DNA of 64,000 bases, from NCBI GenBank assembly GCA_963809325.1, contig CAWEIZ010000008.1, positions 126,165-190,164 of the forward strand, written 5' to 3'. Numbering within the stretch: position 1 is the stretch's first letter; each line of letters starts with the position of its first letter. The notes under the pieces were generated by a model, which ran no database searches, was not told where the DNA came from, and saw only the letters and a program-made list of their open reading frames with translations. This stretch comes from an uncultured Actinomycetes bacterium (GTDB taxonomy: Bacteria; Actinomycetota; Thermoleophilia; Gaiellales; JAICJC01). Both the position numbers and the translations under genes were made by a program. Below, piece by piece: positions 1 to 64,000 of this stretch.

Positions 1-1522
1 CGGCGCTGCCGGCCAGCCGGGCGTCGCGGGCGGCCCGGGCACATCCGGCGGCGCCGGAGGCGCGGGGCAGGCGGGCGACGCCGGGAACGCGGCCAGGGGC
101 GGCGCCGTGCTCGTCCTGAGCGGCACCGCGGTGTTCGGCCACGTCACCTTCCTCTCGAACGTGGTGACGGGGGGCATGGGCGGGATCGGCGGCAGTGGGG
201 GGCGCGGCGGAACCGGCGGCCGCGGCGGCGTCGGCGGGCGGGGCGGCGTTGGAGCGACGCTCGGCGCCATGGGAGCGGCCGGCGGCGCCGGAGGTTCGGG
301 CGGTGCCGGCGGCGCGGCTGCGCCGGCCGGAAAGGGCGGCGCCGGCGGCGCGGCGTTGGGGGGCGCGATCTACAACGCCGGCACGCTGACGCTGACCGCC
401 GTCACCTTCCGCGGCAACTTCGCCCAGGGCGGCCGAGGCGGCCTCGGCGGCAGCGGCGGCAGCGGCGGCCAGGGCGGCTCGGGCGGCGCCGGAGGCGGCG
501 GGGGCCCGGGCGCCAACGGCGCGCCGGACATCTCCGGCGGGATCGGCGGCACGGGCGGGTCCGGCGGTATGCCGGCCGGTGCCGGTTCCGGCGGTACTCC
601 GGGCGCCCCCGGCAGGGGAGGCAACGGCGGCGCCGGTGGGCAGGCGGCGGGAGGCGCGATCTATAACGCCGGCAACCTGGAGATCGTCACAGCAGTCTTC
701 GACCAGAACTCGGTGCGGAGCGGTCCGGGCGGCCAAGGCGGCCCCGGCGGCTTCGGCGGCTCCGGCGGTGCGGGAGGCAGCGGGGCGTTCGGCGGCAGCG
801 GCGGCCTCGGCGGCAGCGCCTGCTGCCTGACCGGCGTCGGCGGCGCCGGTGGTCATCCGACCGACGGCGCGCCCGCGGGCGCGCCGAGCGTCGCCGTCAA
901 CGGCGGCAGTGGGGGCACCGGCGGCAACGCCGGACTGGCGCAGGGCGGCGGGATCGCGAACACCGGCTCCCTGAGCCTGACAGGCGCAGCGTTCACGGGC
1001 AACACCGTGCAGGCGGGGAACGGGGGCGCCGGATCGATCGGCGGAGGCGGCGGCAACGGCGCATCCGGAGTCCAGGGCGGCTTCGGCGGGCCGGGGGGCT
1101 CGGGCGGCAGCGGGCCGGCGGGCGGCGGCGCCGGGCAGTCCGGTGCCAACGGCTCCGTGGGAGGAAGCGCCGGCTCAGGTGCCGCCGGCGGCACCTCGGG
1201 CAAGGGCGGACGCGGTGGAGACGCTCGCGGAGGCGGGCTGTTCAGCACCGTCGCACTCGTCGTGGACTCGGGGAACTCCTACAGCCGCAACACCGTGACG
1301 GCCGGCGCGGGCGGCGTTGCCCGGCCCGGCGGCTCCGGCGGCCTTGCCGGTCTGGGAGGAGCCCCGGGGCACGGCGGCCCGGGCGGCATCGACGGCAACA
1401 CCGGAACCGTGCATCCCAGCGGCTCGTCGGGGGCCACCGGCCCGTCCGGCGCGGCGGGCGCGACGGGAAGCTCGACCGGCGCCGGGGCGGCCGGTGCCGC
1501 GACCTTCCCCGATCACAACTAG
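1..1522 (+). CDS. Glycine-rich (PE-PGRS-like) surface protein with GGAI/FxxN repeats; 5' end probably upstream of window
   Basis: ORF 107-1522 is extremely Gly-rich with periodic GGAIYNAGxL..FxxN motifs; Gly-rich coding pattern continues to base 1. Confidence 0.7.
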   Translation, partial: GAAGQPGVAGGPGTSGGAGGAGQAGDAGNAARGGAVLVLSGTAVFGHVTFLSNVVTGGMGGIGGSGGRGGTGGRGGVGGRGGVGATLGAMGAAGGAGGSGGAGGAAAPAGKGGAGGAALGGAIYNAGTLTLTAVTFRGNFAQGGRGGLGGSGGSGGQGGSGGAGGGGGPGANGAPDISGGIGGTGGSGGMPAGAGSGGTPGAPGRGGNGGAGGQAAGGAIYNAGNLEIVTAVFDQNSVRSGPGGQGGPGGFGGSGGAGGSGAFGGSGGLGGSACCLTGVGGAGGHPTDGAPAGAPSVAVNGGSGGTGGNAGLAQGGGIANTGSLSLTGAAFTGNTVQAGNGGAGSIGGGGGNGASGVQGGFGGPGGSGGSGPAGGGAGQSGANGSVGGSAGSGAAGGTSGKGGRGGDARGGGLFSTVALVVDSGNSYSRNTVTAGAGGVARPGGSGGLAGLGGAPGHGGPGGIDGNTGTVHPSGSSGATGPSGAAGATGSSTGAGAAGAATFPDHN

Positions 1523-1537
1523 GCCGGCAATCGCTCC

Positions 1538-2863
1538 TTACGAGGAGTCGGCGGAGGCGGGGGGCGACGGCGGGGCGAGCCGCGCGGATGCGACGTAGGC
1601 GACAACCGTCGCCACGATGATGAGCGGAGAGAGGGCGAGGCCGTCGGCGCTGAAGAAGATGGCTGTGAGCAGGACGGAGGTGAGGGGGAGTCCGAGCATG
1701 ACGGTGGTCATCGCTCCGACGCCCATGGCGGCGCCGGCGATCATGGGCAGCCCGGGCAGGTGTGAGAGCGCGATCCCGCCGACCGCGCCGATGAACATTC
1801 CGGGGAAGGTCGGCCCTCCGCGATAGCTGCTGAGCGCCAGGCTGTACGCCACCCCCTTGCAGACCGCGAGCAGGATGAGCGCGCCCACCGTCCACCCGGC
1901 GGCGCCCTCGACCAGGCCGGGCAGCGCGTCCTGCCCGGAGAAGAGCACCTCGGATGAGGGGTGGCTGGTGAACTCCGCAAAGATCACCGCCATCGCGCCG
2001 ATCCCAAGCCCCACCACCGGCATGAGCATCACGAGCCGACGCTCGACCACCGGTTGCAGCGCCAGCGCGCCGCGGCGGATGACGGTGCCGACGACCGCCG
2101 CGGCCAACCCGATCCCGATCGCCCAGAGGAACTCTGCGAGGGTCGGCGAGGTGAAGGGCGGGATGTCGGGGATGGCGAGGGAGAACGTGCCGTAGCCGGT
2201 CCAGTTGTCGAGCCCGACGAAGATCAGGGTGCCCACGCCTGCGGCCAGCAGCCCCGGCACCAGCACGACCCCCATCAACGGGCCGCCGATGCCGCCGGCC
2301 TCCATCAGCAGGAACGCCCCCACGATCGGCGACCCCAGGAGCGTGCTCACGGCGGCGAAGCTCCCGGCGGCCCCGATCACCATCGTCGCCGTCTGGGGCG
2401 CATCGCGCTTGAGCAGGTGGATCGCGAGCACCCCCAGTCCGCTGCCGAGAGCGATCAGCGGTGCCTCCGGGCCGAGCACGACGCCAAGGCTCAACGTCAG
2501 GAACGACGCGACGACGATCAACGGCAGGTCGCGCGGGTCGACCGGCCCACCCGACTTGAACCCCTCGGCCGGCTTATGCCCGCCGGTGCCCGGGAGATGC
2601 CGCAGCGAGAGCCCAACCAGAAGGCCGCTTGCCGTCAGCGGCACGAGCGGCCACCAGGTGGGTTCGCTCGTGAACCCGAGCTCGCCGGGAAGGGTCGTGA
2701 ACACCCACTCCTGAGCGACGCCGACCTCCTTCAGATAGAGGTAGGCAGCCGCAGCCACCGGCACCCCGAGCAGGGCGCCGAGCACCAGGATCGCGACATA
2801 GCTGCGACTTCGCAGCTGCTGTGCCGGATCGGACGCTTCGGGTGCGTGCGGAGGGGTCGTCAT
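1538..2863 (-). CDS. ClC-family chloride channel protein
   Basis: 441 aa multi-TM ORF; GPEAP motif (GxEGP-like) and GGPTFP motif. Confidence 0.85.
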   Translation of the reverse strand: MTTPPHAPEASDPAQQLRSRSYVAILVLGALLGVPVAAAAYLYLKEVGVAQEWVFTTLPGELGFTSEPTWWPLVPLTASGLLVGLSLRHLPGTGGHKPAEGFKSGGPVDPRDLPLIVVASFLTLSLGVVLGPEAPLIALGSGLGVLAIHLLKRDAPQTATMVIGAAGSFAAVSTLLGSPIVGAFLLMEAGGIGGPLMGVVLVPGLLAAGVGTLIFVGLDNWTGYGTFSLAIPDIPPFTSPTLAEFLWAIGIGLAAAVVGTVIRRGALALQPVVERRLVMLMPVVGLGIGAMAVIFAEFTSHPSSEVLFSGQDALPGLVEGAAGWTVGALILLAVCKGVAYSLALSSYRGGPTFPGMFIGAVGGIALSHLPGLPMIAGAAMGVGAMTTVMLGLPLTSVLLTAIFFSADGLALSPLIIVATVVAYVASARLAPPSPPASADSS

Positions 2864-2929
2864 GTCCCGTTGGGCATGCCGGGACCGAGGGTCTCCCGAG
2901 CCGGGATCGAACCTACGTCACCGACAGCC

Positions 2930-2952
2930 CATCCCATCATCCTGATGGGATG
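2930..2952. promoter_or_regulatory. Perfect inverted repeat CATCCCATCA-tcc-TGATGGGATG, candidate operator between divergent genes
   Basis: 10-bp perfect arms with 3-bp spacer in the ClC/CorA intergenic region. Confidence 0.45.
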
Positions 2953-3028
2953 AAGTCCGCGCCCCTGGGACGCACTCCCCGGCGACCGTTCGACCGACGC
3001 TGCTCAAGACGGGTGTAGGCTCGCCGGC

Positions 3029-4009
3029 GTGAATCTGGTCCGGATCGCCGGCGGTGAGACGGTCGAGCACGAGGTCGGCGAGCTGCCGGCGCTCCTGGCG
3101 CGGGGCGACGGAGTGGTGTGGCTCGACCTCTCGGCCGGAGACGCCGAGATGGGTTCGGTCCTGAGCCAGGTGTTCGCGGTCCGGTCGAGCGCCCTCAGGG
3201 AATGCGAGCAGCCGGGACTCGTCCCGCGCGTGCGTCGCTACAGCGATCACCTCTTCGTGGAGCTGCACGCGCCGGCGACCGGATCGGATGGGATGGTCGA
3301 CGCCCTGGCGCTCGTGCTGTTCGTGGGCGGCGGCTACGTCGTCAGCGTCCACGAACGCCGCGAGTCGGTGAAGGACGAGGACGTGACGCGCGACACCGAG
3401 ACCGTGTCGCGGCGCCTGGCCAAGCGCACCATTACGGTCGAGTCCGCCGCGGACCTGGCGTACTCGGTCGCATCGGCCATCGCTCAGCGGATGGAGAGCG
3501 AGGTCGGAGCGCTGTCCAACCGGGTGGTCGCGCTCGAGCGGAGCATCCTGGTCTCGCGGCGGCGCGACGACGAGGTGCTCGAGTCGATGTTCCGGGCTCG
3601 TCACGAGCTGGTCACGGTGCAGACCATGGCGAGCCATGACCGTTCGATCTTCGAGCGCCTCACCCGTGTCGCGGGCGACCTCCTGGACGAGGACGGGCGC
3701 CGCCTCGTCGAGGACATGATCGACCAGTTCGGTCGTGTCCAGGGGATGTGTGCGACCGAGCGCGATTTCCTCCAGGAGCTGCTCGACCTCTATCAGACGA
3801 GGGCCACCGACAGCATCAACGTCGCCATGGAACGGCTCGCCCTGATCACCGCCGTGGCGCTCCCGATCACAGCCGTGGCGTCGCTCTACGGGATGAACAC
3901 GATCGTGAACTCCGGCACGCGGCCCGTCCAGCTGGCGGTGTCGCTGGTCGCAATGGGCCTTCTGACGGTGGTGATGCTCGTCTGGGCGCGGCGGCAGGGG
4001 TGGTGGTAG
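3029..4009 (+). CDS. corA: CorA-family Mg2+/Co2+ transporter
   Basis: YGMN signature and two C-terminal TM helices. Confidence 0.85.
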   Translation: MNLVRIAGGETVEHEVGELPALLARGDGVVWLDLSAGDAEMGSVLSQVFAVRSSALRECEQPGLVPRVRRYSDHLFVELHAPATGSDGMVDALALVLFVGGGYVVSVHERRESVKDEDVTRDTETVSRRLAKRTITVESAADLAYSVASAIAQRMESEVGALSNRVVALERSILVSRRRDDEVLESMFRARHELVTVQTMASHDRSIFERLTRVAGDLLDEDGRRLVEDMIDQFGRVQGMCATERDFLQELLDLYQTRATDSINVAMERLALITAVALPITAVASLYGMNTIVNSGTRPVQLAVSLVAMGLLTVVMLVWARRQGWW

Positions 4010-4027
4010 CGGAGACGTGGGTTGGCG

Positions 4028-4867
4028 CTAGTCCTTCTCGGGGGCGGCGACCTCCGTGAAGAGCGCTCCCTGGGCAGCGCCTGATCCAGCCTTGCCGCCT
4101 CCCGGGCCACGCAGAACGTATGCGGCGACCACGGCCAGGCCGGCTCCGATCAGCGGGCCGACGATATACACCCAGTAGCTGGTGAAGTCGCCGCCGACCA
4201 GGTCGGGCCCGAACGTGCGCGCCGGGTTCATCGAGGCGCCCGAGATCGGGCTCCCCCACAGGCCCGCGAGGATGATGTAGCTGCCGACGCCCAGCGCGCC
4301 GAACACTCCGAGGTTCTGGGCACCCGATGCGGTTCCGAGGATCACGCTGACCAAGCCGAGGGTCAGCACGGCCTCCATCAGGAGCGCGTCCGTGGACGAG
4401 TAGCCCGACGCTGGATAGTTGGAGCCGAACACGGCCGAGGCGTTGACCACGCTCTGCACGAACCACGCGGCGAGCGACGCTCCGATCAGCTGCACGACGA
4501 TGTACCCGGGCACCCGCCTCCACGGGAAGTCCCCCCGCAGGGAGAACGCGACGCTGACCGCGGGGTTGAGATGCGCGCCCGACACCCTGCCCATGAACAG
4601 GATGATCGCCATCACCATCAACCCGGGCGCGGTGACCGCCGCCGTCCTGCTGATCGTGTTCGGGAAGGCCTCCCCCATGACCCCACCGCCACATGCCACC
4701 AGTACCAGAAAGAACGTTCCCAAGAGCTCCGAGAACAGTCGCCGCCACTCCTGCGACGGATCCTGGAAGTCCTGGATCGGCGCCAGCACGTCACGGTCGA
4801 ACAGCGCCTCCATGTGAGACAACGCCGCCACGCGCGTTGCAGCCTCTCCCGCTCGACTCTCAGCCAT
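4028..4867 (-). CDS. MIP/aquaporin family channel
   Basis: Two NPA motifs (SGAHLNPAVS, GASMNPART). Confidence 0.9.
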   Translation of the reverse strand: MAESRAGEAATRVAALSHMEALFDRDVLAPIQDFQDPSQEWRRLFSELLGTFFLVLVACGGGVMGEAFPNTISRTAAVTAPGLMVMAIILFMGRVSGAHLNPAVSVAFSLRGDFPWRRVPGYIVVQLIGASLAAWFVQSVVNASAVFGSNYPASGYSSTDALLMEAVLTLGLVSVILGTASGAQNLGVFGALGVGSYIILAGLWGSPISGASMNPARTFGPDLVGGDFTSYWVYIVGPLIGAGLAVVAAYVLRGPGGGKAGSGAAQGALFTEVAAPEKD

Positions 4868-5023
4868 CGCCCCAACCCTCCTGTCCTCAAACAGTGGCAT
4901 CCGACACCCACCGAGACACGGCGCGCACGACTCTAGGCCTCTCTCCCATACACCGGCATCACCCCAACCGAACGAATTCCATTGTTGGGATACGCGCGCC
5001 TCCGTGCGGACTGGGTCGCTGGG

Positions 5024-5588
5024 TTAACGGTGCCGGCGGTACTGCAGCTCGACGATCCCGTTGCGGGAGGGGGTGCTGGAGATCAGGTCGAGCCGGTAGG
5101 ACTTGGGAACGTCGTCGAACAGCAGGGTGCCCTCGCCCGTAACGTAGGGGAACAGGCTCACGTGGAACTCGTCGATCAGGTCGAGCAGCATGAGCGACCG
5201 CCAGAGGCTGACGCCGCCCCAGACCACGATGTGGCCGTCGCCGCCTCGCCTGAGCTTGTCGATCTCTTCTGCCGTGTCACCAGCGGCGATGGTGGTGTTG
5301 GCCCAGTCGGCCGTCCTCAGGGTCCGGGAGAAGACGACCTTGCGCCCGGCGTTCAGGATGTCGGCGAACGGGTGGTCGGTGGACGTTGTCATGGCCCCGG
5401 CGATGCCCTCGTAGGCGGTGCGGCCCATGATGTGCGCGTACGCGCTCTGGAGAAAGTCGAGTTGCGCCGGGTCGTCGGGCTCACGGTTTTCGGGCAGGTC
5501 GAAGCAGAACTTCCAAAACTCGGTGCCCTCGTCGGCGAGAAGGCCGTTCGAGCGAGTAGTTGAACACCGTCGCTATCAGCTTCCGCAT
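5024..5588 (-). CDS. Dihydrofolate reductase/RibD C-terminal family protein (frameshifted)
   Basis: MRKLIATVFNYSL start in one frame; MGRTAYE..VWGG..LIDEFHVSLFP..GEG in another. Confidence 0.75.
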
Positions 5589-5744
5589 GATCAGACCTCC
5601 GTGGTCTCGGGTCGTCTGGGGACCGTGCTTGCTGGGACGTGCCTGTCGTACTTCAGACGCCACTGCCGCCCAGAAGTCATCGGTGCCCCGGGTGCTCCAC
5701 GAGGCGGTGGGACCAGGCGCGAGCTGAGACGGGGAGTGCCGGGA

Positions 5745-6313
5745 CTACTTGCGTACGCGGAACCGGAGGATGGTGGCGTCGCCCGACCGCGCGCTGCTGA
5801 TCGGTTCCAGGTCCACCCTGGTGAGCCCCGGGGACGAGAAGGGGATGCCATCGCCGAGCAGCACCGGCAGGACATACACGAGGATCTCGTCGACGAGCCC
5901 GCGCCCCAGGCACTGGCCCGCCACATCGGCGCCGAGGATCTCCAGGTTCTTGCCGCCCGCAGCGTCCAGTGCCGTGGCGACCGCTTCCCCGATGTCGCCG
6001 CTGAGGATCGTGACATCCGGCTCCGGCGGCTCCGGCGGCCGATGGGTGAGGAGGAAGAACGGGCCGGCGAACGGGTAGTCCACGCTGCCGGGTCCTCGGC
6101 CTCCATCTTGCTGCCGACGTCCCAGGTTCGCCGGCCGATGAGCATGGCGCCGGTGGCCGCCGCGATCTCCGCGAAATCGTCCGGCGCCACGAAATGGGCG
6201 AGCGGGCGACCACCGCCCCAATCCATCCTATGGCCGGGACCGGCGATGAAGCCGTCGAGCGACATCGCCCTGTTCACGACCACCTTGCCGTGTCCGGTGC
6301 TCGTCTCGCTCAT
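5745..6313 (-). CDS. Dihydrofolate reductase/RibD C-terminal family protein (frameshifted)
   Basis: MSLDGFIAGP..GRRTWD, then GLVDEILVYVLPVLLGDG in a second frame. Confidence 0.8.
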
Positions 6314-6744
6314 CTGCTCCTCCGAAGAACCACGGGCGGCCATTCTTGCATCCCCTGGCCCTGGCGAGTGGCCTCGCAGTCACGGGTGCCTTCGGAATGG
6401 GGTGCGCCGCATGGGTAAGCCTTGACCCCGTCAAATCAGATGGCGGGCAGAGCGCGAGGTCGCCCAGCTCGGCTAGCCGGATCGCGCTCGGCGCCACACG
6501 CGGCGTCGCTCCGGAGGCAGCCCTGCACGGGCGCTGTGGGCGAACGTTTGCGGAACGTCCAAATCTGGTATCAGTTGTTGCTTGACTCGGCAGGCGCGCT
6601 GGCCCAGCAAGGAGCTACCCGGCGGCGGCCACGCCCGGCAGCGGGCGACCTCCTCGTACGTGCTGGCAGCCGGCCGCGCCTGAGAGTCAGGCCGTCCGAG
6701 CGGCATTCTTGCGCCGCCGTCGCGGGCGGTGGGAGGATGGGCGG

Positions 6745-7365
6745 GTGCCGTCGCCGCCCACCATCGCGCCGGTCCTCGTGGCCGAGCTGCTCGTCGAGGG
6801 CGAGCAGTGGCCGGTCTACGTGCACGTCATCGACCATCCCGACGCGCGCGTGCTGGTCGACACTGGCATGACGGAGCTGCACCCGGCGGTGGCCGACCTC
6901 GATCCCCGCCTCCATCCACTGAGCGAGCAGGCCTTCGACCTCGCCGGCATCGACGTCGTCGTCAACACGCACCTGCACTTCGACCACTGCGGCGGCAACC
7001 ACCTCTTCGCCGGCAGGCCGATCTACGTCCAGCGCCGGGAGCTCGACGACGCGCGCAGCGAGGACGACTACACGATCCGCGAGTGGGTCGAGGCGCCCGG
7101 CGTGCGGTACGTGCCGGTCGACGGCGAGCACGAGCTGCTTCCCGGGCTCCGGCTCGTCCCGGCGCCGGGCCACACGCGCGGCATGCAGGTGGTCGTCGTC
7201 GAGACGGGCGGGCGTCCGGTCGTCGTCGGCGGCGATGTGGCGGTGAGTTTCGGGGAGCTCGACGAGCCGCGCACCGAAGGGCAGCTGCGGGTGCGCGCGC
7301 TCGACCCCGAGCTGGTCTGGCTCGCGCACGAGCATGAGCCGTGGCGGCCCAGCACCACCCCGTGA
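6745..7365 (+). CDS. Metallo-beta-lactamase fold hydrolase (AHL-lactonase-like)
   Basis: THLHFDHCGG (HxHxDH), PGHT and GD motifs. Confidence 0.85.
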   Translation: MPSPPTIAPVLVAELLVEGEQWPVYVHVIDHPDARVLVDTGMTELHPAVADLDPRLHPLSEQAFDLAGIDVVVNTHLHFDHCGGNHLFAGRPIYVQRRELDDARSEDDYTIREWVEAPGVRYVPVDGEHELLPGLRLVPAPGHTRGMQVVVVETGGRPVVVGGDVAVSFGELDEPRTEGQLRVRALDPELVWLAHEHEPWRPSTTP

Positions 7366-7423
7366 ACGACCCTTAAGGCCAGCACCTCGCCCTGGTCAAC
7401 GCGTGATCGGGCGAGCGGCCAGG

Positions 7424-9003
7424 CTAGCGTCCGATGGCGTAGAGGGTGGCGTTGTTGATGGCGTAGACGGTGCCGTCGGGGCCGATGAGGGTGGGGGTGT
7501 AGGCCTCTGGGCGCGGGCTGTTGAGGTGGATCTTCTCGGCCAGGGTGTTGCGGGCCAGGTCCCAGCGGTAGAGGGTTCCGTCCTCGCTGTTGACGATCAC
7601 CGAGTCGTCGACGAGGTCGACCACGGCCGAGTTGATGCACCACTCATACCGTGCTCCAGCTGGGTCGCCGGGGATGTGCACGGGCGACAGGATGGTCTGG
7701 ACAGCCTTCATGACCCGGGTGTCGGCGTAGGGGTCTTTCTGGCTTGCCCGAGGGTCGAGCACGGCGACCCGGTTGTGCCCGTCTCCGTGTGGCCCGATGC
7801 CGAGGTAGTTGTTGTACTTCGACACCAGCAGGTACGGCGAGGTTCCGTGGTAGCGGGGCACGGCGCGGGCAGGCAGCACGGAGACGGTGTTGTCCCACCC
7901 GAAGGATCCCGGTGTCTTGGCCCGGGTCAAGGTGGCGTTGTAGTGCAGCAGCCAGCCGCGGTCATCGTGGTTGGGGAACGGATTCTCCAGGACGCCGTAG
8001 TACACGTCCCCGTCCGGTCCGACCGTCGGTGAGGCGGACGAGCTGGTCGAGATGAAGGCCGGCTGGCCGCTGACCGGGTCTCTCAGCACGACGTGGAACC
8101 TGGGTTTGAGCGTGGCGGCGTCGAGCCCGACCAGGATGCCGCGTGTGGGGCTGGTGACGGTGATGTAGACGGTCGTGCCGGAGGGCGAGAGGGCCGGGGC
8201 GCAGTTCAGGGCCACGCCATTGATGGTCGAGTTGCCGGCGGCCGCGGCGGCGGTGATCCACGTCGCGTGGCCATGCGCATCGATCCGGGCGATCCCGCTG
8301 GACAGGTGCGCCGGTGTTGCGCCGGTCACGGTGAACCCGAAATACACCGACCCGTCAGATCCCGCGGTCAGCGGTGTGGTGATCTGCACGGCCTTGTCGT
8401 AGGCGGACCGGTGGGCCCGCCACTGCGAAACACCGTAGAACACCCTCCGCCGCACCGCACCGGCGGTCAGTGTTGGCGTGCCGGCGCATGAGGACTGTCC
8501 CCCCTGCACCTGCAACTGCCAGGGCTGTGCTGGGCGTCAGCACGGCGGGCAACGGAGGCGTCCAGGTGCCGAAGCCACCCGTGAATGCAGGCGGCCGGTA
8601 GTCAGTCTTGATTGACCAGCGCCGGGCGCCGCTGGTCCCGGAGTACGCGACCACCCGGAATCCGGCCTTGCTCACTGACCCGGGTCGGGACCAGCACCGT
8701 GTTGGCCGCCGTGATCATCGGGGAGCCGTAGTGAATGGGCAGAACGCCACCCAACAGAACCGGAGCCAGATCGACCTTCGCCCTCCAGCGGATCCGGCGG
8801 AACGGCTGAGACCGCTCTCGGGCCACTGCTGTGTGCTGCGCGTTCCCGGCGAAACCTGCCCACTCGACTGCTCCGCCGGGGCCATGGTTAGCGAACACGA
8901 TGCGCCCGTTCTCCCCGGAAGACGCCGCCCGGACAGCAGTCGCGCCGCCCGCCCAAACCGCCAGAATCAGCGCGATTCCTCCTAGAAGCGTTGTCCGCCG
9001 CAT
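7424..9003 (-). CDS. Secreted beta-propeller-like hypothetical protein, split over three frames
   Basis: Signal peptide in ORF 8602-9003 continues via 8355-8675 into 7424-8515; PTVGPDG repeats. Confidence 0.55.
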
Positions 9004-9053
9004 CCCTCACCCCTGCCGTGGTCCATAGAGCTTCCCAGCTTGTTCCAAACATG

Positions 9054-9686
9054 TCAATGAGATTCGGTCGTCCTCGATTCACCGATCGGCCGGCGGTAGC
9101 AGACGTGCGTCGCCAGTGGCGAATGGAGGACCTCGTCGGGCTCGAAATCGAACTCGGCGACGCCGTCGAATATCCTCTCGCCGGACCCGAGTAGAACGGG
9201 GACGATGTCGAGCCAGAGCTCGTCGATGACGCCCGCCAGCAGCGCTTGGCGGACGGTCGAGGCGCCGCCCGCGATGTCGATGCCGTCTGCGCCGGCAGCC
9301 TCGCGGGCCTGGGCGTAGGCGGCGTCGAAGCCATCGGTGACGAAGTGAAACGTCGTCCCGCCCTCCATCTCGATCGGCGCGTGAGTGTGATGGGTGAGGA
9401 CGAACACGGGCGCGTGGTAGGGCGGCTCGGGCCCCCACCAGCCCGACCACTCCTCGTCCCACTCGCCGCGGATCGGGCCAAACATGTTGCGGCCCATGAC
9501 GTAGGCGCCGCGGGGGCGCAGCAAACGGCGCTCGGCAGTGGCGTCCGCCTCGTTCGCGCGCTCGTCGCCAAGGTGCCAGCCGTGAAGCTCGCGGCCCCGC
9601 TTGCCGAGCGGGTCTTCGCGGCTTTGATCCGGCCCGGCGACGAAGCCGTCGAGGGAGATCGACATGTGGCAGGTGGTGTCGGCCAT
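9054..9686 (-). CDS. Dihydrofolate reductase/RibD C-terminal family protein
   Basis: MSISLDGFVAGP, MGRNMF, IAGGA, IVPVLLGSG motifs. Confidence 0.85.
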   Translation of the reverse strand: MADTTCHMSISLDGFVAGPDQSREDPLGKRGRELHGWHLGDERANEADATAERRLLRPRGAYVMGRNMFGPIRGEWDEEWSGWWGPEPPYHAPVFVLTHHTHAPIEMEGGTTFHFVTDGFDAAYAQAREAAGADGIDIAGGASTVRQALLAGVIDELWLDIVPVLLGSGERIFDGVAEFDFEPDEVLHSPLATHVCYRRPIGESRTTESH

Positions 9687-9934
9687 CACTCTCCTTTCCA
9701 TCGTGCTGGAGGAAGGCATCATCGGCCGCCGTCGGCGGCGACGTAGCGGTTCGCTTCGGCGAGCTCGAGGAGCCTCGCACCGAAGGCCTCCATGGCCGAG
9801 GAGCAGGTCAGCCCTTCGTAGACGGCCGGTCGCTCGACCTTCGAACACCGCGCCCGCGCAGCCATCGACCGCCCATCGCCAGGGAGCGAGGATGCTACGT
9901 TGCCTGGACTAGGCACGATGGCCTCGGAGGACCT

Positions 9935-10552
9935 ATGCGGCGAGGGCGTCCGCTCTTCTGGACGATTATCGGAAGCGTCGTGGCTGCAGTGGCGGTAGCA
10001 ATAGCTTTGACCCAAGTCAACTCGGGTACGCCGCCAGAAGCAGCCTCTTCGCCCGTGCCTCCCATTTCGGCCGGTGCAAGCTCTCATGCTGGCGAGTCCG
10101 CCCCAGTGGTAACTCCGGAGACTTCCAGCACATCGTCGTTCTCATATCTCTCGGACATGCACCCTTCCGGGGATCTCGCCGGGAAGGTAACACCGGGTCC
10201 GGTCAAGATATCCGGATCGATTTACCCCAAGAGCATCTCGTTCTATTGTAACGTTGGTGACGCAACTGCGTTTCCTGTATACAAGCTCGAGCATAACGCT
10301 CGCCGGTTCCAAGCCACCATTGGACTAGGTGCTGAGTCGCCCCCCGGATTTCAAGCGGGCGTACTACTAGTTGGCGATGGGCGCACTCTCCGGATGTTTA
10401 GTGTCAGCGTCCCTAAACCAAAGACCGTCGATGTCAATGTAACAGGGGTCCATACCCTCCAACTCGAATGCTTCGGCTCCGGCAATTCGACAACCGGTGG
10501 TGAGGCCGTGGCTCTCGCGTGGGGCAACGCACGTGTCTCAGGAGGACATTGA
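9935..10552 (+). CDS. Membrane-anchored NPCBM/NEW2-like carbohydrate-binding protein
   Basis: N-terminal TM, Ser/Pro linker, YLSD..FQATIGL..VDVNVTGV..WGNAR pattern; visibly lower GC than flanks. Confidence 0.6.
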   Translation: MRRGRPLFWTIIGSVVAAVAVAIALTQVNSGTPPEAASSPVPPISAGASSHAGESAPVVTPETSSTSSFSYLSDMHPSGDLAGKVTPGPVKISGSIYPKSISFYCNVGDATAFPVYKLEHNARRFQATIGLGAESPPGFQAGVLLVGDGRTLRMFSVSVPKPKTVDVNVTGVHTLQLECFGSGNSTTGGEAVALAWGNARVSGGH

Positions 10553-10723
10553 CCGCGGAATGGCGGGTCGTGCTCGCCGGTCTTCGACCGGGCGGTCGGC
10601 CCCGGCGGTGAGCGCCATTCCCGTGGGCCGCCGAGGCGCATCCAAGAGGGGTCGGCTTCGAATCGTCCGGTCGGTCTCAACCTCGCCAGTCCGGGAGCAC
10701 GCTGACGCGCCGCAACTCCTCTT

Positions 10724-11455
10724 TCAGACCCTCCATTCTTCGTATGGGATCTGTTCGGCGGTTCGACGTACGTCGGCCGTGAGATAACGATCGGGAACTT
10801 GGCCGCGGTAGTCCATCTCGAGCGCCTCGTCGGGCGATTCGGCGTTGACCTTCAGGCCGAGCGTCTCATGCGTCCCGTTGGGGTTGGCGCGGTGGAAGGT
10901 GACTCGGAAGGTTCGCATCTCCGGCGGCGGCTCGGCGTCGTCGTTCATGATCGTGGGTTCGGGGGGATCGGACTCAGCTCTGCCTCGTTCTCGTCTCTGG
11001 ACTATCCGCACCGATGGCCCCGGGCCGGACAGCATGCGGATGACCTCGTTGCGGATCTTGTCGTAGACGACGTCGAGGTCGAGCAGGATGCGCGCGGCGG
11101 CGCCCTCGTTCTCACGCAGGATGCCGAGCAGGATGTGCTCGGGGCCTACGTCGCGGTGGCCAAGCGACAGCGCCTCCCGCTGTGCCAGCTGCAGCACCCT
11201 CTTGGCACGTGGGGTGAACGGAGCCTGGTCCGTGGTCACCTCGTCCTTTTGGCCGACGATTCGCGTCACCCGCGCGCGCACCTCGTCGACCGTGATGTCG
11301 AGCGAGTCGAGCACGCGAGCGGCCAGCCCCTCCTCCTCGCGCAACAATCCCAAGAGGATGTGCTCGGTGCCGATGTAACCGTGCTTGAGCGTGCGCGCCT
11401 CGACTTGGGCGAAGACGATGACGCGCTGGCCGCGTTCTGTCAATCGCCCGAACAC
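10724..11455 (-). CDS. Stand-alone Clp protease N-terminal (ClpC N-domain) protein
   Basis: Two Clp_N repeats (HGYIGTEHILLGLL; HRDVGPEHILLGIL), no AAA+ module. Confidence 0.85.
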   Translation of the reverse strand: MFGRLTERGQRVIVFAQVEARTLKHGYIGTEHILLGLLREEEGLAARVLDSLDITVDEVRARVTRIVGQKDEVTTDQAPFTPRAKRVLQLAQREALSLGHRDVGPEHILLGILRENEGAAARILLDLDVVYDKIRNEVIRMLSGPGPSVRIVQRRERGRAESDPPEPTIMNDDAEPPPEMRTFRVTFHRANPNGTHETLGLKVNAESPDEALEMDYRGQVPDRYLTADVRRTAEQIPYEEWRV

Positions 11456-11566
11456 GGCGTGCAGTGTCGCACGAAGGGGACCCCCGTCGCACCGACCGAT
11501 CGTCGTCGAAAGGCGGTGACGAGTCGTCAGCGGTGCGTACCGATGAAGGAGCCTCGCAGGTCTCAC

Positions 11567-11594
11567 GTCCGGGTTCCTGCAATCCCTGTAACCC
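11567..11594 (-). repeat. Right TIR (family A) of an upstream element whose left end is not seen in the window
   Basis: GTCCGGGTTCCTGCAATCCCTGTAACCC; 27/28 identical to 15395-15422 and inverted (26/28) relative to 11609-11636. Confidence 0.8.
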
Positions 11595-11608
11595 CCGCCA
11601 TTCTTGAC
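11595..11608 (+). repeat. 14-bp inter-element spacer CCGCCATTCTTGAC (variant target-site copy)
   Basis: Same length and same 3' CTTGAC as the duplicated TGCCCTGCCTTGAC (8/14 identical); sits exactly between two abutting TIRs. Confidence 0.65.
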
Positions 11609-11638
11609 GGGTTATAGGGATTGCAGGAACTCGGACAG

Positions 11639-12040
11639 TCAGGCTGCTGGCGCGTCGAAGAGCCGGCCAGCTTCGATGGTCGCCACGACGTCGGTGAGCT
11701 CTCCTGGAATCAGATCCGGCCGCGCGGCGAGATGGCTGATCAGGCTGCTCATGAAGACGCCGGCGTCTCCTAGACCGGAGGCTCGCACGTACTCTTCGAT
11801 CAGTCGACGCCCGGGAAGCAGAGTCCGCCATCCCTCCGATCCAGGTCGGAGCGCTTCTAGCAGCGCTGCCTGGCAGTTCTCGACGAGCTGATCTACGGCG
11901 CCAGCGTCTGTGCGTCGGTTCAGTTCAACGGCGACCTCCCGAGCCTTCTCAGTTGCCGCAGTCCTCAGAACCTCGACCTGTTCCGGGTTCCAGTTGCCGT
12001 CCGAATCCAGCACTGCCTGCCCAGCCAGTAGGCGGGCGAG
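11639..12040 (-). pseudogene. 3' fragment of an unidentified protein ending just inside the left TIR
   Basis: Protein-like C-terminal ~130 aa of ORF 11639-12697; upstream part is antisense to the methyltransferase fragment. Confidence 0.4.
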
Positions 12041-12046
12041 CGGCCC

Positions 12047-12310
12047 GACGGCGACTTCCGCAGTTCCGAGGTGACGGCGTTGCGCGACGAAGCCGATTTC
12101 GTCATCACAAATCCGCCGTTCAGCCTCTTCCGGCAGTTCATGACCTGGGTGGTCGGGGGCGGCAGGAAGTTCTCGGTGATCGGCCACGGCAACGCCATCA
12201 CCTACAACGAGGTCTTTCCCCACATCATGGATAACGAGCTGTGGAAGGGCGCCACCGCCAACACCACCGACATGGTGTTCGGTGTCCCGGAGGGTGCGAA
12301 GGTAAGCGAC
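12047..12310 (+). pseudogene. Internal fragment of EcoRI-family adenine DNA methyltransferase
   Basis: DGDFRSSEV..ADFVITNPPFSLFRQF..IGHGNAITY matches the M.EcoRI-family motif IV region; no N- or C-terminus. Confidence 0.75.
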
Positions 12311-12536
12311 GCCGCTACCAGCAGGAGTGGGCCGCACGAGACGCTGCGTAACCCGGACGGAAGCCCATTGCTTCGTGCCGCAGCCATCACCCGCGGCTGG
12401 CTCGACACGCATCGGATCTCGGCGGCCGCGCTTCGGCGCCGCGGGCTCATCCGAACCAACGGTCATGGCCCGACGTGGTCGGTACGGCTCACCCAAGCCG
12501 GGCAGGTAGCTCCGTTGGGCGTCCGACTGAGGGGAC

Positions 12537-13820
12537 TCACGCGGCCTCCGGCGCCGATGCAAGACGTGACGGTGCTTCGTGGAGCGGGTCGGGAATGCGG
12601 TCGCCGAGTCGAAGCAGGACGGCTCCGGCCAGCACCGCGGCAAGCGCGCCACCCCACCAGATGGCGTCTGGTGAGGTCTGTAGGAGAAGGCCACCAATCG
12701 CTGGGCCGAGGGCCAGGGAAATGGTGAAGGTCAGACTGTAGAGAGACAGGTAGCGGCCGAGCAGATGGGCTGGAGCCATGTCCGCGACCAGCGGCCCGAG
12801 GACGAGAATGTGTGCGATTTCGCCGAGTGCGAAGACGATCGCAACGCCGACGAGGAGACTGGTCGCAGCGAGCTCCGAGTGGATGAGCGTCGCTGGCAGC
12901 ACCGCGAGCAGGCTGACCGCAAAGAGCGCGCTTGTCAGCGCGAAAGCGTGTGTGCGTCGCATCCGTGCCACTACGCGCACCGCCGGGATCTGCGCGATGA
13001 CGATGAAGGACGTGTTGACGAGAACGATGATCCCGATCTCGGCGGGGCCGACCGGTGTGTGGGCCTTTGCAAAGGGCGGCAGGATGTTGGAGAACAACGT
13101 GTGGCCGACGACGACGAGCACGATGTTGGCTGCGATCACCGTGAGGAAGAGCCGATCTCGAGCGACGGCGCGAAAGCCGGTTCCGTTGGCGTCTGTCGCT
13201 GCGACGGTCACGGCTCGCGGGCTCGGTACTGCAGCGAGCACGATCAGCGCGAATCCGGCGTAGGTGACAGCGTCGAAGAAATAGAGAATCTGGAACGAGC
13301 TGAGCCGCTGTGCAGCTGCGACGACGAAGCCGGCTACGGTCGCGCCGACGCCAATACCGAAGTTGCCGGCGACGCGGTTAAGGGCGAAGGCGGCCGCTCG
13401 CTGCTCAGGCGTGACCAACCTGACGACCAGTGTCCGGTTGGCCGTCCCTGCCGCCCCGAGCCCGGCTCCGCTGACAATCGAGCAGGCAAACGCCTGCCAG
13501 GGACGCTCGACGAAGGCGAAGCCGGCGTAGCCAAGGGCGCTCGCCAAGCTTCCTGCGACCACGATCGCTTTGGCGGAGTACCGGTCGAGCAGCGCTCCCG
13601 TCGGCGGGGTGACGATTGCGGACGTCCCCATGGTCGCCGCGAGAACCAGTCCGGCTGTCGACGTCGGGAAGCCACGTATCTGGTGCAGATAGATGATCTC
13701 AAAGGGAAGAACGAGCCCGTAACCGAAGTAGTTGAGGGCGTTTCCCGCTTGAAGGATGAGCACGGGGCGAGAGAGCCCGGTGCGCCAACCCGCGATGAGG
13801 TGTGAGACGCGGCGGTTCAT
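12537..13820 (-). CDS. MFS transporter
   Basis: Multi-TM hydrophobic ORF; GALLDRYS motif A; start uncertain (ORF extends to 14099). Confidence 0.85.
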   Translation of the reverse strand: MNRRVSHLIAGWRTGLSRPVLILQAGNALNYFGYGLVLPFEIIYLHQIRGFPTSTAGLVLAATMGTSAIVTPPTGALLDRYSAKAIVVAGSLASALGYAGFAFVERPWQAFACSIVSGAGLGAAGTANRTLVVRLVTPEQRAAAFALNRVAGNFGIGVGATVAGFVVAAAQRLSSFQILYFFDAVTYAGFALIVLAAVPSPRAVTVAATDANGTGFRAVARDRLFLTVIAANIVLVVVGHTLFSNILPPFAKAHTPVGPAEIGIIVLVNTSFIVIAQIPAVRVVARMRRTHAFALTSALFAVSLLAVLPATLIHSELAATSLLVGVAIVFALGEIAHILVLGPLVADMAPAHLLGRYLSLYSLTFTISLALGPAIGGLLLQTSPDAIWWGGALAAVLAGAVLLRLGDRIPDPLHEAPSRLASAPEAA

Positions 13821-14287
13821 CCGTCCTGGAGAACGGATGCCTCCCGCGTGAGGAATCTCGGTTGGTGTCATGCCGTCGGCCTGAGGCACGCGGCGTCCAC
13901 GTAGCCGAGTCGACGCGGATCGCAGTATCGCTATTGGAGTGGCCGCCACGTGTGGCTCGTGCGCGACGCGACGGGCGAGGCGGATCGTGTGCCTCCGGGC
14001 GGCCGCGCGATGTAGGTCCTCGATGTGAGCGGTGGCGAGCGCTCGAGCGAGAGCGGGATGCAGCATTTGAGCCTCCTTTCCTCTACGACGACGCTTCACC
14101 TCAGTGCCGACCAGGTCGCCGCCCGATCGATCGTTTGGGGTGGTCGGCTTGTGCGCATTGGTCGTCCAATCAGAACGCGAATTTGCCTGTCGCGGGTTCT
14201 GACCCCGCCTGGTGGAGAAACTCGCCGACGAATTTCGAGCATCGGTGGTGTCACAATCGTTGTGAGCCGCGATGCCAGACTTCGCTC

Positions 14288-15293
14288 GTGAACGACAGCG
14301 CTCTGATCCGTGCCCGTGCGGGCGACCATCAGGCGTTCGCGGCGCTCACGGACCCCTACCGGCGCGAGCTGCAGCTGCACTGCTACCGGATCCTCGGCCA
14401 GGTGCAGGACGCCGAGGACGCGGTGCAGGAGACACTCCTCTCCGCGTGGAGAGCATTGGAGTCGTTCGAGGAGCGCTCGACGCTGCGCTCCTGGCTGTAT
14501 CGGATCGCCACCAACCGCTGTCTGAACATGCTGCGCGACAGCGGTAGACGCCCCGCGACGGCGGCCGGGCTGGCATCCACCCCCCCGGAGCCCACCCGCT
14601 ACGGCGAGGTGCTGTGGCTCGAGCCCTATCCCGACGCGCTGCTCGAAGGCATCGTCGACGGCGCGGCCGGTCCGGAGGCCCGCTACGAGACCCGCGAGGC
14701 GGTAACGCTCGCGTTCCTCACCGCGCTTCATCGCCTCCCGCCCCGCCAGCGCGCCGTGCTCGTGCTTCGCGACGTGCTGGGGTTCTCCGCCACTGAGGTC
14801 GCCGCGATGCTCGATACCACCCCGACGTCGGTGAACAGCGCGCTCATCCGCGCCCGCGCGACGATCGAGGAGCGCGGGCCGCGGGCGCACGACCGAGCGC
14901 CGCTCCCCCGATCAGCCCAAGAACACGAGCTCGTCGCGCGGTTCGCGGACGCATTCGAGCGCGGAGATGTGGAACCGATCGTCGCGCTGCTGGCCGAGGA
15001 CGCGTGGCTGGACGATGCCCCCGGAGCCTCACGAGTACCAAGGCCACGACGCGATCAAGCAGTTCATCGCCCATGCGTTCGCGAGACGGGACAACCCCCA
15101 CCGCCTCATTCCGACGCGGGCCAACTCCCAACCCGCGTTCGGCCAGTACGTCAAAGACCCACACACCGACGTCGGCCGCGCGCTCGGGCTGCTCGTGCTG
15201 ACACTCGACGGCGACCGCATCTCGCACATCACCCGCTTCGCCGCGACCAGCGCCCTACCGCACTTCGGACTCCCCCGAACGATTCCGTGGTAG
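14288..15293 (+). CDS. ECF sigma-70 factor with C-terminal SnoaL-like domain (SigG-like), frameshifted near 15010
   Basis: DAEDAVQETLL, WLYRIATNRCL, LPPRQRAVLVLRDVLG; C-terminus TRANSQPAFGQY in a second frame. Confidence 0.85.
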
Positions 15294-15422
15294 CCACTCG
15301 CTCAGCGCGAGAACTCTCAGCGTTACCGTGCTGACCCGGAACCAAGACTCGCGACCCTGCGGGGTCGCGTCCCCTCCTCGACACGAGCAACCATGTCCGG
15401 GTTCCTGCAATCCCTATAACCC

Positions 15423-15436
15423 TGCCCTGCCTTGAC
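15423..15436 (+). repeat. Target-site duplication, left copy TGCCCTGCCTTGAC
   Basis: Identical to 19612-19625; lies between the family-A right TIR and the family-B left TIR. Confidence 0.9.
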
Positions 15437-15548
15437 GGGAGAGTAGATAGAGAGGGTGAAACGCCGCACAAGCGGTAAGGCGGCTCGGGTATTCTGGGTC
15501 CGGGCAATTGAAGGGAGTCGTGATGGGCGTCGAGGAGGCGCTCGGCGG

Positions 15549-16484
15549 CTCAACGCACTCCTCAACTACCTGTATGCGCTACTCGAAGCCGAGAGCCGCA
15601 TCGCCCTGGCGATAGTCGGCCTCGACCCTGGCATCGGCATCCTCCACACCGACCAGCGCGCCCGCGACTCCCTCGCCCTCGACCTCATGGAGACCGCCCG
15701 GCCCGCCGTCGACCGATACGTCCTCGACCTGCTCGCCGCCCGTCCGCTACGTGGCAGCGACTTCGCCGAGACGTCGAAGGGCCAGTGTCGGATCATGCCG
15801 ACCCTCGCCCGCCAACTCGCGACTACGACGCCGGCGTGGGCGGGCGAGGTCGCGCCGCATGCGGAGCTCGTCGCCAAGCTGCTCGCCGCCGACGCTGGAC
15901 TCGCCACACCACCGACAATCCTCACCGGCAACACCCGGCGGGTGGCCCGACCCAGCGGCAGTCGAATCCGGCCGGACCAAGTGCCCAGGCCGACGGTGCC
16001 GGCGCAAGCGTGCCGCGATTGCGGAGCGGATGTCCCCGCCGGGCGGCGCCGCTGCGCGAACTGCCACGCCACCGCGAATGCTGCGAGGCTCCGCGCACAC
16101 CAGGCCCTTGGAATTCTCGCGCGCCAGGCGACCGGGAACCATCCATCCACACGAGCCGACGTCCGGGCAAGCATCGCCGCCGCCCAACGCGTGCAGTGGC
16201 AAGCTCGCCACCAGGACACCGGTACCGGCTACACCGGCCACCCGTCGGAGTTCCGGCGCCTCATCCTCCCACGCCTCGCCGGCGCCCGGCCCGGAGACCT
16301 CGCCCGCGCTACGGGGCTCTCACGCGGCTATTGCGCCCAGATCCGCGACGGCCGGCGTGTGCCACATGTTCGCCATTGGGCGGCGTTCCAGCTCGCAGGC
16401 CTCAACGGTCGCCGCGCTGAGCCGTTTCAGCGGACCCACATCTGGTCGATCATGGGGGAGTTCCCCGGCGCCGACGCGGTTTGA
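15549..16484 (+). pseudogene. cas1: N-terminally truncated solo Cas1 (casposase-like) with C-terminal CxxC..CxxC Zn finger and HTH
   Basis: LNALLNYLYALLE..GLDPGIGILHTD..RDSLALDLME..RP is the Cas1 catalytic-domain signature; CRDC..CANC; LARATGLSRGYCAQIRDG HTH; ORF 15456-16484. Confidence 0.85.
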
Positions 16485-19400
16485 AAGTTGCCGACGCGTT
16501 TGGATGTGAACCCGAGGGTGCTGCCGGTGCCGATCGGGATGACCAGCGCGTCGTCTGTGAGGTGGTGGTCGACGGCCGCCCAGGCGCGCATGCCCTGGTA
16601 CTGACTTTCGCTTTGCTTTGCGTAGGCGTCGGTCAGATCGCTCGGGGTGATGAGCCCGCGCCGAAGCCCGAGGATGAAGTCCGAGGCACCGACATAGTCA
16701 ACGACCCAGGAGTAGAGGTCGATGTCTTGCGCCTCTTTTGGATACCCCTGTTCATCCACCGGCGTGAGCCGCGCGCGGAACCCAAGGTTGTTCAAAAGTT
16801 CGACGACGTAACGGGCGGTGTTCGTCCCCCTGACGTAGGACAGGACCGAGACCGGCTTGCCGTAGCTCGGCGAGCGGTGTACGAGCTTCTGGGCATGTGC
16901 AGGGTCGAGCTTGTATGGGCAGTAAGGCCGATGCCCGGGGAAGTTGAGTGGGATCAGCTGGCACGTCGGTGGCGCTGGCACGCTGCTGCTGCCGTTGTTC
17001 AGGATACTGTGGAGCCTGTCGCGGTCGATGGCGTATGCGATCGCGTGTCGCGCCGTGCGATCGCGATTCAACCGCGAGTTCGGTTCAATAACGAGCACGT
17101 CGGTGGCGGGGTAGGCGGATGGGTGAGTCTGGGCTGCGTAGTTGGTCTCGATCTCATGGATCTGCTGCGTGGTTGGCTCAATCGCGAAGTAGAGCCAGTC
17201 GGCGGTACCGTGCTCGACCGCGGAAACAGCCTGGCTGGTTTTCTTGTAGACCCGGAAGACGATGCGATCGGGGTATCCGTCGGGTTGCGCGTCCGGTGAC
17301 CATTCGTGGAAGTACGGGTTGCGTACGAGGACGTACTGCCAGATGTCGTAGCGGATGATCATGTACGGGCCGGTGGCAGGCAACGGGTGGCGACCGGAGT
17401 CGTGTCGAGGGGCCTCGGGGGGCATCGCGGCCGCGAGTGGCATGGCGAGTTTCGCGAGGAAGTCGGGATCGGGATGTCGCAGATGAAACGTGATCCTCCC
17501 GGTATTGTCGTCCACCACGATCCCACGACTGAGGTCGCACGACCCCGGGGACGCCAGGCATTTCGGCGCGCCGACGACCGCGCCGAAGACGGACTGCGAG
17601 TCCACGGGTTGCGAAGGATCGAGGTAACGGGCATTGACCGTGAACGTGCGCTCAAGGCCATAGCGGATGTCGCCGGCGCGCACCGGCCTTCCGGTCGAGT
17701 ATCGGATCCCCTCACGCAGCTGGAATGCGTACGTGCGGCCGCCGTCGGTGACCGTCGGAAGCGCCTTTGCCAGATCCGCGACCACCGTCCCGCCGTCCGG
17801 ACCGGGTACTCGTTTCAGGCTGACGAGGCCGTCGTTCGTCACCGCAAGCGAATCCCACACCACGGGGAACCACGCGTCAAAGCTGTCGGGGTCGACCGAT
17901 GGACGCTCACGCAGCCCGTCCTCGCTGGCGCCCGCGATGGTCAATGTCCCGCCGCGGTGCTCCGTCCGGGATGTCGTGGTGGTGATCGCCGCGCCGTCGT
18001 CGACCGTTGCCACGTCCTGCGGAGGGGCGCCGACCGCCAGGCTCGACCTGATCTGTCCCGTCTTGGCATCGAGGCGGACGACCTTCGCGGAGCCGCGGGC
18101 CGCCACCCAGACCGCGTCGCCGACCACCGCCACGCCCTGCGGATCGTCGCCTCCAGTCGGGAACGTGGCCACCACGAGTGTGTCCGGGTCGATCCGCGAG
18201 ACCGACCCGTCCAGGCTGTTGGTGACCCAGACCGCGTCTCCGATGGCGATGCCGTTGGGTCCGTGGCCGACCGCGATCGGCGTACCCGTCGTGTCGGTCG
18301 CCGGATCGATCGGCGTCACCGTCCCGACCGACTCGTTCGTGACCCACACTTTGCCAAAGCCGACCGCGACTCGCGTGGGGTTTGTCCCGACCGAGAAACG
18401 TATCGACGACCTCGACCCGTGTCCGGGTCGATCTTCGCAACCGCGCCGTCAACGCTCAGCGCCACCCACACCGCCCCCCGGCCGACCGCGATTCCGGTCG
18501 GGCCGTTGCCCACATAGATCGGTTCGCCGACAACCCGCTGGACAGTCGGGTTCACCTCCGACACCGTGCCATCGCCCGCGTTCGCGACCCACACGCTGCC
18601 CGCGCCCACCGCGACCGCATCCGGCCCGTCGCCGACCTGGACAGCCTGCTGCTGGCCGGTGGCCGTGTCAACGGCCAGGACGGTGTCTTGCGAGTAGCGC
18701 GGTAGCCACGCAACCTTCCCGTCGACCGCCACCCCGAACGGCGCCTCATCCAGCTCAAGAGGCGCGCTCGCATGCCCACTCGCCTCGACCAAGCTGAACG
18801 AGTTGCTCGCCAACCCAACCGACGACGCCTCGCCCCCTCTCACAAAGATGACACCGATCGCAGCCGCCGCGGCCACCGCCAACGCCACGGCCGCGACCAT
18901 CCACGCCGTCGACCGTCGCCGCTTCGGCGCCGGCACGACTGGAACGGCGGGGAGCGGCGTCTCCGAGATGACCTCGACCAGCCGCACCGGCGCCTCGATC
19001 CCCTTGAACCGGCGCGTTCGCGCGGCCGAGAACTGGACTCCGTCGACGCGTTGCGAGAGATGGACAACGGTCTCGCTGGCCAGAACCTGGCCCGGCGCCG
19101 CGACCGAACACAGTCTCGCGGCCAGGTTCAGCGCACCGCCCCGATAACCACCCTCGGTCGGCACCGCCTCACCCGCATCCAACCCGACCCCGACGCCCAC
19201 CGGGAACACATATCCGTTCTCCTCTGACGGCGTGCGCAGGCGCCGCTGCAGCTCCACCGCCGCCCGCAATGCCTGCCGCGCCGACCCGAACACGCACAGC
19301 GCCTCGTCGCCGCGCAGCTCCAACAGTTCGCCCCCATACGCCGGAACCGTGCCCCGGACGAACCCGGCAAACGACGCCGCCAGATCCGACGCCGCCTCGT

Positions 19401-19506
19401 CGCCCTGCTCCTTCGTAAACCGCGTGTAGCCACGCACATCCGCGATCAGGAATGTCCGCAACTCCGTCGGCGAGATCGGAACCGGCCCGTCCGTATCGTC
19501 TGCCAC
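16427..19506 (-). CDS. Adenylate/guanylate cyclase + TM + YVTN beta-propeller + family-5 solute-binding fusion, frameshifted near 18400
   Basis: FLIADVRGYT, LRGDEAL, GALNLAARL; repeated VWVAN..GTVS..; ATGPY..RNPYF SBP_5 motifs. Confidence 0.8.
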
Positions 19507-19611
19507 GATCCACCGAGTCTACATCCGAGGCCGTGCTTAGAGCAGCTCGGGGCATCATTCGGGGCGCCGTGTCCGTTTCGACGGCGTTTCGACCTCTCTA
19601 TCTAGTCTCCC

Positions 19612-19625
19612 TGCCCTGCCTTGAC
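19612..19625 (+). repeat. Target-site duplication, right copy TGCCCTGCCTTGAC (overlaps putative lexA -35)
   Basis: Identical to 15423-15436. Confidence 0.9.
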
Positions 19626-19649
19626 TCCGTCCGACCCCTCTGCAACACT
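19621..19649 (+). promoter_or_regulatory. Putative lexA promoter: TTGACT-N17-AACACT with TG extension
   Basis: Canonical spacing just upstream of SOS box, AGGAGG RBS (19674) and GTG start. Confidence 0.6.
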
Positions 19650-19654
19650 TCGGA

Positions 19655-19670
19655 TCGAACACACGTTCGA
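19655..19670. promoter_or_regulatory. SOS (LexA) box TCGAACACACGTTCGA
   Basis: Perfect match to actinobacterial TCGAAC-N4-GTTCGA directly upstream of lexA. Confidence 0.9.
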
Positions 19671-19686
19671 CCCAGGAGGGCGACCG

Positions 19687-20317
19687 GTGGATCTGACCTC
19701 GAGACAGCAGGAGATTTTGGCGTACGTGAACACGCACGTCGACGAGCACGGCTACCCGCCGACGGTGCGCGAGATCGGCCAGGCGGTGGGGCTCACGTCG
19801 CCGTCGACCGTGCACGCCCACCTCGAGAAGCTCGAGAAGGCGGGCCTCATCCGGCGCGACGCAACCAAGCCGCGCGCGCTCGAGGTGATCGAGGGCGGGC
19901 GCTCCCGGCGCGGCTGCGGTGGTCGAGCTTGCGCCCCCGCGCCAGTCGACGATGCTCCCGCTCGTCGGCGAGGTTGCCGCCGGCTCCCCGGTGGTCGCCG
20001 AGGACCGGGTCGAGGACTACCTCGCCGTGCCCGACCAGCTCGCCCCCGACGCCGACTTCGTACTCACGGTCAAGGGCGACTCCATGGTGAACGCCGGCAT
20101 CCTCGACGGCGACCTCGTGGTCGTCAGAAAGCAGGACGACGCCCGAAACGGCGAGATCGTCGTCGCGCTCGTCGGTGACGAGGACGCGACCGTGAAGCGG
20201 TTCTTCCGCGAGGGCGGCCGCGTCCGGCTCCAGCCCGAGAACGACGCCCTCGAGCCGATGTTCCCGGACCAGGTTCAGATCCTCGGCACCGTGAAGGCGG
20301 TGCTGCGACGGCTGTGA
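19687..20317 (+). CDS. lexA: LexA repressor (frameshift near 19915)
   Basis: [19 protein letters not shown]; VAAGSP cleavage site; GDSM and TVKR catalytic motifs. Confidence 0.95.
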
Positions 20318-20556
20318 CGCCCGTGATCGACCCGCATCGTCCTTCCTCCGAGCCGACGCTCGAGGACGTGGTGCTCCGTGCCCTCGCCGAGGCGCGCGTC
20401 CGCCGGCCCGAGCGCCGGCCGACGTGCCCCGTGTGCGCCGCCCAGATGTGGGCGGTCGAGCGAAACGGCGGTCGGCTCGAGCTCCATTGCGGCCAGTGCG
20501 GCTCGGTGCTCGCCGACGACTCCGCTGCGGAGTCGTCGCTGCGGCTCGTCGCCTGA
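20314..20556 (+). CDS. Small zinc-ribbon protein translationally coupled to lexA
   Basis: GTGA overlap; CPVC..CGQC. Confidence 0.6.
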   Translation: MTPVIDPHRPSSEPTLEDVVLRALAEARVRRPERRPTCPVCAAQMWAVERNGGRLELHCGQCGSVLADDSAAESSLRLVA

Positions 20557-20599
20557 CGACCGGCCCGGCCGCTGGGCCGGCCCCTGTCACAATCTGCGC

Positions 20600-21670
20600 G
20601 TGCACCTGACCCGCCGCCAGCTGCTCGCCGCCGCCGCGCCGCTCGTGCTGGCCGGGTGCACGCGGCCGGGGAGCAGCGCGGCGCCGCAGACCTTCGCCGC
20701 TCGCGGACCGAACGCCCAGGTGCCCGACCCCAAGCTGCTCCTCGCCGTGCCGCCGCGCTCGATGGCGGCCAGCTCCGTGCCCGAGTTCACGAAGCGGTTC
20801 CACGTGAAGGTGACGATGGTCGCGCCAAGGGTCGGCGCCGAGTTCGCGAGTGGCGGGGCTGACGTCGCCCTCGTCGACCAGGAGACGCTCGCCGGGCTCA
20901 TCGATCAGAAGCTCGTCGAGAAGCTCGACCGGACGCTGATCGCCAACCGCAAGCTGATCGAGCCGCCGTTCGACGACCCGCCGTTCGATCCCGGGGGGGC
21001 CTACAGCGTGCCCAAGGACTACACGGTCGTCGGGTTCGCGCTGGCCGCTCGCGCCGGGGCCGACGCTCCCTCGACATGGGCCGAGTTCTTCGACCTCGCG
21101 TCGATCTTCCCGGGGAAGGTTGCCGTGCCCAACGACCCCGCGGTCGTCATCGGCGCGGCGCTCGTCGCGACCGGGCACGACTGGAACTCCGCCGCGGCGT
21201 CCGACCTCGCGGACGCCCGCTCCCTGCTGCTTCCGCTGCGAGGCTCGCTCACGATCGCCGGGAGCATCGACGGCGGCAGGCTGGACGGTGGCCTCGCCGT
21301 CCTCTGCACGGGCCTCGGCTTCCGCGATCCGGGCCGGGGCGTCCGCTTCGTCGTCCCGCCAGAGGGCACGATCGCGCGGCCGCGCCTGCTCTGCATCCCG
21401 CCGTACGCGCCCGATCCGGTGTCGGCCCACGCCTGGCTCAACCACGCCCTCGATCCGCTGACCGCCGCCCGCGACACCATCCGCACGGGCCGGGCGACGC
21501 CGGTCGGCGAGGCCGCCTTCGCGCTCCCGCCGGCACTCCTCGCCAACCCGGCGGTCTTCCCGCCGGCGCTGCCGCCCGTGACGCTCGGGTTCGCCGACAC
21601 CACGGCCGCGGGGCTCGAGGCTCGCGCGGCGATCTGGCAGGACATGACGGCCCCGGCCGCGGGCCGCTGA
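20600..21670 (+). CDS. PotD-like ABC substrate-binding lipoprotein
   Basis: TRRQLL Tat-like signal, LAGC lipobox, FDPGGAYSVPKDY, VPPEG. Confidence 0.65.
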   Translation: MHLTRRQLLAAAAPLVLAGCTRPGSSAAPQTFAARGPNAQVPDPKLLLAVPPRSMAASSVPEFTKRFHVKVTMVAPRVGAEFASGGADVALVDQETLAGLIDQKLVEKLDRTLIANRKLIEPPFDDPPFDPGGAYSVPKDYTVVGFALAARAGADAPSTWAEFFDLASIFPGKVAVPNDPAVVIGAALVATGHDWNSAAASDLADARSLLLPLRGSLTIAGSIDGGRLDGGLAVLCTGLGFRDPGRGVRFVVPPEGTIARPRLLCIPPYAPDPVSAHAWLNHALDPLTAARDTIRTGRATPVGEAAFALPPALLANPAVFPPALPPVTLGFADTTAAGLEARAAIWQDMTAPAAGR

Positions 21671-21687
21671 GGCGATCGGTACAATCG

Positions 21688-22033
21688 GGATGCCGATCAG
21701 GCAGTCGCGGCGCCCTCGGGCGTCGAGGAAAGTCGGGACACCGCAGGGCGAGGGTGCCGGGTAACGCCCGGACGGGGAAACCCGATGGAAAGCGCAACAG
21801 AGAGCAGACCGCCCCGGCGTCCTCGGACACCGAGGCAAGGGTGAAACGGTGGTGTAAGAGACCACCAGCGCCCGCGGAGACGCGGGCGGCTAGGCAAGCC
21901 CCACCCGGTGCAACACCAAGCGGAGCGATGACGCGGCCCGCCGAGCTCCAGGTAGGTGGCATGAGCCGGCCGGCGACGACCGGCCCAGATGGATGACTGC
22001 CCCCGACAGAATCCCGCTTACAGATCGGCTACC
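21688..22033 (+). ncRNA. rnpB: RNase P RNA (class A)
   Basis: GAGGAAAGTCGGG.., GGGTGAAACGGTGGTGTAAGAG, ACAGAATCCCGCTTA; P1 closing helix; TACAAT -10 at 21680. Confidence 0.97.
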
Positions 22034-22060
22034 GGAAAGCCCCGCTTGTCGGGGCTTTCC
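22034..22060 (+). terminator. Hairpin GGAAAGCCCCG-cttgt-CGGGGCTTTCC after rnpB
   Basis: Perfect 11-bp stem. Confidence 0.75.
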
Positions 22061-22263
22061 CATTGGTGGCGGCCCCTTCGTGCAGCCGCCCGCTCCGTAG
22101 AAACCCTGAGCCGCCTTCGGGGTTCTCTCCGATGCCGGAGAGGCGCCGGTCGGCGATCCTTCCTGTACGAGCGTTGGCAAGGAAAGGGGCGACCGTGGTG
22201 TCGGTCGCAGACCAGACCAGGATCACCGGCCGGCGACCGCGTCTGGTGCCGGAGGGCGGCGGG

Positions 22264-23173
22264 GTGACCGCTGCCGGTGACGGCCTCGGCCTGCGGCACC
22301 TCAGCAAGCGCTTCGGATCGGTGCAGGCCCTGAACGACTGCTCGTTCTCGGTCGCCCGCGGGCGGATGCTCGGGTTCCTCGGGCCCAACGGCGCGGGGAA
22401 GACGACCGCCATGCGGGCGGTCTTCGGGCTGGTGGATCTGGACGCCGGCGAGCTCACCTGGGGCGGGCGCCCGGTGGGGACGGCGGAGCGGCTCCGGTTC
22501 GGCTACATGCCGGAGGAGCGAGGTCTCTACCCCCGCATGCGGGTGGGCGAGCAGCTCGAGTACCTGGCGCGTCTCCACGGGTCGTCCGTCGGTCGCGGCG
22601 CACGCGGCGGCATCCACATGGCTCGAGCGCCTCGGGCTCGCCGACCGTGCCGGTTCGAAGGTTGAGGAGCTCTCGCACGGGAACCAGCAGCGGGCGCAGC
22701 TGGCGGCGGCGCTGGTGCACGAGCCGGAGCTCCTGGTGCTCGACGAGCCCTTCGCGGGGCTCGATCCGGTTGCCGTCCGCACGCTCGCCGGTGTCCTCCG
22801 AGGCGAGGCGGCGCGCGGTGCGGCCGTGCTCTTCTCCAGCCACCAGCTCGACCTCGTCGAGGACATCTGCCAGGAGGTCGCGATCGTCGATCGCGGCCGC
22901 ATCGTGGCGACGGGGGACGTGGGCGCGATGAAGCGCCGCTCGATGCAGCGACGGATCGAGCTTCAGCTCGTCGGCGCACCACCGGACTGGCTTCCGGGCG
23001 TCCCGGGAGTGGAGCTTGTCGAGCGGCACGACGGCGACCTCCGGTTGCGGGCGCGGCCCGATGTCGACCCCGAGCGCGTGCTCAAGGCGGCGGGGGCTGT
23101 GGGAGGCGTCGCCGCGTTCAGCTACGGCCCGCCCTCCCTCGCGGAGCTCTTCCTCGAGCTGGTGGCGTCATGA
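22264..23173 (+). CDS. ABC transporter ATP-binding protein (frameshift near 22590)
   Basis: GPNGAGKTT; LVLDEPF; SSHQL. Confidence 0.85.
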
Positions 23174-24312
23174 ACTGGCGGCGCGCGATCAGGCTCGTGG
23201 CAGAGCGCGAGATCCGCGAGCGCCTGCGAAGCCGCGCCTTCATCATCTCGACCCTGTTCCTGCTCGGGATCGTCGCCGCGTCGAGCCTGGCAGGGGAGGT
23301 GCTCAACCGCGAGCAGACCTACCGCGTCGCGGTGGTGGCCCCCGCGCCACGCGGGCTGTCAACCGCGCTCCAGCGCGCGGCGAAGCCGTTTGACGCGAAG
23401 GTGCGGATGCAGGTGGTCGCCTCGGTGGCGGCCGGACGTCGCGCGCTCACCGCCGAGCACGTCGACGCGGTGCTCCTTCTGAGCGAGGACCGGGTCGTGT
23501 TCCGGACGGACGTCGACGCCCAGCTCGCCGCCGTCGCAGATACTGCGGTGCGCGGCGTGCGCCGGCATCTACCACCGGCGCCTGAGCTGATGCCGGCAAC
23601 GCTCGAGCCATCCTCCGGGCAGACGACCGATGCCGAGGTGGCTGTCGCCCTGATCGGCGCCATGCTCATGCTGGTCTCGATCGCGGTCTACGGGGAGTGG
23701 GTGCTCGTCGGCGTCGTCGAGGAGAAGAGCAACCGCGTCGTCGAGCTGATCCTGTCCACAGTGCAGCCTCGCCATCTCCTCGCCGGAAAGGTGATCGGGA
23801 TCGGGCTGCTCGGGCTCGGGCAGCTTGGACTCGTCGTCGGGCTTACGTCAGCGCTCATCGTCTTCGGGGCGTTCGACGTCCCGGCGTCCCTCGGGGGAGA
23901 CTTCGCGCTCGTCATCCCCTGGTTCGTGCTGGGGTTCGCGCTCTACGCGGTCGCCTACGCAGCCGCCGGCGCGCTCGCCTCCAAGCAGCAGGACGCAAGC
24001 ACCGCCGGACAACCCGTCACCATCACCCTCGTCGCCGTCTACTTCGTCGCCTACATCGCCGTGTCAGCGGCCCCGAACGGCGTCGCTGCCCAGATCCTCA
24101 CCGTCCTCCCGGTGAGCGCGCCGTTCGTCCTGCCGGCCCGCAGCGCGCTCGTCGGCGTCCCGCTCTGGGAGCACGCGCTCGCCTTCGGCCTGACGCTCGC
24201 CGCGATCTACGGGCTCGTCCGGTTTGCCGGCCGCGTCTACGCGCACGGGCTTCTGCACACGGGCCCGCGCCTCGATCCCCGCACCGCCTGGCGCCTCAGC
24301 CATCACCACTGA
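23170..24312 (+). CDS. ABC-2 permease (NatB/YhaP-like)
   Basis: VVEEKSNRVVE..LLAGK; coupled to the ATPase gene. Confidence 0.85.
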   Translation: MNWRRAIRLVAEREIRERLRSRAFIISTLFLLGIVAASSLAGEVLNREQTYRVAVVAPAPRGLSTALQRAAKPFDAKVRMQVVASVAAGRRALTAEHVDAVLLLSEDRVVFRTDVDAQLAAVADTAVRGVRRHLPPAPELMPATLEPSSGQTTDAEVAVALIGAMLMLVSIAVYGEWVLVGVVEEKSNRVVELILSTVQPRHLLAGKVIGIGLLGLGQLGLVVGLTSALIVFGAFDVPASLGGDFALVIPWFVLGFALYAVAYAAAGALASKQQDASTAGQPVTITLVAVYFVAYIAVSAAPNGVAAQILTVLPVSAPFVLPARSALVGVPLWEHALAFGLTLAAIYGLVRFAGRVYAHGLLHTGPRLDPRTAWRLSHHH

Positions 24313-25328
24313 CCGGCCGCCCGGCCCGCCAGAGCAGCTCGAACCGCTCGAGCACGACGTCGTCGTCGTCGCTCACGTCGACGCCCTGCGACGCGAAGAA
24401 CTCGAGGTGGGCGCTTCGCCAGTGGGCCAGGCTGCGATCGCCCTCACCCTCCGTCCACGCGAACTCCTCGTCCACGTCGCCGAACCGGCGGGTCTCGACG
24501 TCGGTCGTCCGGATGACGCAGAGCGGCGCTCCGGCACCGTCGAGGATGACGCTCAGCTCGCCCACGGCTGGGAGCGGCTCGCCCGGCCCGTACTCCGACC
24601 GCAGGCTGGCGGTCGCCCGCTTCGGGCCGTCGCGCACGAGCAGGCCGAGCTCGGTCGCCATCTCCGGGTCGGCGCCGAAGCCCCAGGCGGTGTGCTCGCC
24701 GTCGATGCCGGTGGCCGCGACGAACTCGCCCCAGAACGCCTCGACCCGCGCGGCCGCGAGCTCCTCCGGCGTGTTCACGCTCCGGAGGGCCGCGAGGAGC
24801 TCCGGGCGCGCCTCGATCCGACGGGTGCGCGCGCGCTCGGCGACGAGCCCCAGCCGGCGCTCGCCAGACTCGAGCAGCTCCTCGACGAGGGCGATCAGCG
24901 AGAGCCGGTAGACCGCCCCGAGCGGCTGGTCGCCCCGGTCGTCCGTGACCACGACCGCATCCCAATTGGCAGTGAGCGACACTGCCAATTGGCCAACCGC
25001 CTCCGGCAGACAGAAGCGGCATGTCGGCGCCGCACGTGAACGCGGCGGTCGCGCGGCCCCCGATCGCCCGCATCCCGGCGGCCAGGCCCTCGAGCGGCCC
25101 GCGATCGGCGACGGCGTCGCGGGCGAGCTCCACGCCTTCGGGCAGCGGCGGAAGCTCCTGGCCGGGCGCCGCGACGACCACGACGGGCGCAGCCGCCTGC
25201 GCGACGACACCGGCGACGCGCACCACGAGCGGGACCCCGCCCCAGTCGATGAGCGCCTTCGGCTCGCCCATCCTGCTCGACCGGCCGCCCGCCAGCACGA
25301 TCCCGCCCAGGCGCGCCGGGCCGCTCAG
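24296..25328 (-). CDS. MobA-like NTP transferase fused to ASCH domain (frameshift near 25010)
   Basis: VLAGGRSSRMG..GPLEGL..DMP; SVNTPEEL runs in-frame into GPKRATAS..EGEGDRSL; start uncertain. Confidence 0.7.
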
Positions 25329-25598
25329 CGGTTGTCGCTCGGAGCCCGGCGCCGGCGCGGGCGCCGCTTCGGCGCGGGCGCCGCCGGAGCGCTGACGACG
25401 TCGCCCCGGACGCTGAGGCCCGCCGACGTCAGAAGCGCGCTGAGCAGCGCGCCGGATGCGGCGGGATCGGGTGGGGGTGCTTCGGTGGTGGCTCGGGCGG
25501 AACGCGTCATACCGATCCGACGCCAGGCCCGAGAGGACGGAATGCGTTGGGGCCTGGCGCCGGAGGGTTGGGGGGTGTTGGGCACGGCTACCGTCACC

Positions 25599-25727
25599 CT
25601 TTCCACACGCGTGCGTCAAGCGGTGCCCACGTTTCCCACAGCCGCGACGTCGCAATGTGCGCCAAGTTCGTGCGGCCGGGGGCGCGGCCTCCACAGCTTT
25701 CGCCCGATTTCCACACGACTTTCCACA
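25599..25727 (+). promoter_or_regulatory. Cluster of five DnaA-box-like 9-mers
   Basis: CTTTCCACA 25599, TTTCCCACA 25632, GCCTCCACA 25687, ATTTCCACA 25707, CTTTCCACA 25719, same orientation, intergenic. Confidence 0.45.
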
Positions 25728-25734
25728 GGCCGGC

Positions 25735-26922
25735 TCAGGCGGCCGTGAGCCGGGCCTCGAGCGCGTCGGCGAGCACCTGCGCCGCCGCGACGCAGTCGTC
25801 GTCGGAGGCCGACTCGGCCGGCGTGTGGCTCGCGCCGGTCGGGTTTCGGACGAAGAGCATCGCGGCCGGGACGTGGGGGGCGAGGATGCCGGCGTCGTGG
25901 CCGGCGTACGACGGCAGATCGCCCGCCGCGATGCCCCGCCGCTCGGCGCCCGCATGCAGCGCCCGCCGGAGCCCGGCGTCGAAGGCGGCGCCGTCGTTTC
26001 GGGACTCGCGGGTGAGCTCCGCCTCGGGGAACCGGGCCCGAAGGGCGGCGACAAGATCGTCGATCGTGGCAACCTCGCGCGCACGGACGTCGAGCAGGCA
26101 CGCGACCCTCCCGGGGATCGAGTTTGTGGATCCGGGTGCGATCTCGATGCGGCCGACGGTGCCGACGGCGTTCGGGCGCGCCCGGGCCTCCTCGGACACG
26201 GCCAGGATGAACGGTGCGGCGGCCACCAGCGCGTCCCGCCGGCCCTCCATGGCGCGCGTCCCCGCGTGGTCGGACTCGCCGGTGAAGACCGCCCGCCACC
26301 GCTGCCGGGGGGTGAGCACGTCGGCGACCCCGAGCGCCAGGCCGCGGTCGACGAGCGCCCTGCCCTGCTCGACATGCACCTCGAGATACGACTCGACGCG
26401 CGCGAGCTGCCCGCGGCTCTCGATCAGCGACTCGCGGGTAACGCCGTGGATCGCCTCGGCCCCGCCCATCGCCGCCAGCGCCTCGTCGATGTCGAGCCGC
26501 CCTGTGATCGCAAGGCTCGCGAAGCACGCGGTGCGGAAGCGCGCGCCCTCCTCGTCGACGAACGACACGACGGCGAGCGGCCGGCGCCGCTCGACCCCCG
26601 ACTCCAGGATCGCGGCCGCCGCCTCGAGCGCGCAGACGACGCCGAGCGCCCCGTCGTAGGCGCCGCCGTCGGGCTGCGTGTCGAGGTGCGAGCCGGCACA
26701 CGTCCACGGCCCGTCGTCGGCATCGGGCGTCACGGCCCACACGCTGCCCGCGCCGTCGCGGCGCACCTCGAGGCCGACCGACCCGGCCGCCGCCGAGAAC
26801 CAGCGCTGGGCCTCGACCTCGAGCGGCGTCCACGCGACGCGGTTCCAGCCGGTGTCGGTGCGGCCGATCGCCGCCAGCTCGGCGAACCAGTCGAGGAACC
26901 GCTGCCGGGAGACCTCCGCCAT
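25735..26922 (-). CDS. M20 hydantoinase/carbamoylase-family amidohydrolase
   Basis: GSHLDTQPDGGAYDG, DEEG, EVHVEQG, AGHDA. Confidence 0.9.
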   Translation of the reverse strand: MAEVSRQRFLDWFAELAAIGRTDTGWNRVAWTPLEVEAQRWFSAAAGSVGLEVRRDGAGSVWAVTPDADDGPWTCAGSHLDTQPDGGAYDGALGVVCALEAAAAILESGVERRRPLAVVSFVDEEGARFRTACFASLAITGRLDIDEALAAMGGAEAIHGVTRESLIESRGQLARVESYLEVHVEQGRALVDRGLALGVADVLTPRQRWRAVFTGESDHAGTRAMEGRRDALVAAAPFILAVSEEARARPNAVGTVGRIEIAPGSTNSIPGRVACLLDVRAREVATIDDLVAALRARFPEAELTRESRNDGAAFDAGLRRALHAGAERRGIAAGDLPSYAGHDAGILAPHVPAAMLFVRNPTGASHTPAESASDDDCVAAAQVLADALEARLTAA

Positions 26923-26944
26923 CGGGCATGGAAGGATACGCGGC

Positions 26945-28075
26945 GTGCGCCTGCCCGGCTTCGTGAACGCCCACAGCCATGCCTTCCAGCGCCGCCTGCG
27001 CGGCGCGGTCGAGCACACCGATCCGTCGCATCCCCACGACGACTTCTGGACGTGGCGCGAGGCGATGTACGCCGAGGCCGGCCGGCTCGATCCCGACTCG
27101 GCGCACGAGGTGGCGCTCCTCGCCTACCGCGAGATGCGCGCCGCGGGCTACGTGGCGGTGGGGGAGTTCCACTACCCGCATCACCGGCCGGACGGCACGC
27201 CGTACGACCCGCCCAACGCGATGGCCGAGGCGACGATTGCCGCTGCCGCCGACGCGGGCATCGAGATCGTCCTTCTCATGACCGCCTACGAGCGGGCCGG
27301 CAAGGGCCTTCCGCCCACCGCGGGCCAGCGCCGGTTCTGCGACCCCGGCGTCGCCGCGTACCTGCGACGCGTCGACGACCTCGCCGCCGCGCATCCCGGG
27401 CGGGTCGGGCTGGCGCCGCACAGCGTGCGGGCCTGCTCGCTCGGATGGCTCGAGGAGATCGCCCGCTACGCCGCAGACACCGGGATGGTCGTCCACATCC
27501 ACGCCTGCGAGCAGCGACGCGAGATCGAGGAGTGCCTGGCCGAGCACGGCCGCCGGCCGGTCGAGCTCCTGGCCGACGCCGGCCTGCTCACGGAGCGGAC
27601 GACCGTCGTCCACGCGACGCATGCGTCCGACGGCGAGCTCGACCTGATGGCGGCGGCGGGCGCCACGATCTGCGCATGCCCGACGACCGAGTCGAACCTC
27701 GGCGACGGCTACCTGCCGGCGGAGCGCATCTTCCAGCGCGGCATCCGCATGTGCATCGGCTCGGACTCGAACACCGTGATCGACCCGATCCAGGAGATCC
27801 GCGAGATCGAGGCGATCGCCCGCCGGTCGGCCGAGCGCCGCAACGTGCTCGTGCCGCCCGGCGACTCAGGGCCGACGCCGTACCTGCTCGCGGTGGGAGC
27901 CGCGAACGGCGCCCGCGCGCTCGGCCTCGACCCCGCCTCGCTCCCCGAGATCGAGATCTCGGACACCGAGCCCGAGCTGGCCGGCGTCGCGCCCGAGCAC
28001 CTGGCCGCCGCCCTCGTCTTCGGTGGGGTCAGACCCCGCATCGGACCGCCATCCACATTCGGCACGCAATCGTGA
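26945..28075 (+). CDS. hutF: Formimidoylglutamate deiminase
   Basis: PGFVNAHSHAFQR, FWTWRE.MY, EFHY, APHSVRA, CPTTESNLGDG. Confidence 0.85.
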   Translation: MRLPGFVNAHSHAFQRRLRGAVEHTDPSHPHDDFWTWREAMYAEAGRLDPDSAHEVALLAYREMRAAGYVAVGEFHYPHHRPDGTPYDPPNAMAEATIAAAADAGIEIVLLMTAYERAGKGLPPTAGQRRFCDPGVAAYLRRVDDLAAAHPGRVGLAPHSVRACSLGWLEEIARYAADTGMVVHIHACEQRREIEECLAEHGRRPVELLADAGLLTERTTVVHATHASDGELDLMAAAGATICACPTTESNLGDGYLPAERIFQRGIRMCIGSDSNTVIDPIQEIREIEAIARRSAERRNVLVPPGDSGPTPYLLAVGAANGARALGLDPASLPEIEISDTEPELAGVAPEHLAAALVFGGVRPRIGPPSTFGTQS

Positions 28076-28091
28076 CACCCAGCCCGGAGGC

Positions 28092-29271
28092 ATGATGGAC
28101 TTCTCGCTCTCGCCCGAGCTCACCCAGCTTCGCGCCCGCGTTCGCGCGCTCGTCGACGACGTGCTGCAACCGGTCGAGGACGAGGCGGAGCGAAACCACG
28201 GCCGGCTCTCGGCCGAGACCCATGCCCGCATCCACGACGCGGTGCTCGAGTCGGGCCTCGGCGCCAACAACATCCCCAAGGAGTTCGGGGGCGGAGGATT
28301 CAACCTGACCGAGCAGATCGTCACCCACGAGCAGCTCGGCCGGCTGACGAACTGCCTGTGGGTGCTGGTGTGGTCTCCGTCCAACGTGCTCGTCCACGGC
28401 ACTCCCGAGCAGGTCGAGCGCTACCTCCTGCCCGATGTCCGCGGCGAGCACCGCCACGCCTACGCCATCACCGAGGGCGACGCCGGCTCCGATCCGCGCG
28501 CGATCGAGGCCGAGGCGGTCTGGAACGGGGATCACTACGAGCTCTCCGGCACGAAGTGGTTCGTCACCGACGGCGACATCGCGTCGTACTTCATCGTGCT
28601 CGCATGGGCGGTCGACGGTCACGAGCGCCTGCCCGACCCTCTTCCTGGTCGACAAGGACGCGCCGGGCGTCGAGATGACCGCCGACCCCGACTACACGCA
28701 CAACTTCCCCTACCGCCATCCCGAGTTCACGTTCACGAAGACCCCCGTGCCGCGCGAGAACATCCTCGGCGAGGCCGGCCGTGGGTTCGAGCTCACCGGC
28801 GAGTGGTTCATCGAGGAGCGCGTCCACATCGCCGCCCGCTGCGTCGGGGCCTGCGACCGCCTGATCGAGCTCGGCACCGAGTGGGCGCTGCACCGCGAGC
28901 AGTTCGGCGGGCGCATCTTCGACCACCAGGCCGTGTCGTTCGCCCTCGCCGACTGCGCGGCCGAGGTCACCGCCGCCCGCCTCCTCACCTACTACGTGGG
29001 CTGGCTCGCCGACACCGGCGCCGACCGGAAGCTCGTCCACCACAAGGCCGCGATGGCGAAGCTGGTCGCCTCCGAGACGGCGGGCCGGGTCGCCGACCGC
29101 GTCGTCCAGATCTTCGGCGGGCGCGGCTACATGCGCGAGAACCCGGCCGAGCGGCTGTGGCGCGAGCTTCGCGTCGACCGGATCTGGGAGGGGACGTCGG
29201 AGATCCAGCGGCTGATCATCGCCCGCGGCCTGGAGCGGCGCGGGCCGGCGACCCTGCTCGGCCTGGGCTAG
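28092..29271 (+). CDS. Acyl-CoA dehydrogenase (frameshift near 28635)
   Basis: AITEGDAGSD, GTKWFVT, REQFG, QIFGGRGY, IWEGTSEIQR. Confidence 0.9.
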
Positions 29272-29293
29272 CGGCCTCTGAAGGGCACGCGCC

Positions 29294-29593
29294 CTATGTG
29301 GTCGACGATGAACGACGCGAGCATGGCGGCCGCGACGGCGTATCGCACCCATGCCCAGGGCCGCTGCGGGACGTGCACGGCCAGGGCATCCACGAGGTGG
29401 CCCTCCGTCTCCGCCGCCAGGCCGTTGCGAACGTCTCGGCGAGGATGTCGTTCGCCATCTCGGCGTCGTGGGTCTCGGCGAGCAGCCGCCGGCGCAGTTC
29501 GCGCGCATGCCGGTCGAACACGAGACCGACCGTGGTTGACGTGCCCTTCCGCAGCAGCTCGAGGTCGGTGAGCTCGAACGCGGCCGAGCGCAT
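29294..29593 (-). pseudogene. Short ECF sigma region-2-like ORF
   Basis: VFDRHAREL..AEMANDILAETFATAWRRR resembles region 2; no region 4. Confidence 0.4.
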
Positions 29594-29602
29594 GGCCGCC
29601 CG

Positions 29603-30256
29603 CTACGCGGCGAGCCGAAGCTCGGTGCCCGTGTCGTCGTCCTCGTCGAGCCGGTCGTATCCCAGCTCGGCGTGGATGCGGTCGAGCGCGCGCTCGAGGT
29701 CGCGGGGCGGCCCCACCGGGGCGAAGATCGGGCTCACGGAGCCGTCGGTGACGAGCCGGCGGACGAGCACCATGCCACTCGCCTGCACCTCGGTGCTCGG
29801 CTCGCGCAGGCGGGCTGTGAGCTCCAGCACCTTCGGCGCCATCTCCCGCAGCGCCGGGCGGTGAAGCGGCACGGAGCACGGATAATTGGTCGCGGCGACC
29901 TCGACGAAGCGCTCGAGCGTGTCGGCCAGCTGGCGGCGGCGGCGGATGTGGACGAGCTCGGCAGCGCGGCGGCCGACGTCCGGCCCGCCGACGTGACGGA
30001 ACCCGGAGAGCAGGATCTCGTCCAGGATCTCCGTGCGGCGGAGGTTCAGGATCCGGCCCGCGACGATCGCGCCGAGGCCTCCGATCAGCGCGATGGCGGC
30101 CATCGTCTTTGCCATCCCCGGCTCGATCGCGCGGACGCCGTACGTCCCGGCGAGCGCCAGCCCGGCGAACGCGAGCAGCGAGATCGCAACGGTGCGCGCG
30201 GTCTTGAGGCGCTCGTTGACGACGGACAGGGCGTGGATGAAGTCGGCTGGGCTCAT
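29603..30256 (-). CDS. Hypothetical membrane protein
   Basis: Two N-terminal TM segments; GC-typical codon pattern. Confidence 0.6.
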   Translation of the reverse strand: MSPADFIHALSVVNERLKTARTVAISLLAFAGLALAGTYGVRAIEPGMAKTMAAIALIGGLGAIVAGRILNLRRTEILDEILLSGFRHVGGPDVGRRAAELVHIRRRRQLADTLERFVEVAATNYPCSVPLHRPALREMAPKVLELTARLREPSTEVQASGMVLVRRLVTDGSVSPIFAPVGPPRDLERALDRIHAELGYDRLDEDDDTGTELRLAA

Positions 30257-30576
30257 GGCAGTGGTCTTGGGTAGTACATCGTTCGCGACGCTTCGGACCT
30301 TGAGGCGGAACGTGTGACCTACCCCAAAACGGGGATGGGATACCGCAAACCGTCGATGCCGCACACACCGGCGCGCGGCAAGAATCCGGCCAATGAGCAC
30401 TCCCAGCCTGTTCCACGAGGCCGCGCTTCTCATCACCTCAGGGCTGTGCGTCTGGTGCGAGTCCGCGCCGGCGTCCGAGGGATCGCACCTCTGCAGCGCG
30501 TGCCGGGTCGACGACCCGGACGGCGTGCTCGCGCCCGCCAACGCAGTCGCTTCCCCGACTGGCTAACCCGGCTCCG

Positions 30577-30708
30577 AAAAAGCGACGAGGCCGCCTGGGC
30601 AGAGACGGCCTCGTCTGTTGGGCTGTCCGGTGGGCCGCCGGACAACGTGCCCCCGCCAGCGGGTCGGCCGGCGTCGCGCGACAGCCCGAAGGCATCGCGC
30701 CGGGGCAC
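30577..30708 (-). ncRNA. Unidentified structured RNA ending in an intrinsic terminator
   Basis: Three-way junction with cUUCGg loop, second hairpin, then 13-bp stem + U5; G-U pairs favour the minus strand. Confidence 0.5.
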
Positions 30709-30729
30709 TCCTCACAATCGCCGCCGAGT

Positions 30730-30912
30730 TTACTGCAATTTCTTGCTCGAGGACAGGCTGGTGGTTGAAAGATGCTCGTGCGCGGACGCCCGCCGTACCA
30801 GGAGCCCGGTCACGCCGACGATCGCCGCGACAACGAGGTAGAGCACGAGATCCGCCCCCGTCACCGGCAGCGCCGCCGCCGGCTGGGCGCTCAGGAGCGC
30901 GATCACAGTCAT
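30730..30912 (-). CDS. 60-aa LPXTG-motif membrane mini-protein
   Basis: MTVIALLSAQPAAALPVTGADL + hydrophobic helix + RR; ATGA overlap with the phosphatase gene. Confidence 0.55.
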   Translation of the reverse strand: MTVIALLSAQPAAALPVTGADLVLYLVVAAIVGVTGLLVRRASAHEHLSTTSLSSSKKLQ

Positions 30913-31385
30913 GAGTCGAGAATACGGCGCGCGGCGCGCTCGTGCAACCACGATCTGACGCCGTCGACCTGCCACGCAAGCGGCTTGAAGGCTGGCCGGA
31001 TCGAGACGGCGCGGGCGTGCGCCGCCTCCACCGACGAGCCGTCCAACGCGGCCAGAAGCGCTATAGCAACGGCCGCGGAGCGCTCCCGCCCGCCGCGGCA
31101 GTGGACGTAGACAACGCCCTCCCCGGCGACCTCGACGGCTTCCTCCAGCACTGCAGCGGGCACCGTTGCGCCGTCGATCACCGGAAGCCGGTGCTCCGTG
31201 ATGCCCACGCGGGCGCAGGCGCCGGCGACCACGGCCCGCTCGCCGTCCCAGTACTCCCGGTCCTCGCACAGGTTGATCACGGCGGTCACGCCCTCCGCCT
31301 TCAGGGCGTCGATGTGGCGCTCGGATACGGGCATGCGGCCCGCGAGGAGTGTGTCGTCGAGACGCGTGTAGTCGAGCCGGCCCAC
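30909..31385 (-). CDS. Dual-specificity protein phosphatase
   Basis: VHCRGGRERS (HCx5R). Confidence 0.85.
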   Translation of the reverse strand: MGRLDYTRLDDTLLAGRMPVSERHIDALKAEGVTAVINLCEDREYWDGERAVVAGACARVGITEHRLPVIDGATVPAAVLEEAVEVAGEGVVYVHCRGGRERSAAVAIALLAALDGSSVEAAHARAVSIRPAFKPLAWQVDGVRSWLHERAARRILDS

Positions 31386-31639
31386 GGGGCCCAGCGTAGC
31401 CGGTCCCGGTGCTACCCGCGGATGTCGTCAGCGAGGCGCGCGGCGGCCTCGGCGGCGGCGTCGACCTGGCCGCGGAAGCGCTGCTCGAGCTGGCGCGAGA
31501 GCTCCCGGTCGCGCCGGCGCTGCCTGATCCTCTTCAGCAGTCTGCCCATGCAATGGAGGATGCACCAGGACCTGTCAAAAGTCCAGCGTTTGCAGGTGAA
31601 AATGTGGACCGCCTGCGGTGACGATCTAGACTCGCCGGG

Positions 31640-32452
31640 ATGTCGACCGACGCCCTCCTCGAGCTGGCCGTGAATGCGGCGCACACGGCCGGCGAGCTCC
31701 TGCTCGGTCGCTTCGGCGGGCCGCAGAGCGGAGTCGATGCCAAGAGCAGCGCCACCGACATGGTCTCGGACGCGGATCGCGATGCCGAGCGGCTGCTCCT
31801 CGACGCCATCACCTCGGCCCGTCCCGACGACGGCCTCATCGCCGAGGAGAGCGGGCACCGGCCCGGCACGACCGGTCTCGTGTGGGTGATCGACCCGCTC
31901 GACGGCACGACCAACTACCTCTACGGGATCCCGGCCTGGTCGGTCTCGGTGGCGTGCCGCGACACGGAGGGCGGCCTTGTGGCGGTCGTCCATGACCCCT
32001 CGCAGGCGGAGACCTTCACGGCGGTCCACGGCTCGGGCACCCTCCTGAACGGCGCACCGGTGCGGACGACGGAGCTCGCCGACCTCGCCCGAGCCCTCGT
32101 CGGCACGGGATTCGGCTACACGCCGCAGCGGCGCGCGCTTCAGGCTGCCGCGCTCGCGAATCTGATCCCGCAGGTCCGCGACGTGCGCCGGGCCGGGTCC
32201 GCGGCGATCGACCTCGCCTGGGTTGCGTGCGGCCGGCTGGACGGCTTCTACGAGGCCGGGATTCGCGACTGGGATCGGGCCGCCGGCCTCCTGCTCGTCG
32301 CCGAGGCGGGGGGCGTGACGGGCATCCTCGATCCGGGGCTCGACGGCGCCGACTGCGTCGTCGCAGCCGGCCCGAGCCTGTACGATCCGCTGTGCGCCCT
32401 GGTGCGATCGGGCCTCCAGGCGGCACGCGCCGAGGCCGATCGGCTACACTGA
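31640..32452 (+). CDS. Inositol monophosphatase family protein
   Basis: WVIDPLDGTTNY, GSAAIDL, WD.AAG. Confidence 0.9.
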   Translation: MSTDALLELAVNAAHTAGELLLGRFGGPQSGVDAKSSATDMVSDADRDAERLLLDAITSARPDDGLIAEESGHRPGTTGLVWVIDPLDGTTNYLYGIPAWSVSVACRDTEGGLVAVVHDPSQAETFTAVHGSGTLLNGAPVRTTELADLARALVGTGFGYTPQRRALQAAALANLIPQVRDVRRAGSAAIDLAWVACGRLDGFYEAGIRDWDRAAGLLLVAEAGGVTGILDPGLDGADCVVAAGPSLYDPLCALVRSGLQAARAEADRLH

Positions 32453-32504
32453 CCTCGACCGTCGGTGTCGCCCCACGGCGCCCGCACACCCGACGGCAGG
32501 ACCC

Positions 32505-35500
32505 ATGACAGTTCGCTTCGAGGCCGACCCCGAAGCGGCCGCCCACCGCGCTGAGGCGTGGTGCGGGGAGCCGCTACTCCATGAAGGCGAGGACCCTGCG
32601 GTCGCGCTTGCCGAAGGCACGGTCCGGCGCGCCGCGCTCGACGCCGCCCTCGCGGAGATGGACCGCGGCCTGCTCGAGCCGAGCTACGAGTGGAAGCGCG
32701 ACTACGCGCTCGTGCTCGGCCTCGACCGCGTCCTCAACGACCCCCAGCCGAAGCTGGCCTCCGGGACGACGCTGCGCCGGCACCAGGTCGACGCTCTGGC
32801 CGGCCAGCTCGCCGCCCTGATCGGCGACCTGGAGCGCCGGGCGCTCCACGAGGACGACGACGAGAACGGCAACGGGAACGGCGAGATCGACGACGCCGAG
32901 GTCGAGGAGGACGACGACGAGACCGGCGAGTACGACCCGGACGACGACGACGAGGACGAGGACGTCGAGGACGAAGAGGAAGACGAGGACGAAGAAGAAG
33001 AAGACGACGAGGATGACGAAGACGAGGACGAGGACGTCGAGGACGACGAGGACTACGCCGGGGACTGGCGCGATCCGGCCGTCGCAGCGGTCGAGCTCGA
33101 CGACGACGACGTCTCCGTCGAGGAGCCGGCGCTGCCCGACGCCGGCGCCGGGCGCCGCTACCGGTTCAAGCACCCCACCGCCTCGGGCAAGACCATCGCC
33201 GCGGCCGGGTTCGTCGAGGCGGCGCGCACCACCGGCGTCCTGATCCTGACCCACCGGCGGCTGCTCGTGAACCAGTTCACGCGCGACCTGACCCACGAGG
33301 GCTACGGCGATCGTCTCCACGAGCCGGTGCAGACCGGCCAGCCGACCCCGCGCACCTCGCCGCTCACGATCAACACGTACGCCTGGTTCATCAAGCACGC
33401 CGACCAGATCAAGCGCGACGTCTACGGCGTCGTCGTCTGCGACGAGGCCCATACCGCTCTCGGCGAGAAGACGGCGGCGGCCATCCGGCGGTTCTCGGAG
33501 CCCGTGTACATCGGGATGACCGCGACGGACCAGCTCCTCCAGAAGCACGTCGGCGACGTGTTCCCGGCCGAGGTCGCCGACTTCCCGCTCGCCGAGGCCG
33601 TGCGCCGGGGCGTGGTGGCGCCGCTTCGGTGCGTGCGGGTGAAGCCGATCGCGTCGCTCCGGCAGGTCGACATCGTCGGCGGCGACTTCGACCAGGGCCA
33701 GCTGGCCGCAGCTCTCGACATCGATCCGCTCAACCTCGCGGCCGCCGACCTCTACCAGAGCCGTTTCGGCGACACGCCGGGCATCGTCTACGCCGCCGGC
33801 GTCGACCACGCCGAGCGGGTCGCGGCGGCGATGCGCGCGATCGGCCTCGCGGCCGCGGCCGTCTCCGGCCGCACGCCGCCGCGCGAGCTGGCCGAGACGC
33901 TGGCCGCGTACGAGCGCGGCGAGACGAACGTCCTCGTGAACGCGCAGATCCTCGCGGAGGGGTGGAACGCCCCGCGGGCAACGGTGTGCATGCACCTCGC
34001 GCCGACGGCGAGCCGGCGGGTCTATCAGCAGCGGGTCGGCCGGATCATGCGCCTGCACCGGCGCAAGGAGGCGGGCGTCGTCGTCGACTTCGCCGAGGTC
34101 GGCGCGCCGCACTCCGAGCGGGTCGTGACGCTGCACTCGCTGCTCGACGTCGACGCCTACCGGCCGGGCGGCCTCGTCACGCCGCCGCCGCCGCGCCGCC
34201 GCCGCGGCCGCCGTAAGCCCGCGCGGCCGATCGTGAAGGAGGCCAACTGGATCGTCCCGGTGTCGGACGACCCCGAGCGCCGGATCGCTGTCATCGCGAG
34301 CCAGTGGAAGCACGTCGACGCGTCGAAGCTGCCGCTCGACGAACAGCGCGCATGGGCCACGGTCGCGGCCCGCCAGCTCGCACCCGGCGACGTGCACACG
34401 CTGACCGAGCGGATCGTCGCGCTCCAGCCCGAGGCCCGAGAGCTCTTCTTCTTCACGTGCGCGGCCGAGAACAAGCACCGCAAGCTCCGCCTCTCGAGCC
34501 TCGGCGATCTCGCCGCGTCGGGCCCCAGCCAGACGACCTTCGCCATGGCCTGCCGGCTCGTCGAGGCCGCGCCGACGTGGCAGCAGGATCGCGGCCAGGG
34601 GGCCCGCGTGCTCCTCCTTGCGATGGGCGACGGCAAGATCGAGGCCCCGCCCGACCGGATCGTCGCGTGGACGTGGCAGCTCGCCCGCGCCGCCCGCGAC
34701 CACGAGTACCGCTATGCCGGAAGCCACATCCAGGACGGCCGGAGCCTCCTCGGCGCCCTGGCGGGCGCGAAGTCCGACGCCGAGCACAGTGAGGCCTGCC
34801 TGCGGCTCGCCGCGGTGGCCCGGGACGCGCCGCTCGAGGCGGGCGCCGCGCTTCTGGCCGTTGCGGCCCCACGGCGGGGGACGCAGGGCGAGCGGCTGGT
34901 CGAGTCGGCCCGGCGCACGCTGTCGGAGGACCCGATCCGGCTGGCGGCGGCGCTTGGCTCCAACATCCCCGCCCCGGCGCAGCGCTCGAAGCAGGCGCGA
35001 AAGACGAAGCGCAAGGCCGAGAAGGCGGCCGAGACGGTGTCGTTCAACGGCGCCGTCGTCGGCTCGACGCCCCCGGCGACACCCGTGAAGCGCGTCGACG
35101 GAGTCGTCGAGGTCGAGGTGCTCCCGGCGGTCGCGGTGCGCCTTCGCGACGACGCCGACGATGTGCTCTCGGCGCAGGTCGGGCCCGAGCTTCGCTGGCG
35201 GCTCTCGGGCGACGGCGAGCGCACGTCCGCGACCGCGGTCGAGGTGCGCGCGGCGGCCGCCGAGATCGCACCGCTTGCCGTCTCGGTCGCGAAGCTCCTG
35301 AACGAGCCCGACCGCAGCGAGCGCACCGCGCCGGTTCGCGTCGACGGCGCGGGGCTCGTGCTGCCGCTCGAGATCGACGAGGCGGCGGTGCTCGCAGACG
35401 ACGCGGCCCGGCGCGTGCTCGCGCAGCTCAAGACCGCGGGCGTTCGGGGCCGTGTCCGGGTCGAGTTCGAGCTCCGCGGCGCCGACGGCGAGGTCGTCCG

Positions 35501-35690
35501 CGACTCACGCCCCGGAGCGGTCCGCAAGATCGCCCGCGGCGAGCCGGTGGGAGCGTCGCCCGACCGCCGTGACCGCCGTCGCAGGAGCCGCGGACGGCGC
35601 GGCCGACGGGGCGGTGCGGCGGTGCAGAGCGAGGCTCCGGTCGCAGACGAAGCGGCGGCCTCGGCGTGGCGGCGGCGTCGTAACCCGGCT
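32505..35690 (+). CDS. SF2 DEAD/DEAH (ResIII-like) helicase with long acidic insert; 3' end uncertain
   Basis: PTASGKT, DEAH, MTAT, EGWN, QQRVGR; ORF runs on to 36341 antisense to the next gene, suggesting a terminal frameshift. Confidence 0.8.
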
Positions 35691-36358
35691 CAGGTAGGCG
35701 CCGGGGCCTGCTCGGCCGCGGCCTGGCGCTCCGCCACGAGGCGTTCCACGCCGTCGCGGTCGCCCGCCCGCAGGAGCGCGATCGGGTCGGGCTCCCCGTT
35801 CACGATCGCCTCGAAGAAGTCGCGCCGGTCGGCGAAGGTCGGAAGCGTGGCCTTGGCCCATCCGCGGACGTCGTTCAGGATCGCGGCCAGCTCGGCGTGC
35901 TCGGGGCCGTACAGCTCGCCGATCTCGCGCTTCATCCGCTTGGCGAGCGCCGGGCTCGCGCCGGCCGTGGAGATCGCGATGGCGATCGGGCCGGAGCGGA
36001 CGATGGCGGGGAGGATGAAGCTGCAGAGCGGTGGGACGTCGACCACGTTGCACAGCATCGACCGCCGCTCGGCCTCCTCGAAGACGGCGATGTTGACGTC
36101 GGTGTTCGAGGTGGCGGCGATCGCGAGGAAGTGGCCCTCGAGGTCGCCCGGTGCGAACGGCCGCTCGGTCCACTCGAGGTCGCCCGCCGCTGCGAGCGCG
36201 CGGATCTCGTCGCACGCCTCGGGCGCGATCACGTGGACGTCGGCGTCGCAGGCCAGCAATCCCTCGGCCTTCTCGAGTCCGACATCGCCAGCGCCGACGA
36301 CCAGGCACCGGCGCCCGGTGAGCTTCAGACAGGCGACGTAGAACGTCGTGTCGAGCAT
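35690..36358 (-). CDS. Precorrin-2 dehydrogenase/sirohydrochlorin ferrochelatase (CysG N-terminal like)
   Basis: [28 protein letters not shown]. Confidence 0.9.
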
Positions 36359-36471
36359 GTCGGCGACGCAGCGCTGGTCGCACAGCTCGAGCCGGTGCTG
36401 GCACACGCACGGCTTCCCCCTGTAGGCCTGAGCGGGCATGGCCGGATGGTAGTGGGTAAGATCGTCGCCCC

Positions 36472-36873
36472 ATGCCCTACAGCCGGTCCGAGAACGAGCT
36501 CGTGTCGGCCGTGATGTCGGGGAGCCTGCTCGTTGCGAGCCCCTCGGACTCGCTGGCCGATGCCGCGCACCGGATGGCCGACCGCCGGGTCGGCGCCATC
36601 CTCGTCGTCGAGGGCGACCACCTCGTCGGCATCCTCACGGAGCGCGACGTGCTGCGCGCAGCGGGCCGCGGGAACGTCGAGGGCACGGTGTCGCAGTGGA
36701 TGACGGCCGACCCGGACACCGTCGCGCCCGACGCCACGATCGGCATGTCGGCGGCGATGATGGTGCACGGCGGCTACCGGCACGTCCCGATCGTCGACGG
36801 CGGCAAGCTCGTCGGCATCGTCTCGATCCGCGACCTGCTGACGCTGCCGTCCGAGACGCCGGCGGGCGCGTAG
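36472..36873 (+). CDS. CBS domain pair protein
   Basis: [25 protein letters not shown]. Confidence 0.9.
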
Positions 36874-36875
36874 CC

Positions 36876-37610
36876 TCAGTCCACGTCGCGCCGCACAGCC
36901 ATGACGGCGCCGGCGACCACCGCCGCGATCGTCCACGCGACGAGGACCGCTGCGGCCGGCAGCGGGTCGAGCAGGTGTGGGTCGCTCTGCCCCATGAGCG
37001 CGTTCTGCGCCTCGCCCGGCGTGAAGCGCCCCTCCGACGGCGCGAGCGCGAAGAGCAGGTTCTCGATGACGAAGCCCCAGGCCAGAAGGCCGATGATCGC
37101 GCCGACCTGGTTTCGGACGACCGCGCCGACTCCGACGCCGATCGCGCCCCAGAGCGCCGCCCCGGCGATGGTGCCGAGCGCGAGGAGGGCGAAATCGCTG
37201 CTGCCGGGAGTGATCTCGATCCCGCGCCCGGAGAGGATCGCGGCACCGACTCCGACGGCGAGCGCCGTCGCGAGCACGCCGAAGACGAGCCCGGCGGCGA
37301 GCGCGGCCGTGGCCTTCGCACCGATCACGCGTTCCCGCCTCGGCGTGAAGAGCAGCGTGGGGCGGATCGTGCCGAACCGGAACTCGCCGGTCACGAGCAG
37401 GATCCCCGCCAGCGCCGAGAAGAGGCCCGAGAAGGCGCCGATGCCGAACATGCCGAGCTGGTCGTCGGAGGTCGAGATCTGGCTGACGCCGGTCAGCGAC
37501 GCGGTCAGGACGACGAACAGGAGGACGAGGGCGATCATCCCCAGGACGAGGCCGATGGTCGTGCGCGTCGAGCGCACCTTGAGGAGCTCGGCCCGAAGCT
37601 GCGCGCTCAT
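36876..37610 (-). CDS. ABC transporter permease
   Basis: GEFRFGTIRPTL, C-terminal RRDV. Confidence 0.85.
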   Translation of the reverse strand: MSAQLRAELLKVRSTRTTIGLVLGMIALVLLFVVLTASLTGVSQISTSDDQLGMFGIGAFSGLFSALAGILLVTGEFRFGTIRPTLLFTPRRERVIGAKATAALAAGLVFGVLATALAVGVGAAILSGRGIEITPGSSDFALLALGTIAGAALWGAIGVGVGAVVRNQVGAIIGLLAWGFVIENLLFALAPSEGRFTPGEAQNALMGQSDPHLLDPLPAAAVLVAWTIAAVVAGAVMAVRRDVD

Positions 37611-38533
37611 GCGCGCTCCTCCGAGGTGAGGTCGAGGAAGACCTCCTCCAGCGAGGAGGCCTCGGGCGCGAGCTCGTGCAGGACGACGCCGGCCGCGGCG
37701 GCGATCTCGCCGACCCGGTCGCTCGTCGTCCCGTGGACGTGCAGGACACCGGCGCCGTCGGTCTGCGCGGCGATGCCCGCCGCCTCGAGGGCCTGCCCGA
37801 GCTCAGGAAGCTGGGGGCTGCGGACGCGCACGCCGCCGCCGAGCCGGGCCGTCAGCTCGGCGAGCGGCGCGGCGATCACGAGCCGCCCGCGGTTGATGAT
37901 GACGACGTTGTCCACCGTCTGGGCGACCTCGGCCAGGACGTGGCTTGAGACGAGCACGGTGCGGCCCTCGCGGGCGAAGCGGCGCAGGAACTCGCGCAGC
38001 CAGCGGACGCCCTCCGGGTCGAGGCCGTTCGCCGGCTCGTCGAGGACGAGGAGCTCCGGGTCGCCGAGGAGGGCGGACGCCAGCCCGAGGCGCTGGCGCA
38101 TGCCCAGCGAGTAGCCCTTCACGCGCCGGCGGGCGGCGCCCTCGAGCTCGACGACCCGCATGACCTCGTCGACCCGGCTGTCGGGGAGCCGCGCAGCCCG
38201 CGACAGCGTGCGCAGATGGTCGCGGCCGGAGCGGCCGGGGTGGAAGTCAGTGGCCTCGAGGACGGCGCCGATCCGAAGCGCGGGGTCGGCCACGTCCGCA
38301 TAGCCGCGGCCGAAGACGAGCGCCCGTCCGCCGGTCGGTGCGGCGAGCCCGAGCAGGACGCGCAGCGTGGTCGTCTTGCCGGCGCCGTTCGGTCCCAGGA
38401 ACCCGGTGATGGTGCCGGGCGCGAGCGAGAACGTCAGCTCGTCGACGGCCGTGATCGACCCGAACCGCTTCGTCAGGCCCTCGATCGAGACGACGGCGCC
38501 CGTCGCGTCGGATGAGGCGGAGGGTGTGGTCAC
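37607..38533 (-). CDS. ABC transporter ATP-binding protein
   Basis: GPNGAGKTT, YSLGMRQR, LDEPANGLD. Confidence 0.9.
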   Translation of the reverse strand: MTTPSASSDATGAVVSIEGLTKRFGSITAVDELTFSLAPGTITGFLGPNGAGKTTTLRVLLGLAAPTGGRALVFGRGYADVADPALRIGAVLEATDFHPGRSGRDHLRTLSRAARLPDSRVDEVMRVVELEGAARRRVKGYSLGMRQRLGLASALLGDPELLVLDEPANGLDPEGVRWLREFLRRFAREGRTVLVSSHVLAEVAQTVDNVVIINRGRLVIAAPLAELTARLGGGVRVRSPQLPELGQALEAAGIAAQTDGAGVLHVHGTTSDRVGEIAAAAGVVLHELAPEASSLEEVFLDLTSEERA

Positions 38534-38595
38534 GGGCGGAAGCATTGCACCGGCGCCGGTCACCCTCGCCATTTCCCGCAGGTAGGCTTGGCGGC

Positions 38596-40227
<1,632 letters not shown>

Positions 40228-40269
40228 CCGGATCTCAACCGCTTCGGCCGGAAGGCCGATGAGTACTGG

Positions 40270-40956
40270 GTGGACGAGGAACGGCGGGAGTTCTTCCGGG
40301 TGATGGTCCGGCTGCCGGTGCGCTGCCTCGCGGTGGCGGCCGACGGCTCGGCAAGCCTCATGATGGTGCGGTCGGTCGATCTTTCGGCCGGCGGCGTCTG
40401 CGTGGTCACCAACCGGCTGCTCGACCCGGGCGACGGGGTGCGGCTCGCGTTCGAGGTGGCCGACGGCACGCCGTTCAAGCTCGAGGGGCACGTCGCCCAC
40501 GCCGAGTGGCTGCGGGATGGGATGCACCGCTACGGCCTCGAGTTCGCCGAGCTCGACCTGGCGACCGAGCAGCGCATGTTCAAGGCGGTGTTCGAGCAGG
40601 AGCAGGTGAACGCGGGCCGCCACGCCCACGTCCGCATGTCGGTCTGGGAGCCGGTGATGTGCCAGCTCGACGGCGAGCCCTCGACCTTCCCGGCGCATGC
40701 GCTCCAGCTCTCGGCCGACGACGTGCAGATCATCACCCGCCGCTCGCTCTCGGTCGGCGAGCGGGTGCGGCTGGCGATGGACGACGCAGGGCTCGGCTTC
40801 CGGATCGACGCCGACGCCGATGTGGCCGAGGTGCTGCGCGACCACCGCGGCTCGCACGTCGCGACGCTCGCGTTCGACGGTCTCGACCGCGTGACGCGAT
40901 CGAGCATCCTGCGCCGCGCGATGGAGCAGGAGCGGCGGGAGCTCGCGGGCGAGTAG
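40270..40956 (+). CDS. Tandem PilZ-domain protein
   Basis: RREFFR (RxxxR) and DLSAGG (DxSxxG); second degenerate repeat. Confidence 0.8.
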   Translation: MDEERREFFRVMVRLPVRCLAVAADGSASLMMVRSVDLSAGGVCVVTNRLLDPGDGVRLAFEVADGTPFKLEGHVAHAEWLRDGMHRYGLEFAELDLATEQRMFKAVFEQEQVNAGRHAHVRMSVWEPVMCQLDGEPSTFPAHALQLSADDVQIITRRSLSVGERVRLAMDDAGLGFRIDADADVAEVLRDHRGSHVATLAFDGLDRVTRSSILRRAMEQERRELAGE

Positions 40957-40973
40957 CGGCTGCAAAGCCGGGG

Positions 40974-41825
40974 TCAGACCGCGTTGTTGCGCTCAGGCCG
41001 AGCGTATTCGACGAGCGAGGCGTGCATCCGAAAACCGAGCGATCCGTAGAGCTCGCACGCCGGTTCCGTGGCGCAGTAGACGACCGCCTGCCGACCGCCT
41101 TCTTCGTAGAGGCGTCTGAGCGCGAAGGTGCAGACGGCTGTGCCCAGCCCGCGCCGGCGGAACTCTGCCCGCACGCCGACAGGTTCGAACTCGGTGACGT
41201 GATGTGCGTCATCAGGCCAGCAGAGGCAGTAAGCGGCGAACCGTCCGTCCGGCGCCTCGATGACGCAGTCGAGCGACTCGCGGTACGGCCACTGGGCGCG
41301 CACCTGTGCGTAGCCCGGCTCCGTGAGTCGTGACGGCGCCCAGACCTCGCAGTGGATCGATACGCGCTCGCGCACATCGTCGGCGCCGACCGTCCGGTAC
41401 CGGAACCCCGTCGGCAGCGGCGGCGGCTCGGGCGGCTCGGGGACGTCCCGCACCAGGTAGTGCATGGGCTCGCCGGGCTGCGTGAAGCCATGGCGCTCGA
41501 GTGCGGACCGCCGCCCGTCGTCGTCGTCGAACGCGAGCGCCGTCTGCGCCGCCGGGTTGGCGAGGATCTCGTCGAGCAGATGCAGGTGGCCGGGATGGAC
41601 GTCGTGCTCGAGCCGGTCGTTGCCGTCGCGCTGGAGCCACGACCACGCAACGAGGCGACCCTCGTCTGTCCACAGGCGGATGTCCCAGTCGTCCTCGCGG
41701 CCCTCGCGCTGGCGCAGGTTCCACGCGAGGTCGCCGACGTGCCACTGCGCGCGAGCGCCGAGCAGCGCCCGCTGCTCGAGCGCGAGCCGCTGCATCGCCG
41801 TCACGATCTCGGGCGTGAGCCGCAC
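40974..41825 (-). CDS. GNAT family acetyltransferase
   Basis: EFEPVGV..FRRRGLG..LYGSLGF. Confidence 0.8.
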   Translation of the reverse strand: MRLTPEIVTAMQRLALEQRALLGARAQWHVGDLAWNLRQREGREDDWDIRLWTDEGRLVAWSWLQRDGNDRLEHDVHPGHLHLLDEILANPAAQTALAFDDDDGRRSALERHGFTQPGEPMHYLVRDVPEPPEPPPLPTGFRYRTVGADDVRERVSIHCEVWAPSRLTEPGYAQVRAQWPYRESLDCVIEAPDGRFAAYCLCWPDDAHHVTEFEPVGVRAEFRRRGLGTAVCTFALRRLYEEGGRQAVVYCATEPACELYGSLGFRMHASLVEYARPERNNAV

Positions 41826-41891
41826 CGGCGGATTATGCGCCGTGAAATTTCGGTGCCTGACCCCAATTTCTCGTCGGGCTAGGCTCCCGGC

Positions 41892-42770
41892 ATGCGTGTC
41901 GCCGTGATCGGGCTCGGGACGATGGGTGCGCCGATGGCGCGGCATCTCATCGAGGCGGGGCACGACGTGACCGTGCACAACCGCACGCGCGAGCGCGAGG
42001 AGCCGCTCGCCGCGCTCGGGGCGGCGCGGGCTGCGTCGCCCGCCGAGGCCGCGCGGGGCGCCGACGCCGTCCTCACCTGCGTCTCGGACACGCCCGACCT
42101 CGAGCACGTGCTGCTCGGGCCCGGCGGAGCCGCCGAGGGCCTCGCGAGCGGCGGGCTCGTCGTCGACTGCTCGACGGTCTCGCCGTCGGCGACCGCCGAC
42201 ATCGCCGCCCGCCTCGCCGACCGCGGTATCGGCATGGTCGACGCACCCGTCTCGGGCGGGTCCGAGGGCGCCGAGAAGGGCACGCTCACCATCTTCTGCG
42301 GCGGCAGCGACCAGGACTTCGCCCGCGCCGGGGAGATCCTGCACGCTTTCGGCAGCCGCATCACGCACCTCGGGCCGAGCGGCGCCGGCCAGATGGCCAA
42401 GGCCGTGAACCAGGTGATGATCGCCGGTACCTACGCCAGCGTGGGGGAGGGGATCGCGCTCGCGCAGGCCGCCGGCCTTCCGATGCCCGAGCTGCTCGAG
42501 GCGCTCTCCGCGGGTGCGGCCGCCTCGTGGGTGCTCTCGAACCGTGCCGGCAACATGGTCGACGACACCTATCCGCTCGGCTTCAAGCTCGCGCTCCATC
42601 GCAAGGACCTCGGCATCGCGCTCGACGAGGCGGCCCGCGAGGGGCTGCCTCTGGCGGTCAGCACCGCTGTCGCTGCGCAGGAGGACGAGCTCGTCGAGGC
42701 CGGCCACGGCGACGAGGACGTGAGCGCGGTCGCCCGCCTGCCCAAGCGAAGCGCGGGGCTCCCGGCATGA
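41892..42770 (+). CDS. NAD(P)-dependent beta-hydroxyacid dehydrogenase
   Basis: IGLGTMG, DAPVSGG, KAVNQ. Confidence 0.9.
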   Translation: MRVAVIGLGTMGAPMARHLIEAGHDVTVHNRTREREEPLAALGAARAASPAEAARGADAVLTCVSDTPDLEHVLLGPGGAAEGLASGGLVVDCSTVSPSATADIAARLADRGIGMVDAPVSGGSEGAEKGTLTIFCGGSDQDFARAGEILHAFGSRITHLGPSGAGQMAKAVNQVMIAGTYASVGEGIALAQAAGLPMPELLEALSAGAAASWVLSNRAGNMVDDTYPLGFKLALHRKDLGIALDEAAREGLPLAVSTAVAAQEDELVEAGHGDEDVSAVARLPKRSAGLPA

Positions 42771-42991
42771 CGCTCGTCATGTACATGAAGCCCGGCTGCC
42801 CCTGGTGCGAGGAGCAGCGCGAGCGGTTCCGCTCGCAGGGGGTCGAGTGGGAGGAGATCGACGCGCAGGCCGACCCGGCCGCGCGCGCCGACCTGATCCG
42901 CTTCACCGACGGGACGCGCACCGTGCCGACCGTGGTCGAGGACGGGCAGGTCATCTCCGTCGGCTTCGACGGCCACGGTTGACACGCCTGA
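42767..42991 (+). CDS. Glutaredoxin-like UXX-star selenoprotein (UGA 42980 read as Sec)
   Basis: CPWC, TVP; C-terminus GGT TGA CAC GCC TGA = G-U-H-A-stop followed by a hairpin. Confidence 0.75.
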
Positions 42992-43024
42992 GCCCGCCGG
43001 TCAGGCGGGCGCGGATCCGGTCAT

Positions 43025-44254
43025 CTAAACGCGCGCCGGCAGCGGGTCGAGTTCGAACGGCATGAGCGCGACCGCCTCGTCGTAGCGCCGCAGCACCGAC
43101 GCCCGGTCCGGGCCGGCGAGCGCGATGACCGCGAGCCGGTGGCTCACGACGTCGTCGTCGTTCTCCGAGAGCCGCTGGCCGGGGCGGACGAGGACCTCCA
43201 CGTGGGCGTGGCCGAACCGCTCCAGGACCGCCGTCGGGTCGGGCACCGACCGGACGAGGGCGTCCTCCTCGTACGTCCGCATCAGGAAGCTCGCCGCGAC
43301 CACGTCGTCGTGGGTCGGGGGGAGCTCGGGCGTCCCGCCGGCCGCGAGCTCGAGCTGGAGCTCGTAGGAGGACACGCCGTGGACGGCCATGACGAGCGGC
43401 GCGAACTGCGACGCCATCCGGCCGTTGACCTCGACGATCGCGATGGATCCGTCCGGGCGGACGAAGAACTCGATGTTGAAGAGCGACCGGTCGAACCCGA
43501 GCGCCGGCATCAGCCGTGCCGCGACGCCCGCCATGCTCGCCTGTACCTCCGGGCCGAGCGCGCTCGGATACTCGAACCGCAGGAAGCTGATCGCGTTCGG
43601 GTGCATGACCGCGTCGGTCACGCCGATGGGCGTCATCCGCCCGTCGCACATGAAGCCCTCGAACGTCACGAGGATCCCGTCGAGCAGCTCCTCGGCCACG
43701 AGCGTCCTGAAGCTCCGCCCCTCGAGGGCGACGTCGTAGGCGGTCACGGCGTCGATATGGGCGCGCGCCTCGGCCAGAGCGGCGGCGTAGTCGGCCGGCC
43801 CGTCGCATCGGTACGCCAGCTGCGAGAGGTGGGCGCTGACCGGCTTCAGGAAGAAGGGATACGGCAGCGGAGCCGGCGGATCGGGGTCGTCGAGATCGAC
43901 CGCGGCGAACTCCGGCGTCGCCTCGGGGACGACCTCGGCCTGGATCCTTCGCGACTCGAGCTTGTCGTGGCAGCGCATGAACGCCGCTCGCCCCGGGCCC
44001 GGCAGGCCGAGGCGCTCGGCCAGGACGGCGGCGAGGTGGCCGGTGGCGTCGCTCGACCCCATGACGCCCGAGACGGCGGGCCCGAACCGGGCCATGTGCT
44101 CGACGAACGCCGCCGGGTCGAACCCGGGGCCGATCGGCTCCCCGACCAGCCGGACGGCGAACCGCTCCATGATGCGCTCGTCCGCCAGGTTCAGGCGGTC
44201 GCGCCGCCCGGGGCAGAGGACGAGGACGCTCGGGATGTCGTTGGGGGTCGGCAC
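43025..44254 (-). CDS. ATP-grasp domain protein
   Basis: CHDK, FLKP, NIEF, VEVNGR. Confidence 0.8.
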   Translation of the reverse strand: MPTPNDIPSVLVLCPGRRDRLNLADERIMERFAVRLVGEPIGPGFDPAAFVEHMARFGPAVSGVMGSSDATGHLAAVLAERLGLPGPGRAAFMRCHDKLESRRIQAEVVPEATPEFAAVDLDDPDPPAPLPYPFFLKPVSAHLSQLAYRCDGPADYAAALAEARAHIDAVTAYDVALEGRSFRTLVAEELLDGILVTFEGFMCDGRMTPIGVTDAVMHPNAISFLRFEYPSALGPEVQASMAGVAARLMPALGFDRSLFNIEFFVRPDGSIAIVEVNGRMASQFAPLVMAVHGVSSYELQLELAAGGTPELPPTHDDVVAASFLMRTYEEDALVRSVPDPTAVLERFGHAHVEVLVRPGQRLSENDDDVVSHRLAVIALAGPDRASVLRRYDEAVALMPFELDPLPARV

Positions 44255-44312
44255 CGGCCGGATTGTGACGTACTCACGGGTTGGGGGCCATGATTCCCCC
44301 CACGGCGTGTTT

Positions 44313-45419
44313 CTACGCCCAGACGCGCTCGGCGGTTTGGGCGAGCGTCTGCAGCTTCGCCCGCTGGTCGTCGAACGTCACCGCGTTCCCGACGACCGAG
44401 GTGGCGAATCCGCACTGGGGGCTGATCGCCAGCCGTTCAAGGTCGATGTGGGCGGCCGCCTCGCGAATGCGGCCCTCGAGCTCGGCGGGGGTCTCGCGCC
44501 GGCCGGACTTCGTCGTGACGAGGCCGAGCACCACCATCCGGTCGTCGGGCACGTGGTCGAGCGGCTGGAACGAGCCCGACCGCTCGTCGTCGTACTCGAG
44601 CAGGAGGCGGTGGGCCTCGACACCCGCGAACACCCGTCGCGCGATGGGCTCGTAGCCGCCGGCCGCGAGCCACCGGCTGCCCTGGTTCCCGCGGCAGAGG
44701 TGAAAGCCGAACGTCACCCCCGGGTGGCCGCGCATCACCCAGTTGTCGAGCTCGATGCCGCGGTCGAGCCACCGCTCGGCCGACCATCCCTGGGCCTCGT
44801 AGAAGGCCCGGGTGCCGGGGTCGATCAGGAGCGGGTAGTGGGGCGCGTCGAGCTGGATGTACGTGCAGCCGAGGCGGGCGAGCTCGCCGACGTCGTCGCG
44901 CGTGATCGCGGCGACGTCCTCCAGGAAGCCGTCGAGCGTGGGGTAGGCCTCGCGCGAGTGGGTCGGCGACCACAGGTTGGCGTACAGGCTGGGGCTGGTC
45001 AGCGTCACCTTCGGGATCGCGGTCGCCCGGCTGCGGAGGTAGGTGAAGTCCTCGGCCGCGATGTGCCTGCGGCGGCGGAGCGGCTCGCGCACGCCCAGCC
45101 CGGCGGGGCGCTCGGTCGAGCGGTCGCCGACCTCGTCGCCGTGCCAGTGGCCCCACAGGTACGCCTCGAGCGGCACCTCGCCGAAGCCGTCGACCGCGTC
45201 CGGGAGGCCGCTCTGGAACGAGAGCCGCCGCATCTCGCCGTCGGTCACGATCTCCATGCCCGCCTCCTCCTGGAGCCGGACGGCGCCGTCGACGGCCAGA
45301 TCCTCGGCCCGCTTGAGCTCGACCGGCGAGGCGTCGCCTCGATCGAACCGCTCTCGCACCTCGAGCAGCTCGGGCGGTCGCAGGAGGCTCCCGACGACGT
45401 CCGTGTGGGCGGTGATCAT
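44313..45419 (-). CDS. Cobalamin-independent methionine synthase II family protein
   Basis: VGSLLRP, TDGEMRR, HLCRGN, SPQCGF. Confidence 0.9.
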   Translation of the reverse strand: MITAHTDVVGSLLRPPELLEVRERFDRGDASPVELKRAEDLAVDGAVRLQEEAGMEIVTDGEMRRLSFQSGLPDAVDGFGEVPLEAYLWGHWHGDEVGDRSTERPAGLGVREPLRRRRHIAAEDFTYLRSRATAIPKVTLTSPSLYANLWSPTHSREAYPTLDGFLEDVAAITRDDVGELARLGCTYIQLDAPHYPLLIDPGTRAFYEAQGWSAERWLDRGIELDNWVMRGHPGVTFGFHLCRGNQGSRWLAAGGYEPIARRVFAGVEAHRLLLEYDDERSGSFQPLDHVPDDRMVVLGLVTTKSGRRETPAELEGRIREAAAHIDLERLAISPQCGFATSVVGNAVTFDDQRAKLQTLAQTAERVWA

Positions 45420-45478
45420 GCCGGCGAGTGTAGTCAGGCCCTCCGAGCGGGTATGGCCCCTCTGTGATACTTCCGCGA

Positions 45479-46658
45479 ATGCCGACGGGCGTTCACACCA
45501 GCGCTCTTTCGCTCCGGATCGGCTTCGCGCTCGAGTCGGCGAGGGAGCGCACCCTGCATGCGCTGGCCCCGCTCTCGCACGAGGATCTGACGATCCAGCC
45601 GACGCCGATCCTCTCGCCGCTCGTGTGGGATCTGGCCCACATCGGCCACCAGGAGGAGCTGTGGCTCCTGCGAACGCTCCACGGTGAGCGGCCCACCGAG
45701 CGCCGCTTCGACGACATCTACAACGCCTGCGAGCACGAGCGGTCGGAGCGCTCGGCGCTCGGGCTGCTCGAGCCGGCCGACGCCTACGACTACGTCGCAG
45801 ACGTCCGCGAGCGCGTCTTCCGGCGGCTGCCCGGCGAGCGCTTCCCCGACGAGGAGCCGCTGCGCCGCGGCGGGTACGCCTACCACATGGTCATCCAGCA
45901 CGAGCATCAGCACAACGAGACGATGCTCCAGGCGTTCCAGATCCGCGAGGATCTCGCCCACCCGCTCGCCGAGCTCTGGCGGCCGGCGCCGGTCGAGGGG
46001 AGGCCGGCCGCGGTCAGGCTCGACGCGGGCGAGTTCACGATGGGCAGCGACGACGCCGGCTGGGCCTACGACAACGAGCAGCCGGCCCACGTCCGCCGCG
46101 TCGACGCCTATGCCATCGACTCGCACCCCGTGAGGAACCGCGACTACGTGCGGTTCGTCGAGGCGGGCGGATACGCTGATCGCGGGCTTTGGAGCGACGC
46201 GGGCCTCGAGTGGCTCGACGCCGAGGGCGAGGGCCATCCGATGTACTGGCGCCGCTCGCGGGCCGGGTGGTCGCGCGTGAGGTTCGGGCGGGTCGAGGCC
46301 CTGCCGCCGGACGAGCCCGTCCAGCACGTGTGCTTCCACGAGGCCGAGGCCTACGCGCGCTGGGCCGGTGCGCGGCTGCCGACCGAGGCCGAGTGGGAGC
46401 GGGCGGTTCCGCACCTCTCGTACGTCGGCCAGGTCTGGGAGTGGACGTCGTCCAGCTTCGAGCCGTACCCCGGCTTCCACGCGTTCCCGTACGAGGGCTA
46501 CTCGGCGGTCGTTCTTCGGCACGGGGCTCTACCGCGTGCTGCGCGGCGGCTCGTGGGCCACCCACGGCAAGGTGGGCCGGCACACGTTCCGCAACTGGGA
46601 CCTCCCGATCCGGCGGCAGATCTTCGCCGGCCTCAGGCTGGCGCACGACGTGGGGTAG
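45479..46658 (+). CDS. egtB: Ergothioneine sulfoxide synthase EgtB (frameshift near 46510)
   Basis: [38 protein letters not shown]. Confidence 0.85.
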
Positions 46659-46663
46659 TGCGG

Positions 46664-48139
46664 CTAGACACCGCGAGCGCCGTCGTTCTCTGCGCCACAC
46701 GCCGCCACCGCCCCTGACCGGATGAGCGTGAGGATGGGGACGAGATCCTGCGGCGGGATGTCGCCGGCGGCGGTGAAGGGGATGGCGTTTCGGATGAGCT
46801 TGTGGAGCTGGCCCGTCGCCTCTCCGAGCGCCGGGGGGGCGCGCAGGTCGATCGCCTGCGCCGCGACGATCAGCTCGATGGCCGTGATGCGCTCGCCGAG
46901 GCCGACCATCTCGTCGAGCCGGCGGGCACCCAGCGGCGCCATGGTCATGCGATCCTCGATGCCCTCGGCGACGCTCGAGGAGGCAAGCTCGAACGAGACG
47001 GGCTGGGCCAGCAGCCGCGCCTCGGCGGCCAGGGCCACCACGGCCACCCCGAATTCGGACAGGGCGCTCTCCGGGGAGTCGGGATCGGCCGACAGCCCCA
47101 CGGTCAGCCCGGAGAAGTGCCGGGTGAGCAGCTTGAGGGCGCGCTCACACGCCGAGGTCACGACGGGCGCGAGCGAGATCCGCACCAGGTCGAGCGCGGC
47201 CGCCAGCGGCAGCACGTCGTAGTTCGCGACCGAGACGAACCGGCGCTCCTCGAGCACGAGCAGGGGGTTGCCCTGCGATGCGTTCAGCTCGATCGCGAGC
47301 ATGTCGTCGGCGTGGCCGAGCGCGTCGCGGCACGCCCCGTGCACCTGCGCGATATTCCGGAACGTGAGTGGGTCCTGCAGATTCCGCGCCGCGCCCTCGT
47401 CCCACAGGTAGCTCCCCTCGAGCAGATGCCGGAGGCGCGCGAGCGACGACACGAGGCCCGGGTACGGCCGCACGCGCGCGACCGCCGGGTGCAGGACGCT
47501 GAGGTTGGCGGCGAACGCCTCCAGGTCGAGCGCGCCCGCGACGTCGGCCGTGTCGAGCAGGAGGTGGCAGTCGGCCAGCGCGAGCGTCGCGATCGCCGTC
47601 GAGAAGGCGTTCGAGTTCACGAGCGACAGCGTCTCGGTGCCCGTCAGCCGGTAGTCGCCCAGCACCTCGTGCGCCAGGTCGGCCATCGGCGCCAGGTCAG
47701 CCTGCCCAAGCGAGCCGAGCATCCTGACGCCGGGCGTCGTGCCCTCGTTCAGGGTGTCGACCAGCCGCTGGGCCAGCTCCGGCCGCACGCCGGTGATGCC
47801 GAGCGCGAACCCGTTCACGAGCCGCAGGAGCGCCGCCCGCACGACGTCCGCGGGAGCGTACGGGCCCTGGCCGACCCGGTGGCTCGGGAGCAGGAGCAGG
47901 TTGAAGCGCTCGAGCTCCTCGCCGCGCATCGACACGATCTTGTGAGCCCCGACGCCCGTCGTCAGGCCGTACACCTGCTCGTTCGCCCGCACGGCCTCCT
48001 GCACGACCTCCCAGCCGCGCGCCATGCGCTCGATCGCACCTGGTGCCAGCTCGACCCGCCGGTTCCCGCGGGCCACCTCGACGACGTCGGCCGCCGAGAG
48101 CGCCTGGCCGGTCACGACGAGCGGCACGGCGGCGCTCAC
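46664..48139 (-). CDS. Aromatic amino-acid lyase (HAL fold) lacking the ASG/MIO tripeptide
   Basis: VYGLTTGVG, LQDPLTFR, ELNAS.GNP; GSLGQADL where HAL has GSVGASGDL. Confidence 0.8.
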   Translation of the reverse strand: MSAAVPLVVTGQALSAADVVEVARGNRRVELAPGAIERMARGWEVVQEAVRANEQVYGLTTGVGAHKIVSMRGEELERFNLLLLPSHRVGQGPYAPADVVRAALLRLVNGFALGITGVRPELAQRLVDTLNEGTTPGVRMLGSLGQADLAPMADLAHEVLGDYRLTGTETLSLVNSNAFSTAIATLALADCHLLLDTADVAGALDLEAFAANLSVLHPAVARVRPYPGLVSSLARLRHLLEGSYLWDEGAARNLQDPLTFRNIAQVHGACRDALGHADDMLAIELNASQGNPLLVLEERRFVSVANYDVLPLAAALDLVRISLAPVVTSACERALKLLTRHFSGLTVGLSADPDSPESALSEFGVAVVALAAEARLLAQPVSFELASSSVAEGIEDRMTMAPLGARRLDEMVGLGERITAIELIVAAQAIDLRAPPALGEATGQLHKLIRNAIPFTAAGDIPPQDLVPILTLIRSGAVAACGAENDGARGV

Positions 48140-49239
48140 GCGACCCGCCACGCTTCGAGCGCGTGCAGGTCGGGCTCGGCCCCGAGCCCCGGTCCGGGCG
48201 GCGCCTCCAGCGTCCCGTCCGCGCCGACCTCCACGGGTGCGATCGGGAAGTCGCGCCGCTCCGGCGTCCACCCGGGCGGGTCGTACGGCACCTCGATGAA
48301 CGGGCACGTCGAGACGGCCAGCGCGAGGTGCAGGTTGGCCAGGAGCCCATGCCCGTGCGACCACGTGTGCGGGGACCACATCCGGCCGTGCGCCTCGGCG
48401 ACCTCGGCCACGCGGTGGCAGCCGCCGATCCCGCCGGCCAGGACGACGTCGGCCTGGATCACGTCGACCCCGCCGCGGACGATCAGGTCGATCGCCTCCT
48501 CCTCGCTTCGCACCATCTCGCCGGCGGCGATGCGCAGATCGGTGAGATCGCGGAGGTCGGCATAGCCCTGGACGTTCACGCAGGGGAGCGGCTCCTCGAG
48601 CCAGTGGACCCCGAGCGGCTCGAGCTCGCGGGCGCAGGCCGCCGCCTCGGCCACGTCCCAGGCCGGCGTCCGGTCGCCCGGCATCCGCCATCCCTGGTTC
48701 GCGTCAACCATGATCGTCATGTCGCCGCCCATGGCGTCGCGGACCGCCGCGACCGTCTCGACACCGTCGCGCCAGTCCACGCCGAGGCGCAGCTTGACGG
48801 CCCGCCAGCCGGCGTCGCGCAGCGCCGCGCAGCGGCGGACGCGCTCCTCGCGCGAGACGGCCTCGCAGGTGGATGCGTACGCCGTGATCCGCTCGCTCCG
48901 CCCGCCGAGCAGCTCCCGAAGCGGCCGGCCCGCAGTTCGCCCGACGAGGTCCCAGACGGCCACCTCGCACGCCCAGGGGCGGCCGCCGTGGAAGTCGACC
49001 GTGCGGCAGATCTCGCGCACCGCGTCGGTCTGCGAGGGCTCGACGCCGGCCAGGAGCCGCTCGAGGAGGGCCCGGTCGGGCAGCGGCGCACCGCTCGCGT
49101 AGCCCTGTGAGCCGTCGTCGGCCCTGACGATCGTGAGCGTCGCCTCCAGGGCTGTCCGGGGCTCGGGATCCCACGCCACCCGCACGGGCGGGTCGAGCGG
49201 GAGCAGGTAGGTGCGCGTCTCGATGCCGGCGATGCGCAC
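48136..49239 (-). CDS. Mandelate racemase/enolase superfamily enzyme
   Basis: KLR, MVDANQ, WLEEP, AAGE. Confidence 0.9.
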   Translation of the reverse strand: MRIAGIETRTYLLPLDPPVRVAWDPEPRTALEATLTIVRADDGSQGYASGAPLPDRALLERLLAGVEPSQTDAVREICRTVDFHGGRPWACEVAVWDLVGRTAGRPLRELLGGRSERITAYASTCEAVSREERVRRCAALRDAGWRAVKLRLGVDWRDGVETVAAVRDAMGGDMTIMVDANQGWRMPGDRTPAWDVAEAAACARELEPLGVHWLEEPLPCVNVQGYADLRDLTDLRIAAGEMVRSEEEAIDLIVRGGVDVIQADVVLAGGIGGCHRVAEVAEAHGRMWSPHTWSHGHGLLANLHLALAVSTCPFIEVPYDPPGWTPERRDFPIAPVEVGADGTLEAPPGPGLGAEPDLHALEAWRVA

Positions 49240-49241
49240 CG

Positions 49242-49769
49242 CTAGCGGCCGGAGTAGAACGCGTTCGTGGCGCTGCCGCGGAGCGCGAGCAGCTCGTCGA
49301 TCCGCCCGGCTCGATCGCCCTGGAAGGCGTCGTCCAGCGCCCTGCGGGCCGCGTCGCGGTTCGCCGCCCGAACCGCCGTCTCGTCGCTCGCCGCCGGGTC
49401 GACCCAGACCGCGACCAGGAGCACGAGCTCGCCCGCGTCGGCGGGGTCGATCACCCCGTCGGCCACGGCGTCCATGACCCCCTCCGCGATGCCGAGCTGG
49501 GCGGCGCCCCACGTGATCCGTCCGTGGAGGTCGGACGCGACGGTCGCCTTGTTGAGGACGATCGTCGCGGGGCGAACAGCGTTTCCTGCGCCCAGGCAGG
49601 CCATGACCGGAGCATGGCCCGGCCCCGGGCTCGCGAACGCCGACGCGGCGGCCGCCGCCGTCGGCGAGCCGCGCCTCGCGACGACCAGGTTCACGTGGCT
49701 GCCGTTGGGTACGTCACCGGACCAGGCCTCGCCGAACGAGCCGTCGACGTTGTCCGCGAAGCCGGGCAC
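49242..49769 (-). CDS. fae: Formaldehyde-activating enzyme family protein
   Basis: GEAWSG..H..G; RPATIVLNK; WGAAQLGIA.GV.DAV. Confidence 0.75.
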   Translation of the reverse strand: MPGFADNVDGSFGEAWSGDVPNGSHVNLVVARRGSPTAAAAASAFASPGPGHAPVMACLGAGNAVRPATIVLNKATVASDLHGRITWGAAQLGIAEGVMDAVADGVIDPADAGELVLLVAVWVDPAASDETAVRAANRDAARRALDDAFQGDRAGRIDELLALRGSATNAFYSGR

Positions 49770-49902
49770 CGGGGGCACGGTATCGGAGCCGGCAGTCGCG
49801 TGCCGGAGCGGGCCTGGATCCTTGATTCCGAGGTCGATCGGCGGTACCGTCCTCGCTTCACTGCCGCCGGAAGGACGCCGGCGGCATCGGCGAGGAGGGG
49901 TC

Positions 49903-51576
49903 GTGGACGAGCTCGAGTACCACCTGTACGAGGAGGCACGGACCGGGCGCATGACGCGGCAGCAGCTGCTCGTTCGCGGCAGTGTGCTCGGCATCTCAGC
50001 GTCGGCGATGGGGGCGATCCTGGCTGCCTGCGGGACGTCCGCGTCGGACAAGAGCACGTCGACGCCTTCGGGCGGCGCGATCAAGCGCGGCGGCACGCTG
50101 CGCCTGGGCGTCTCGGTGCCGGCGCAGGACGTCGATCCCGTGACGATGTTCAACGAGGGCGCGATCGCGACCGCCGACATCGCACTCGAGTACCTCTGCT
50201 ATCCCGACCCCAACTACGTGCTGCAGCCGAAGCTCGCGACCAAGTGGGCCCCCGGCGCCGACGCGTCGACGTGGGACTTCACGATCCGGCAGGGCGTGAC
50301 GTGGCACGACGGAACGCCGTTCACGGTCGACGACGTCGTCGCGAGCTTCGACCGGCTGACCGATCCCAAGTCGAAGTCCGCGGCGCTGTCCCAGTTCGCG
50401 GGTGTGCTGTCGGCCGGGAACATCGAGCGCAAGGACGACCAGACCGTCACGTTCCACCTCGACCGCGTCTACGCCGACTTCCCGTACCTCGTCTCGGCGT
50501 TCACCTACAACTCGCTCATCACGCCGAAGAACTACGAGATCGGCACGTTCACGAAGGGCGGGATCGGAACCGGTGCGTTCATCCTGAAGACCTACCAGAA
50601 CGGCCAGCAGGCGACGTACACGAAGAACCCGAACTACTGGGACAAGGGCAAGCCGTACCTCGACGGCGTGGTGATGAAGTACTTCTCGGACAACGCCCCC
50701 GAGGTTGCGGCGCTCCAGGCCGGCGCGATCGACGCGATGGTCGAGACGCCCTACCAGGGATCGCAGGCGCTCTTCTCCGACGCCAACATCACGATCCTCG
50801 AGAACCCCTCGACGCAGTACCGCACGCTGCAGATGCGCACCGACGAGACCCCGTTCTCGAGCCAGGAGCTGCGCCAGGCGGTCGCGTATGCGCTCAACCG
50901 GCCCGACCTCATCACAGGCCTCTTCAACGGCAAGGCCGTGCTCGGGAACGACCACGCGTTCGCCCCGATCTTCCCCGACTCGCCGTCGACCGACGACGTG
51001 CCCCAGCGGGTGCAGGACATCGACAAGGCGAAGCAGCTCGTCCAGTCGGCGACCGGGCGCTCGTCGATCAACGTCACGCTGACGACCGAGGATTACCTCG
51101 AGATCCCCGACTACGCGACGTTCGTGAAGGAGCAGCTCAAGGCGGCCGGGATCAACGTCTCGCTCGAGGTGCAGCCGCAGACGACGTTCTACGGGACCGG
51201 CTCGAACCAGCCGTGGCTCGTGGTGCCGTTCGGCATCACCGACTGGGCCGCGCGCGGGACGCCGGGCCAGATCCTCGACCCGGCCTACACGTGCAACTCG
51301 GTGCCGAACAAGGATCTCTCGAACGCCGCCGGTGCGTGGAACTCGGCCCACTGGTGCAACCCCCAGTTCGACAGCCTGGTGAAGCAGTTCGAGGCGAGCG
51401 TCGACCAGACCGAGCGCCGGTCGCTGGCCGTCCAGGCCGCCAAGATCCAGCAGGACGAGGTGCCCGACGTCATCGCGTACTGGCTCGCGGAGCTGCGGGC
51501 GACCCGCAAGAACGTCCACGGCTTCGCGAAGGGGCCGACGTCGGAGGTGGACGCCAGCGGCGTCTGGCTCTCGTGA
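49903..51576 (+). CDS. Peptide/nickel-family ABC substrate-binding lipoprotein
   Basis: TRQQLL Tat-like signal, LAAC lipobox, GTGAF..NPNYW. Confidence 0.9.
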   Translation: MDELEYHLYEEARTGRMTRQQLLVRGSVLGISASAMGAILAACGTSASDKSTSTPSGGAIKRGGTLRLGVSVPAQDVDPVTMFNEGAIATADIALEYLCYPDPNYVLQPKLATKWAPGADASTWDFTIRQGVTWHDGTPFTVDDVVASFDRLTDPKSKSAALSQFAGVLSAGNIERKDDQTVTFHLDRVYADFPYLVSAFTYNSLITPKNYEIGTFTKGGIGTGAFILKTYQNGQQATYTKNPNYWDKGKPYLDGVVMKYFSDNAPEVAALQAGAIDAMVETPYQGSQALFSDANITILENPSTQYRTLQMRTDETPFSSQELRQAVAYALNRPDLITGLFNGKAVLGNDHAFAPIFPDSPSTDDVPQRVQDIDKAKQLVQSATGRSSINVTLTTEDYLEIPDYATFVKEQLKAAGINVSLEVQPQTTFYGTGSNQPWLVVPFGITDWAARGTPGQILDPAYTCNSVPNKDLSNAAGAWNSAHWCNPQFDSLVKQFEASVDQTERRSLAVQAAKIQQDEVPDVIAYWLAELRATRKNVHGFAKGPTSEVDASGVWLS

Positions 51577-51601
51577 TCCCGTGACGCGGCGCTAGGCGAT
51601 C

Positions 51602-52551
51602 GTGGGGCGGTTCATCCTCCGCCGGATCGGGCTGACGCTGGTGACGCTCGTGATCGTGTCGATGACGGTGTTCGCGGCGGCCGAGGTGCTCCCCGGCGAC
51701 GTGGCCCGGACGATCCTCGGCCCGTATGCGACGAAGGCCCAGGTCGACGCGCTCGACCACCAGCTGGGCGTGGATCAGCCGCTCCCGGTGCGCTACTGGA
51801 ACTGGGCCACGGACTTCGTGCAGGGCGACTGGGGGACGTCGCCCGTCCAGAACACCGAGGTGCGCCCGTATGTCCTCGGCCGGTTCAAGAACTCGCTGAT
51901 CCTGGCGGCGTTCGCGCTCGTCCTCATCGTGCCCGCTCTCGATCGGGCTCGGCGTGGTCGCGGCGCTCAACTACGGACGGCGCGCTCGACCGCGTCATCA
52001 CGATCACGGGGCTCTCGGTGATCGCGCTGCCCGAGTTCGTGATGGGCGTCGTCCTGATCGTGGTGTTCGCCGTCCAGCTGGGCTGGTTCCCGGTCATCTC
52101 GCAGGTGCCGGGCACGAACCCCGTCGACTGGTTCCGCCAGCTGCTCCTGCCGTCGCTCCCGCTCATGTTCGTGCTGTTCGGCTACGTGTCGCGCATGGCC
52201 CGGGCGGGCACGGTCGATGCGCTCCAGTCCGACTATGCGCGCACGGCCGTGCTGAAGGGGCTTCCGCGGCGCACCGTCGTCTGGCGGCACGTGCTGCGAA
52301 ACGCTCTGCTCCCGACCATCACCGTCGTCGCCGTCCAGATCGGCTACCTGGTCGGCGGCCTCGTCGTCGTCGAGTCGCTCTTCAGCTACCCGGGGATCGG
52401 CCAGCTGATCCTCACGGCGGCGACCGGCCACGACCTGCCGACGCTCGAGGCGGCGGTGCTCCTGATCGCGCTCGTCTACACGGCGGCGAACCTGGTCGCC
52501 GACGTGCTCTACGCCGTCCTGAACCCGCGCGTCAGGCTGGCGGCGACGTGA
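51602..52551 (+). CDS. DppB-like permease (frameshifted near 51940-51990)
   Basis: PGD.A..LG; SDYARTA..KGL..HVLRNAL. Confidence 0.85.
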
Positions 52552-53414
52552 GTGCCACGACGGCCGACGGTGTGCGCGTCGCCCGCCGGGAGCGCCGGCG
52601 CGAGCTCGTGCGCGCGATGCTGCGGTCGGGGACGTTCCTCGTCGGCGCCGGCATCGTCGGCTTCTGGGTGCTCGACGCCCTCCTGTGGCGCTTCATCGTG
52701 CCGCACGACCCGCAGGCCATCACCGCGTCGGCGACGCTGAAGGCCCCCGACGCGACCCACTGGTTCGGCACCGACAACGTCGGCCGCGACGTGTTCTCGC
52801 GCGTGCTCGCGGGCGCGTCGCCGGTCCTGACCGTCGCGCCGCTGGCGACCCTCCTCGGCGTCACCGGCGGCGTGATCGTGGGGCTCGTGGCCGGCTACTA
52901 CCGCGGGCTCGTCGACGACGTCGTGAGCCGGCTCGTCGATGCGGTGCTCTCGTTCCCGCTCATCATCATCGCCGTGCTCGTGCTCGCGTCGCTCGGCCGC
53001 GACACCAAGAACGTGATCCTCGTGATCGCGTTCATCTTCATCCCGCTCGTGGGCCGCACGGTGCGCTCGGCGGTGCTCGTCGAGCGGGAGCGGGAGTACG
53101 TGTCGGCGGCCCGGCTGCGGGGCGAGCGCGGGCCGTACATCATGGCCGCCGAGATCCTGCCGAACGTCACCGGGCCGATCCTCGTCGAGTCGACCATCCG
53201 GCTCGGGTACGCGATCTTCACCGTCGCGACGCTCTCGTTCTTCGGCCTGGGCCTCCAGCCGCCGTCGCCCGACTGGGGGCTCACGATCGCCACCCAGCGC
53301 GCGTTCCTCCAGGTCGCGTGGTGGACGGTCGTCTTCCCGGCGCTGGCGCTGGCCACGCTCGTCGTCGGCGTGAACCTGCTGGCCGACGGGCTCCGTCAGG
53401 TGGTGGAGGAGTGA
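52548..53414 (+). CDS. DppC-like permease
   Basis: HWFGTD..GRD..SR; PPSPDWG. Confidence 0.9.
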   Translation: MSATTADGVRVARRERRRELVRAMLRSGTFLVGAGIVGFWVLDALLWRFIVPHDPQAITASATLKAPDATHWFGTDNVGRDVFSRVLAGASPVLTVAPLATLLGVTGGVIVGLVAGYYRGLVDDVVSRLVDAVLSFPLIIIAVLVLASLGRDTKNVILVIAFIFIPLVGRTVRSAVLVEREREYVSAARLRGERGPYIMAAEILPNVTGPILVESTIRLGYAIFTVATLSFFGLGLQPPSPDWGLTIATQRAFLQVAWWTVVFPALALATLVVGVNLLADGLRQVVEE

Positions 53415-55435
53415 CCGTCACGGCCGCCGCGACCGTCGAGATCGACGGCCTCACCATCAGCTACCGCCGCCGGGGCCGGGCGCTGCGCGTGATCTCCGAC
53501 CTGTCGCTCACGATCCGTCCCGGCGAGGCGTACGGGCTCGTCGGCGAGTCGGGTTGCGGCAAGACGACGGTGGCGATGGCGCTCATGCGCTACCTGCCGC
53601 CGAACGCGGTGGTCGAGGGCGGGAGCATCCGGTTCGCCGGCGACGACCTGCTCGCCGCCCCGGCGGAGACGCTGCGGCGCTGGCGCGGCGACCGGATGGC
53701 GATGGTCTACCAGGATCCCGGCACGGCGCTCAACCCGTCGATCCGGGTCGGGAGCCAGATCGCCGAGGTGTACGAGCTCCACCGCGGGATGAAGCGTCGC
53801 GAGGCCATGGACGCCGCCGCGAGCATGCTCGAGACGGTGCAGATCTCGGATCCGGCCCGCGTGCTCCGACGCTATCCGCACGAGCTCTCGGGCGGCCAGC
53901 AGCAGCGGGTGATGTTCGCGATGGCGCTTGCAACCGACCCCGACCTGCTCGTGCTCGACGAGCCGACGACCGGGCTCGACGCGACCGTCGAGGCCGAGGT
54001 GCTCGACCTGGTCGAGCAGCTGCGCGAGGGCTTCGACGCCGCGATCCTCTTCGTCAGCCACAATCTGGGCGTCGTCGCGCGGGTGTGCGAGCGCGTCGGG
54101 GTCCTCTACGCCGGCCGCCTTGTGGAGCAGGGCCCGGCCCGTGAGCTCTTCACGGACCCGCGCCATCCGTACACGCTGGCGCTCCTGCGGTGCGCGCCAC
54201 GGCTCGGCATGAGCAAGGACGCCGACCGGCTCGACCCGATCCCCGGCTCGCTCCCGCCGCTCGGTGCCGACGTCCCCGGCTGCGTCTTCGCCGACCGCTG
54301 CCCGCTGGCCCGCGATGCGTGCCACGAGGCCCAGCCGCCCCTGGCGTCCGTGGGCGGCCCTCACCTGGCCGCCTGCCTCTTCCCCGACGAGGTGCCCGGG
54401 ATCCCGCACGCCGCCGCTGCCGGCGCCACCGCCGCGCCCGAGCTGGGAGACGCCCTGCTCGACGTCGGACGGCTCGCCAAGGCCTACAAGCTCGGCGGGA
54501 CCGAGCTGGTCGCGGTGGCCGGCGTCGACCTCGAGCTGCGGGTCGGCGAGGTGCTGGGGCTCGTGGGCGAGTCCGGCTCGGGAAAGACGTCGCTCGCGCG
54601 GTGCATCGCCGGGCTCGTCGAGCCGACCGAGGGCGCGGTGCGGTTCGACGGCCAGGACGTGACGGTGCGCGCCGAGCGCAGGAGCCGGGACGTCCGCCGG
54701 CGCCTTCAGATGATCTTCCAGAATCCCGACAACGCGCTCAACCCGAGGCACACGGTCCGCGCGATCCTGCGCCGGTCGCTGCGGCTCCTGGCCGGCGTGT
54801 CGGGCCGCGACCGGCAGGAGCAGGAGATGCTCAAGCTGGCGCGCTCCGTCCGGCTCGAGCCGCGCCACCTCGACGTTCGCCCGGCGGCGCTCTCCGGAGG
54901 CCTGAAGCAGCGGGTGGCGATCGCCCGGTCGTTCTCGGGCCGGCCCGCGCTCGTCCTCTGCGACGAGCCCACGTCGGCACTCGACGTCTCGGTGCAGGCC
55001 GCGATCCTGAACCTGCTGGTCGATCTCCAGCGCGAGGAGGGTGTCTCGTACATCTTCATCTCCCACGACCTGGCTGTCGTCCGGTATGTGGCCGACACGA
55101 TCGGTGTCATGTACCTCGGCCAGCTCGTCGACGTCGGGCCGGCCGCGTCGGTCTTCTCCGCGCCGCACCACCCGTACACCGAGGCGCTGCTCTCAGCGAT
55201 CCCGACGCTCGATCTCGACGCCCGCCCGCGCATCAAGCTCACCGGCCCGATCCCGAGCCCGGTCGACCCTCCGCCGGGGTGCCGGTTCCACACCCGCTGT
55301 CCGCGGTTCCTGGGCGAGGTCTGCCGCACGCAGGAGCCGCCGTGGCAGGAGGACGGCGACGGGCACCGCTACCGCTGTCACATCCCGCCGGTCGAGCTGG
55401 CCGGGTTGCAGGCGGACGCTACGACAGGTCGATGA
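53411..55435 (+). CDS. Fused DppD/F double ABC ATPase
   Basis: GESGCGKT and GESGSGKT; two LSGG motifs. Confidence 0.9.
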   Translation: MTVTAAATVEIDGLTISYRRRGRALRVISDLSLTIRPGEAYGLVGESGCGKTTVAMALMRYLPPNAVVEGGSIRFAGDDLLAAPAETLRRWRGDRMAMVYQDPGTALNPSIRVGSQIAEVYELHRGMKRREAMDAAASMLETVQISDPARVLRRYPHELSGGQQQRVMFAMALATDPDLLVLDEPTTGLDATVEAEVLDLVEQLREGFDAAILFVSHNLGVVARVCERVGVLYAGRLVEQGPARELFTDPRHPYTLALLRCAPRLGMSKDADRLDPIPGSLPPLGADVPGCVFADRCPLARDACHEAQPPLASVGGPHLAACLFPDEVPGIPHAAAAGATAAPELGDALLDVGRLAKAYKLGGTELVAVAGVDLELRVGEVLGLVGESGSGKTSLARCIAGLVEPTEGAVRFDGQDVTVRAERRSRDVRRRLQMIFQNPDNALNPRHTVRAILRRSLRLLAGVSGRDRQEQEMLKLARSVRLEPRHLDVRPAALSGGLKQRVAIARSFSGRPALVLCDEPTSALDVSVQAAILNLLVDLQREEGVSYIFISHDLAVVRYVADTIGVMYLGQLVDVGPAASVFSAPHHPYTEALLSAIPTLDLDARPRIKLTGPIPSPVDPPPGCRFHTRCPRFLGEVCRTQEPPWQEDGDGHRYRCHIPPVELAGLQADATTGR

Positions 55436-56519
55436 GCGTGCGGGCGCCCGTGCCGTCGAGCATGTCGGCGAACGCGCGGTCGACCTCGTCGAGCGGGTAG
55501 ACGGCGCCCATCAGCCGGTCGAGCTGGAGCCGGCCCGCCATGTGCAGGTCGATCAGCATCGGCATGTCGGTGTGCGGCCGGCAGGAGCCGTAGAGGCACC
55601 CCATGACCGTCTTCTCGTCGCGCACGAGCTCGGGGCCGGGGAACTCGACCATGGCGCCGGCCGGCGGCAGCCCGACGCACACCAGCGTGCCGCCGCGCCG
55701 GACCGCGTTGAAGGCCGCGGTGGCGGCGCCGGGTGCGCCCGACGACTCGACGGCGCAGTCGGCTCCCCGTCCACCCGTCAGCTCCCGCACGGCCGCGGCC
55801 GGATCGCCGGCGCTGGGGTCGACCGCGTGCGCGGCGCCCAGCTCGAGCGCCAGAGCTCGGCGCGCCGGCCCGGGGTCGACGGCGATGATCGTGCCGGCAC
55901 CCGAGAGGACGCCGGCCTGCACCGCCGACAGGCCGACGCCGCCCACCCCGAAGACGGCCAGTGAGCTCCCGGGTGCCGGCCGGGCCCGGTTGACGACCGC
56001 GCCGACGCCCGTCGCGATGGCGCAGCCGACGAGCGCTGCGACGCGAAGCGGCGCGTCGCGGCGGATCCGCACGCAGCTCGCCTCCGGCACCACCGTGCGC
56101 TCTGCGAAGGTCGACAGGAACGAGTAGTGGTGCACGGGGCGCCCGTCGAGCGAGAGGCGGGTGGTCCCGTCGAGGAGCGTCCCCGCGAGCAGGGCGGGCG
56201 CCGCGACGTCGCACAGCGTGAGCCGCCCGCTTGTGCAGTGCGCGCAGCGACCGCAGTACGGGAGCCACGAGAGCACGACGTGGTCTCCCGGCGACACCGA
56301 GTCGACCCCCGGGCCCACGCGCTCGACGACGCCCGCGCCCTCGTGCCCGAGGACCGCCGGGAGCGGGCTGGGCGTGTCGCCGGTGACGGTGCTCCAGTCG
56401 CTGCGACAGACGCCGCTCGCATGCAGCCGCACCTCGACCTCCGCCAGCCCCGGCGGTGCGAGGTCGAGCTCCTCGATCGCGAACGGCCTGCGGTGCTCGT
56501 GAAGGACGGCGGCGCGCAT
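55419..56519 (-). CDS. Zn-dependent alcohol dehydrogenase
   Basis: GVCRSD, GHEGAG, CGRCAHC, GVGGVG. Confidence 0.9.
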   Translation of the reverse strand: MRAAVLHEHRRPFAIEELDLAPPGLAEVEVRLHASGVCRSDWSTVTGDTPSPLPAVLGHEGAGVVERVGPGVDSVSPGDHVVLSWLPYCGRCAHCTSGRLTLCDVAAPALLAGTLLDGTTRLSLDGRPVHHYSFLSTFAERTVVPEASCVRIRRDAPLRVAALVGCAIATGVGAVVNRARPAPGSSLAVFGVGGVGLSAVQAGVLSGAGTIIAVDPGPARRALALELGAAHAVDPSAGDPAAAVRELTGGRGADCAVESSGAPGAATAAFNAVRRGGTLVCVGLPPAGAMVEFPGPELVRDEKTVMGCLYGSCRPHTDMPMLIDLHMAGRLQLDRLMGAVYPLDEVDRAFADMLDGTGARTLIDLS

Positions 56520-56545
56520 CTCGACTCGGGTTGTACCATCGCCGC

Positions 56546-57547
56546 ATGCTGAGGGACGAGGCAGCGCGGGCGCCGGTCGAGTACCACCAGGTTCTGTGCC
56601 CGCCCGTGCCGGAGCCGCCGTTCCACGACCCCGGCGAGCTGGAGCGCGTCTGGGGCGCGCAATGGGGATCGCATGACGAGGTCGGCCCGCTCCGGGATGT
56701 GCTCATGCGCCGCCCGGGCGACGAGCTCGCCCAGGTGCGGGCGGACGCGTGGGACGAGAGCGCCCAGGCGCTGGTCGACCCGGCCGGCGGCTGGTACTGG
56801 ACCGACCGCACGCCGCCCGACCTCGACCTCGTTCACGCCCAGCACCGCGGCCTGGTGGAGGCGCTGGAGGCGGAGGGCGTCGACGTGCACTTCGCCGATC
56901 CGCTTCCGCCGCGCTTCACGAAGGCGATCTACACGCGCGATCCGCTGGTGTCCGTCCCGGGCGGGGTCGTCATCGGGCGGATGGCGCCGCTCATGCGCCG
57001 CGGGGAGGAGGCGAGCGTGACCCGGGCGGTCGCCGCGCTCGGGATCCCGATCCTCCAGACGATCATCGGCGCCGGGATGCTCGAGGGCGGGACGTTCGTC
57101 AAGCTGACGCCGCGAGTCGCCGCGTTCGGGACGTCGATCCGCTGCAACGCCGAGGCGGCCGACCAGCTGCGCGAGCTCCTGGCGCGGATGGGCATCGAGC
57201 TGATCGTGGTGCCGATGGGCGGGTTCTCGATCCACATCGACGCCCACTTCGGGATGGTCGACGTGGACAAGGCGCTCGTCGACGCCCCCGGGCTGCCGCA
57301 CTGGTTCCTCGACCGGCTCGGCGAGCTCGGCATCGAGCCGATCTGGTGTCACCCCGGCGAGGAGTGGGGGATCAACTGCCTGACGGTGCGGCCGGGCCGC
57401 GTGATCATGCCCGACGACTCGCCGCGTACCGCCGAGCTGCTCGAGCGGCGCGGCATCGAGGTCGTCCGGATCCCGTACTTCGAGCTCCACAAGAACGGCG
57501 GCGGCATCCACTGCTCCACCATGGAGCTGCGCCGCGACCCCGCGTGA
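56546..57547 (+). CDS. Amidinotransferase/dimethylargininase family protein
   Basis: YTRD, LEGG, HID, GGIHCST. Confidence 0.85.
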   Translation: MLRDEAARAPVEYHQVLCPPVPEPPFHDPGELERVWGAQWGSHDEVGPLRDVLMRRPGDELAQVRADAWDESAQALVDPAGGWYWTDRTPPDLDLVHAQHRGLVEALEAEGVDVHFADPLPPRFTKAIYTRDPLVSVPGGVVIGRMAPLMRRGEEASVTRAVAALGIPILQTIIGAGMLEGGTFVKLTPRVAAFGTSIRCNAEAADQLRELLARMGIELIVVPMGGFSIHIDAHFGMVDVDKALVDAPGLPHWFLDRLGELGIEPIWCHPGEEWGINCLTVRPGRVIMPDDSPRTAELLERRGIEVVRIPYFELHKNGGGIHCSTMELRRDPA

Positions 57548-57625
57548 AACACCGGTGCCTGATGCCAATGTTTCACGCCTTGCCGTGAAACACCGGTGCC
57601 TGATGCCAATGTTTCACGCCTTGCC
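57544..57625. repeat. Perfect 2 x 41-bp tandem repeat with internal palindrome between convergent genes
   Basis: GTGAAACACCGGTGCCTGATGCCAATGTTTCACGCCTTGCC at 57544 and 57585. Confidence 0.9.
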
Positions 57626-58990
57626 GGGGTTGAGCAGGCCCTTCGGGTCGAACGCCCGCTTGATCTCGGCGTTCAGCCGCTGAGCCGCCGGGCCGAGCTG
57701 GTCGGCGAGGTGCGACCGCTTCAGGAGCCCGACGCCGTGCTCGCCCGTGATCGTGCCACCGAGGGCCAGGGCCAGGTCGAAGAGCTCCTCGCACGCCACC
57801 TCCGCGCGGGCATGGTCGTCGGCGCTTTCGGGCGCCACGAGGAAGCTCGTATGCAGGTTCCCGTCGCCGGCGTGCCCCCAGCTCATGGTCTCGACGCCGT
57901 GCCGGGCCCCGATCTCGGCCGACCCGCGGATTGCGTCGGCGAGCCGGTCGACGGGGACGGCGACGTCCTCGGCGAGCTTGCCGCCGCGGACGGCGGTGAC
58001 GCGCGGCGAGATGGAGTCGCGCCAGCGCCAGAGGATGGGGATGTCGTCCCCGTCCGGCGTTGCGATCCACGTCGCCCCGGCCGCGGCCAGCGCCTCGCGC
58101 AGCGCCTCGCGGCCGGCGGCGGCCTCGGCCGCGGATCCGTCGGCCTCGGCGATGACCAGGAACCCGTGGCCGGGCGGGCCTCCCGGGAAGTCGTGCCCGG
58201 TCGCGGCCAGGGCCGGCTCGTCGACGTACTCGATGCACGCGGGAACGACGCCGCTTCCCATCAGCGCCTCCACGGCGGTGCAGCCGGCCTCCACGCCGGC
58301 GAAGAGCGCTGCGATCGGCAGCGCCGTCTCGACCGCCGGGATGAGCCGGAGCCAGGCCGCCGTGACGATCCCCAGCGTGCCCTCCGAGCCGGCGAGCAGC
58401 CCGACCAGGTCGTACCCGGCGACGTTCTTCCGCACGGGCCCGCCGGTCGTCACGATCTCGCCCGGCGGGATCACGGCCTCGATCCCCGTCACCCACGCCC
58501 GGGTCGTGCCGTACTTGAAGGCGTGCGGGCCGCCCGCGTTCGTTGCCACGTTGCCGCCGATCTGCGACTGCTCAGCCGCGCCCGGATCCGGCGGGAACCA
58601 GAGGCCGCTCCCGCGGACGATCCGGCGCAGCTCCGCAGTCGGGAGCCCTGCCTCGACGTGGATCCGCCATTGCAGCGGATCGAAGGCCCGCACGCGCGCC
58701 ATCCGCGCCGTGCTGAGGACGATCCCGCCCTGCGGGACGGCGCCGCCCGCGAACCCCGTCCCGCCTCCCCGAGTCGTGATCGGGACGTCCTCGGCGTAGC
58801 AGTGTGCGAGGACGGCGGCCACCTCCTCGGCCGAGCCGGGGAGGACGACGGCTTCGGCGCGACCCTCGAGCCCGCGCCCGGCGGTGCCGTCGGAGAGGTA
58901 CTCGCGCGGCGCGGGCGCGAGAACGTTGGCGGCGCCGACGATCGCCGCGAGCGCCTGGTGATGCCGTTCGGCGTCCACTCCTGCCATCAT
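57614..58990 (-). CDS. FAD-linked oxidase (GlcD-like)
   Basis: RGGGT, GGNVATNAGG, GHAGDGNLH, GEHGVG, LNPGK. Confidence 0.9.
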   Translation of the reverse strand: MMAGVDAERHHQALAAIVGAANVLAPAPREYLSDGTAGRGLEGRAEAVVLPGSAEEVAAVLAHCYAEDVPITTRGGGTGFAGGAVPQGGIVLSTARMARVRAFDPLQWRIHVEAGLPTAELRRIVRGSGLWFPPDPGAAEQSQIGGNVATNAGGPHAFKYGTTRAWVTGIEAVIPPGEIVTTGGPVRKNVAGYDLVGLLAGSEGTLGIVTAAWLRLIPAVETALPIAALFAGVEAGCTAVEALMGSGVVPACIEYVDEPALAATGHDFPGGPPGHGFLVIAEADGSAAEAAAGREALREALAAAGATWIATPDGDDIPILWRWRDSISPRVTAVRGGKLAEDVAVPVDRLADAIRGSAEIGARHGVETMSWGHAGDGNLHTSFLVAPESADDHARAEVACEELFDLALALGGTITGEHGVGLLKRSHLADQLGPAAQRLNAEIKRAFDPKGLLNPGKA

Positions 58991-58998
58991 GCCAGGCG

Positions 58999-59937
58999 AT
59001 GATCGCCGTGACGTTCCTCGGTGCCGGTGGCCCGGAGGTGATGTCCGTCGGCGAGCGGCCCGACCCGGTGCCGCTGCCGTCGGAGGTGCTGGTGCGGGTC
59101 ACGCACGCCGGCCTCAATCCGGCCGACCTCGTCCAGCGCGCCGGGAACTATCCGGCCCCGCCCGGCTCCCCCGCCGACATCCCGGGGCTCGAGGTTGCGG
59201 GGACGGTCATCGCCTGCGGCGAGGCGGTCACGACGTGGCGTGCCGGCGACCGCGTGTTCGGGCTCGTCGGCGGGGGCGGGCTCGCCGACATGGTCGCGGT
59301 TCACGAGCGCCACCTTGCGCGGATCCCCGACGATCTGACCGATCGGGAGGCGGCCGCGGTGCCGGAGGCGTTCATCACCGCCCACGACGCCGTCTTCACC
59401 AGAGCGGGGCTCGTGCTCGGAGAGACGCTGCTCGTGAACGGCGCATCAGGAGGCGTGGGAACGGCCGCCGTCCAGCTCGGTGTCGCAGCCGGCGTGCGCG
59501 TGCTCGCCAACGCACGGTCCCACCGCGAGGCCCTGACCGACCTCGGCGCCGAGCCCTGCCAGCTTTCCGAGGCGCGCGGCGTCGACGTCGTGCTCGAGCT
59601 CGTCGGAGCGGCGAACCTCCCGGGAAGCCTCGAGGCGCTCGCCGTCCGCGGGCGCATCATCGTCGTCGGGACGGGTGCGGGCGCCGACGCCGAGCTGTCG
59701 CTCCGCGCGCTCATGGGCCGCCGCGCCAGCCTCATGGGCACGGTTCTCCGCGCGCGGCCGATGGAGGAGAAGGCGGCCGCGGTGCAGGCGTTCGCCCGCT
59801 CCGTCGTGCCGCACCTGGCGGCAGGCCGCGTCCGGCCCGTGATCGACCGTGTGTTTCCCATCGCCGATGCCGTGGCAGCCTTCGACCACCTCGCCGCCCC
59901 GGGCAAGCTCGGCAAGGTGCTGCTCGAGCTGACGTAG
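58999..59937 (+). CDS. NADPH:quinone oxidoreductase (MDR family)
   Basis: LNPAD, PGLE.AG, GASGGVG. Confidence 0.9.
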   Translation: MIAVTFLGAGGPEVMSVGERPDPVPLPSEVLVRVTHAGLNPADLVQRAGNYPAPPGSPADIPGLEVAGTVIACGEAVTTWRAGDRVFGLVGGGGLADMVAVHERHLARIPDDLTDREAAAVPEAFITAHDAVFTRAGLVLGETLLVNGASGGVGTAAVQLGVAAGVRVLANARSHREALTDLGAEPCQLSEARGVDVVLELVGAANLPGSLEALAVRGRIIVVGTGAGADAELSLRALMGRRASLMGTVLRARPMEEKAAAVQAFARSVVPHLAAGRVRPVIDRVFPIADAVAAFDHLAAPGKLGKVLLELT

Positions 59938-60785
59938 TGGCGGGTGCCGCGCGTCCGGCGACGCCGGACGACCTTGACGCCGTGCTGGCTCTCCAGCGGG
60001 CATGGAACGAGGTGGTCTACGGCGATCCCCGGACGACGCGCGAGATGCTCGCCGCCCACTGGCCCCACGGCGGGCATTGGGTCGTGGAGGCGGGCCCCGG
60101 GGTGGTCGACGGCTACGGCGTTGTCGACTCCGGAGGCGGGTTCGAGGTGTGGGTCAGCCCTGGTGTCGCGGTGGACGCCATGGGCCGTGAGCTCGTCCTG
60201 GCGATCGAGGAGCACCATCCCGGGCGTCTCGAGACGGTCGTCCCGGCCTGGGCGCGTGGCCTCTGCAGGCTGCTCGATCGCCTCGGGTTCGAGCTGGTCA
60301 CGGAGGTGCTCGAGATGGCAGTCGAGCTTCGCCCTCCGCTCCCGGAGCCCGACTGGCCCGCCGGCGTGCGCCTGCGGCCGTTCGACGCCGAGCGCGACGC
60401 TGCGGACGTGCATGCCTGCCTGGTCGAGGCCTTCGCGGGGAGCGACGAGCGGGTTGCTCCGTTCGAGGAGTGGCTGCCGTGGCTCCTCGGCGACCCGTCG
60501 TACGACCCGGCGCTCGTGTTCGTCGCCGAGGAGGACGGCCGCATCGCCGGCATCGCGCAGTGCTGGATCGAGGGCTTCGTGAAGGACCTGGCCGTCCGGC
60601 CTGCCTATCGGGGCCGGGGCCTGGGGCAGGCGCTCCTCCGGGCGGTCTTCGCCGAGTTCGCGCGCCGGGGAGTCGCCCAGGTCCGGCTCAAGGTCGACGC
60701 CGGCAATCCGACCGGCGCGGTGCGCATCTACCGGCGTTTGGGGATGGACGAGCTGCGCCGCTACGCGGTCTACGCGCGCGGCTGA
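59937..60785 (+). CDS. GNAT family acetyltransferase
   Basis: LAVRPAYRGRGLG; NPTGAVRIY..LGM. Confidence 0.85.
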   Translation: MAGAARPATPDDLDAVLALQRAWNEVVYGDPRTTREMLAAHWPHGGHWVVEAGPGVVDGYGVVDSGGGFEVWVSPGVAVDAMGRELVLAIEEHHPGRLETVVPAWARGLCRLLDRLGFELVTEVLEMAVELRPPLPEPDWPAGVRLRPFDAERDAADVHACLVEAFAGSDERVAPFEEWLPWLLGDPSYDPALVFVAEEDGRIAGIAQCWIEGFVKDLAVRPAYRGRGLGQALLRAVFAEFARRGVAQVRLKVDAGNPTGAVRIYRRLGMDELRRYAVYARG

Positions 60786-61741
60786 GCCGCCGTCGAGCGG
60801 CGGGGCCGGAGCCGGGGCGGCACGACGACCTCGCCCATCCGGCGGCCGTCGTCGATCGCGCCGATCAGCATCGACACGGCCGCTGCGGCCGCCGCGGCCG
60901 TGTCCCAGCTCACGCTCGTGAGCGGCGGAGCGACGAGTGCCGACAGCGGATGGTCGTCGAAGCCGGCGACGGCGACGTCCCCGGGAACGCCGAGCCCGAG
61001 GTCGGCGCAGGCCATGTATGCGCCGTACGCCAGCGCGTCCGAGAGCGCGAACACCGCGGTGGGCGCGTCCTCGCGGTCGAGCGCGCGGCGGGCCGCACTG
61101 CGGCCGTCGGCGGTCGAGAAGCCGCATCGCAGCGTGCGGACCCCGGCCGATCGCTGTGGCCGGTGCGGGCCCGCGGTGAGCACCAGGATCCGGCGATGTC
61201 CAGCCGTCCGCAGATGGTCGATGACGAGCCGGATGCCGGCGTCCGAGGCGAAGCGGATTGCCCCGGCCGGCGGGGAGAGCGGCACGCCGACGGCGACGGT
61301 CGGAAGCGAGCGGACGACCGGCAGCCAGCGCGGCGAACCGGGGTCGACGGGGAGCGCCACCAGGCCGTCCACGCGCTGATCCGACAGGCTCTCGGCGAGC
61401 TCGATCTCGGCGGCCGCGTCGCCGCCGGCGTCGGCGAGCAGCATGTGGCGGCCGTGGCGGCGCAGGCAGCGCTGCAGCTCCGAGGCGAACTCCTGGTGCC
61501 AGAAGTCCTCCAGGCTGCCGCCGATCATGCCGACGAGTCCGGTCGAGCCTCCGCGGAGGGCACGTGCGATCGGGTCCGACCGGAATCCGATGCGCGCCGC
61601 CTCGGCACGCACGCGGGCCTCGGTCTCGGTCGAGACGCGCTGGCCGCGGAGCGCATACGACACCCCGGCCTGGGAGAGGCCCGTCGCGGCCGCCAGATCG
61701 CGAAGGGTGGCCCGCTTGCGTCTGGTCGAGCTGTCCGCCAC
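60770..61741 (-). CDS. LacI-family transcriptional regulator
   Basis: ATLRDLA..GLS..VSYAL; VAGFDD..PPLTSV. Confidence 0.9.
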   Translation of the reverse strand: MADSSTRRKRATLRDLAAATGLSQAGVSYALRGQRVSTETEARVRAEAARIGFRSDPIARALRGGSTGLVGMIGGSLEDFWHQEFASELQRCLRRHGRHMLLADAGGDAAAEIELAESLSDQRVDGLVALPVDPGSPRWLPVVRSLPTVAVGVPLSPPAGAIRFASDAGIRLVIDHLRTAGHRRILVLTAGPHRPQRSAGVRTLRCGFSTADGRSAARRALDREDAPTAVFALSDALAYGAYMACADLGLGVPGDVAVAGFDDHPLSALVAPPLTSVSWDTAAAAAAAVSMLIGAIDDGRRMGEVVVPPRLRPRRSTAAQPRA

Positions 61742-61746
61742 AATGC

Positions 61747-61762
61747 TGTTAATCGTTTCACA
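61747..61762. promoter_or_regulatory. LacI-type operator TGTTAATCGTTTCACA
   Basis: Imperfect palindrome with central CG between the LacI gene and the divergent dioxygenase gene. Confidence 0.65.
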
Positions 61763-61780
61763 GAGATCCGGGAGCCGCAA

Positions 61781-62317
61781 ATGGACGCTACGACGGACAC
61801 CGCCCTCGCCCGCTGGTTCGGAGGGCGGCTGCCGGCCTCGGGAGCTCTCAAGCCGGCCGGCCTGCTCGCGCTCGCCGAGGAGCTCGCAGCCCGCCCCGAC
61901 CTCTGGGGGGATGCCGTGCGCCACGACGAGCACCGGCGGGTGTACACGCGGATCCACCGTAACCCGGTGCTCGATGTGTGGTTGATCTGCTGGTCGGGGA
62001 CCCAGGACACGGGCCTGCACGACCACGATCTCTCGTCCGGAGCCGTCCGCGTCGTCACCGGCGAGCTCGCCGAAGACCGGCTCGTCCTCGGAGCGCCCGG
62101 CCTCGTCACGTCGACCCATGCGGCGGCCGAGGGGTTCTGCTTCGACTCGTCACGCATCCACGACGTCCGAAACGCCGGCTCCGCCGCGTCGGTGTCGCTC
62201 CATCTCTACTCGCCGCCGCTGGAGCGGATGGGGTACTACGAGATCGCCGAGGGCGGGTACATCGCCAGGCGGAACGCGCCGGCATCGGAGGAGCTGCCGG
62301 AGCCCGCCGGCGCCTGA
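61781..62317 (+). CDS. Cysteine dioxygenase family protein
   Basis: W..Q.T.LHDH, IHDV, SLHLYSPPL. Confidence 0.85.
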   Translation: MDATTDTALARWFGGRLPASGALKPAGLLALAEELAARPDLWGDAVRHDEHRRVYTRIHRNPVLDVWLICWSGTQDTGLHDHDLSSGAVRVVTGELAEDRLVLGAPGLVTSTHAAAEGFCFDSSRIHDVRNAGSAASVSLHLYSPPLERMGYYEIAEGGYIARRNAPASEELPEPAGA

Positions 62318-62321
62318 GCCG

Positions 62322-63050
62322 TCAGCCGGCCCGCGTGCCCCAGACGATGACGCCGCCGCCGAGGCTGAGCCGGCGCGCACGGATCTGCTCCATCCCGGCC
62401 GCAGCCCACCACCCGAGGACCTCGTCCAGCGGATGCTCGTGCCAGAACCGCTCGATGCTCGGGCCGAGAAACCGTCCCGTGCGGATCCACGCCGCGCCGC
62501 CCGGGGCGCCGAAGAGGGGCAGGCCGGCGCGCGTCCAGATCCGCCAGGCCGGGAGCGCCAGGCCCCGCGGAACGCCGAACTCGAGCGACGCCATCATGCC
62601 CCCGGGCCGGATCGCGCCCGCGAGCGCGGCGAGCGTCGCCGGGGGGTCGTCGACGTAGCGCAGGAGGTAGGTGTGCGTCAGGGCGTCGACTGAGCCGGCC
62701 GCAACGGGGAGCCGCTCGGCCTGGCCCTCGACGAGGTCGATCCGGCCGGCGAGCCCGGCCGCCTCGACCCGGCGCGCGCCGCCGGCGAGCATCTCCGGGC
62801 TCTGGTCGACGCCGACGACGCGGCACGGGTACCGGCGCGCGAGCGCGATGGCGACCGCCGCGGTGCCGGTCGCGACATCGGCCACGACCGCCCCCTCGCG
62901 ATCCGCGGCCGGCGCGATGGTCTCGATCATGAGGTCGTGCCAGCGGCGGTCCTGGCCGAAGGAGAGGAGCTGCGCCCAGCGGTCGTAGTCGCCCGCGATG
63001 CCCGCGAAGAGCGAGCGGGCGTGGGCCTTGCGGTCGGAGGTGGCGGTCAC
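62322..63050 (-). CDS. UbiE/MenG-like SAM methyltransferase
   Basis: IAGDYD, DVATGT, GVDQS..ML. Confidence 0.85.
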   Translation of the reverse strand: MTATSDRKAHARSLFAGIAGDYDRWAQLLSFGQDRRWHDLMIETIAPAADREGAVVADVATGTAAVAIALARRYPCRVVGVDQSPEMLAGGARRVEAAGLAGRIDLVEGQAERLPVAAGSVDALTHTYLLRYVDDPPATLAALAGAIRPGGMMASLEFGVPRGLALPAWRIWTRAGLPLFGAPGGAAWIRTGRFLGPSIERFWHEHPLDEVLGWWAAAGMEQIRARRLSLGGGVIVWGTRAG

Positions 63051-63069
63051 CCGCAGTACGATCGCACAC

Positions 63070-63930
63070 GTGTCGTCGACTCCGCTTGCCCTGGCAGTGC
63101 TCGGCCGCGGCGTGGTCGACCCCGCCGTGCCGCTCCTGCGCGCGGACGACGAGGCGGTGCTGCGCGGGCGAGCGGCGTTCGAGACGATGCGCGTCTACGC
63201 GGGCGTGCCGTTCCGCGTCGACCTGCACCTCCGCCGGCTCGCGGAGTCGGCGCGCGTGCTCGAGCTGCCGGCTCCCGACACGCAGGCGCTCCGCAGCCTG
63301 GTCGGCGAGGCTCTGGCGTCGCTCGACCGGCCTGACGCCGTGCTGCGGGTGGTGTGGACGCCGGGCGCGGGCGGCGACGGGTCGGTCGGCTTCGTGCTCG
63401 TGACGCCGCTGCCCGCGGGGTTCGACGAGATGCGGGCCCGCGGGATCGAGCTGGCGTCGCTCCAGCTCGCCATCGGCGCGTCGACGCGGCGCGAGGCGCC
63501 CTGGCTCCTGCCGGGCGTGAAGTCGACGAGCTATGCCGTCAACATGGCGGCCCAGGCCGAGGCCCGCCGGCGCGGCGCCGACGATGCGCTCTTCCTCTCG
63601 CTCGAGGGGGTCGCGCTCGAGTGCCCGACGTCGAACATCTGGTTCGTCGAGGACGGCGCGCTGCACACGCCGGCGCTCGAGCTCGGCATCCTCGCGGGCG
63701 TGACGCGCGAGACGCTGATCGCCGCGGCCGAGGAGGCGGGCATGCGGCTCGTCGAGGGCGAGTACCCGCGCGAGCAGGTGGCCGGCGCCGCCGAGGTGTT
63801 CACCTCGTCGAGCGTGCGAGAGGTGATGCCCGTCGTCCGTCTCGACGGCGAGCAGATCGGCGACGGGCGTCCGGGGGCCGTGGCGGCCCAGATGCAGTCC
63901 GCGCTCCGGCGCGCCGTCGACCGCGGCTAG
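63070..63930 (+). CDS. Class IV aminotransferase / aminodeoxychorismate lyase family
   Basis: FETMR, KSTSY, E..TSN, ILAGVTR. Confidence 0.9.
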   Translation: MSSTPLALAVLGRGVVDPAVPLLRADDEAVLRGRAAFETMRVYAGVPFRVDLHLRRLAESARVLELPAPDTQALRSLVGEALASLDRPDAVLRVVWTPGAGGDGSVGFVLVTPLPAGFDEMRARGIELASLQLAIGASTRREAPWLLPGVKSTSYAVNMAAQAEARRRGADDALFLSLEGVALECPTSNIWFVEDGALHTPALELGILAGVTRETLIAAAEEAGMRLVEGEYPREQVAGAAEVFTSSSVREVMPVVRLDGEQIGDGRPGAVAAQMQSALRRAVDRG

Positions 63931-64000
63931 ATGATTGATTCCTAATTCCCGCGCGCCTGGACGCGCGACCGTGGCACGGATGCCGGCCGGTGGTGGGGCT

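Follow-up and report, generated by a model that had tools for sequence, protein, structure and literature searches.

A palindromic seam between family-A units of a tandem, casposon-like element array upstream of lexA in an uncultured actinobacterium

The window, by which we mean the whole stretch of 64,000 nt that was analysed, carries an array of elements that ends at lexA (19687-20317, + strand; Pfam LexA_DNA_bind, E 9.6e-26). From left to right the array consists of a stump A' with its right end RE-A', a spacer s1, element A, a 14-mer t0, element B, a second copy of t0 and lexA. Element A (11609-15422) has 29-nt TIRs at 11609-11637 and 15394-15422 that are 97% complementary, and its cargo comprises a 352-aa ORF without assigned function, an MFS transporter and an ECF-type sigma factor (Pfam), the ORF of the latter also giving a weak SnoaL-like match under Pfam's cut-off; the element contains no integrase gene and is non-autonomous. 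Directly 3' of its right end RE-A lies the first copy of t0, TGCCCTGCCTTGAC (15423-15436, + strand), followed by element B (15437-19611; TIRs at 15437-15475 and 19573-19611, 39 nt, 82% complementary), of which the first ORF is a 5'-truncated casposase (Cas1) remnant (15456-16484, + strand). Element B is flanked by a perfect 14/14 duplication, with t0 on both sides. The lexA-proximal copy of t0 (19612-19625, + strand) ends in TTGAC (19621-19625) and lies 29 nt upstream of the palindrome TCGAACACACGTTCGA (19655-19670), which we take to be an actinobacterial LexA box, and 61 nt upstream of the lexA GTG. The leader between t0 and lexA, starting with TCCGTCCGACC and containing this LexA-box-like palindrome (19626-19686, + strand), forms the right flank of every array and is invariant. 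The TTGAC that closes the 14-mer on its 3' side presumably serves as the lexA -35, a role that is assigned from position and conservation because a sigma-70 consensus promoter scan called no promoter at TTGAC or lexA; promoter, terminator and Rfam scans gave no match at lexA either. No tRNA was found as original left neighbour in the window, in 60 kb of contig or in the loci of five relatives. Within lexA, a 1-nt insertion near 19912 places the DNA-binding and peptidase domains in two frames (compared with the relatives G023 and G009); this extra base is absent from contigs of the metagenome runs X3 and X5, and run X1 shows no deletion at 19912 where depth exists.

At the distal end of the array, a solo right-end TIR of family A, RE-A' (GTCCGGGTTCCTGCAATCCCTGTAACCC, 11567-11594), forms the left arm of a 70-bp palindrome and has one mismatch to the RE-A core. 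It is followed by the 14-nt spacer s1, CCGCCATTCTTGAC (11595-11608, + strand), a target-type 14-mer of a non-local allele, and by a left-end-type arm, GGGTTATAGGGATTGCAGGAACTCGGAC (11609-11636), read directly from the sequence. This right arm pairs with the inverted copy at 15394-15422 and therefore bounds element A. The two arms are complementary at 26/28 positions, and s1 and t0, the 14-mers flanking element A, agree at just 8/14, six of the matches being the 3' CTTGAC. Direct reading of the letters bears out these values, which had been given by a model's earlier sequence-only reading, as well as its description of a head-to-tail junction with two family-A ends and one 14-bp, target-sized spacer between them. 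The 22-nt core of TIR-A occurs three times in the window at up to 3 mismatches (0 in 100 shuffles) and the whole 4.22-Mb genome holds only these three copies, one forward and two reverse, with none further at this threshold; the earlier statement that positions 1-11566 lack a left TIR-A thus holds by core search. A Clp_N-domain ORF (10724-11455, - strand; Pfam Clp_N, E 7.9e-33) lies between the last module common to relatives and the solo right TIR and may be what is left of the cargo of A'. Two family-A units of a tandem array meet at the 70-bp palindrome, which marks their seam; the TIR elements of this array are of the Cas1-mobilised, casposon-like kind.

The integrase remnant in element B is the sole Cas1 match in the genome and matches PF01867 at positions 182-277 of 283 only (E 1.4e-24). 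It retains the His/Asp/Glu block, a four-Cys ribbon and a C-terminal HTH-like block, while about 225 N-terminal residues are gone, including a near-invariant Glu (Glu168 region). Because of this loss the window casposase is dead and the array here is a fossil, and since the only Cas1 gene of the genome is the truncated copy in B, nothing in the array can mobilise itself today. Genus relatives encode full-length homologues of this ORF of 510-525 aa, which match the Cas1 profile at E 1e-39 over nearly its whole length and TIGR00287 at E 5e-32; among proteins of solved structure, the Methanosarcina mazei casposase 6opm is their best match (E 2.5e-17). An alignment of 21 sequences (A1) displays invariant His251, Asp263 and Glu266, a near-invariant Glu168, four invariant Cys and an invariant C-terminal HTH-like block, so that the intact relatives are predicted to be integrases of about 520 aa composed of Cas1, zinc-ribbon and HTH parts. 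The active-site residues of E. coli Cas1 are E141, H208, D218 and D221 in the part of the source drawn on here (PMC4046053), and the matching spacing suggests that Glu168, His251, Asp263 and Glu266 are their equivalents. Full-length homologues reside inside a 16-kb A-type element of G013, where the gene is frameshifted, and inside an 18.6-kb B-type element of G004.

This Cas1 family is large, with at least 2416 proteins at E <= 0.001 among the candidates scored and at least 518 confirmed loci in species-representative genomes, which by their record titles span Acidobacteriota, Actinomycetes, Acidimicrobiia, Chloroflexota and others. One Terriglobales locus has 37-nt TIRs and a perfect 14-bp duplication, GTCAAACGGAGTTG, the reverse complement of which ends in TTTGAC, and the duplication is followed there by a second element end. 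We considered lexA as target in other phyla as well and rejected it: of 80 loci, one has LexA at a distance of up to 10 kb from its Cas1 gene, and that locus belongs to the genus of the window, so that lexA is a target only in this actinobacterial family. A family-B DNA polymerase (PF00136) was detected in 0/5 genus genomes and in 0/5 genomes of other phyla with the same Cas1, with the control matching in 5/14 known genomes, and PolB was absent among the 38 submitted of 56 ORFs of at least 150 aa from two large elements. PF03175 was likewise found in 0/5 genomes, but its control matched nowhere, so that a protein-primed PolB may be missed.

To place the window array among its relatives, 20-kb stretches upstream of lexA were compared, TIR types A to F being told apart and junctions being recognised as ...CC[C/T] or TT[C/T], then N9+TTGA[C/A], then GGG, AAAGG or the leader. 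LexA DNA was present in 40/41 genomes searched, and an element end abutting a 14-mer and the conserved leader was found in all 15 of the 15 genus relatives with readable upstream sequence, three more genus loci being left out where the sequence stops at a contig edge. (The unpublished genome G015 was included in the searches for lexA, casposase, s1, the segment 10625-12507 and the family; it supports no claim.) In the wider family, element-like ends lie 14 nt from the leader in at least 6/7 genera among the matches listed; at 12 loci from four other families of the order no element end was found at lexA. Arrays hold up to four copies of the repeat (four in G019, three each in G014 and G020, two in G012, G013 and G005). 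By a tally of the junction list, 13 of 18 units from 13 loci carry identical 14-mers on both sides, and the five imperfect ones score 13, 12, 11, 9 and 8 of 14, element A of the window being the most discordant. Units with unlike ends, such as a type-A end on the left and a type-C end on the right, are common and may be read as fusions by internal deletion. Among the genes carried by the two large elements are those for a UvrD helicase together with an OLD-type ATPase-nuclease, for a type I restriction R subunit, for transporters and for metabolic functions, and next to the SOS regulator the arrays serve as islands of gene cassettes and defence.

Within a genome, one 14-mer serves different TIR types. 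The 14-mer is therefore a duplicated host target and not part of the element, and we rejected element-borne 14-mers as a general rule on the same ground. Between genomes, the 14-mer varies everywhere but at its 3' (C/T)TTGAC, which is all that the 21 proximal alleles keep; the earlier proposal that targets conserve only their -35 part agrees with this. Even close relatives differ, G023 having another 14-mer despite lexA DNA that is 97% identical and an element A at 96%, so the alleles turn over fast by some means. In G004, the outermost and oldest repeat differs from the proximal one at 5/14 positions, and an internal allele, CGGCGCTCCTTGAC, recurs letter for letter as the proximal allele of G022. 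G005 has a pair of elements, one C-type and one B-type, inside perfect local repeats, with an internal 14-mer that is inverted and non-local; this pair entered as one unit, because insertion in place cannot invert a target copy. An internal copy is likewise inverted in G043, where it has one mismatch to the local allele. For the window, a contig of run X2 carries a different A-type end directly on t0 and lexA, differing by one letter over 168 nt, and this short assembled contig, which counts as weak evidence, suggests that t0 is the species' own allele.

From the homology of the integrase, we propose a model in which the casposase would attach both 3' ends of an element to the target, one to each strand and with 14 bp between the points of joining. 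This target would lie directly upstream of the lexA leader, and insertion would fall exactly upstream of TCCGTCCG, after which gap repair would duplicate the 14-mer and restore TTGAC beside the leader. Because TTGAC would thereby be regenerated next to the leader, promoter and target would both survive and the next element could land, and because the target would survive each insertion, elements would stack head to tail with only 14-bp copies between them. The result may be likened to a CRISPR array with kb-sized inserts. For the window, the model would imply that A' has been reduced to its right TIR, perhaps together with the Clp_N gene, that A is a complete non-autonomous element, and that B landed last in the lexA-proximal t0, duplicating it.

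The spacer s1 ends in CTTGAC, as do most of the 21 proximal alleles, and appears to have the form of a target allele. Decay of a former t0 copy is disfavoured because the three TIR-A copies differ at 1-2 positions and s1 differs from t0 at 6/14, an argument that the sequence-only reading had already made and that stands. In view of the precedent in G005, it is also reasonable to take the spacer for a non-local target allele, as that reading did, but s1 was seen at no lexA promoter searched. The proposal that CCGCCATTCTTGAC occurs at other lexA promoters found no counterpart in the genomes and metagenome contigs searched: exact s1 lay at the lexA promoter in 0/30 other genus genomes and in none of the matches listed for 65 family genomes, its three exact matches in 400 other genomes of the order were all coding and due to chance, and a search for s1 and leader in JGI metagenome contigs gave two matches, both coding (peptides like TAILDAVR). 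Two copies with one mismatch in the own genome were also discarded as coding. The best likeness of s1 to another proximal allele is 12/14 (G042); we rejected this as an indication of the donor, since 14/190 allele pairs agree at 7 or more of the 9 variable positions and the match is not significant, and the allele of G044 is alignable only with a gap.

We consider it somewhat probable that s1 was imported, by one or other of two routes. In both, s1 would be an intact target copy that arrived ready-made from a site or lineage using that allele. A composite A'-s1-A could have inserted at t0 and lost its left end afterwards, a route that needs an extra deletion because neither a left end of A' nor a third copy of t0 is present; alternatively, A alone could have arrived with one copy of its former target, as for the M. 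mazei casposon. For the latter, the parts of the report available to us describe that excision of MetMaz-C1 leaves one TSD, that a circular intermediate was proposed and that the element's own TSD took the place of the target at a new site (PMC10359463). Replacement of this kind would explain both mismatched flanks and fast allele turnover in the present arrays. Import is made credible by two facts, the inverted, non-local internal 14-mer of G005 and the identity of the G004 and G022 alleles.

The composite had been put forward in a stronger form, as a two-A unit of more than 11.5 kb that is still intact, with a left TIR and TGCCCTGCCTTGAC upstream and all genes in between as cargo. The composite of G005 with its foreign internal 14-mer speaks for such a unit, as does the order of RE-A and then t0 in the window; here, however, the outer left end is missing. 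Neither the window nor the whole genome (98.45% complete) contains the predicted left TIR-A with TGCCCTGCCTTGAC before it: beyond the three TIR-A copies there is none, and t0 at up to one mismatch recurs in the genome only in a coding context on contig C7. This match, like two t0-like sites of the window at 1910 and 8385 (up to 3 mismatches), was set aside, the contexts being coding-like and free of TIRs. Outer flanks duplicating the local target, as found in G005, do not surround A'-s1-A. Nor do the upstream 11.5 kb behave as a single unit's cargo. The contig is syntenic with G009 up to about position 125,755, roughly 410 nt before the window, where there is neither TIR nor repeat, and from there to position 19611 of the window everything is variable among relatives; the segments 1-1522, 5733-6324, 7423-8872 and 9876-10624 recur in G045, G023, G012, G009, G022, G043 and others, in other orders and orientations, as independent cassettes. 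As written, this model fails under the refuting conditions that were set out with it and is very improbable, while a historical composite whose left end was later lost is possible. The only segment unique to the genome, in comparison with 30 other genus genomes, is 10625-12507, which holds the junction and whose sole counterparts there are clpC-like paralogues at about 80% identity; the remainder of element A, 12508-15422, is 94-96% identical in G023, G042, G043 and G044. The position of this unique segment between two widely shared modules would also suit replacement of part of the array by homologous recombination with a relative's fragment (...A'-s1-A...), in which case the junction itself would not have been transposed, and element families, cassettes and leader at 80-97% identity throughout the genus would offer homology on both sides. 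Yet no donor of 10625-12507 was found among the 30 other genus genomes and its breakpoints at about 10625 and 12508 match no evident homology tract, which leaves recombination improbable. Scarcely any credence is due to a functional hairpin (terminator, operator or cruciform) or to an inverted-repeat artefact of assembly. It is true that the genome stems from metagenome assembly and that the predicted hairpin is very stable, the 86 nt around the junction folding as ssDNA at -30 kcal/mol against a shuffle mean of -10.3 (z -8.3; 0/200 shuffles as good). Against this, each arm is a copy of the TIR bounding element A 3.8 kb away, the same TIR type adjoins 14-mers at lexA in many genomes, and the spacing is exactly 14, like at every other junction. 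Promoter, terminator and Rfam scans gave no match at the junction, with neither a terminator-like site nor, over 9800-20400, an Rfam family being found. Depth in the bins on either side of it comes from Logan contigs belonging to four soil or peat metagenome runs, including runs other than X1; as none of the contigs displayed bridges the junction and run X1 may be the source sample, this depth is not independent proof of the assembly, and stretches lacking cover count as no evidence.

An origin in situ is unlikely but carries real weight beside import. Here, s1 would be the lineage's own older proximal allele in an array [s1]A'[s1]A[s1]lexA that later switched to t0, whereupon B duplicated t0; the switch could have come about through the own target copy of an incoming element, through excision resolving to another allele or through recombination with a relative's array. 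That close relatives with the same A element have different alleles is in line with this account, as are the 5/14 differences of the oldest repeat in G004 and the transfer of its own TSD by the M. mazei casposon in the portion of the report consulted (PMC10359463). Part of s1, CCATTCTT, moreover lies at 6340, 10733 and 11598 on the + strand, and GGCATTCTTG at 6704, so that s1-like repeats could be old residents of the array; three of the seven genome copies of CCATTCTT fall on the + strand of this array, an enrichment that is cut roughly threefold, by our estimate, by the lower G+C content of the array compared with the genome. Similarly, a RibD_C-type cassette common to G009, G012, G023 and G004 has CCGCCATTCTTG at its border in G012, G009 and G004, at the point where the genomes cease to be homologous. 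However, the distal s1-like strings lack recognisable TIRs and one of them lies inside a coding frame. A degenerate left end of A' near 10730 was rejected, since alignment with s1 and LE-A scored 17-20 and thus no better than shuffled sequence, for which the null reached up to 25. The X2 contig, in addition, has t0 beside another A-type end without B, which suggests that t0 did not come with B, although the picture would look no different after a precise loss of B.

With casposons, the present elements share a Cas1 integrase (in the element family), TIRs and a 14-bp duplication (at element B). We keep them outside casposon families 1-4 because they fail on the polymerase that marks casposons as self-synthesising. 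In the sections of Krupovic et al. 2014 drawn on here, the family-3 casposon AceAut-C1 encodes Cas1 with C-terminal zinc-binding and HTH parts, the same fusion as in our integrases, and family-3 casposons resemble the present elements further in TIRs, a duplication of about 14 bp and site-specific insertion that spares the adjacent conserved gene (PMC4046053); unlike in family 3, no family-B DNA polymerase was found in the present elements. The target here also differs from those of casposons, being the upstream edge of a promoter (TTGAC, lexA) instead of the 3' end of a tRNA or aEF-2 gene, and the present arrays are many-unit, comprise several TIR types and carry defence genes (the OLD and UvrD pair, the type I restriction subunit). 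Archaeal tandem casposons split only by the TSD are known, and in the excerpt at hand those of M. mazei lie head to tail with the TSD alone between them, as here (PMC9939771). Unlike the present family, which is known from sequence alone, M. mazei casposons are archaeal, PolB-bearing and directed to tRNA-related targets. Krupovic 2016 is reportedly a further study to be named alongside them. To a CRISPR array the likeness consists in a Cas1-type integrase, a one-sided leader, a leader-adjacent repeat that would be duplicated with each insertion, and an ordered array; in contrast, the repeat is 14 bp, the inserts measure 0.1-18 kb and have their own TIRs, and neither Cas2, effector genes nor evidence of transcript processing was seen here, so that we intend analogy and not membership. 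Tn7, which generates a 5-bp duplication, has an unrelated transposase and unrelated targeting proteins. Its use of attTn7 is nevertheless similar in that one conserved site by an essential or conserved gene is reused and tandem copies accumulate and decay, as far as the passages drawn on go (PMC4046053, PMC9939771). In G005, two elements and their internal junction form one unit within a local duplication, like a composite transposon, whereas the window has no outer left end. In the literature outside subscription journals, we found no description of Cas1 elements at lexA or of polymerase-less bacterial casposons, and none of the papers found there mentions the promoter-edge lexA target, many-unit arrays with several TIR types or the turnover of alleles.

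The CRISPR adaptation module is held to descend from casposons, of which those known are, to our knowledge, few, mostly archaeal and provided with their own polymerase. In the arrays compared here, a Cas1 integrase without detectable polymerase would line up large cassettes in order beside a leader, at a single promoter and in many genomes of an actinobacterial family, which offers a natural system for testing repeat duplication, leader dependence, composite mobilisation and possible target carry-over. The mismatched s1 is the sort of trace that could reveal whether elements carry their target along. Read jointly, the observations might describe a widespread, undescribed, polymerase-less branch of casposons (at least 518 loci) that targets promoter-edge TTGAC, with the lexA promoter as a CRISPR-like ledger and with elements that travel with an old target copy and can swap it in; we regard this conjunction, taken as a whole, as doubtful. 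The ledger would consist of leader, 14-bp repeat and kb-sized cassettes including defence systems, in one actinobacterial family, and the vehicle would be an RE-14-LE junction carrying the old target copy. If this were true, 14-mers within the array would record former sites or hosts, and the seam at 11567-11636 would share the form of an RE-14-LE junction of a transposition intermediate.

Two further observations concern this locus. A contig of run X5, which is short and weak evidence, has element A reversed beside lexA, with a 14-mer whose first eight positions have other bases. Within the window, positions 6413-6445 hold what is left of an E-type end, together with an inverted 14-mer.

The casposon-like elements stacked upstream of lexA in a relative, G005, include a composite of two units, one C-type and one B-type, which occupies array positions 9200-19917 of the locus (L049, reverse strand, numbered in lexA orientation). 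Perfect local copies of the 14-mer target duplication were observed on both flanks of this composite, while the 14-mer at its internal junction is inverted and non-local. The G005 composite is direct evidence for joint movement of units of this family. In the distal part of the window's own array, a remnant of another TIR type was located at 6413-6445, comparable to the repeat-adjoining end in G013 and G021. After it comes an inverted 14-mer that, read as its reverse complement, has TTTGAC at its end, and this site is one more foreign, inverted junction.

Sites resembling s1, the 14-bp spacer of non-local allele at 11595-11608 beside element A, were additionally found at 6336-6349, 6700-6713 and 10728-10741. 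The motif CCATTCTT occurs in seven copies in the genome, three of them within the lexA array, these three on one strand. In three relatives, G012, G009 and G004, CCGCCATTCTTG adjoins a RibD_C-type cassette that is also shared with G023, and homology between the genomes stops exactly at this motif. The CCATTCTT and CCGCCATTCTTG sites could be remnants of s1-type repeats; alternatively, they may represent a shared functional motif. A perfect inverted repeat of 9-10 nt, GGAATGGCG ... CGCCATTCC, with halves 46 nt apart (10557-10621), is located at the right edge of an NPCBM-domain cassette that is itself common to many relatives; its half CGCCATTC is also present in s1.

An intact casposase was found in an 18.6-kb B-type element of G004 (L068/L093), situated at the end of contig C9, past which the array probably runs on. 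Its other cargo comprises a type I restriction R subunit and an OLD-type nuclease paired with a UvrD helicase, a Gabija-like pair. The casposase of the 16-kb A-type element of G013 (L047) is frameshifted. A 10.9-kb element of the same Cas1 family was located in a Terriglobales genome (L102, 3986-14888), bounded by 37-nt TIRs whose start, GGGATAGGGGAT, is reminiscent of TIR-A; it shows a perfect 14-bp duplication, directly followed by a second element end.

In lexA itself, a 1-nt insertion within 19900-19920, between the DNA-binding and peptidase domains, places these two halves in different frames. The gene is intact in G023 and G009, and the extra base is absent from contigs of the soil or peat metagenome runs X3 and X5, while run X1, possibly the source sample, covers 19912 and reveals no deletion there. 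Either the assembly is wrong at this point, or the insertion is real and marks a pseudogene or a variant of the strain.

At its left, the variable region contains a glycine-rich ORF of very high G+C content (~80%), located in the stretch made up of 1-1522 and the contig sequence upstream to about C8:125756, with GGxGG-type repeats, a signal-peptide-like start and an 89% identical counterpart in G045.

Follow-up and report, generated by a model that had tools for sequence, protein, structure and literature searches.

The 342-aa product encoded at 15456..16484 on the plus strand is very probably what remains of a casposase: the reading frame is the stranded 3' two-thirds of a casposase gene, held within a chimeric, non-autonomous casposon derivative of 4,175 bp (element A, 15437-19611) at the -35 box of the lexA promoter. 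The machinery that integrates CRISPR spacers presumably descends from casposons. A gene-carrying, non-autonomous casposon derivative is new; the open-access literature searched yielded no account of gene-carrying or non-autonomous casposons in nature, and none of insertion targeted to promoters. Positions are those of the window, that is, the whole stretch of 64,000 nucleotides that was analysed.

The progenitor would have been a casposon of 10-19 kb whose full casposase comprised a Cas1 domain, a zinc ribbon and an HTH. Its arrival would have been by Cas1-type integration with staggered cuts 14 bp apart. About 8-9 kb, with the PolB module and the first ~215 cas1 codons, has been lost, and the DNA downstream of cas1 has been swapped for a host gene. 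Only ~1 kb of element A is casposon DNA. The features of the element and its surroundings are as follows (TIR, terminal inverted repeat).

15423..15436, no strand: left copy of the target-site duplication, TGCCCTGCCTTGAC, an exact repeat of 19612-19625 and also the spacer between elements B and A
15437..15489, plus: left end of element A, with the TIR arm (15437-15475, core GGGAGAGTAGATAGAGAGG) and then subterminal sequence common to other casposon ends
15456..16484, plus: ORF of 342 codons; codons 1-30 are TIR and filler, codons ~31-315 casposase
last 28 codons of the ORF, up to 16484, plus: first ~9 filler, final 19 antisense host DNA
15490..15545, no strand: filler of 56 nt at the deletion junction, matching no locus and nothing in the genome
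15531-15818, plus: Cas1 domain remnant with the His and Asp/Glu motifs (Pfam, NCBIfam)
15546..16400, plus: casposase-homologous segment, 77.8% DNA identity to L043:10639-11488 over 853 nt
~16002-16073, plus: C4 zinc ribbon after a linker, followed by a long helical hairpin (AF2 model)
~16244-16409, plus: HTH, tentatively XRE-like (AF2 model)
16401..16426, no strand: filler of 26 nt at the second breakpoint, no match
16427..19522, minus: captured host gene, with cyclase-like N-terminus, membrane segment, beta-propeller repeats and SBP_bac_5
19523..19572, no strand: filler of 50 nt between the host gene and the right TIR, no match
19573..19611, minus: right TIR of element A (inverted repeat and pattern search)
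19612..19625, no strand: right copy of the duplication, whose TTGAC is the lexA promoter's -35 box
19656-19671: inverted repeat TCGAACACACGTTCGA, between the -10-like box and lexA (start 19687)

The truncated casposase gene

The Pfam model PF01867 (Cas_Cas1) matches residues 26-121 of the product with E 1.4e-24 (87.2 bits, profile positions 182-277 of 283), and the NCBIfam Cas1 models cover the same C-terminal part (TIGR03640, E 2.8e-22, profile positions 193-286 of 340); of the Cas1 domain, only the final ~100 residues are present. The preliminary description had reported that Cas1 similarity starts abruptly at ~15549, some 110 bp inside the element end. On comparison with ~60 fetched loci, the onset of cas1 DNA homology was indeed found at 15546-15561 (with L025, at 15616, as the exception), which is 110-125 bp inward from the end at 15437. 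That description had also held that the His and acidic motifs were kept while the N-terminal domain and the first catalytic Glu were lost, and had proposed a PF01867 search and an alignment with full-length homologues as checks; both agree with it. GILHTD and LDLME are retained, and in an alignment of 13 full-length relatives with the window the columns H252, D264 and E267 are invariant, the window included. The first ~215 residues, including the nearly invariant E169, have no counterpart in the window. Element A therefore encodes no complete Cas1-family casposase; with the N-terminal domain missing, and the first catalytic Glu as well, the fragment should be unable to integrate DNA.

The C-terminal tail had been described as a CxxC-CxxC segment followed by an XRE-like HTH. 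The first part stands: at least 90% of 59 sequences conserve the four zinc-ribbon Cys, and the window keeps all of them together with the conserved tail residues W, P, S, G and PH..HW. Matches to Pfam models stayed under the cut-offs, both for zinc ribbons (E 0.026-0.04) and for HTH_31 (E 0.089). An AF2 model of residues 166-342 (the C-terminal 177), built from 59 sequences with a pLDDT of 84.8, shows a zinc ribbon, two long helices in a hairpin and a four-helix HTH. The top Foldseek matches of this model are all XRE/Cro-type HTH proteins, all at E >= 0.29, and give no more than a hint that the HTH is XRE-like. A sigma region 4, as a possible reader of TTGAC, was also considered for the HTH and set aside, the top matches being of the XRE/Cro type instead and none of them significant.

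Within the remnant, 311 homologous codons hold no stop and no frameshift, and the retained part has lost no residue that is invariant or nearly so. The undamaged state would speak against a long-dead pseudogene, which would be expected to look otherwise.

Full-length relatives

A protein search with the ORF gave 370 relatives at E <= 1e-3 among 8000 scored candidates. Among the best 120 of the 370 they are mostly 490-540 aa long, and the closest among the listed matches (P0002, 515 aa) is 75% identical. Scanning genomes, one for each species, turned up 289 relatives; the 79 loci retained belong to Actinomycetota, Acidobacteriota, Chloroflexota, Gemmatimonadota and other phyla. These were searched for inverted repeats around cas1 whose outer flanks are direct repeats of 12-16 bp with at most one mismatch. 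Of the 79 loci, 24 have cas1 enclosed by such a TIR pair with its direct repeat, mostly a perfect 14-mer, and these elements measure 7.5-19 kb; two of the 24 are doubtful (L029, of 7.5 kb with a TIR of 15/20 and a 12-bp repeat with one mismatch, and L047), and the other 22 measure 9.9-18 kb. The other 55 loci are uninformative, since a contig end or the 10-kb flank often truncates them. The ends of the TIR-bounded elements start with GGGATAGGAGATAGGG or similar. Overall, full-length relatives (~505-540 aa) occupy elements of 10-19 kb that have a PolB gene, TIRs and 14-bp duplications. A scan of metagenome contigs with the Cas1 fragment yielded a single irrelevant partial locus (L140).

The start of cas1 in full-length elements lies 8-9 kb from the left end. 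Upstream of it, L030 carries a PolB ORF of 1166 aa that matches PF03175 (DNA_pol_B_2, E 2.6e-7) and gives nothing at E <= 1 in a PDB sequence search; its counterpart in L066 (1142 aa) is without a Pfam match, and FCDTDS occurs in both polymerases. In the passages on this motif in Kazlauskas et al. (2020, PMC7544198), CDTDS gives its name to the PolB_CDTDS group of the A. boonei casposon polymerase. The two PolBs (L030:4319-7816 and L066:3947-7372) end in a Cys-rich, CxxC-type segment after a helical region, recalling the HTH tails on family 2 PolBs in the part of Krupovic et al. (2014, PMC4046053) that treats them. According to the section of the same paper on AceAut-C1, a family 3 casposon, a ZBD and an HTH are joined onto the C-terminal end of its Cas1; its supplement gives the TIR as GGGATAGTAG... 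(GGGATAGTAGTGAGG...) and a 15-nt direct repeat CGTCAATTCTGGCAG (PMC4046053). Judged by architecture, TIR start, duplication and bacterial host, the full-length relatives are probably family 3 casposons similar to AceAut-C1. One part of PMC9966878 cites 54 casposases as a reference set.

These relatives also bear on whether the ORF could be the remnant of a CRISPR adaptation module, as the Pfam and NCBIfam models, named for CRISPR Cas1, would suggest. A PDB sequence search scores CRISPR Cas1 (4n06, 1.1e-21) much like the M. mazei casposase (6opm, 3.6e-20). However, the full-length relatives sit with PolB in elements bounded by TIRs and duplications, and both Cas2 and a CRISPR-like array are missing from the genome, so that the chance of a CRISPR origin is next to nil. 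The lack of cas2 and of an array had been pointed out from the window and extends to the genome (98.45% complete), in which PF09827 was not found and a naive scan revealed no CRISPR-like array; the window holds no array-like repeats. The direct-repeat families of the window are dominated by a long run of GAC/GAG/GAA codons at 32830-33100, an acidic, Asp/Glu-rich stretch of low complexity.

Ends, target-site duplication and empty site

The TIRs of element A (15437-15475 and 19573-19611) are 39 nt long with 82% identity, 18 of the 19 positions agreeing at the tips, and both arms are homologous to the ends of the full-length casposons L043, L066 and L002. On both sides the element is flanked by the perfect 14-mer TGCCCTGCCTTGAC, a target-site duplication of the ~14-15 bp kind. 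Two matches to the 19-nt TIR core were observed, a number that none of 100 shuffles reached; three matches to the 14-mer at up to two mismatches were observed, as in one of 100 shuffles. Casposon homology is confined to 15432-15489 (left ends of L043 and L066, to which blastn matches extend as far as 15473-15489), 15546-16400 (cas1) and the right TIR. For the filler stretches (15490-15545, 16401-16426 and 19523-19572), blastn-short against all loci and the whole genome returned only chance matches of 13-19 nt.

The preliminary description regarded the element as internally deleted. Since cas1 lies 8-9 kb from the left end in full-length elements, element A has lost the PolB module together with the 5' part of cas1. 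This loss of ~8-9 kb, which takes in ~215 codons at the start of cas1 and spares both ends, upholds that description. An element of 4.2 kb leaves no space for a PolB gene, and the L066 PolB finds no match in the genome. Of the relatives, G023 is the closest; it aligns with the window at 12508-15436 (96.1%) and then directly at 19620-19706 (100%); as its alignment jumps from 15436 to 19620, element A is precisely absent from G023.

The same junctions were examined for an assembly collapse or chimera, which is hardly credible as the source of the truncation. The assembly is prone to indels, with one extra base in lexA relative to G023 and G022 and a host gene in two frames, but the junctions carry no repeat able to cause a collapse, and an artefact would sit poorly with an element that has TIRs and an exact duplication and is precisely absent in G023. 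Moreover, contigs from three runs cross 15390-15654 and 16353-16628 with 0-1 differences. The left junction is bridged by the soil metagenome contigs X3 (15414-15593, 0 differences), X2 (15390-15589) and X1 (15473-15654), and the junction of cas1 with the host gene by X1 (16370-16628), X3 (16353-16584) and X2 (16373-16523) with 0-1 differences, all assembled from short reads of three soil runs in two or three studies; one of the runs may be the source sample, so that their independence is incomplete. Read support around 15470-15550, proposed earlier as a check against collapse, is thus provided by contigs that cross the region. Another contig (X20), which joins 15454 to 15833 and skips 378 nt, was considered unreliable, with 25 nt on one side and a depth of 2.5.

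The captured host gene

Between the cas1 remnant and the right TIR lies a host gene on the minus strand, which reads as two ORFs (18316-19506 and 16427-18349) and contains an SBP_bac_5 match (Pfam, E 1.3e-39). A genus-wide DNA search found orthologues of 16427-19522 in G022 (89%), G008 and G045 (82%) and G043 (78%), none of them beside cas1. In G022, G008 and G045 the flanks of the orthologue are 86-92% identical to C8:633109-634547 and C8:655433-656928 of the present genome, and the ancestral locus is ~490 kb from the window. The stretch homologous to host DNA runs from precisely the stop codon (16427) to a point 16 nt upstream of the start codon (19522), and the gene thus has a 5' leader of 16 nt and no native promoter. 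An intact gene (1026 aa) is found only in G008; because these assemblies have many single-base indels, the two-frame copy in the window is not called broken.

The interval between the two flanking segments in the present genome, C8:634548-655432 (20.9 kb), holds genes of copper/zinc homeostasis and a trehalose synthase, and its left border is 25 nt after a TTGACA. It was considered as the missing casposon interior and rejected, as it has ordinary genes (YkuD, TreT, CopD, CtaG, ZnuA, Fur, SCO1 and an IS256-type fragment) and no casposon ends.

The ORF and the host gene converge and overlap by 58 bp (16427-16484), which had been suggested to be a second rearrangement scar; a junction between casposon and host DNA does lie there (16400/16427). 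Since casposon homology stops at 16400 and host homology starts at 16427, the scar is real, and the ORF finishes with 19 codons of host DNA read in antisense. The host gene has taken the place of the natural cas1 end and of everything downstream of it. Element A has the make-up of a gene-capturing, non-autonomous transposon, with ends of an autonomous family around host DNA and no working transposase.

Capture and insertion could have taken place in two orders. The full element would have inserted and later decayed in place, or an already chimeric element would have been integrated by a casposase that acted in trans and came from a casposon no longer present; element A is a single copy, and its perfect duplication fits either order. 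The latter course would make element A a natural 'pack-casposon', chimeric at integration, in which a casposase acting in trans moved a host gene and a casposase stump to the lexA promoter, and this is possible rather than probable. If it were true, family 3 casposases would shuffle host genes between promoters and build CRISPR-like arrays, and binding of the retained zinc-ribbon/HTH stump to the ends or to the -35 target might make the site immune.

The lexA promoter as insertion site

Element A sits exactly at the -35 box of lexA, whose promoter is a casposon hot spot throughout the genus. The right copy of the duplication has TTGAC as its last bases, and downstream of it come tccgtccgacc, a -10-like AACACT at 17-18 nt from TTGAC, the inverted repeat and lexA. 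The repeat TCGAACACACGTTCGA at 19656-19671 we take to be SOS-box-like, and LexA domains were shown for the orthologue in L027. All 17 same-genus loci have N9-TTGAC-tccgtccgacc upstream of lexA. In 15 of them the N9 is directly preceded, judged by eye, by a recognisable casposon end, of which there are four types; this count includes L094 (6 nt at the contig end) and leaves L099 (3 nt visible) and L093 uncounted. A full casposon of 16 kb with the TIR of element B occupies the same lexA site in L027. Relatives from other families carry tRNA-Leu(GAG) at the lexA site and no casposon end (12/12). This tRNA gene was considered as a mark of the left border of the array and discarded; in the present genome it is on contig C2.

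Of the 24 elements with TIRs and duplications in other phyla, 15 have a duplication edged by TTGAC (or GTCAA), 22 of the 24 being displayed (L029 and L047 left out). A TAnnnT-like hexamer was seen by eye 17-19 nt beyond TTGAC in those 15. Genes downstream of the TTGAC-edge elements include lexA, Rrf2, thiolase, radical SAM (three loci), TPR and EamA.

Within any one array the 9 nt that precede TTGAC do not vary (G020 and G012 have three copies each), and between genomes they are hypervariable; the comparison covered 15423-15436 and 11595-11608 of the window and loci L088-L104, L136 and L120. Between the present genome and G023 they differ at 5 of 9 positions despite flanks of 96-100% identity. 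Homologous recombination that exchanges entire arrays could account for this variability. The lexA gene itself reads in two frames (N-terminal part from 19687, C-terminal ORF 19919-20317), with one extra base near 19914 relative to G023 and G022, due to an indel of the assembly or else to a genuine frameshift in this SOS repressor gene.

Neighbouring units

Element A is the promoter-proximal, last unit in a tandem array of decayed casposons. The units to its left are:

11567..11594, minus: solo B-type casposon end, back to back with element B; the 14-bp spacer is the palindrome loop
11609..15422, no strand: element B, with 29-nt TIRs (GGGTTATAGGGATTGCAGGAAC..., 97%), no Cas1 or PolB, an MFS transporter and an ECF sigma factor

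The flanks of element B, CCGCCATTCTTGAC and TGCCCTGCCTTGAC, differ. No left partner of the solo end (11573-11594) was found in the window at up to four mismatches. The cargo of element B is 90-96% identical in six other genomes of the genus, as against ~78-81% for the lexA region in G019 and G017, and it also looks host-derived. Chromosomal MFS-sigma pairs ~70% identical to it occur in relatives. In G044 a 3.3-kb relative of element B (L156:1218-4554, 95% identical) is flanked by a perfect 14-bp duplication of its own, and an end of the element A type comes after it.

Similar arrangements are found elsewhere. G020 has a three-unit array with the same 14-mer between the units, ending at lexA in a mini-element of 1,568 bp with perfect TIRs and duplication. 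A Cas1 fragment in G013 (aa 433-504) begins 17 nt inside a TIR, a geometry as in element A. One G020 array unit, L136:14013-17553, has a B-type left and a C-type right end, as a hybrid or a deletion fusion of two elements would. A short element of ~3.96 kb with A-type ends (L043:15235-19194) directly follows a full-length casposon, with the same 14-mer gtcaaaccggcgcg between them; what it contains bears no relation to element A. G013 has casposon units that share the spacer CGGAGCGATTTGAC and reach the end of contig C5 (L137, L138), and the same spacer occurs at lexA near the start of C8 (L098); the G013 array may exceed 45 kb and span the contig break.

Mobility and possible expression

The genome (98.45% complete, 8 contigs) has ORF 15456-16484 as its sole Cas1 match, no match to casposon PolB (with the single protein L066 PolB as query) and no further copy of either TIR type. 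As no other Cas1, PolB match or TIR copy was found, element A is stranded now; the genome being 98.45% complete in 8 contigs, a casposon may lie in the unassembled part. The preliminary description had made the element dependent on a trans-acting casposase and suggested a search for an intact copy elsewhere in the genome. None was found, the one Cas1 being the fragment itself, and in the form stated the dependence is not supported for this genome. Across the genus, Cas1 of this casposase family occurs in 6 of 31 genomes (a count that includes G015, flagged unpublished); it is intact in G004 (529 aa), G041 (530 aa) and G043 and otherwise fragmentary, and the G004 and G041 genes are of the same TIR type as element A.

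N-terminally truncated transposases inhibit Tn5 or P elements. By analogy, the truncated protein might be made and act as a DNA-binding regulator that blocks insertions into the lexA promoter or represses incoming casposases, presumably with its zinc ribbon and HTH reading casposon ends or the TTGAC target. The intact frame and the conserved residues of the retained part, all kept, would suit this role, as would the confident fold of the C-terminal 177 residues (pLDDT 84.8). C-terminal Cas1 fragments also recur (aa 352-506 in G020; aa 319-504, 283-507 and 430-505 in G013), and read-through from the same-strand sigma gene, which ends at 15334 and is followed by no T-rich plus-strand terminator, is conceivable. 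Against it, 15200-16700 has no promoter-like (sigma-70-like) site; the only upstream start, GTG 15456, abuts a Shine-Dalgarno-like purine run with zero spacing, and the next in-frame ATG (15690, the Met of LDLME) falls after the His motif. The fragments of relatives and the short database homologues break at different residues, one metagenome contig of low depth (~3) carries 1-nt deletions in the ORF at 15575 and 16386, and the genome has no active casposase to regulate. A truncated-transposase inhibitor would have expression signals of its own and a cognate active transposase, and neither was found here; a regulatory role is accordingly improbable. A conserved short isoform was likewise considered and dropped, as the short database homologues start at differing residues or are frameshifted. 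The Cas1 fragment is probably without an expression signal of its own.

Significance and comparison with known systems

The locus shows how a casposon decays in bacteria, with deletion derivatives that keep their ends, a captured host gene, hybrid units and solo ends. The units are stacked with 14-bp spacers beside a conserved 'leader', the lexA promoter. They offer natural substrates for asking whether foreign DNA is mobilised in trans in bacteria, how the TTGAC target is read and how far such stacks resemble early CRISPR arrays. The locus also calls for caution in annotation, since the label 'CRISPR-associated endonuclease Cas1' here denotes a transposon relic.

Pack-MULEs and similar elements are eukaryotic, gene-capturing, non-autonomous DNA transposons in which the ends of an autonomous family enclose a host gene and a transposase remnant, with short fillers at the joints. 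Element A resembles them in having termini around a captured host gene and a remnant of the transposase gene, with filler at the joints. It differs in belonging to another transposase superfamily and another domain of life, and it is known from a single copy.

The tandem casposons of Methanosarcina, in the passages devoted to them in Krupovic et al. (2016, PMC4779613), likewise reuse one target site, are separated by the shared duplication only and have one copy of a pair inactivated. The inactivated copies described in those passages are full-length, with stop codons in polB, whereas deletion derivatives, hybrids and mini-elements are found here, in bacteria and at a promoter -35 box. Artificial mini-casposons, which serve in assays of integration (PMC5137440, PMC10359463), are also TIR-flanked DNA without casposon genes; those are laboratory constructs, while element A is natural.

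With family 3 and AceAut-C1, as covered in the relevant sections of Krupovic et al. (2014, PMC4046053), the casposase with a C-terminal ZBD and HTH is shared, and so are TIR starts of GGGATAG... or GGGAGAG..., duplications of 14-15 bp, intergenic sites and a CDTDS-type PolB. The repeat of AceAut-C1, CGTCAATTCTGGCAG, has the same GTCAA edge (PMC4046053). Unlike family 3 casposons, element A is without PolB and retains only the 3' part of the casposase gene, and at 4.2 kb, three quarters of it host gene, it stands against the 14-20 kb of family 3.
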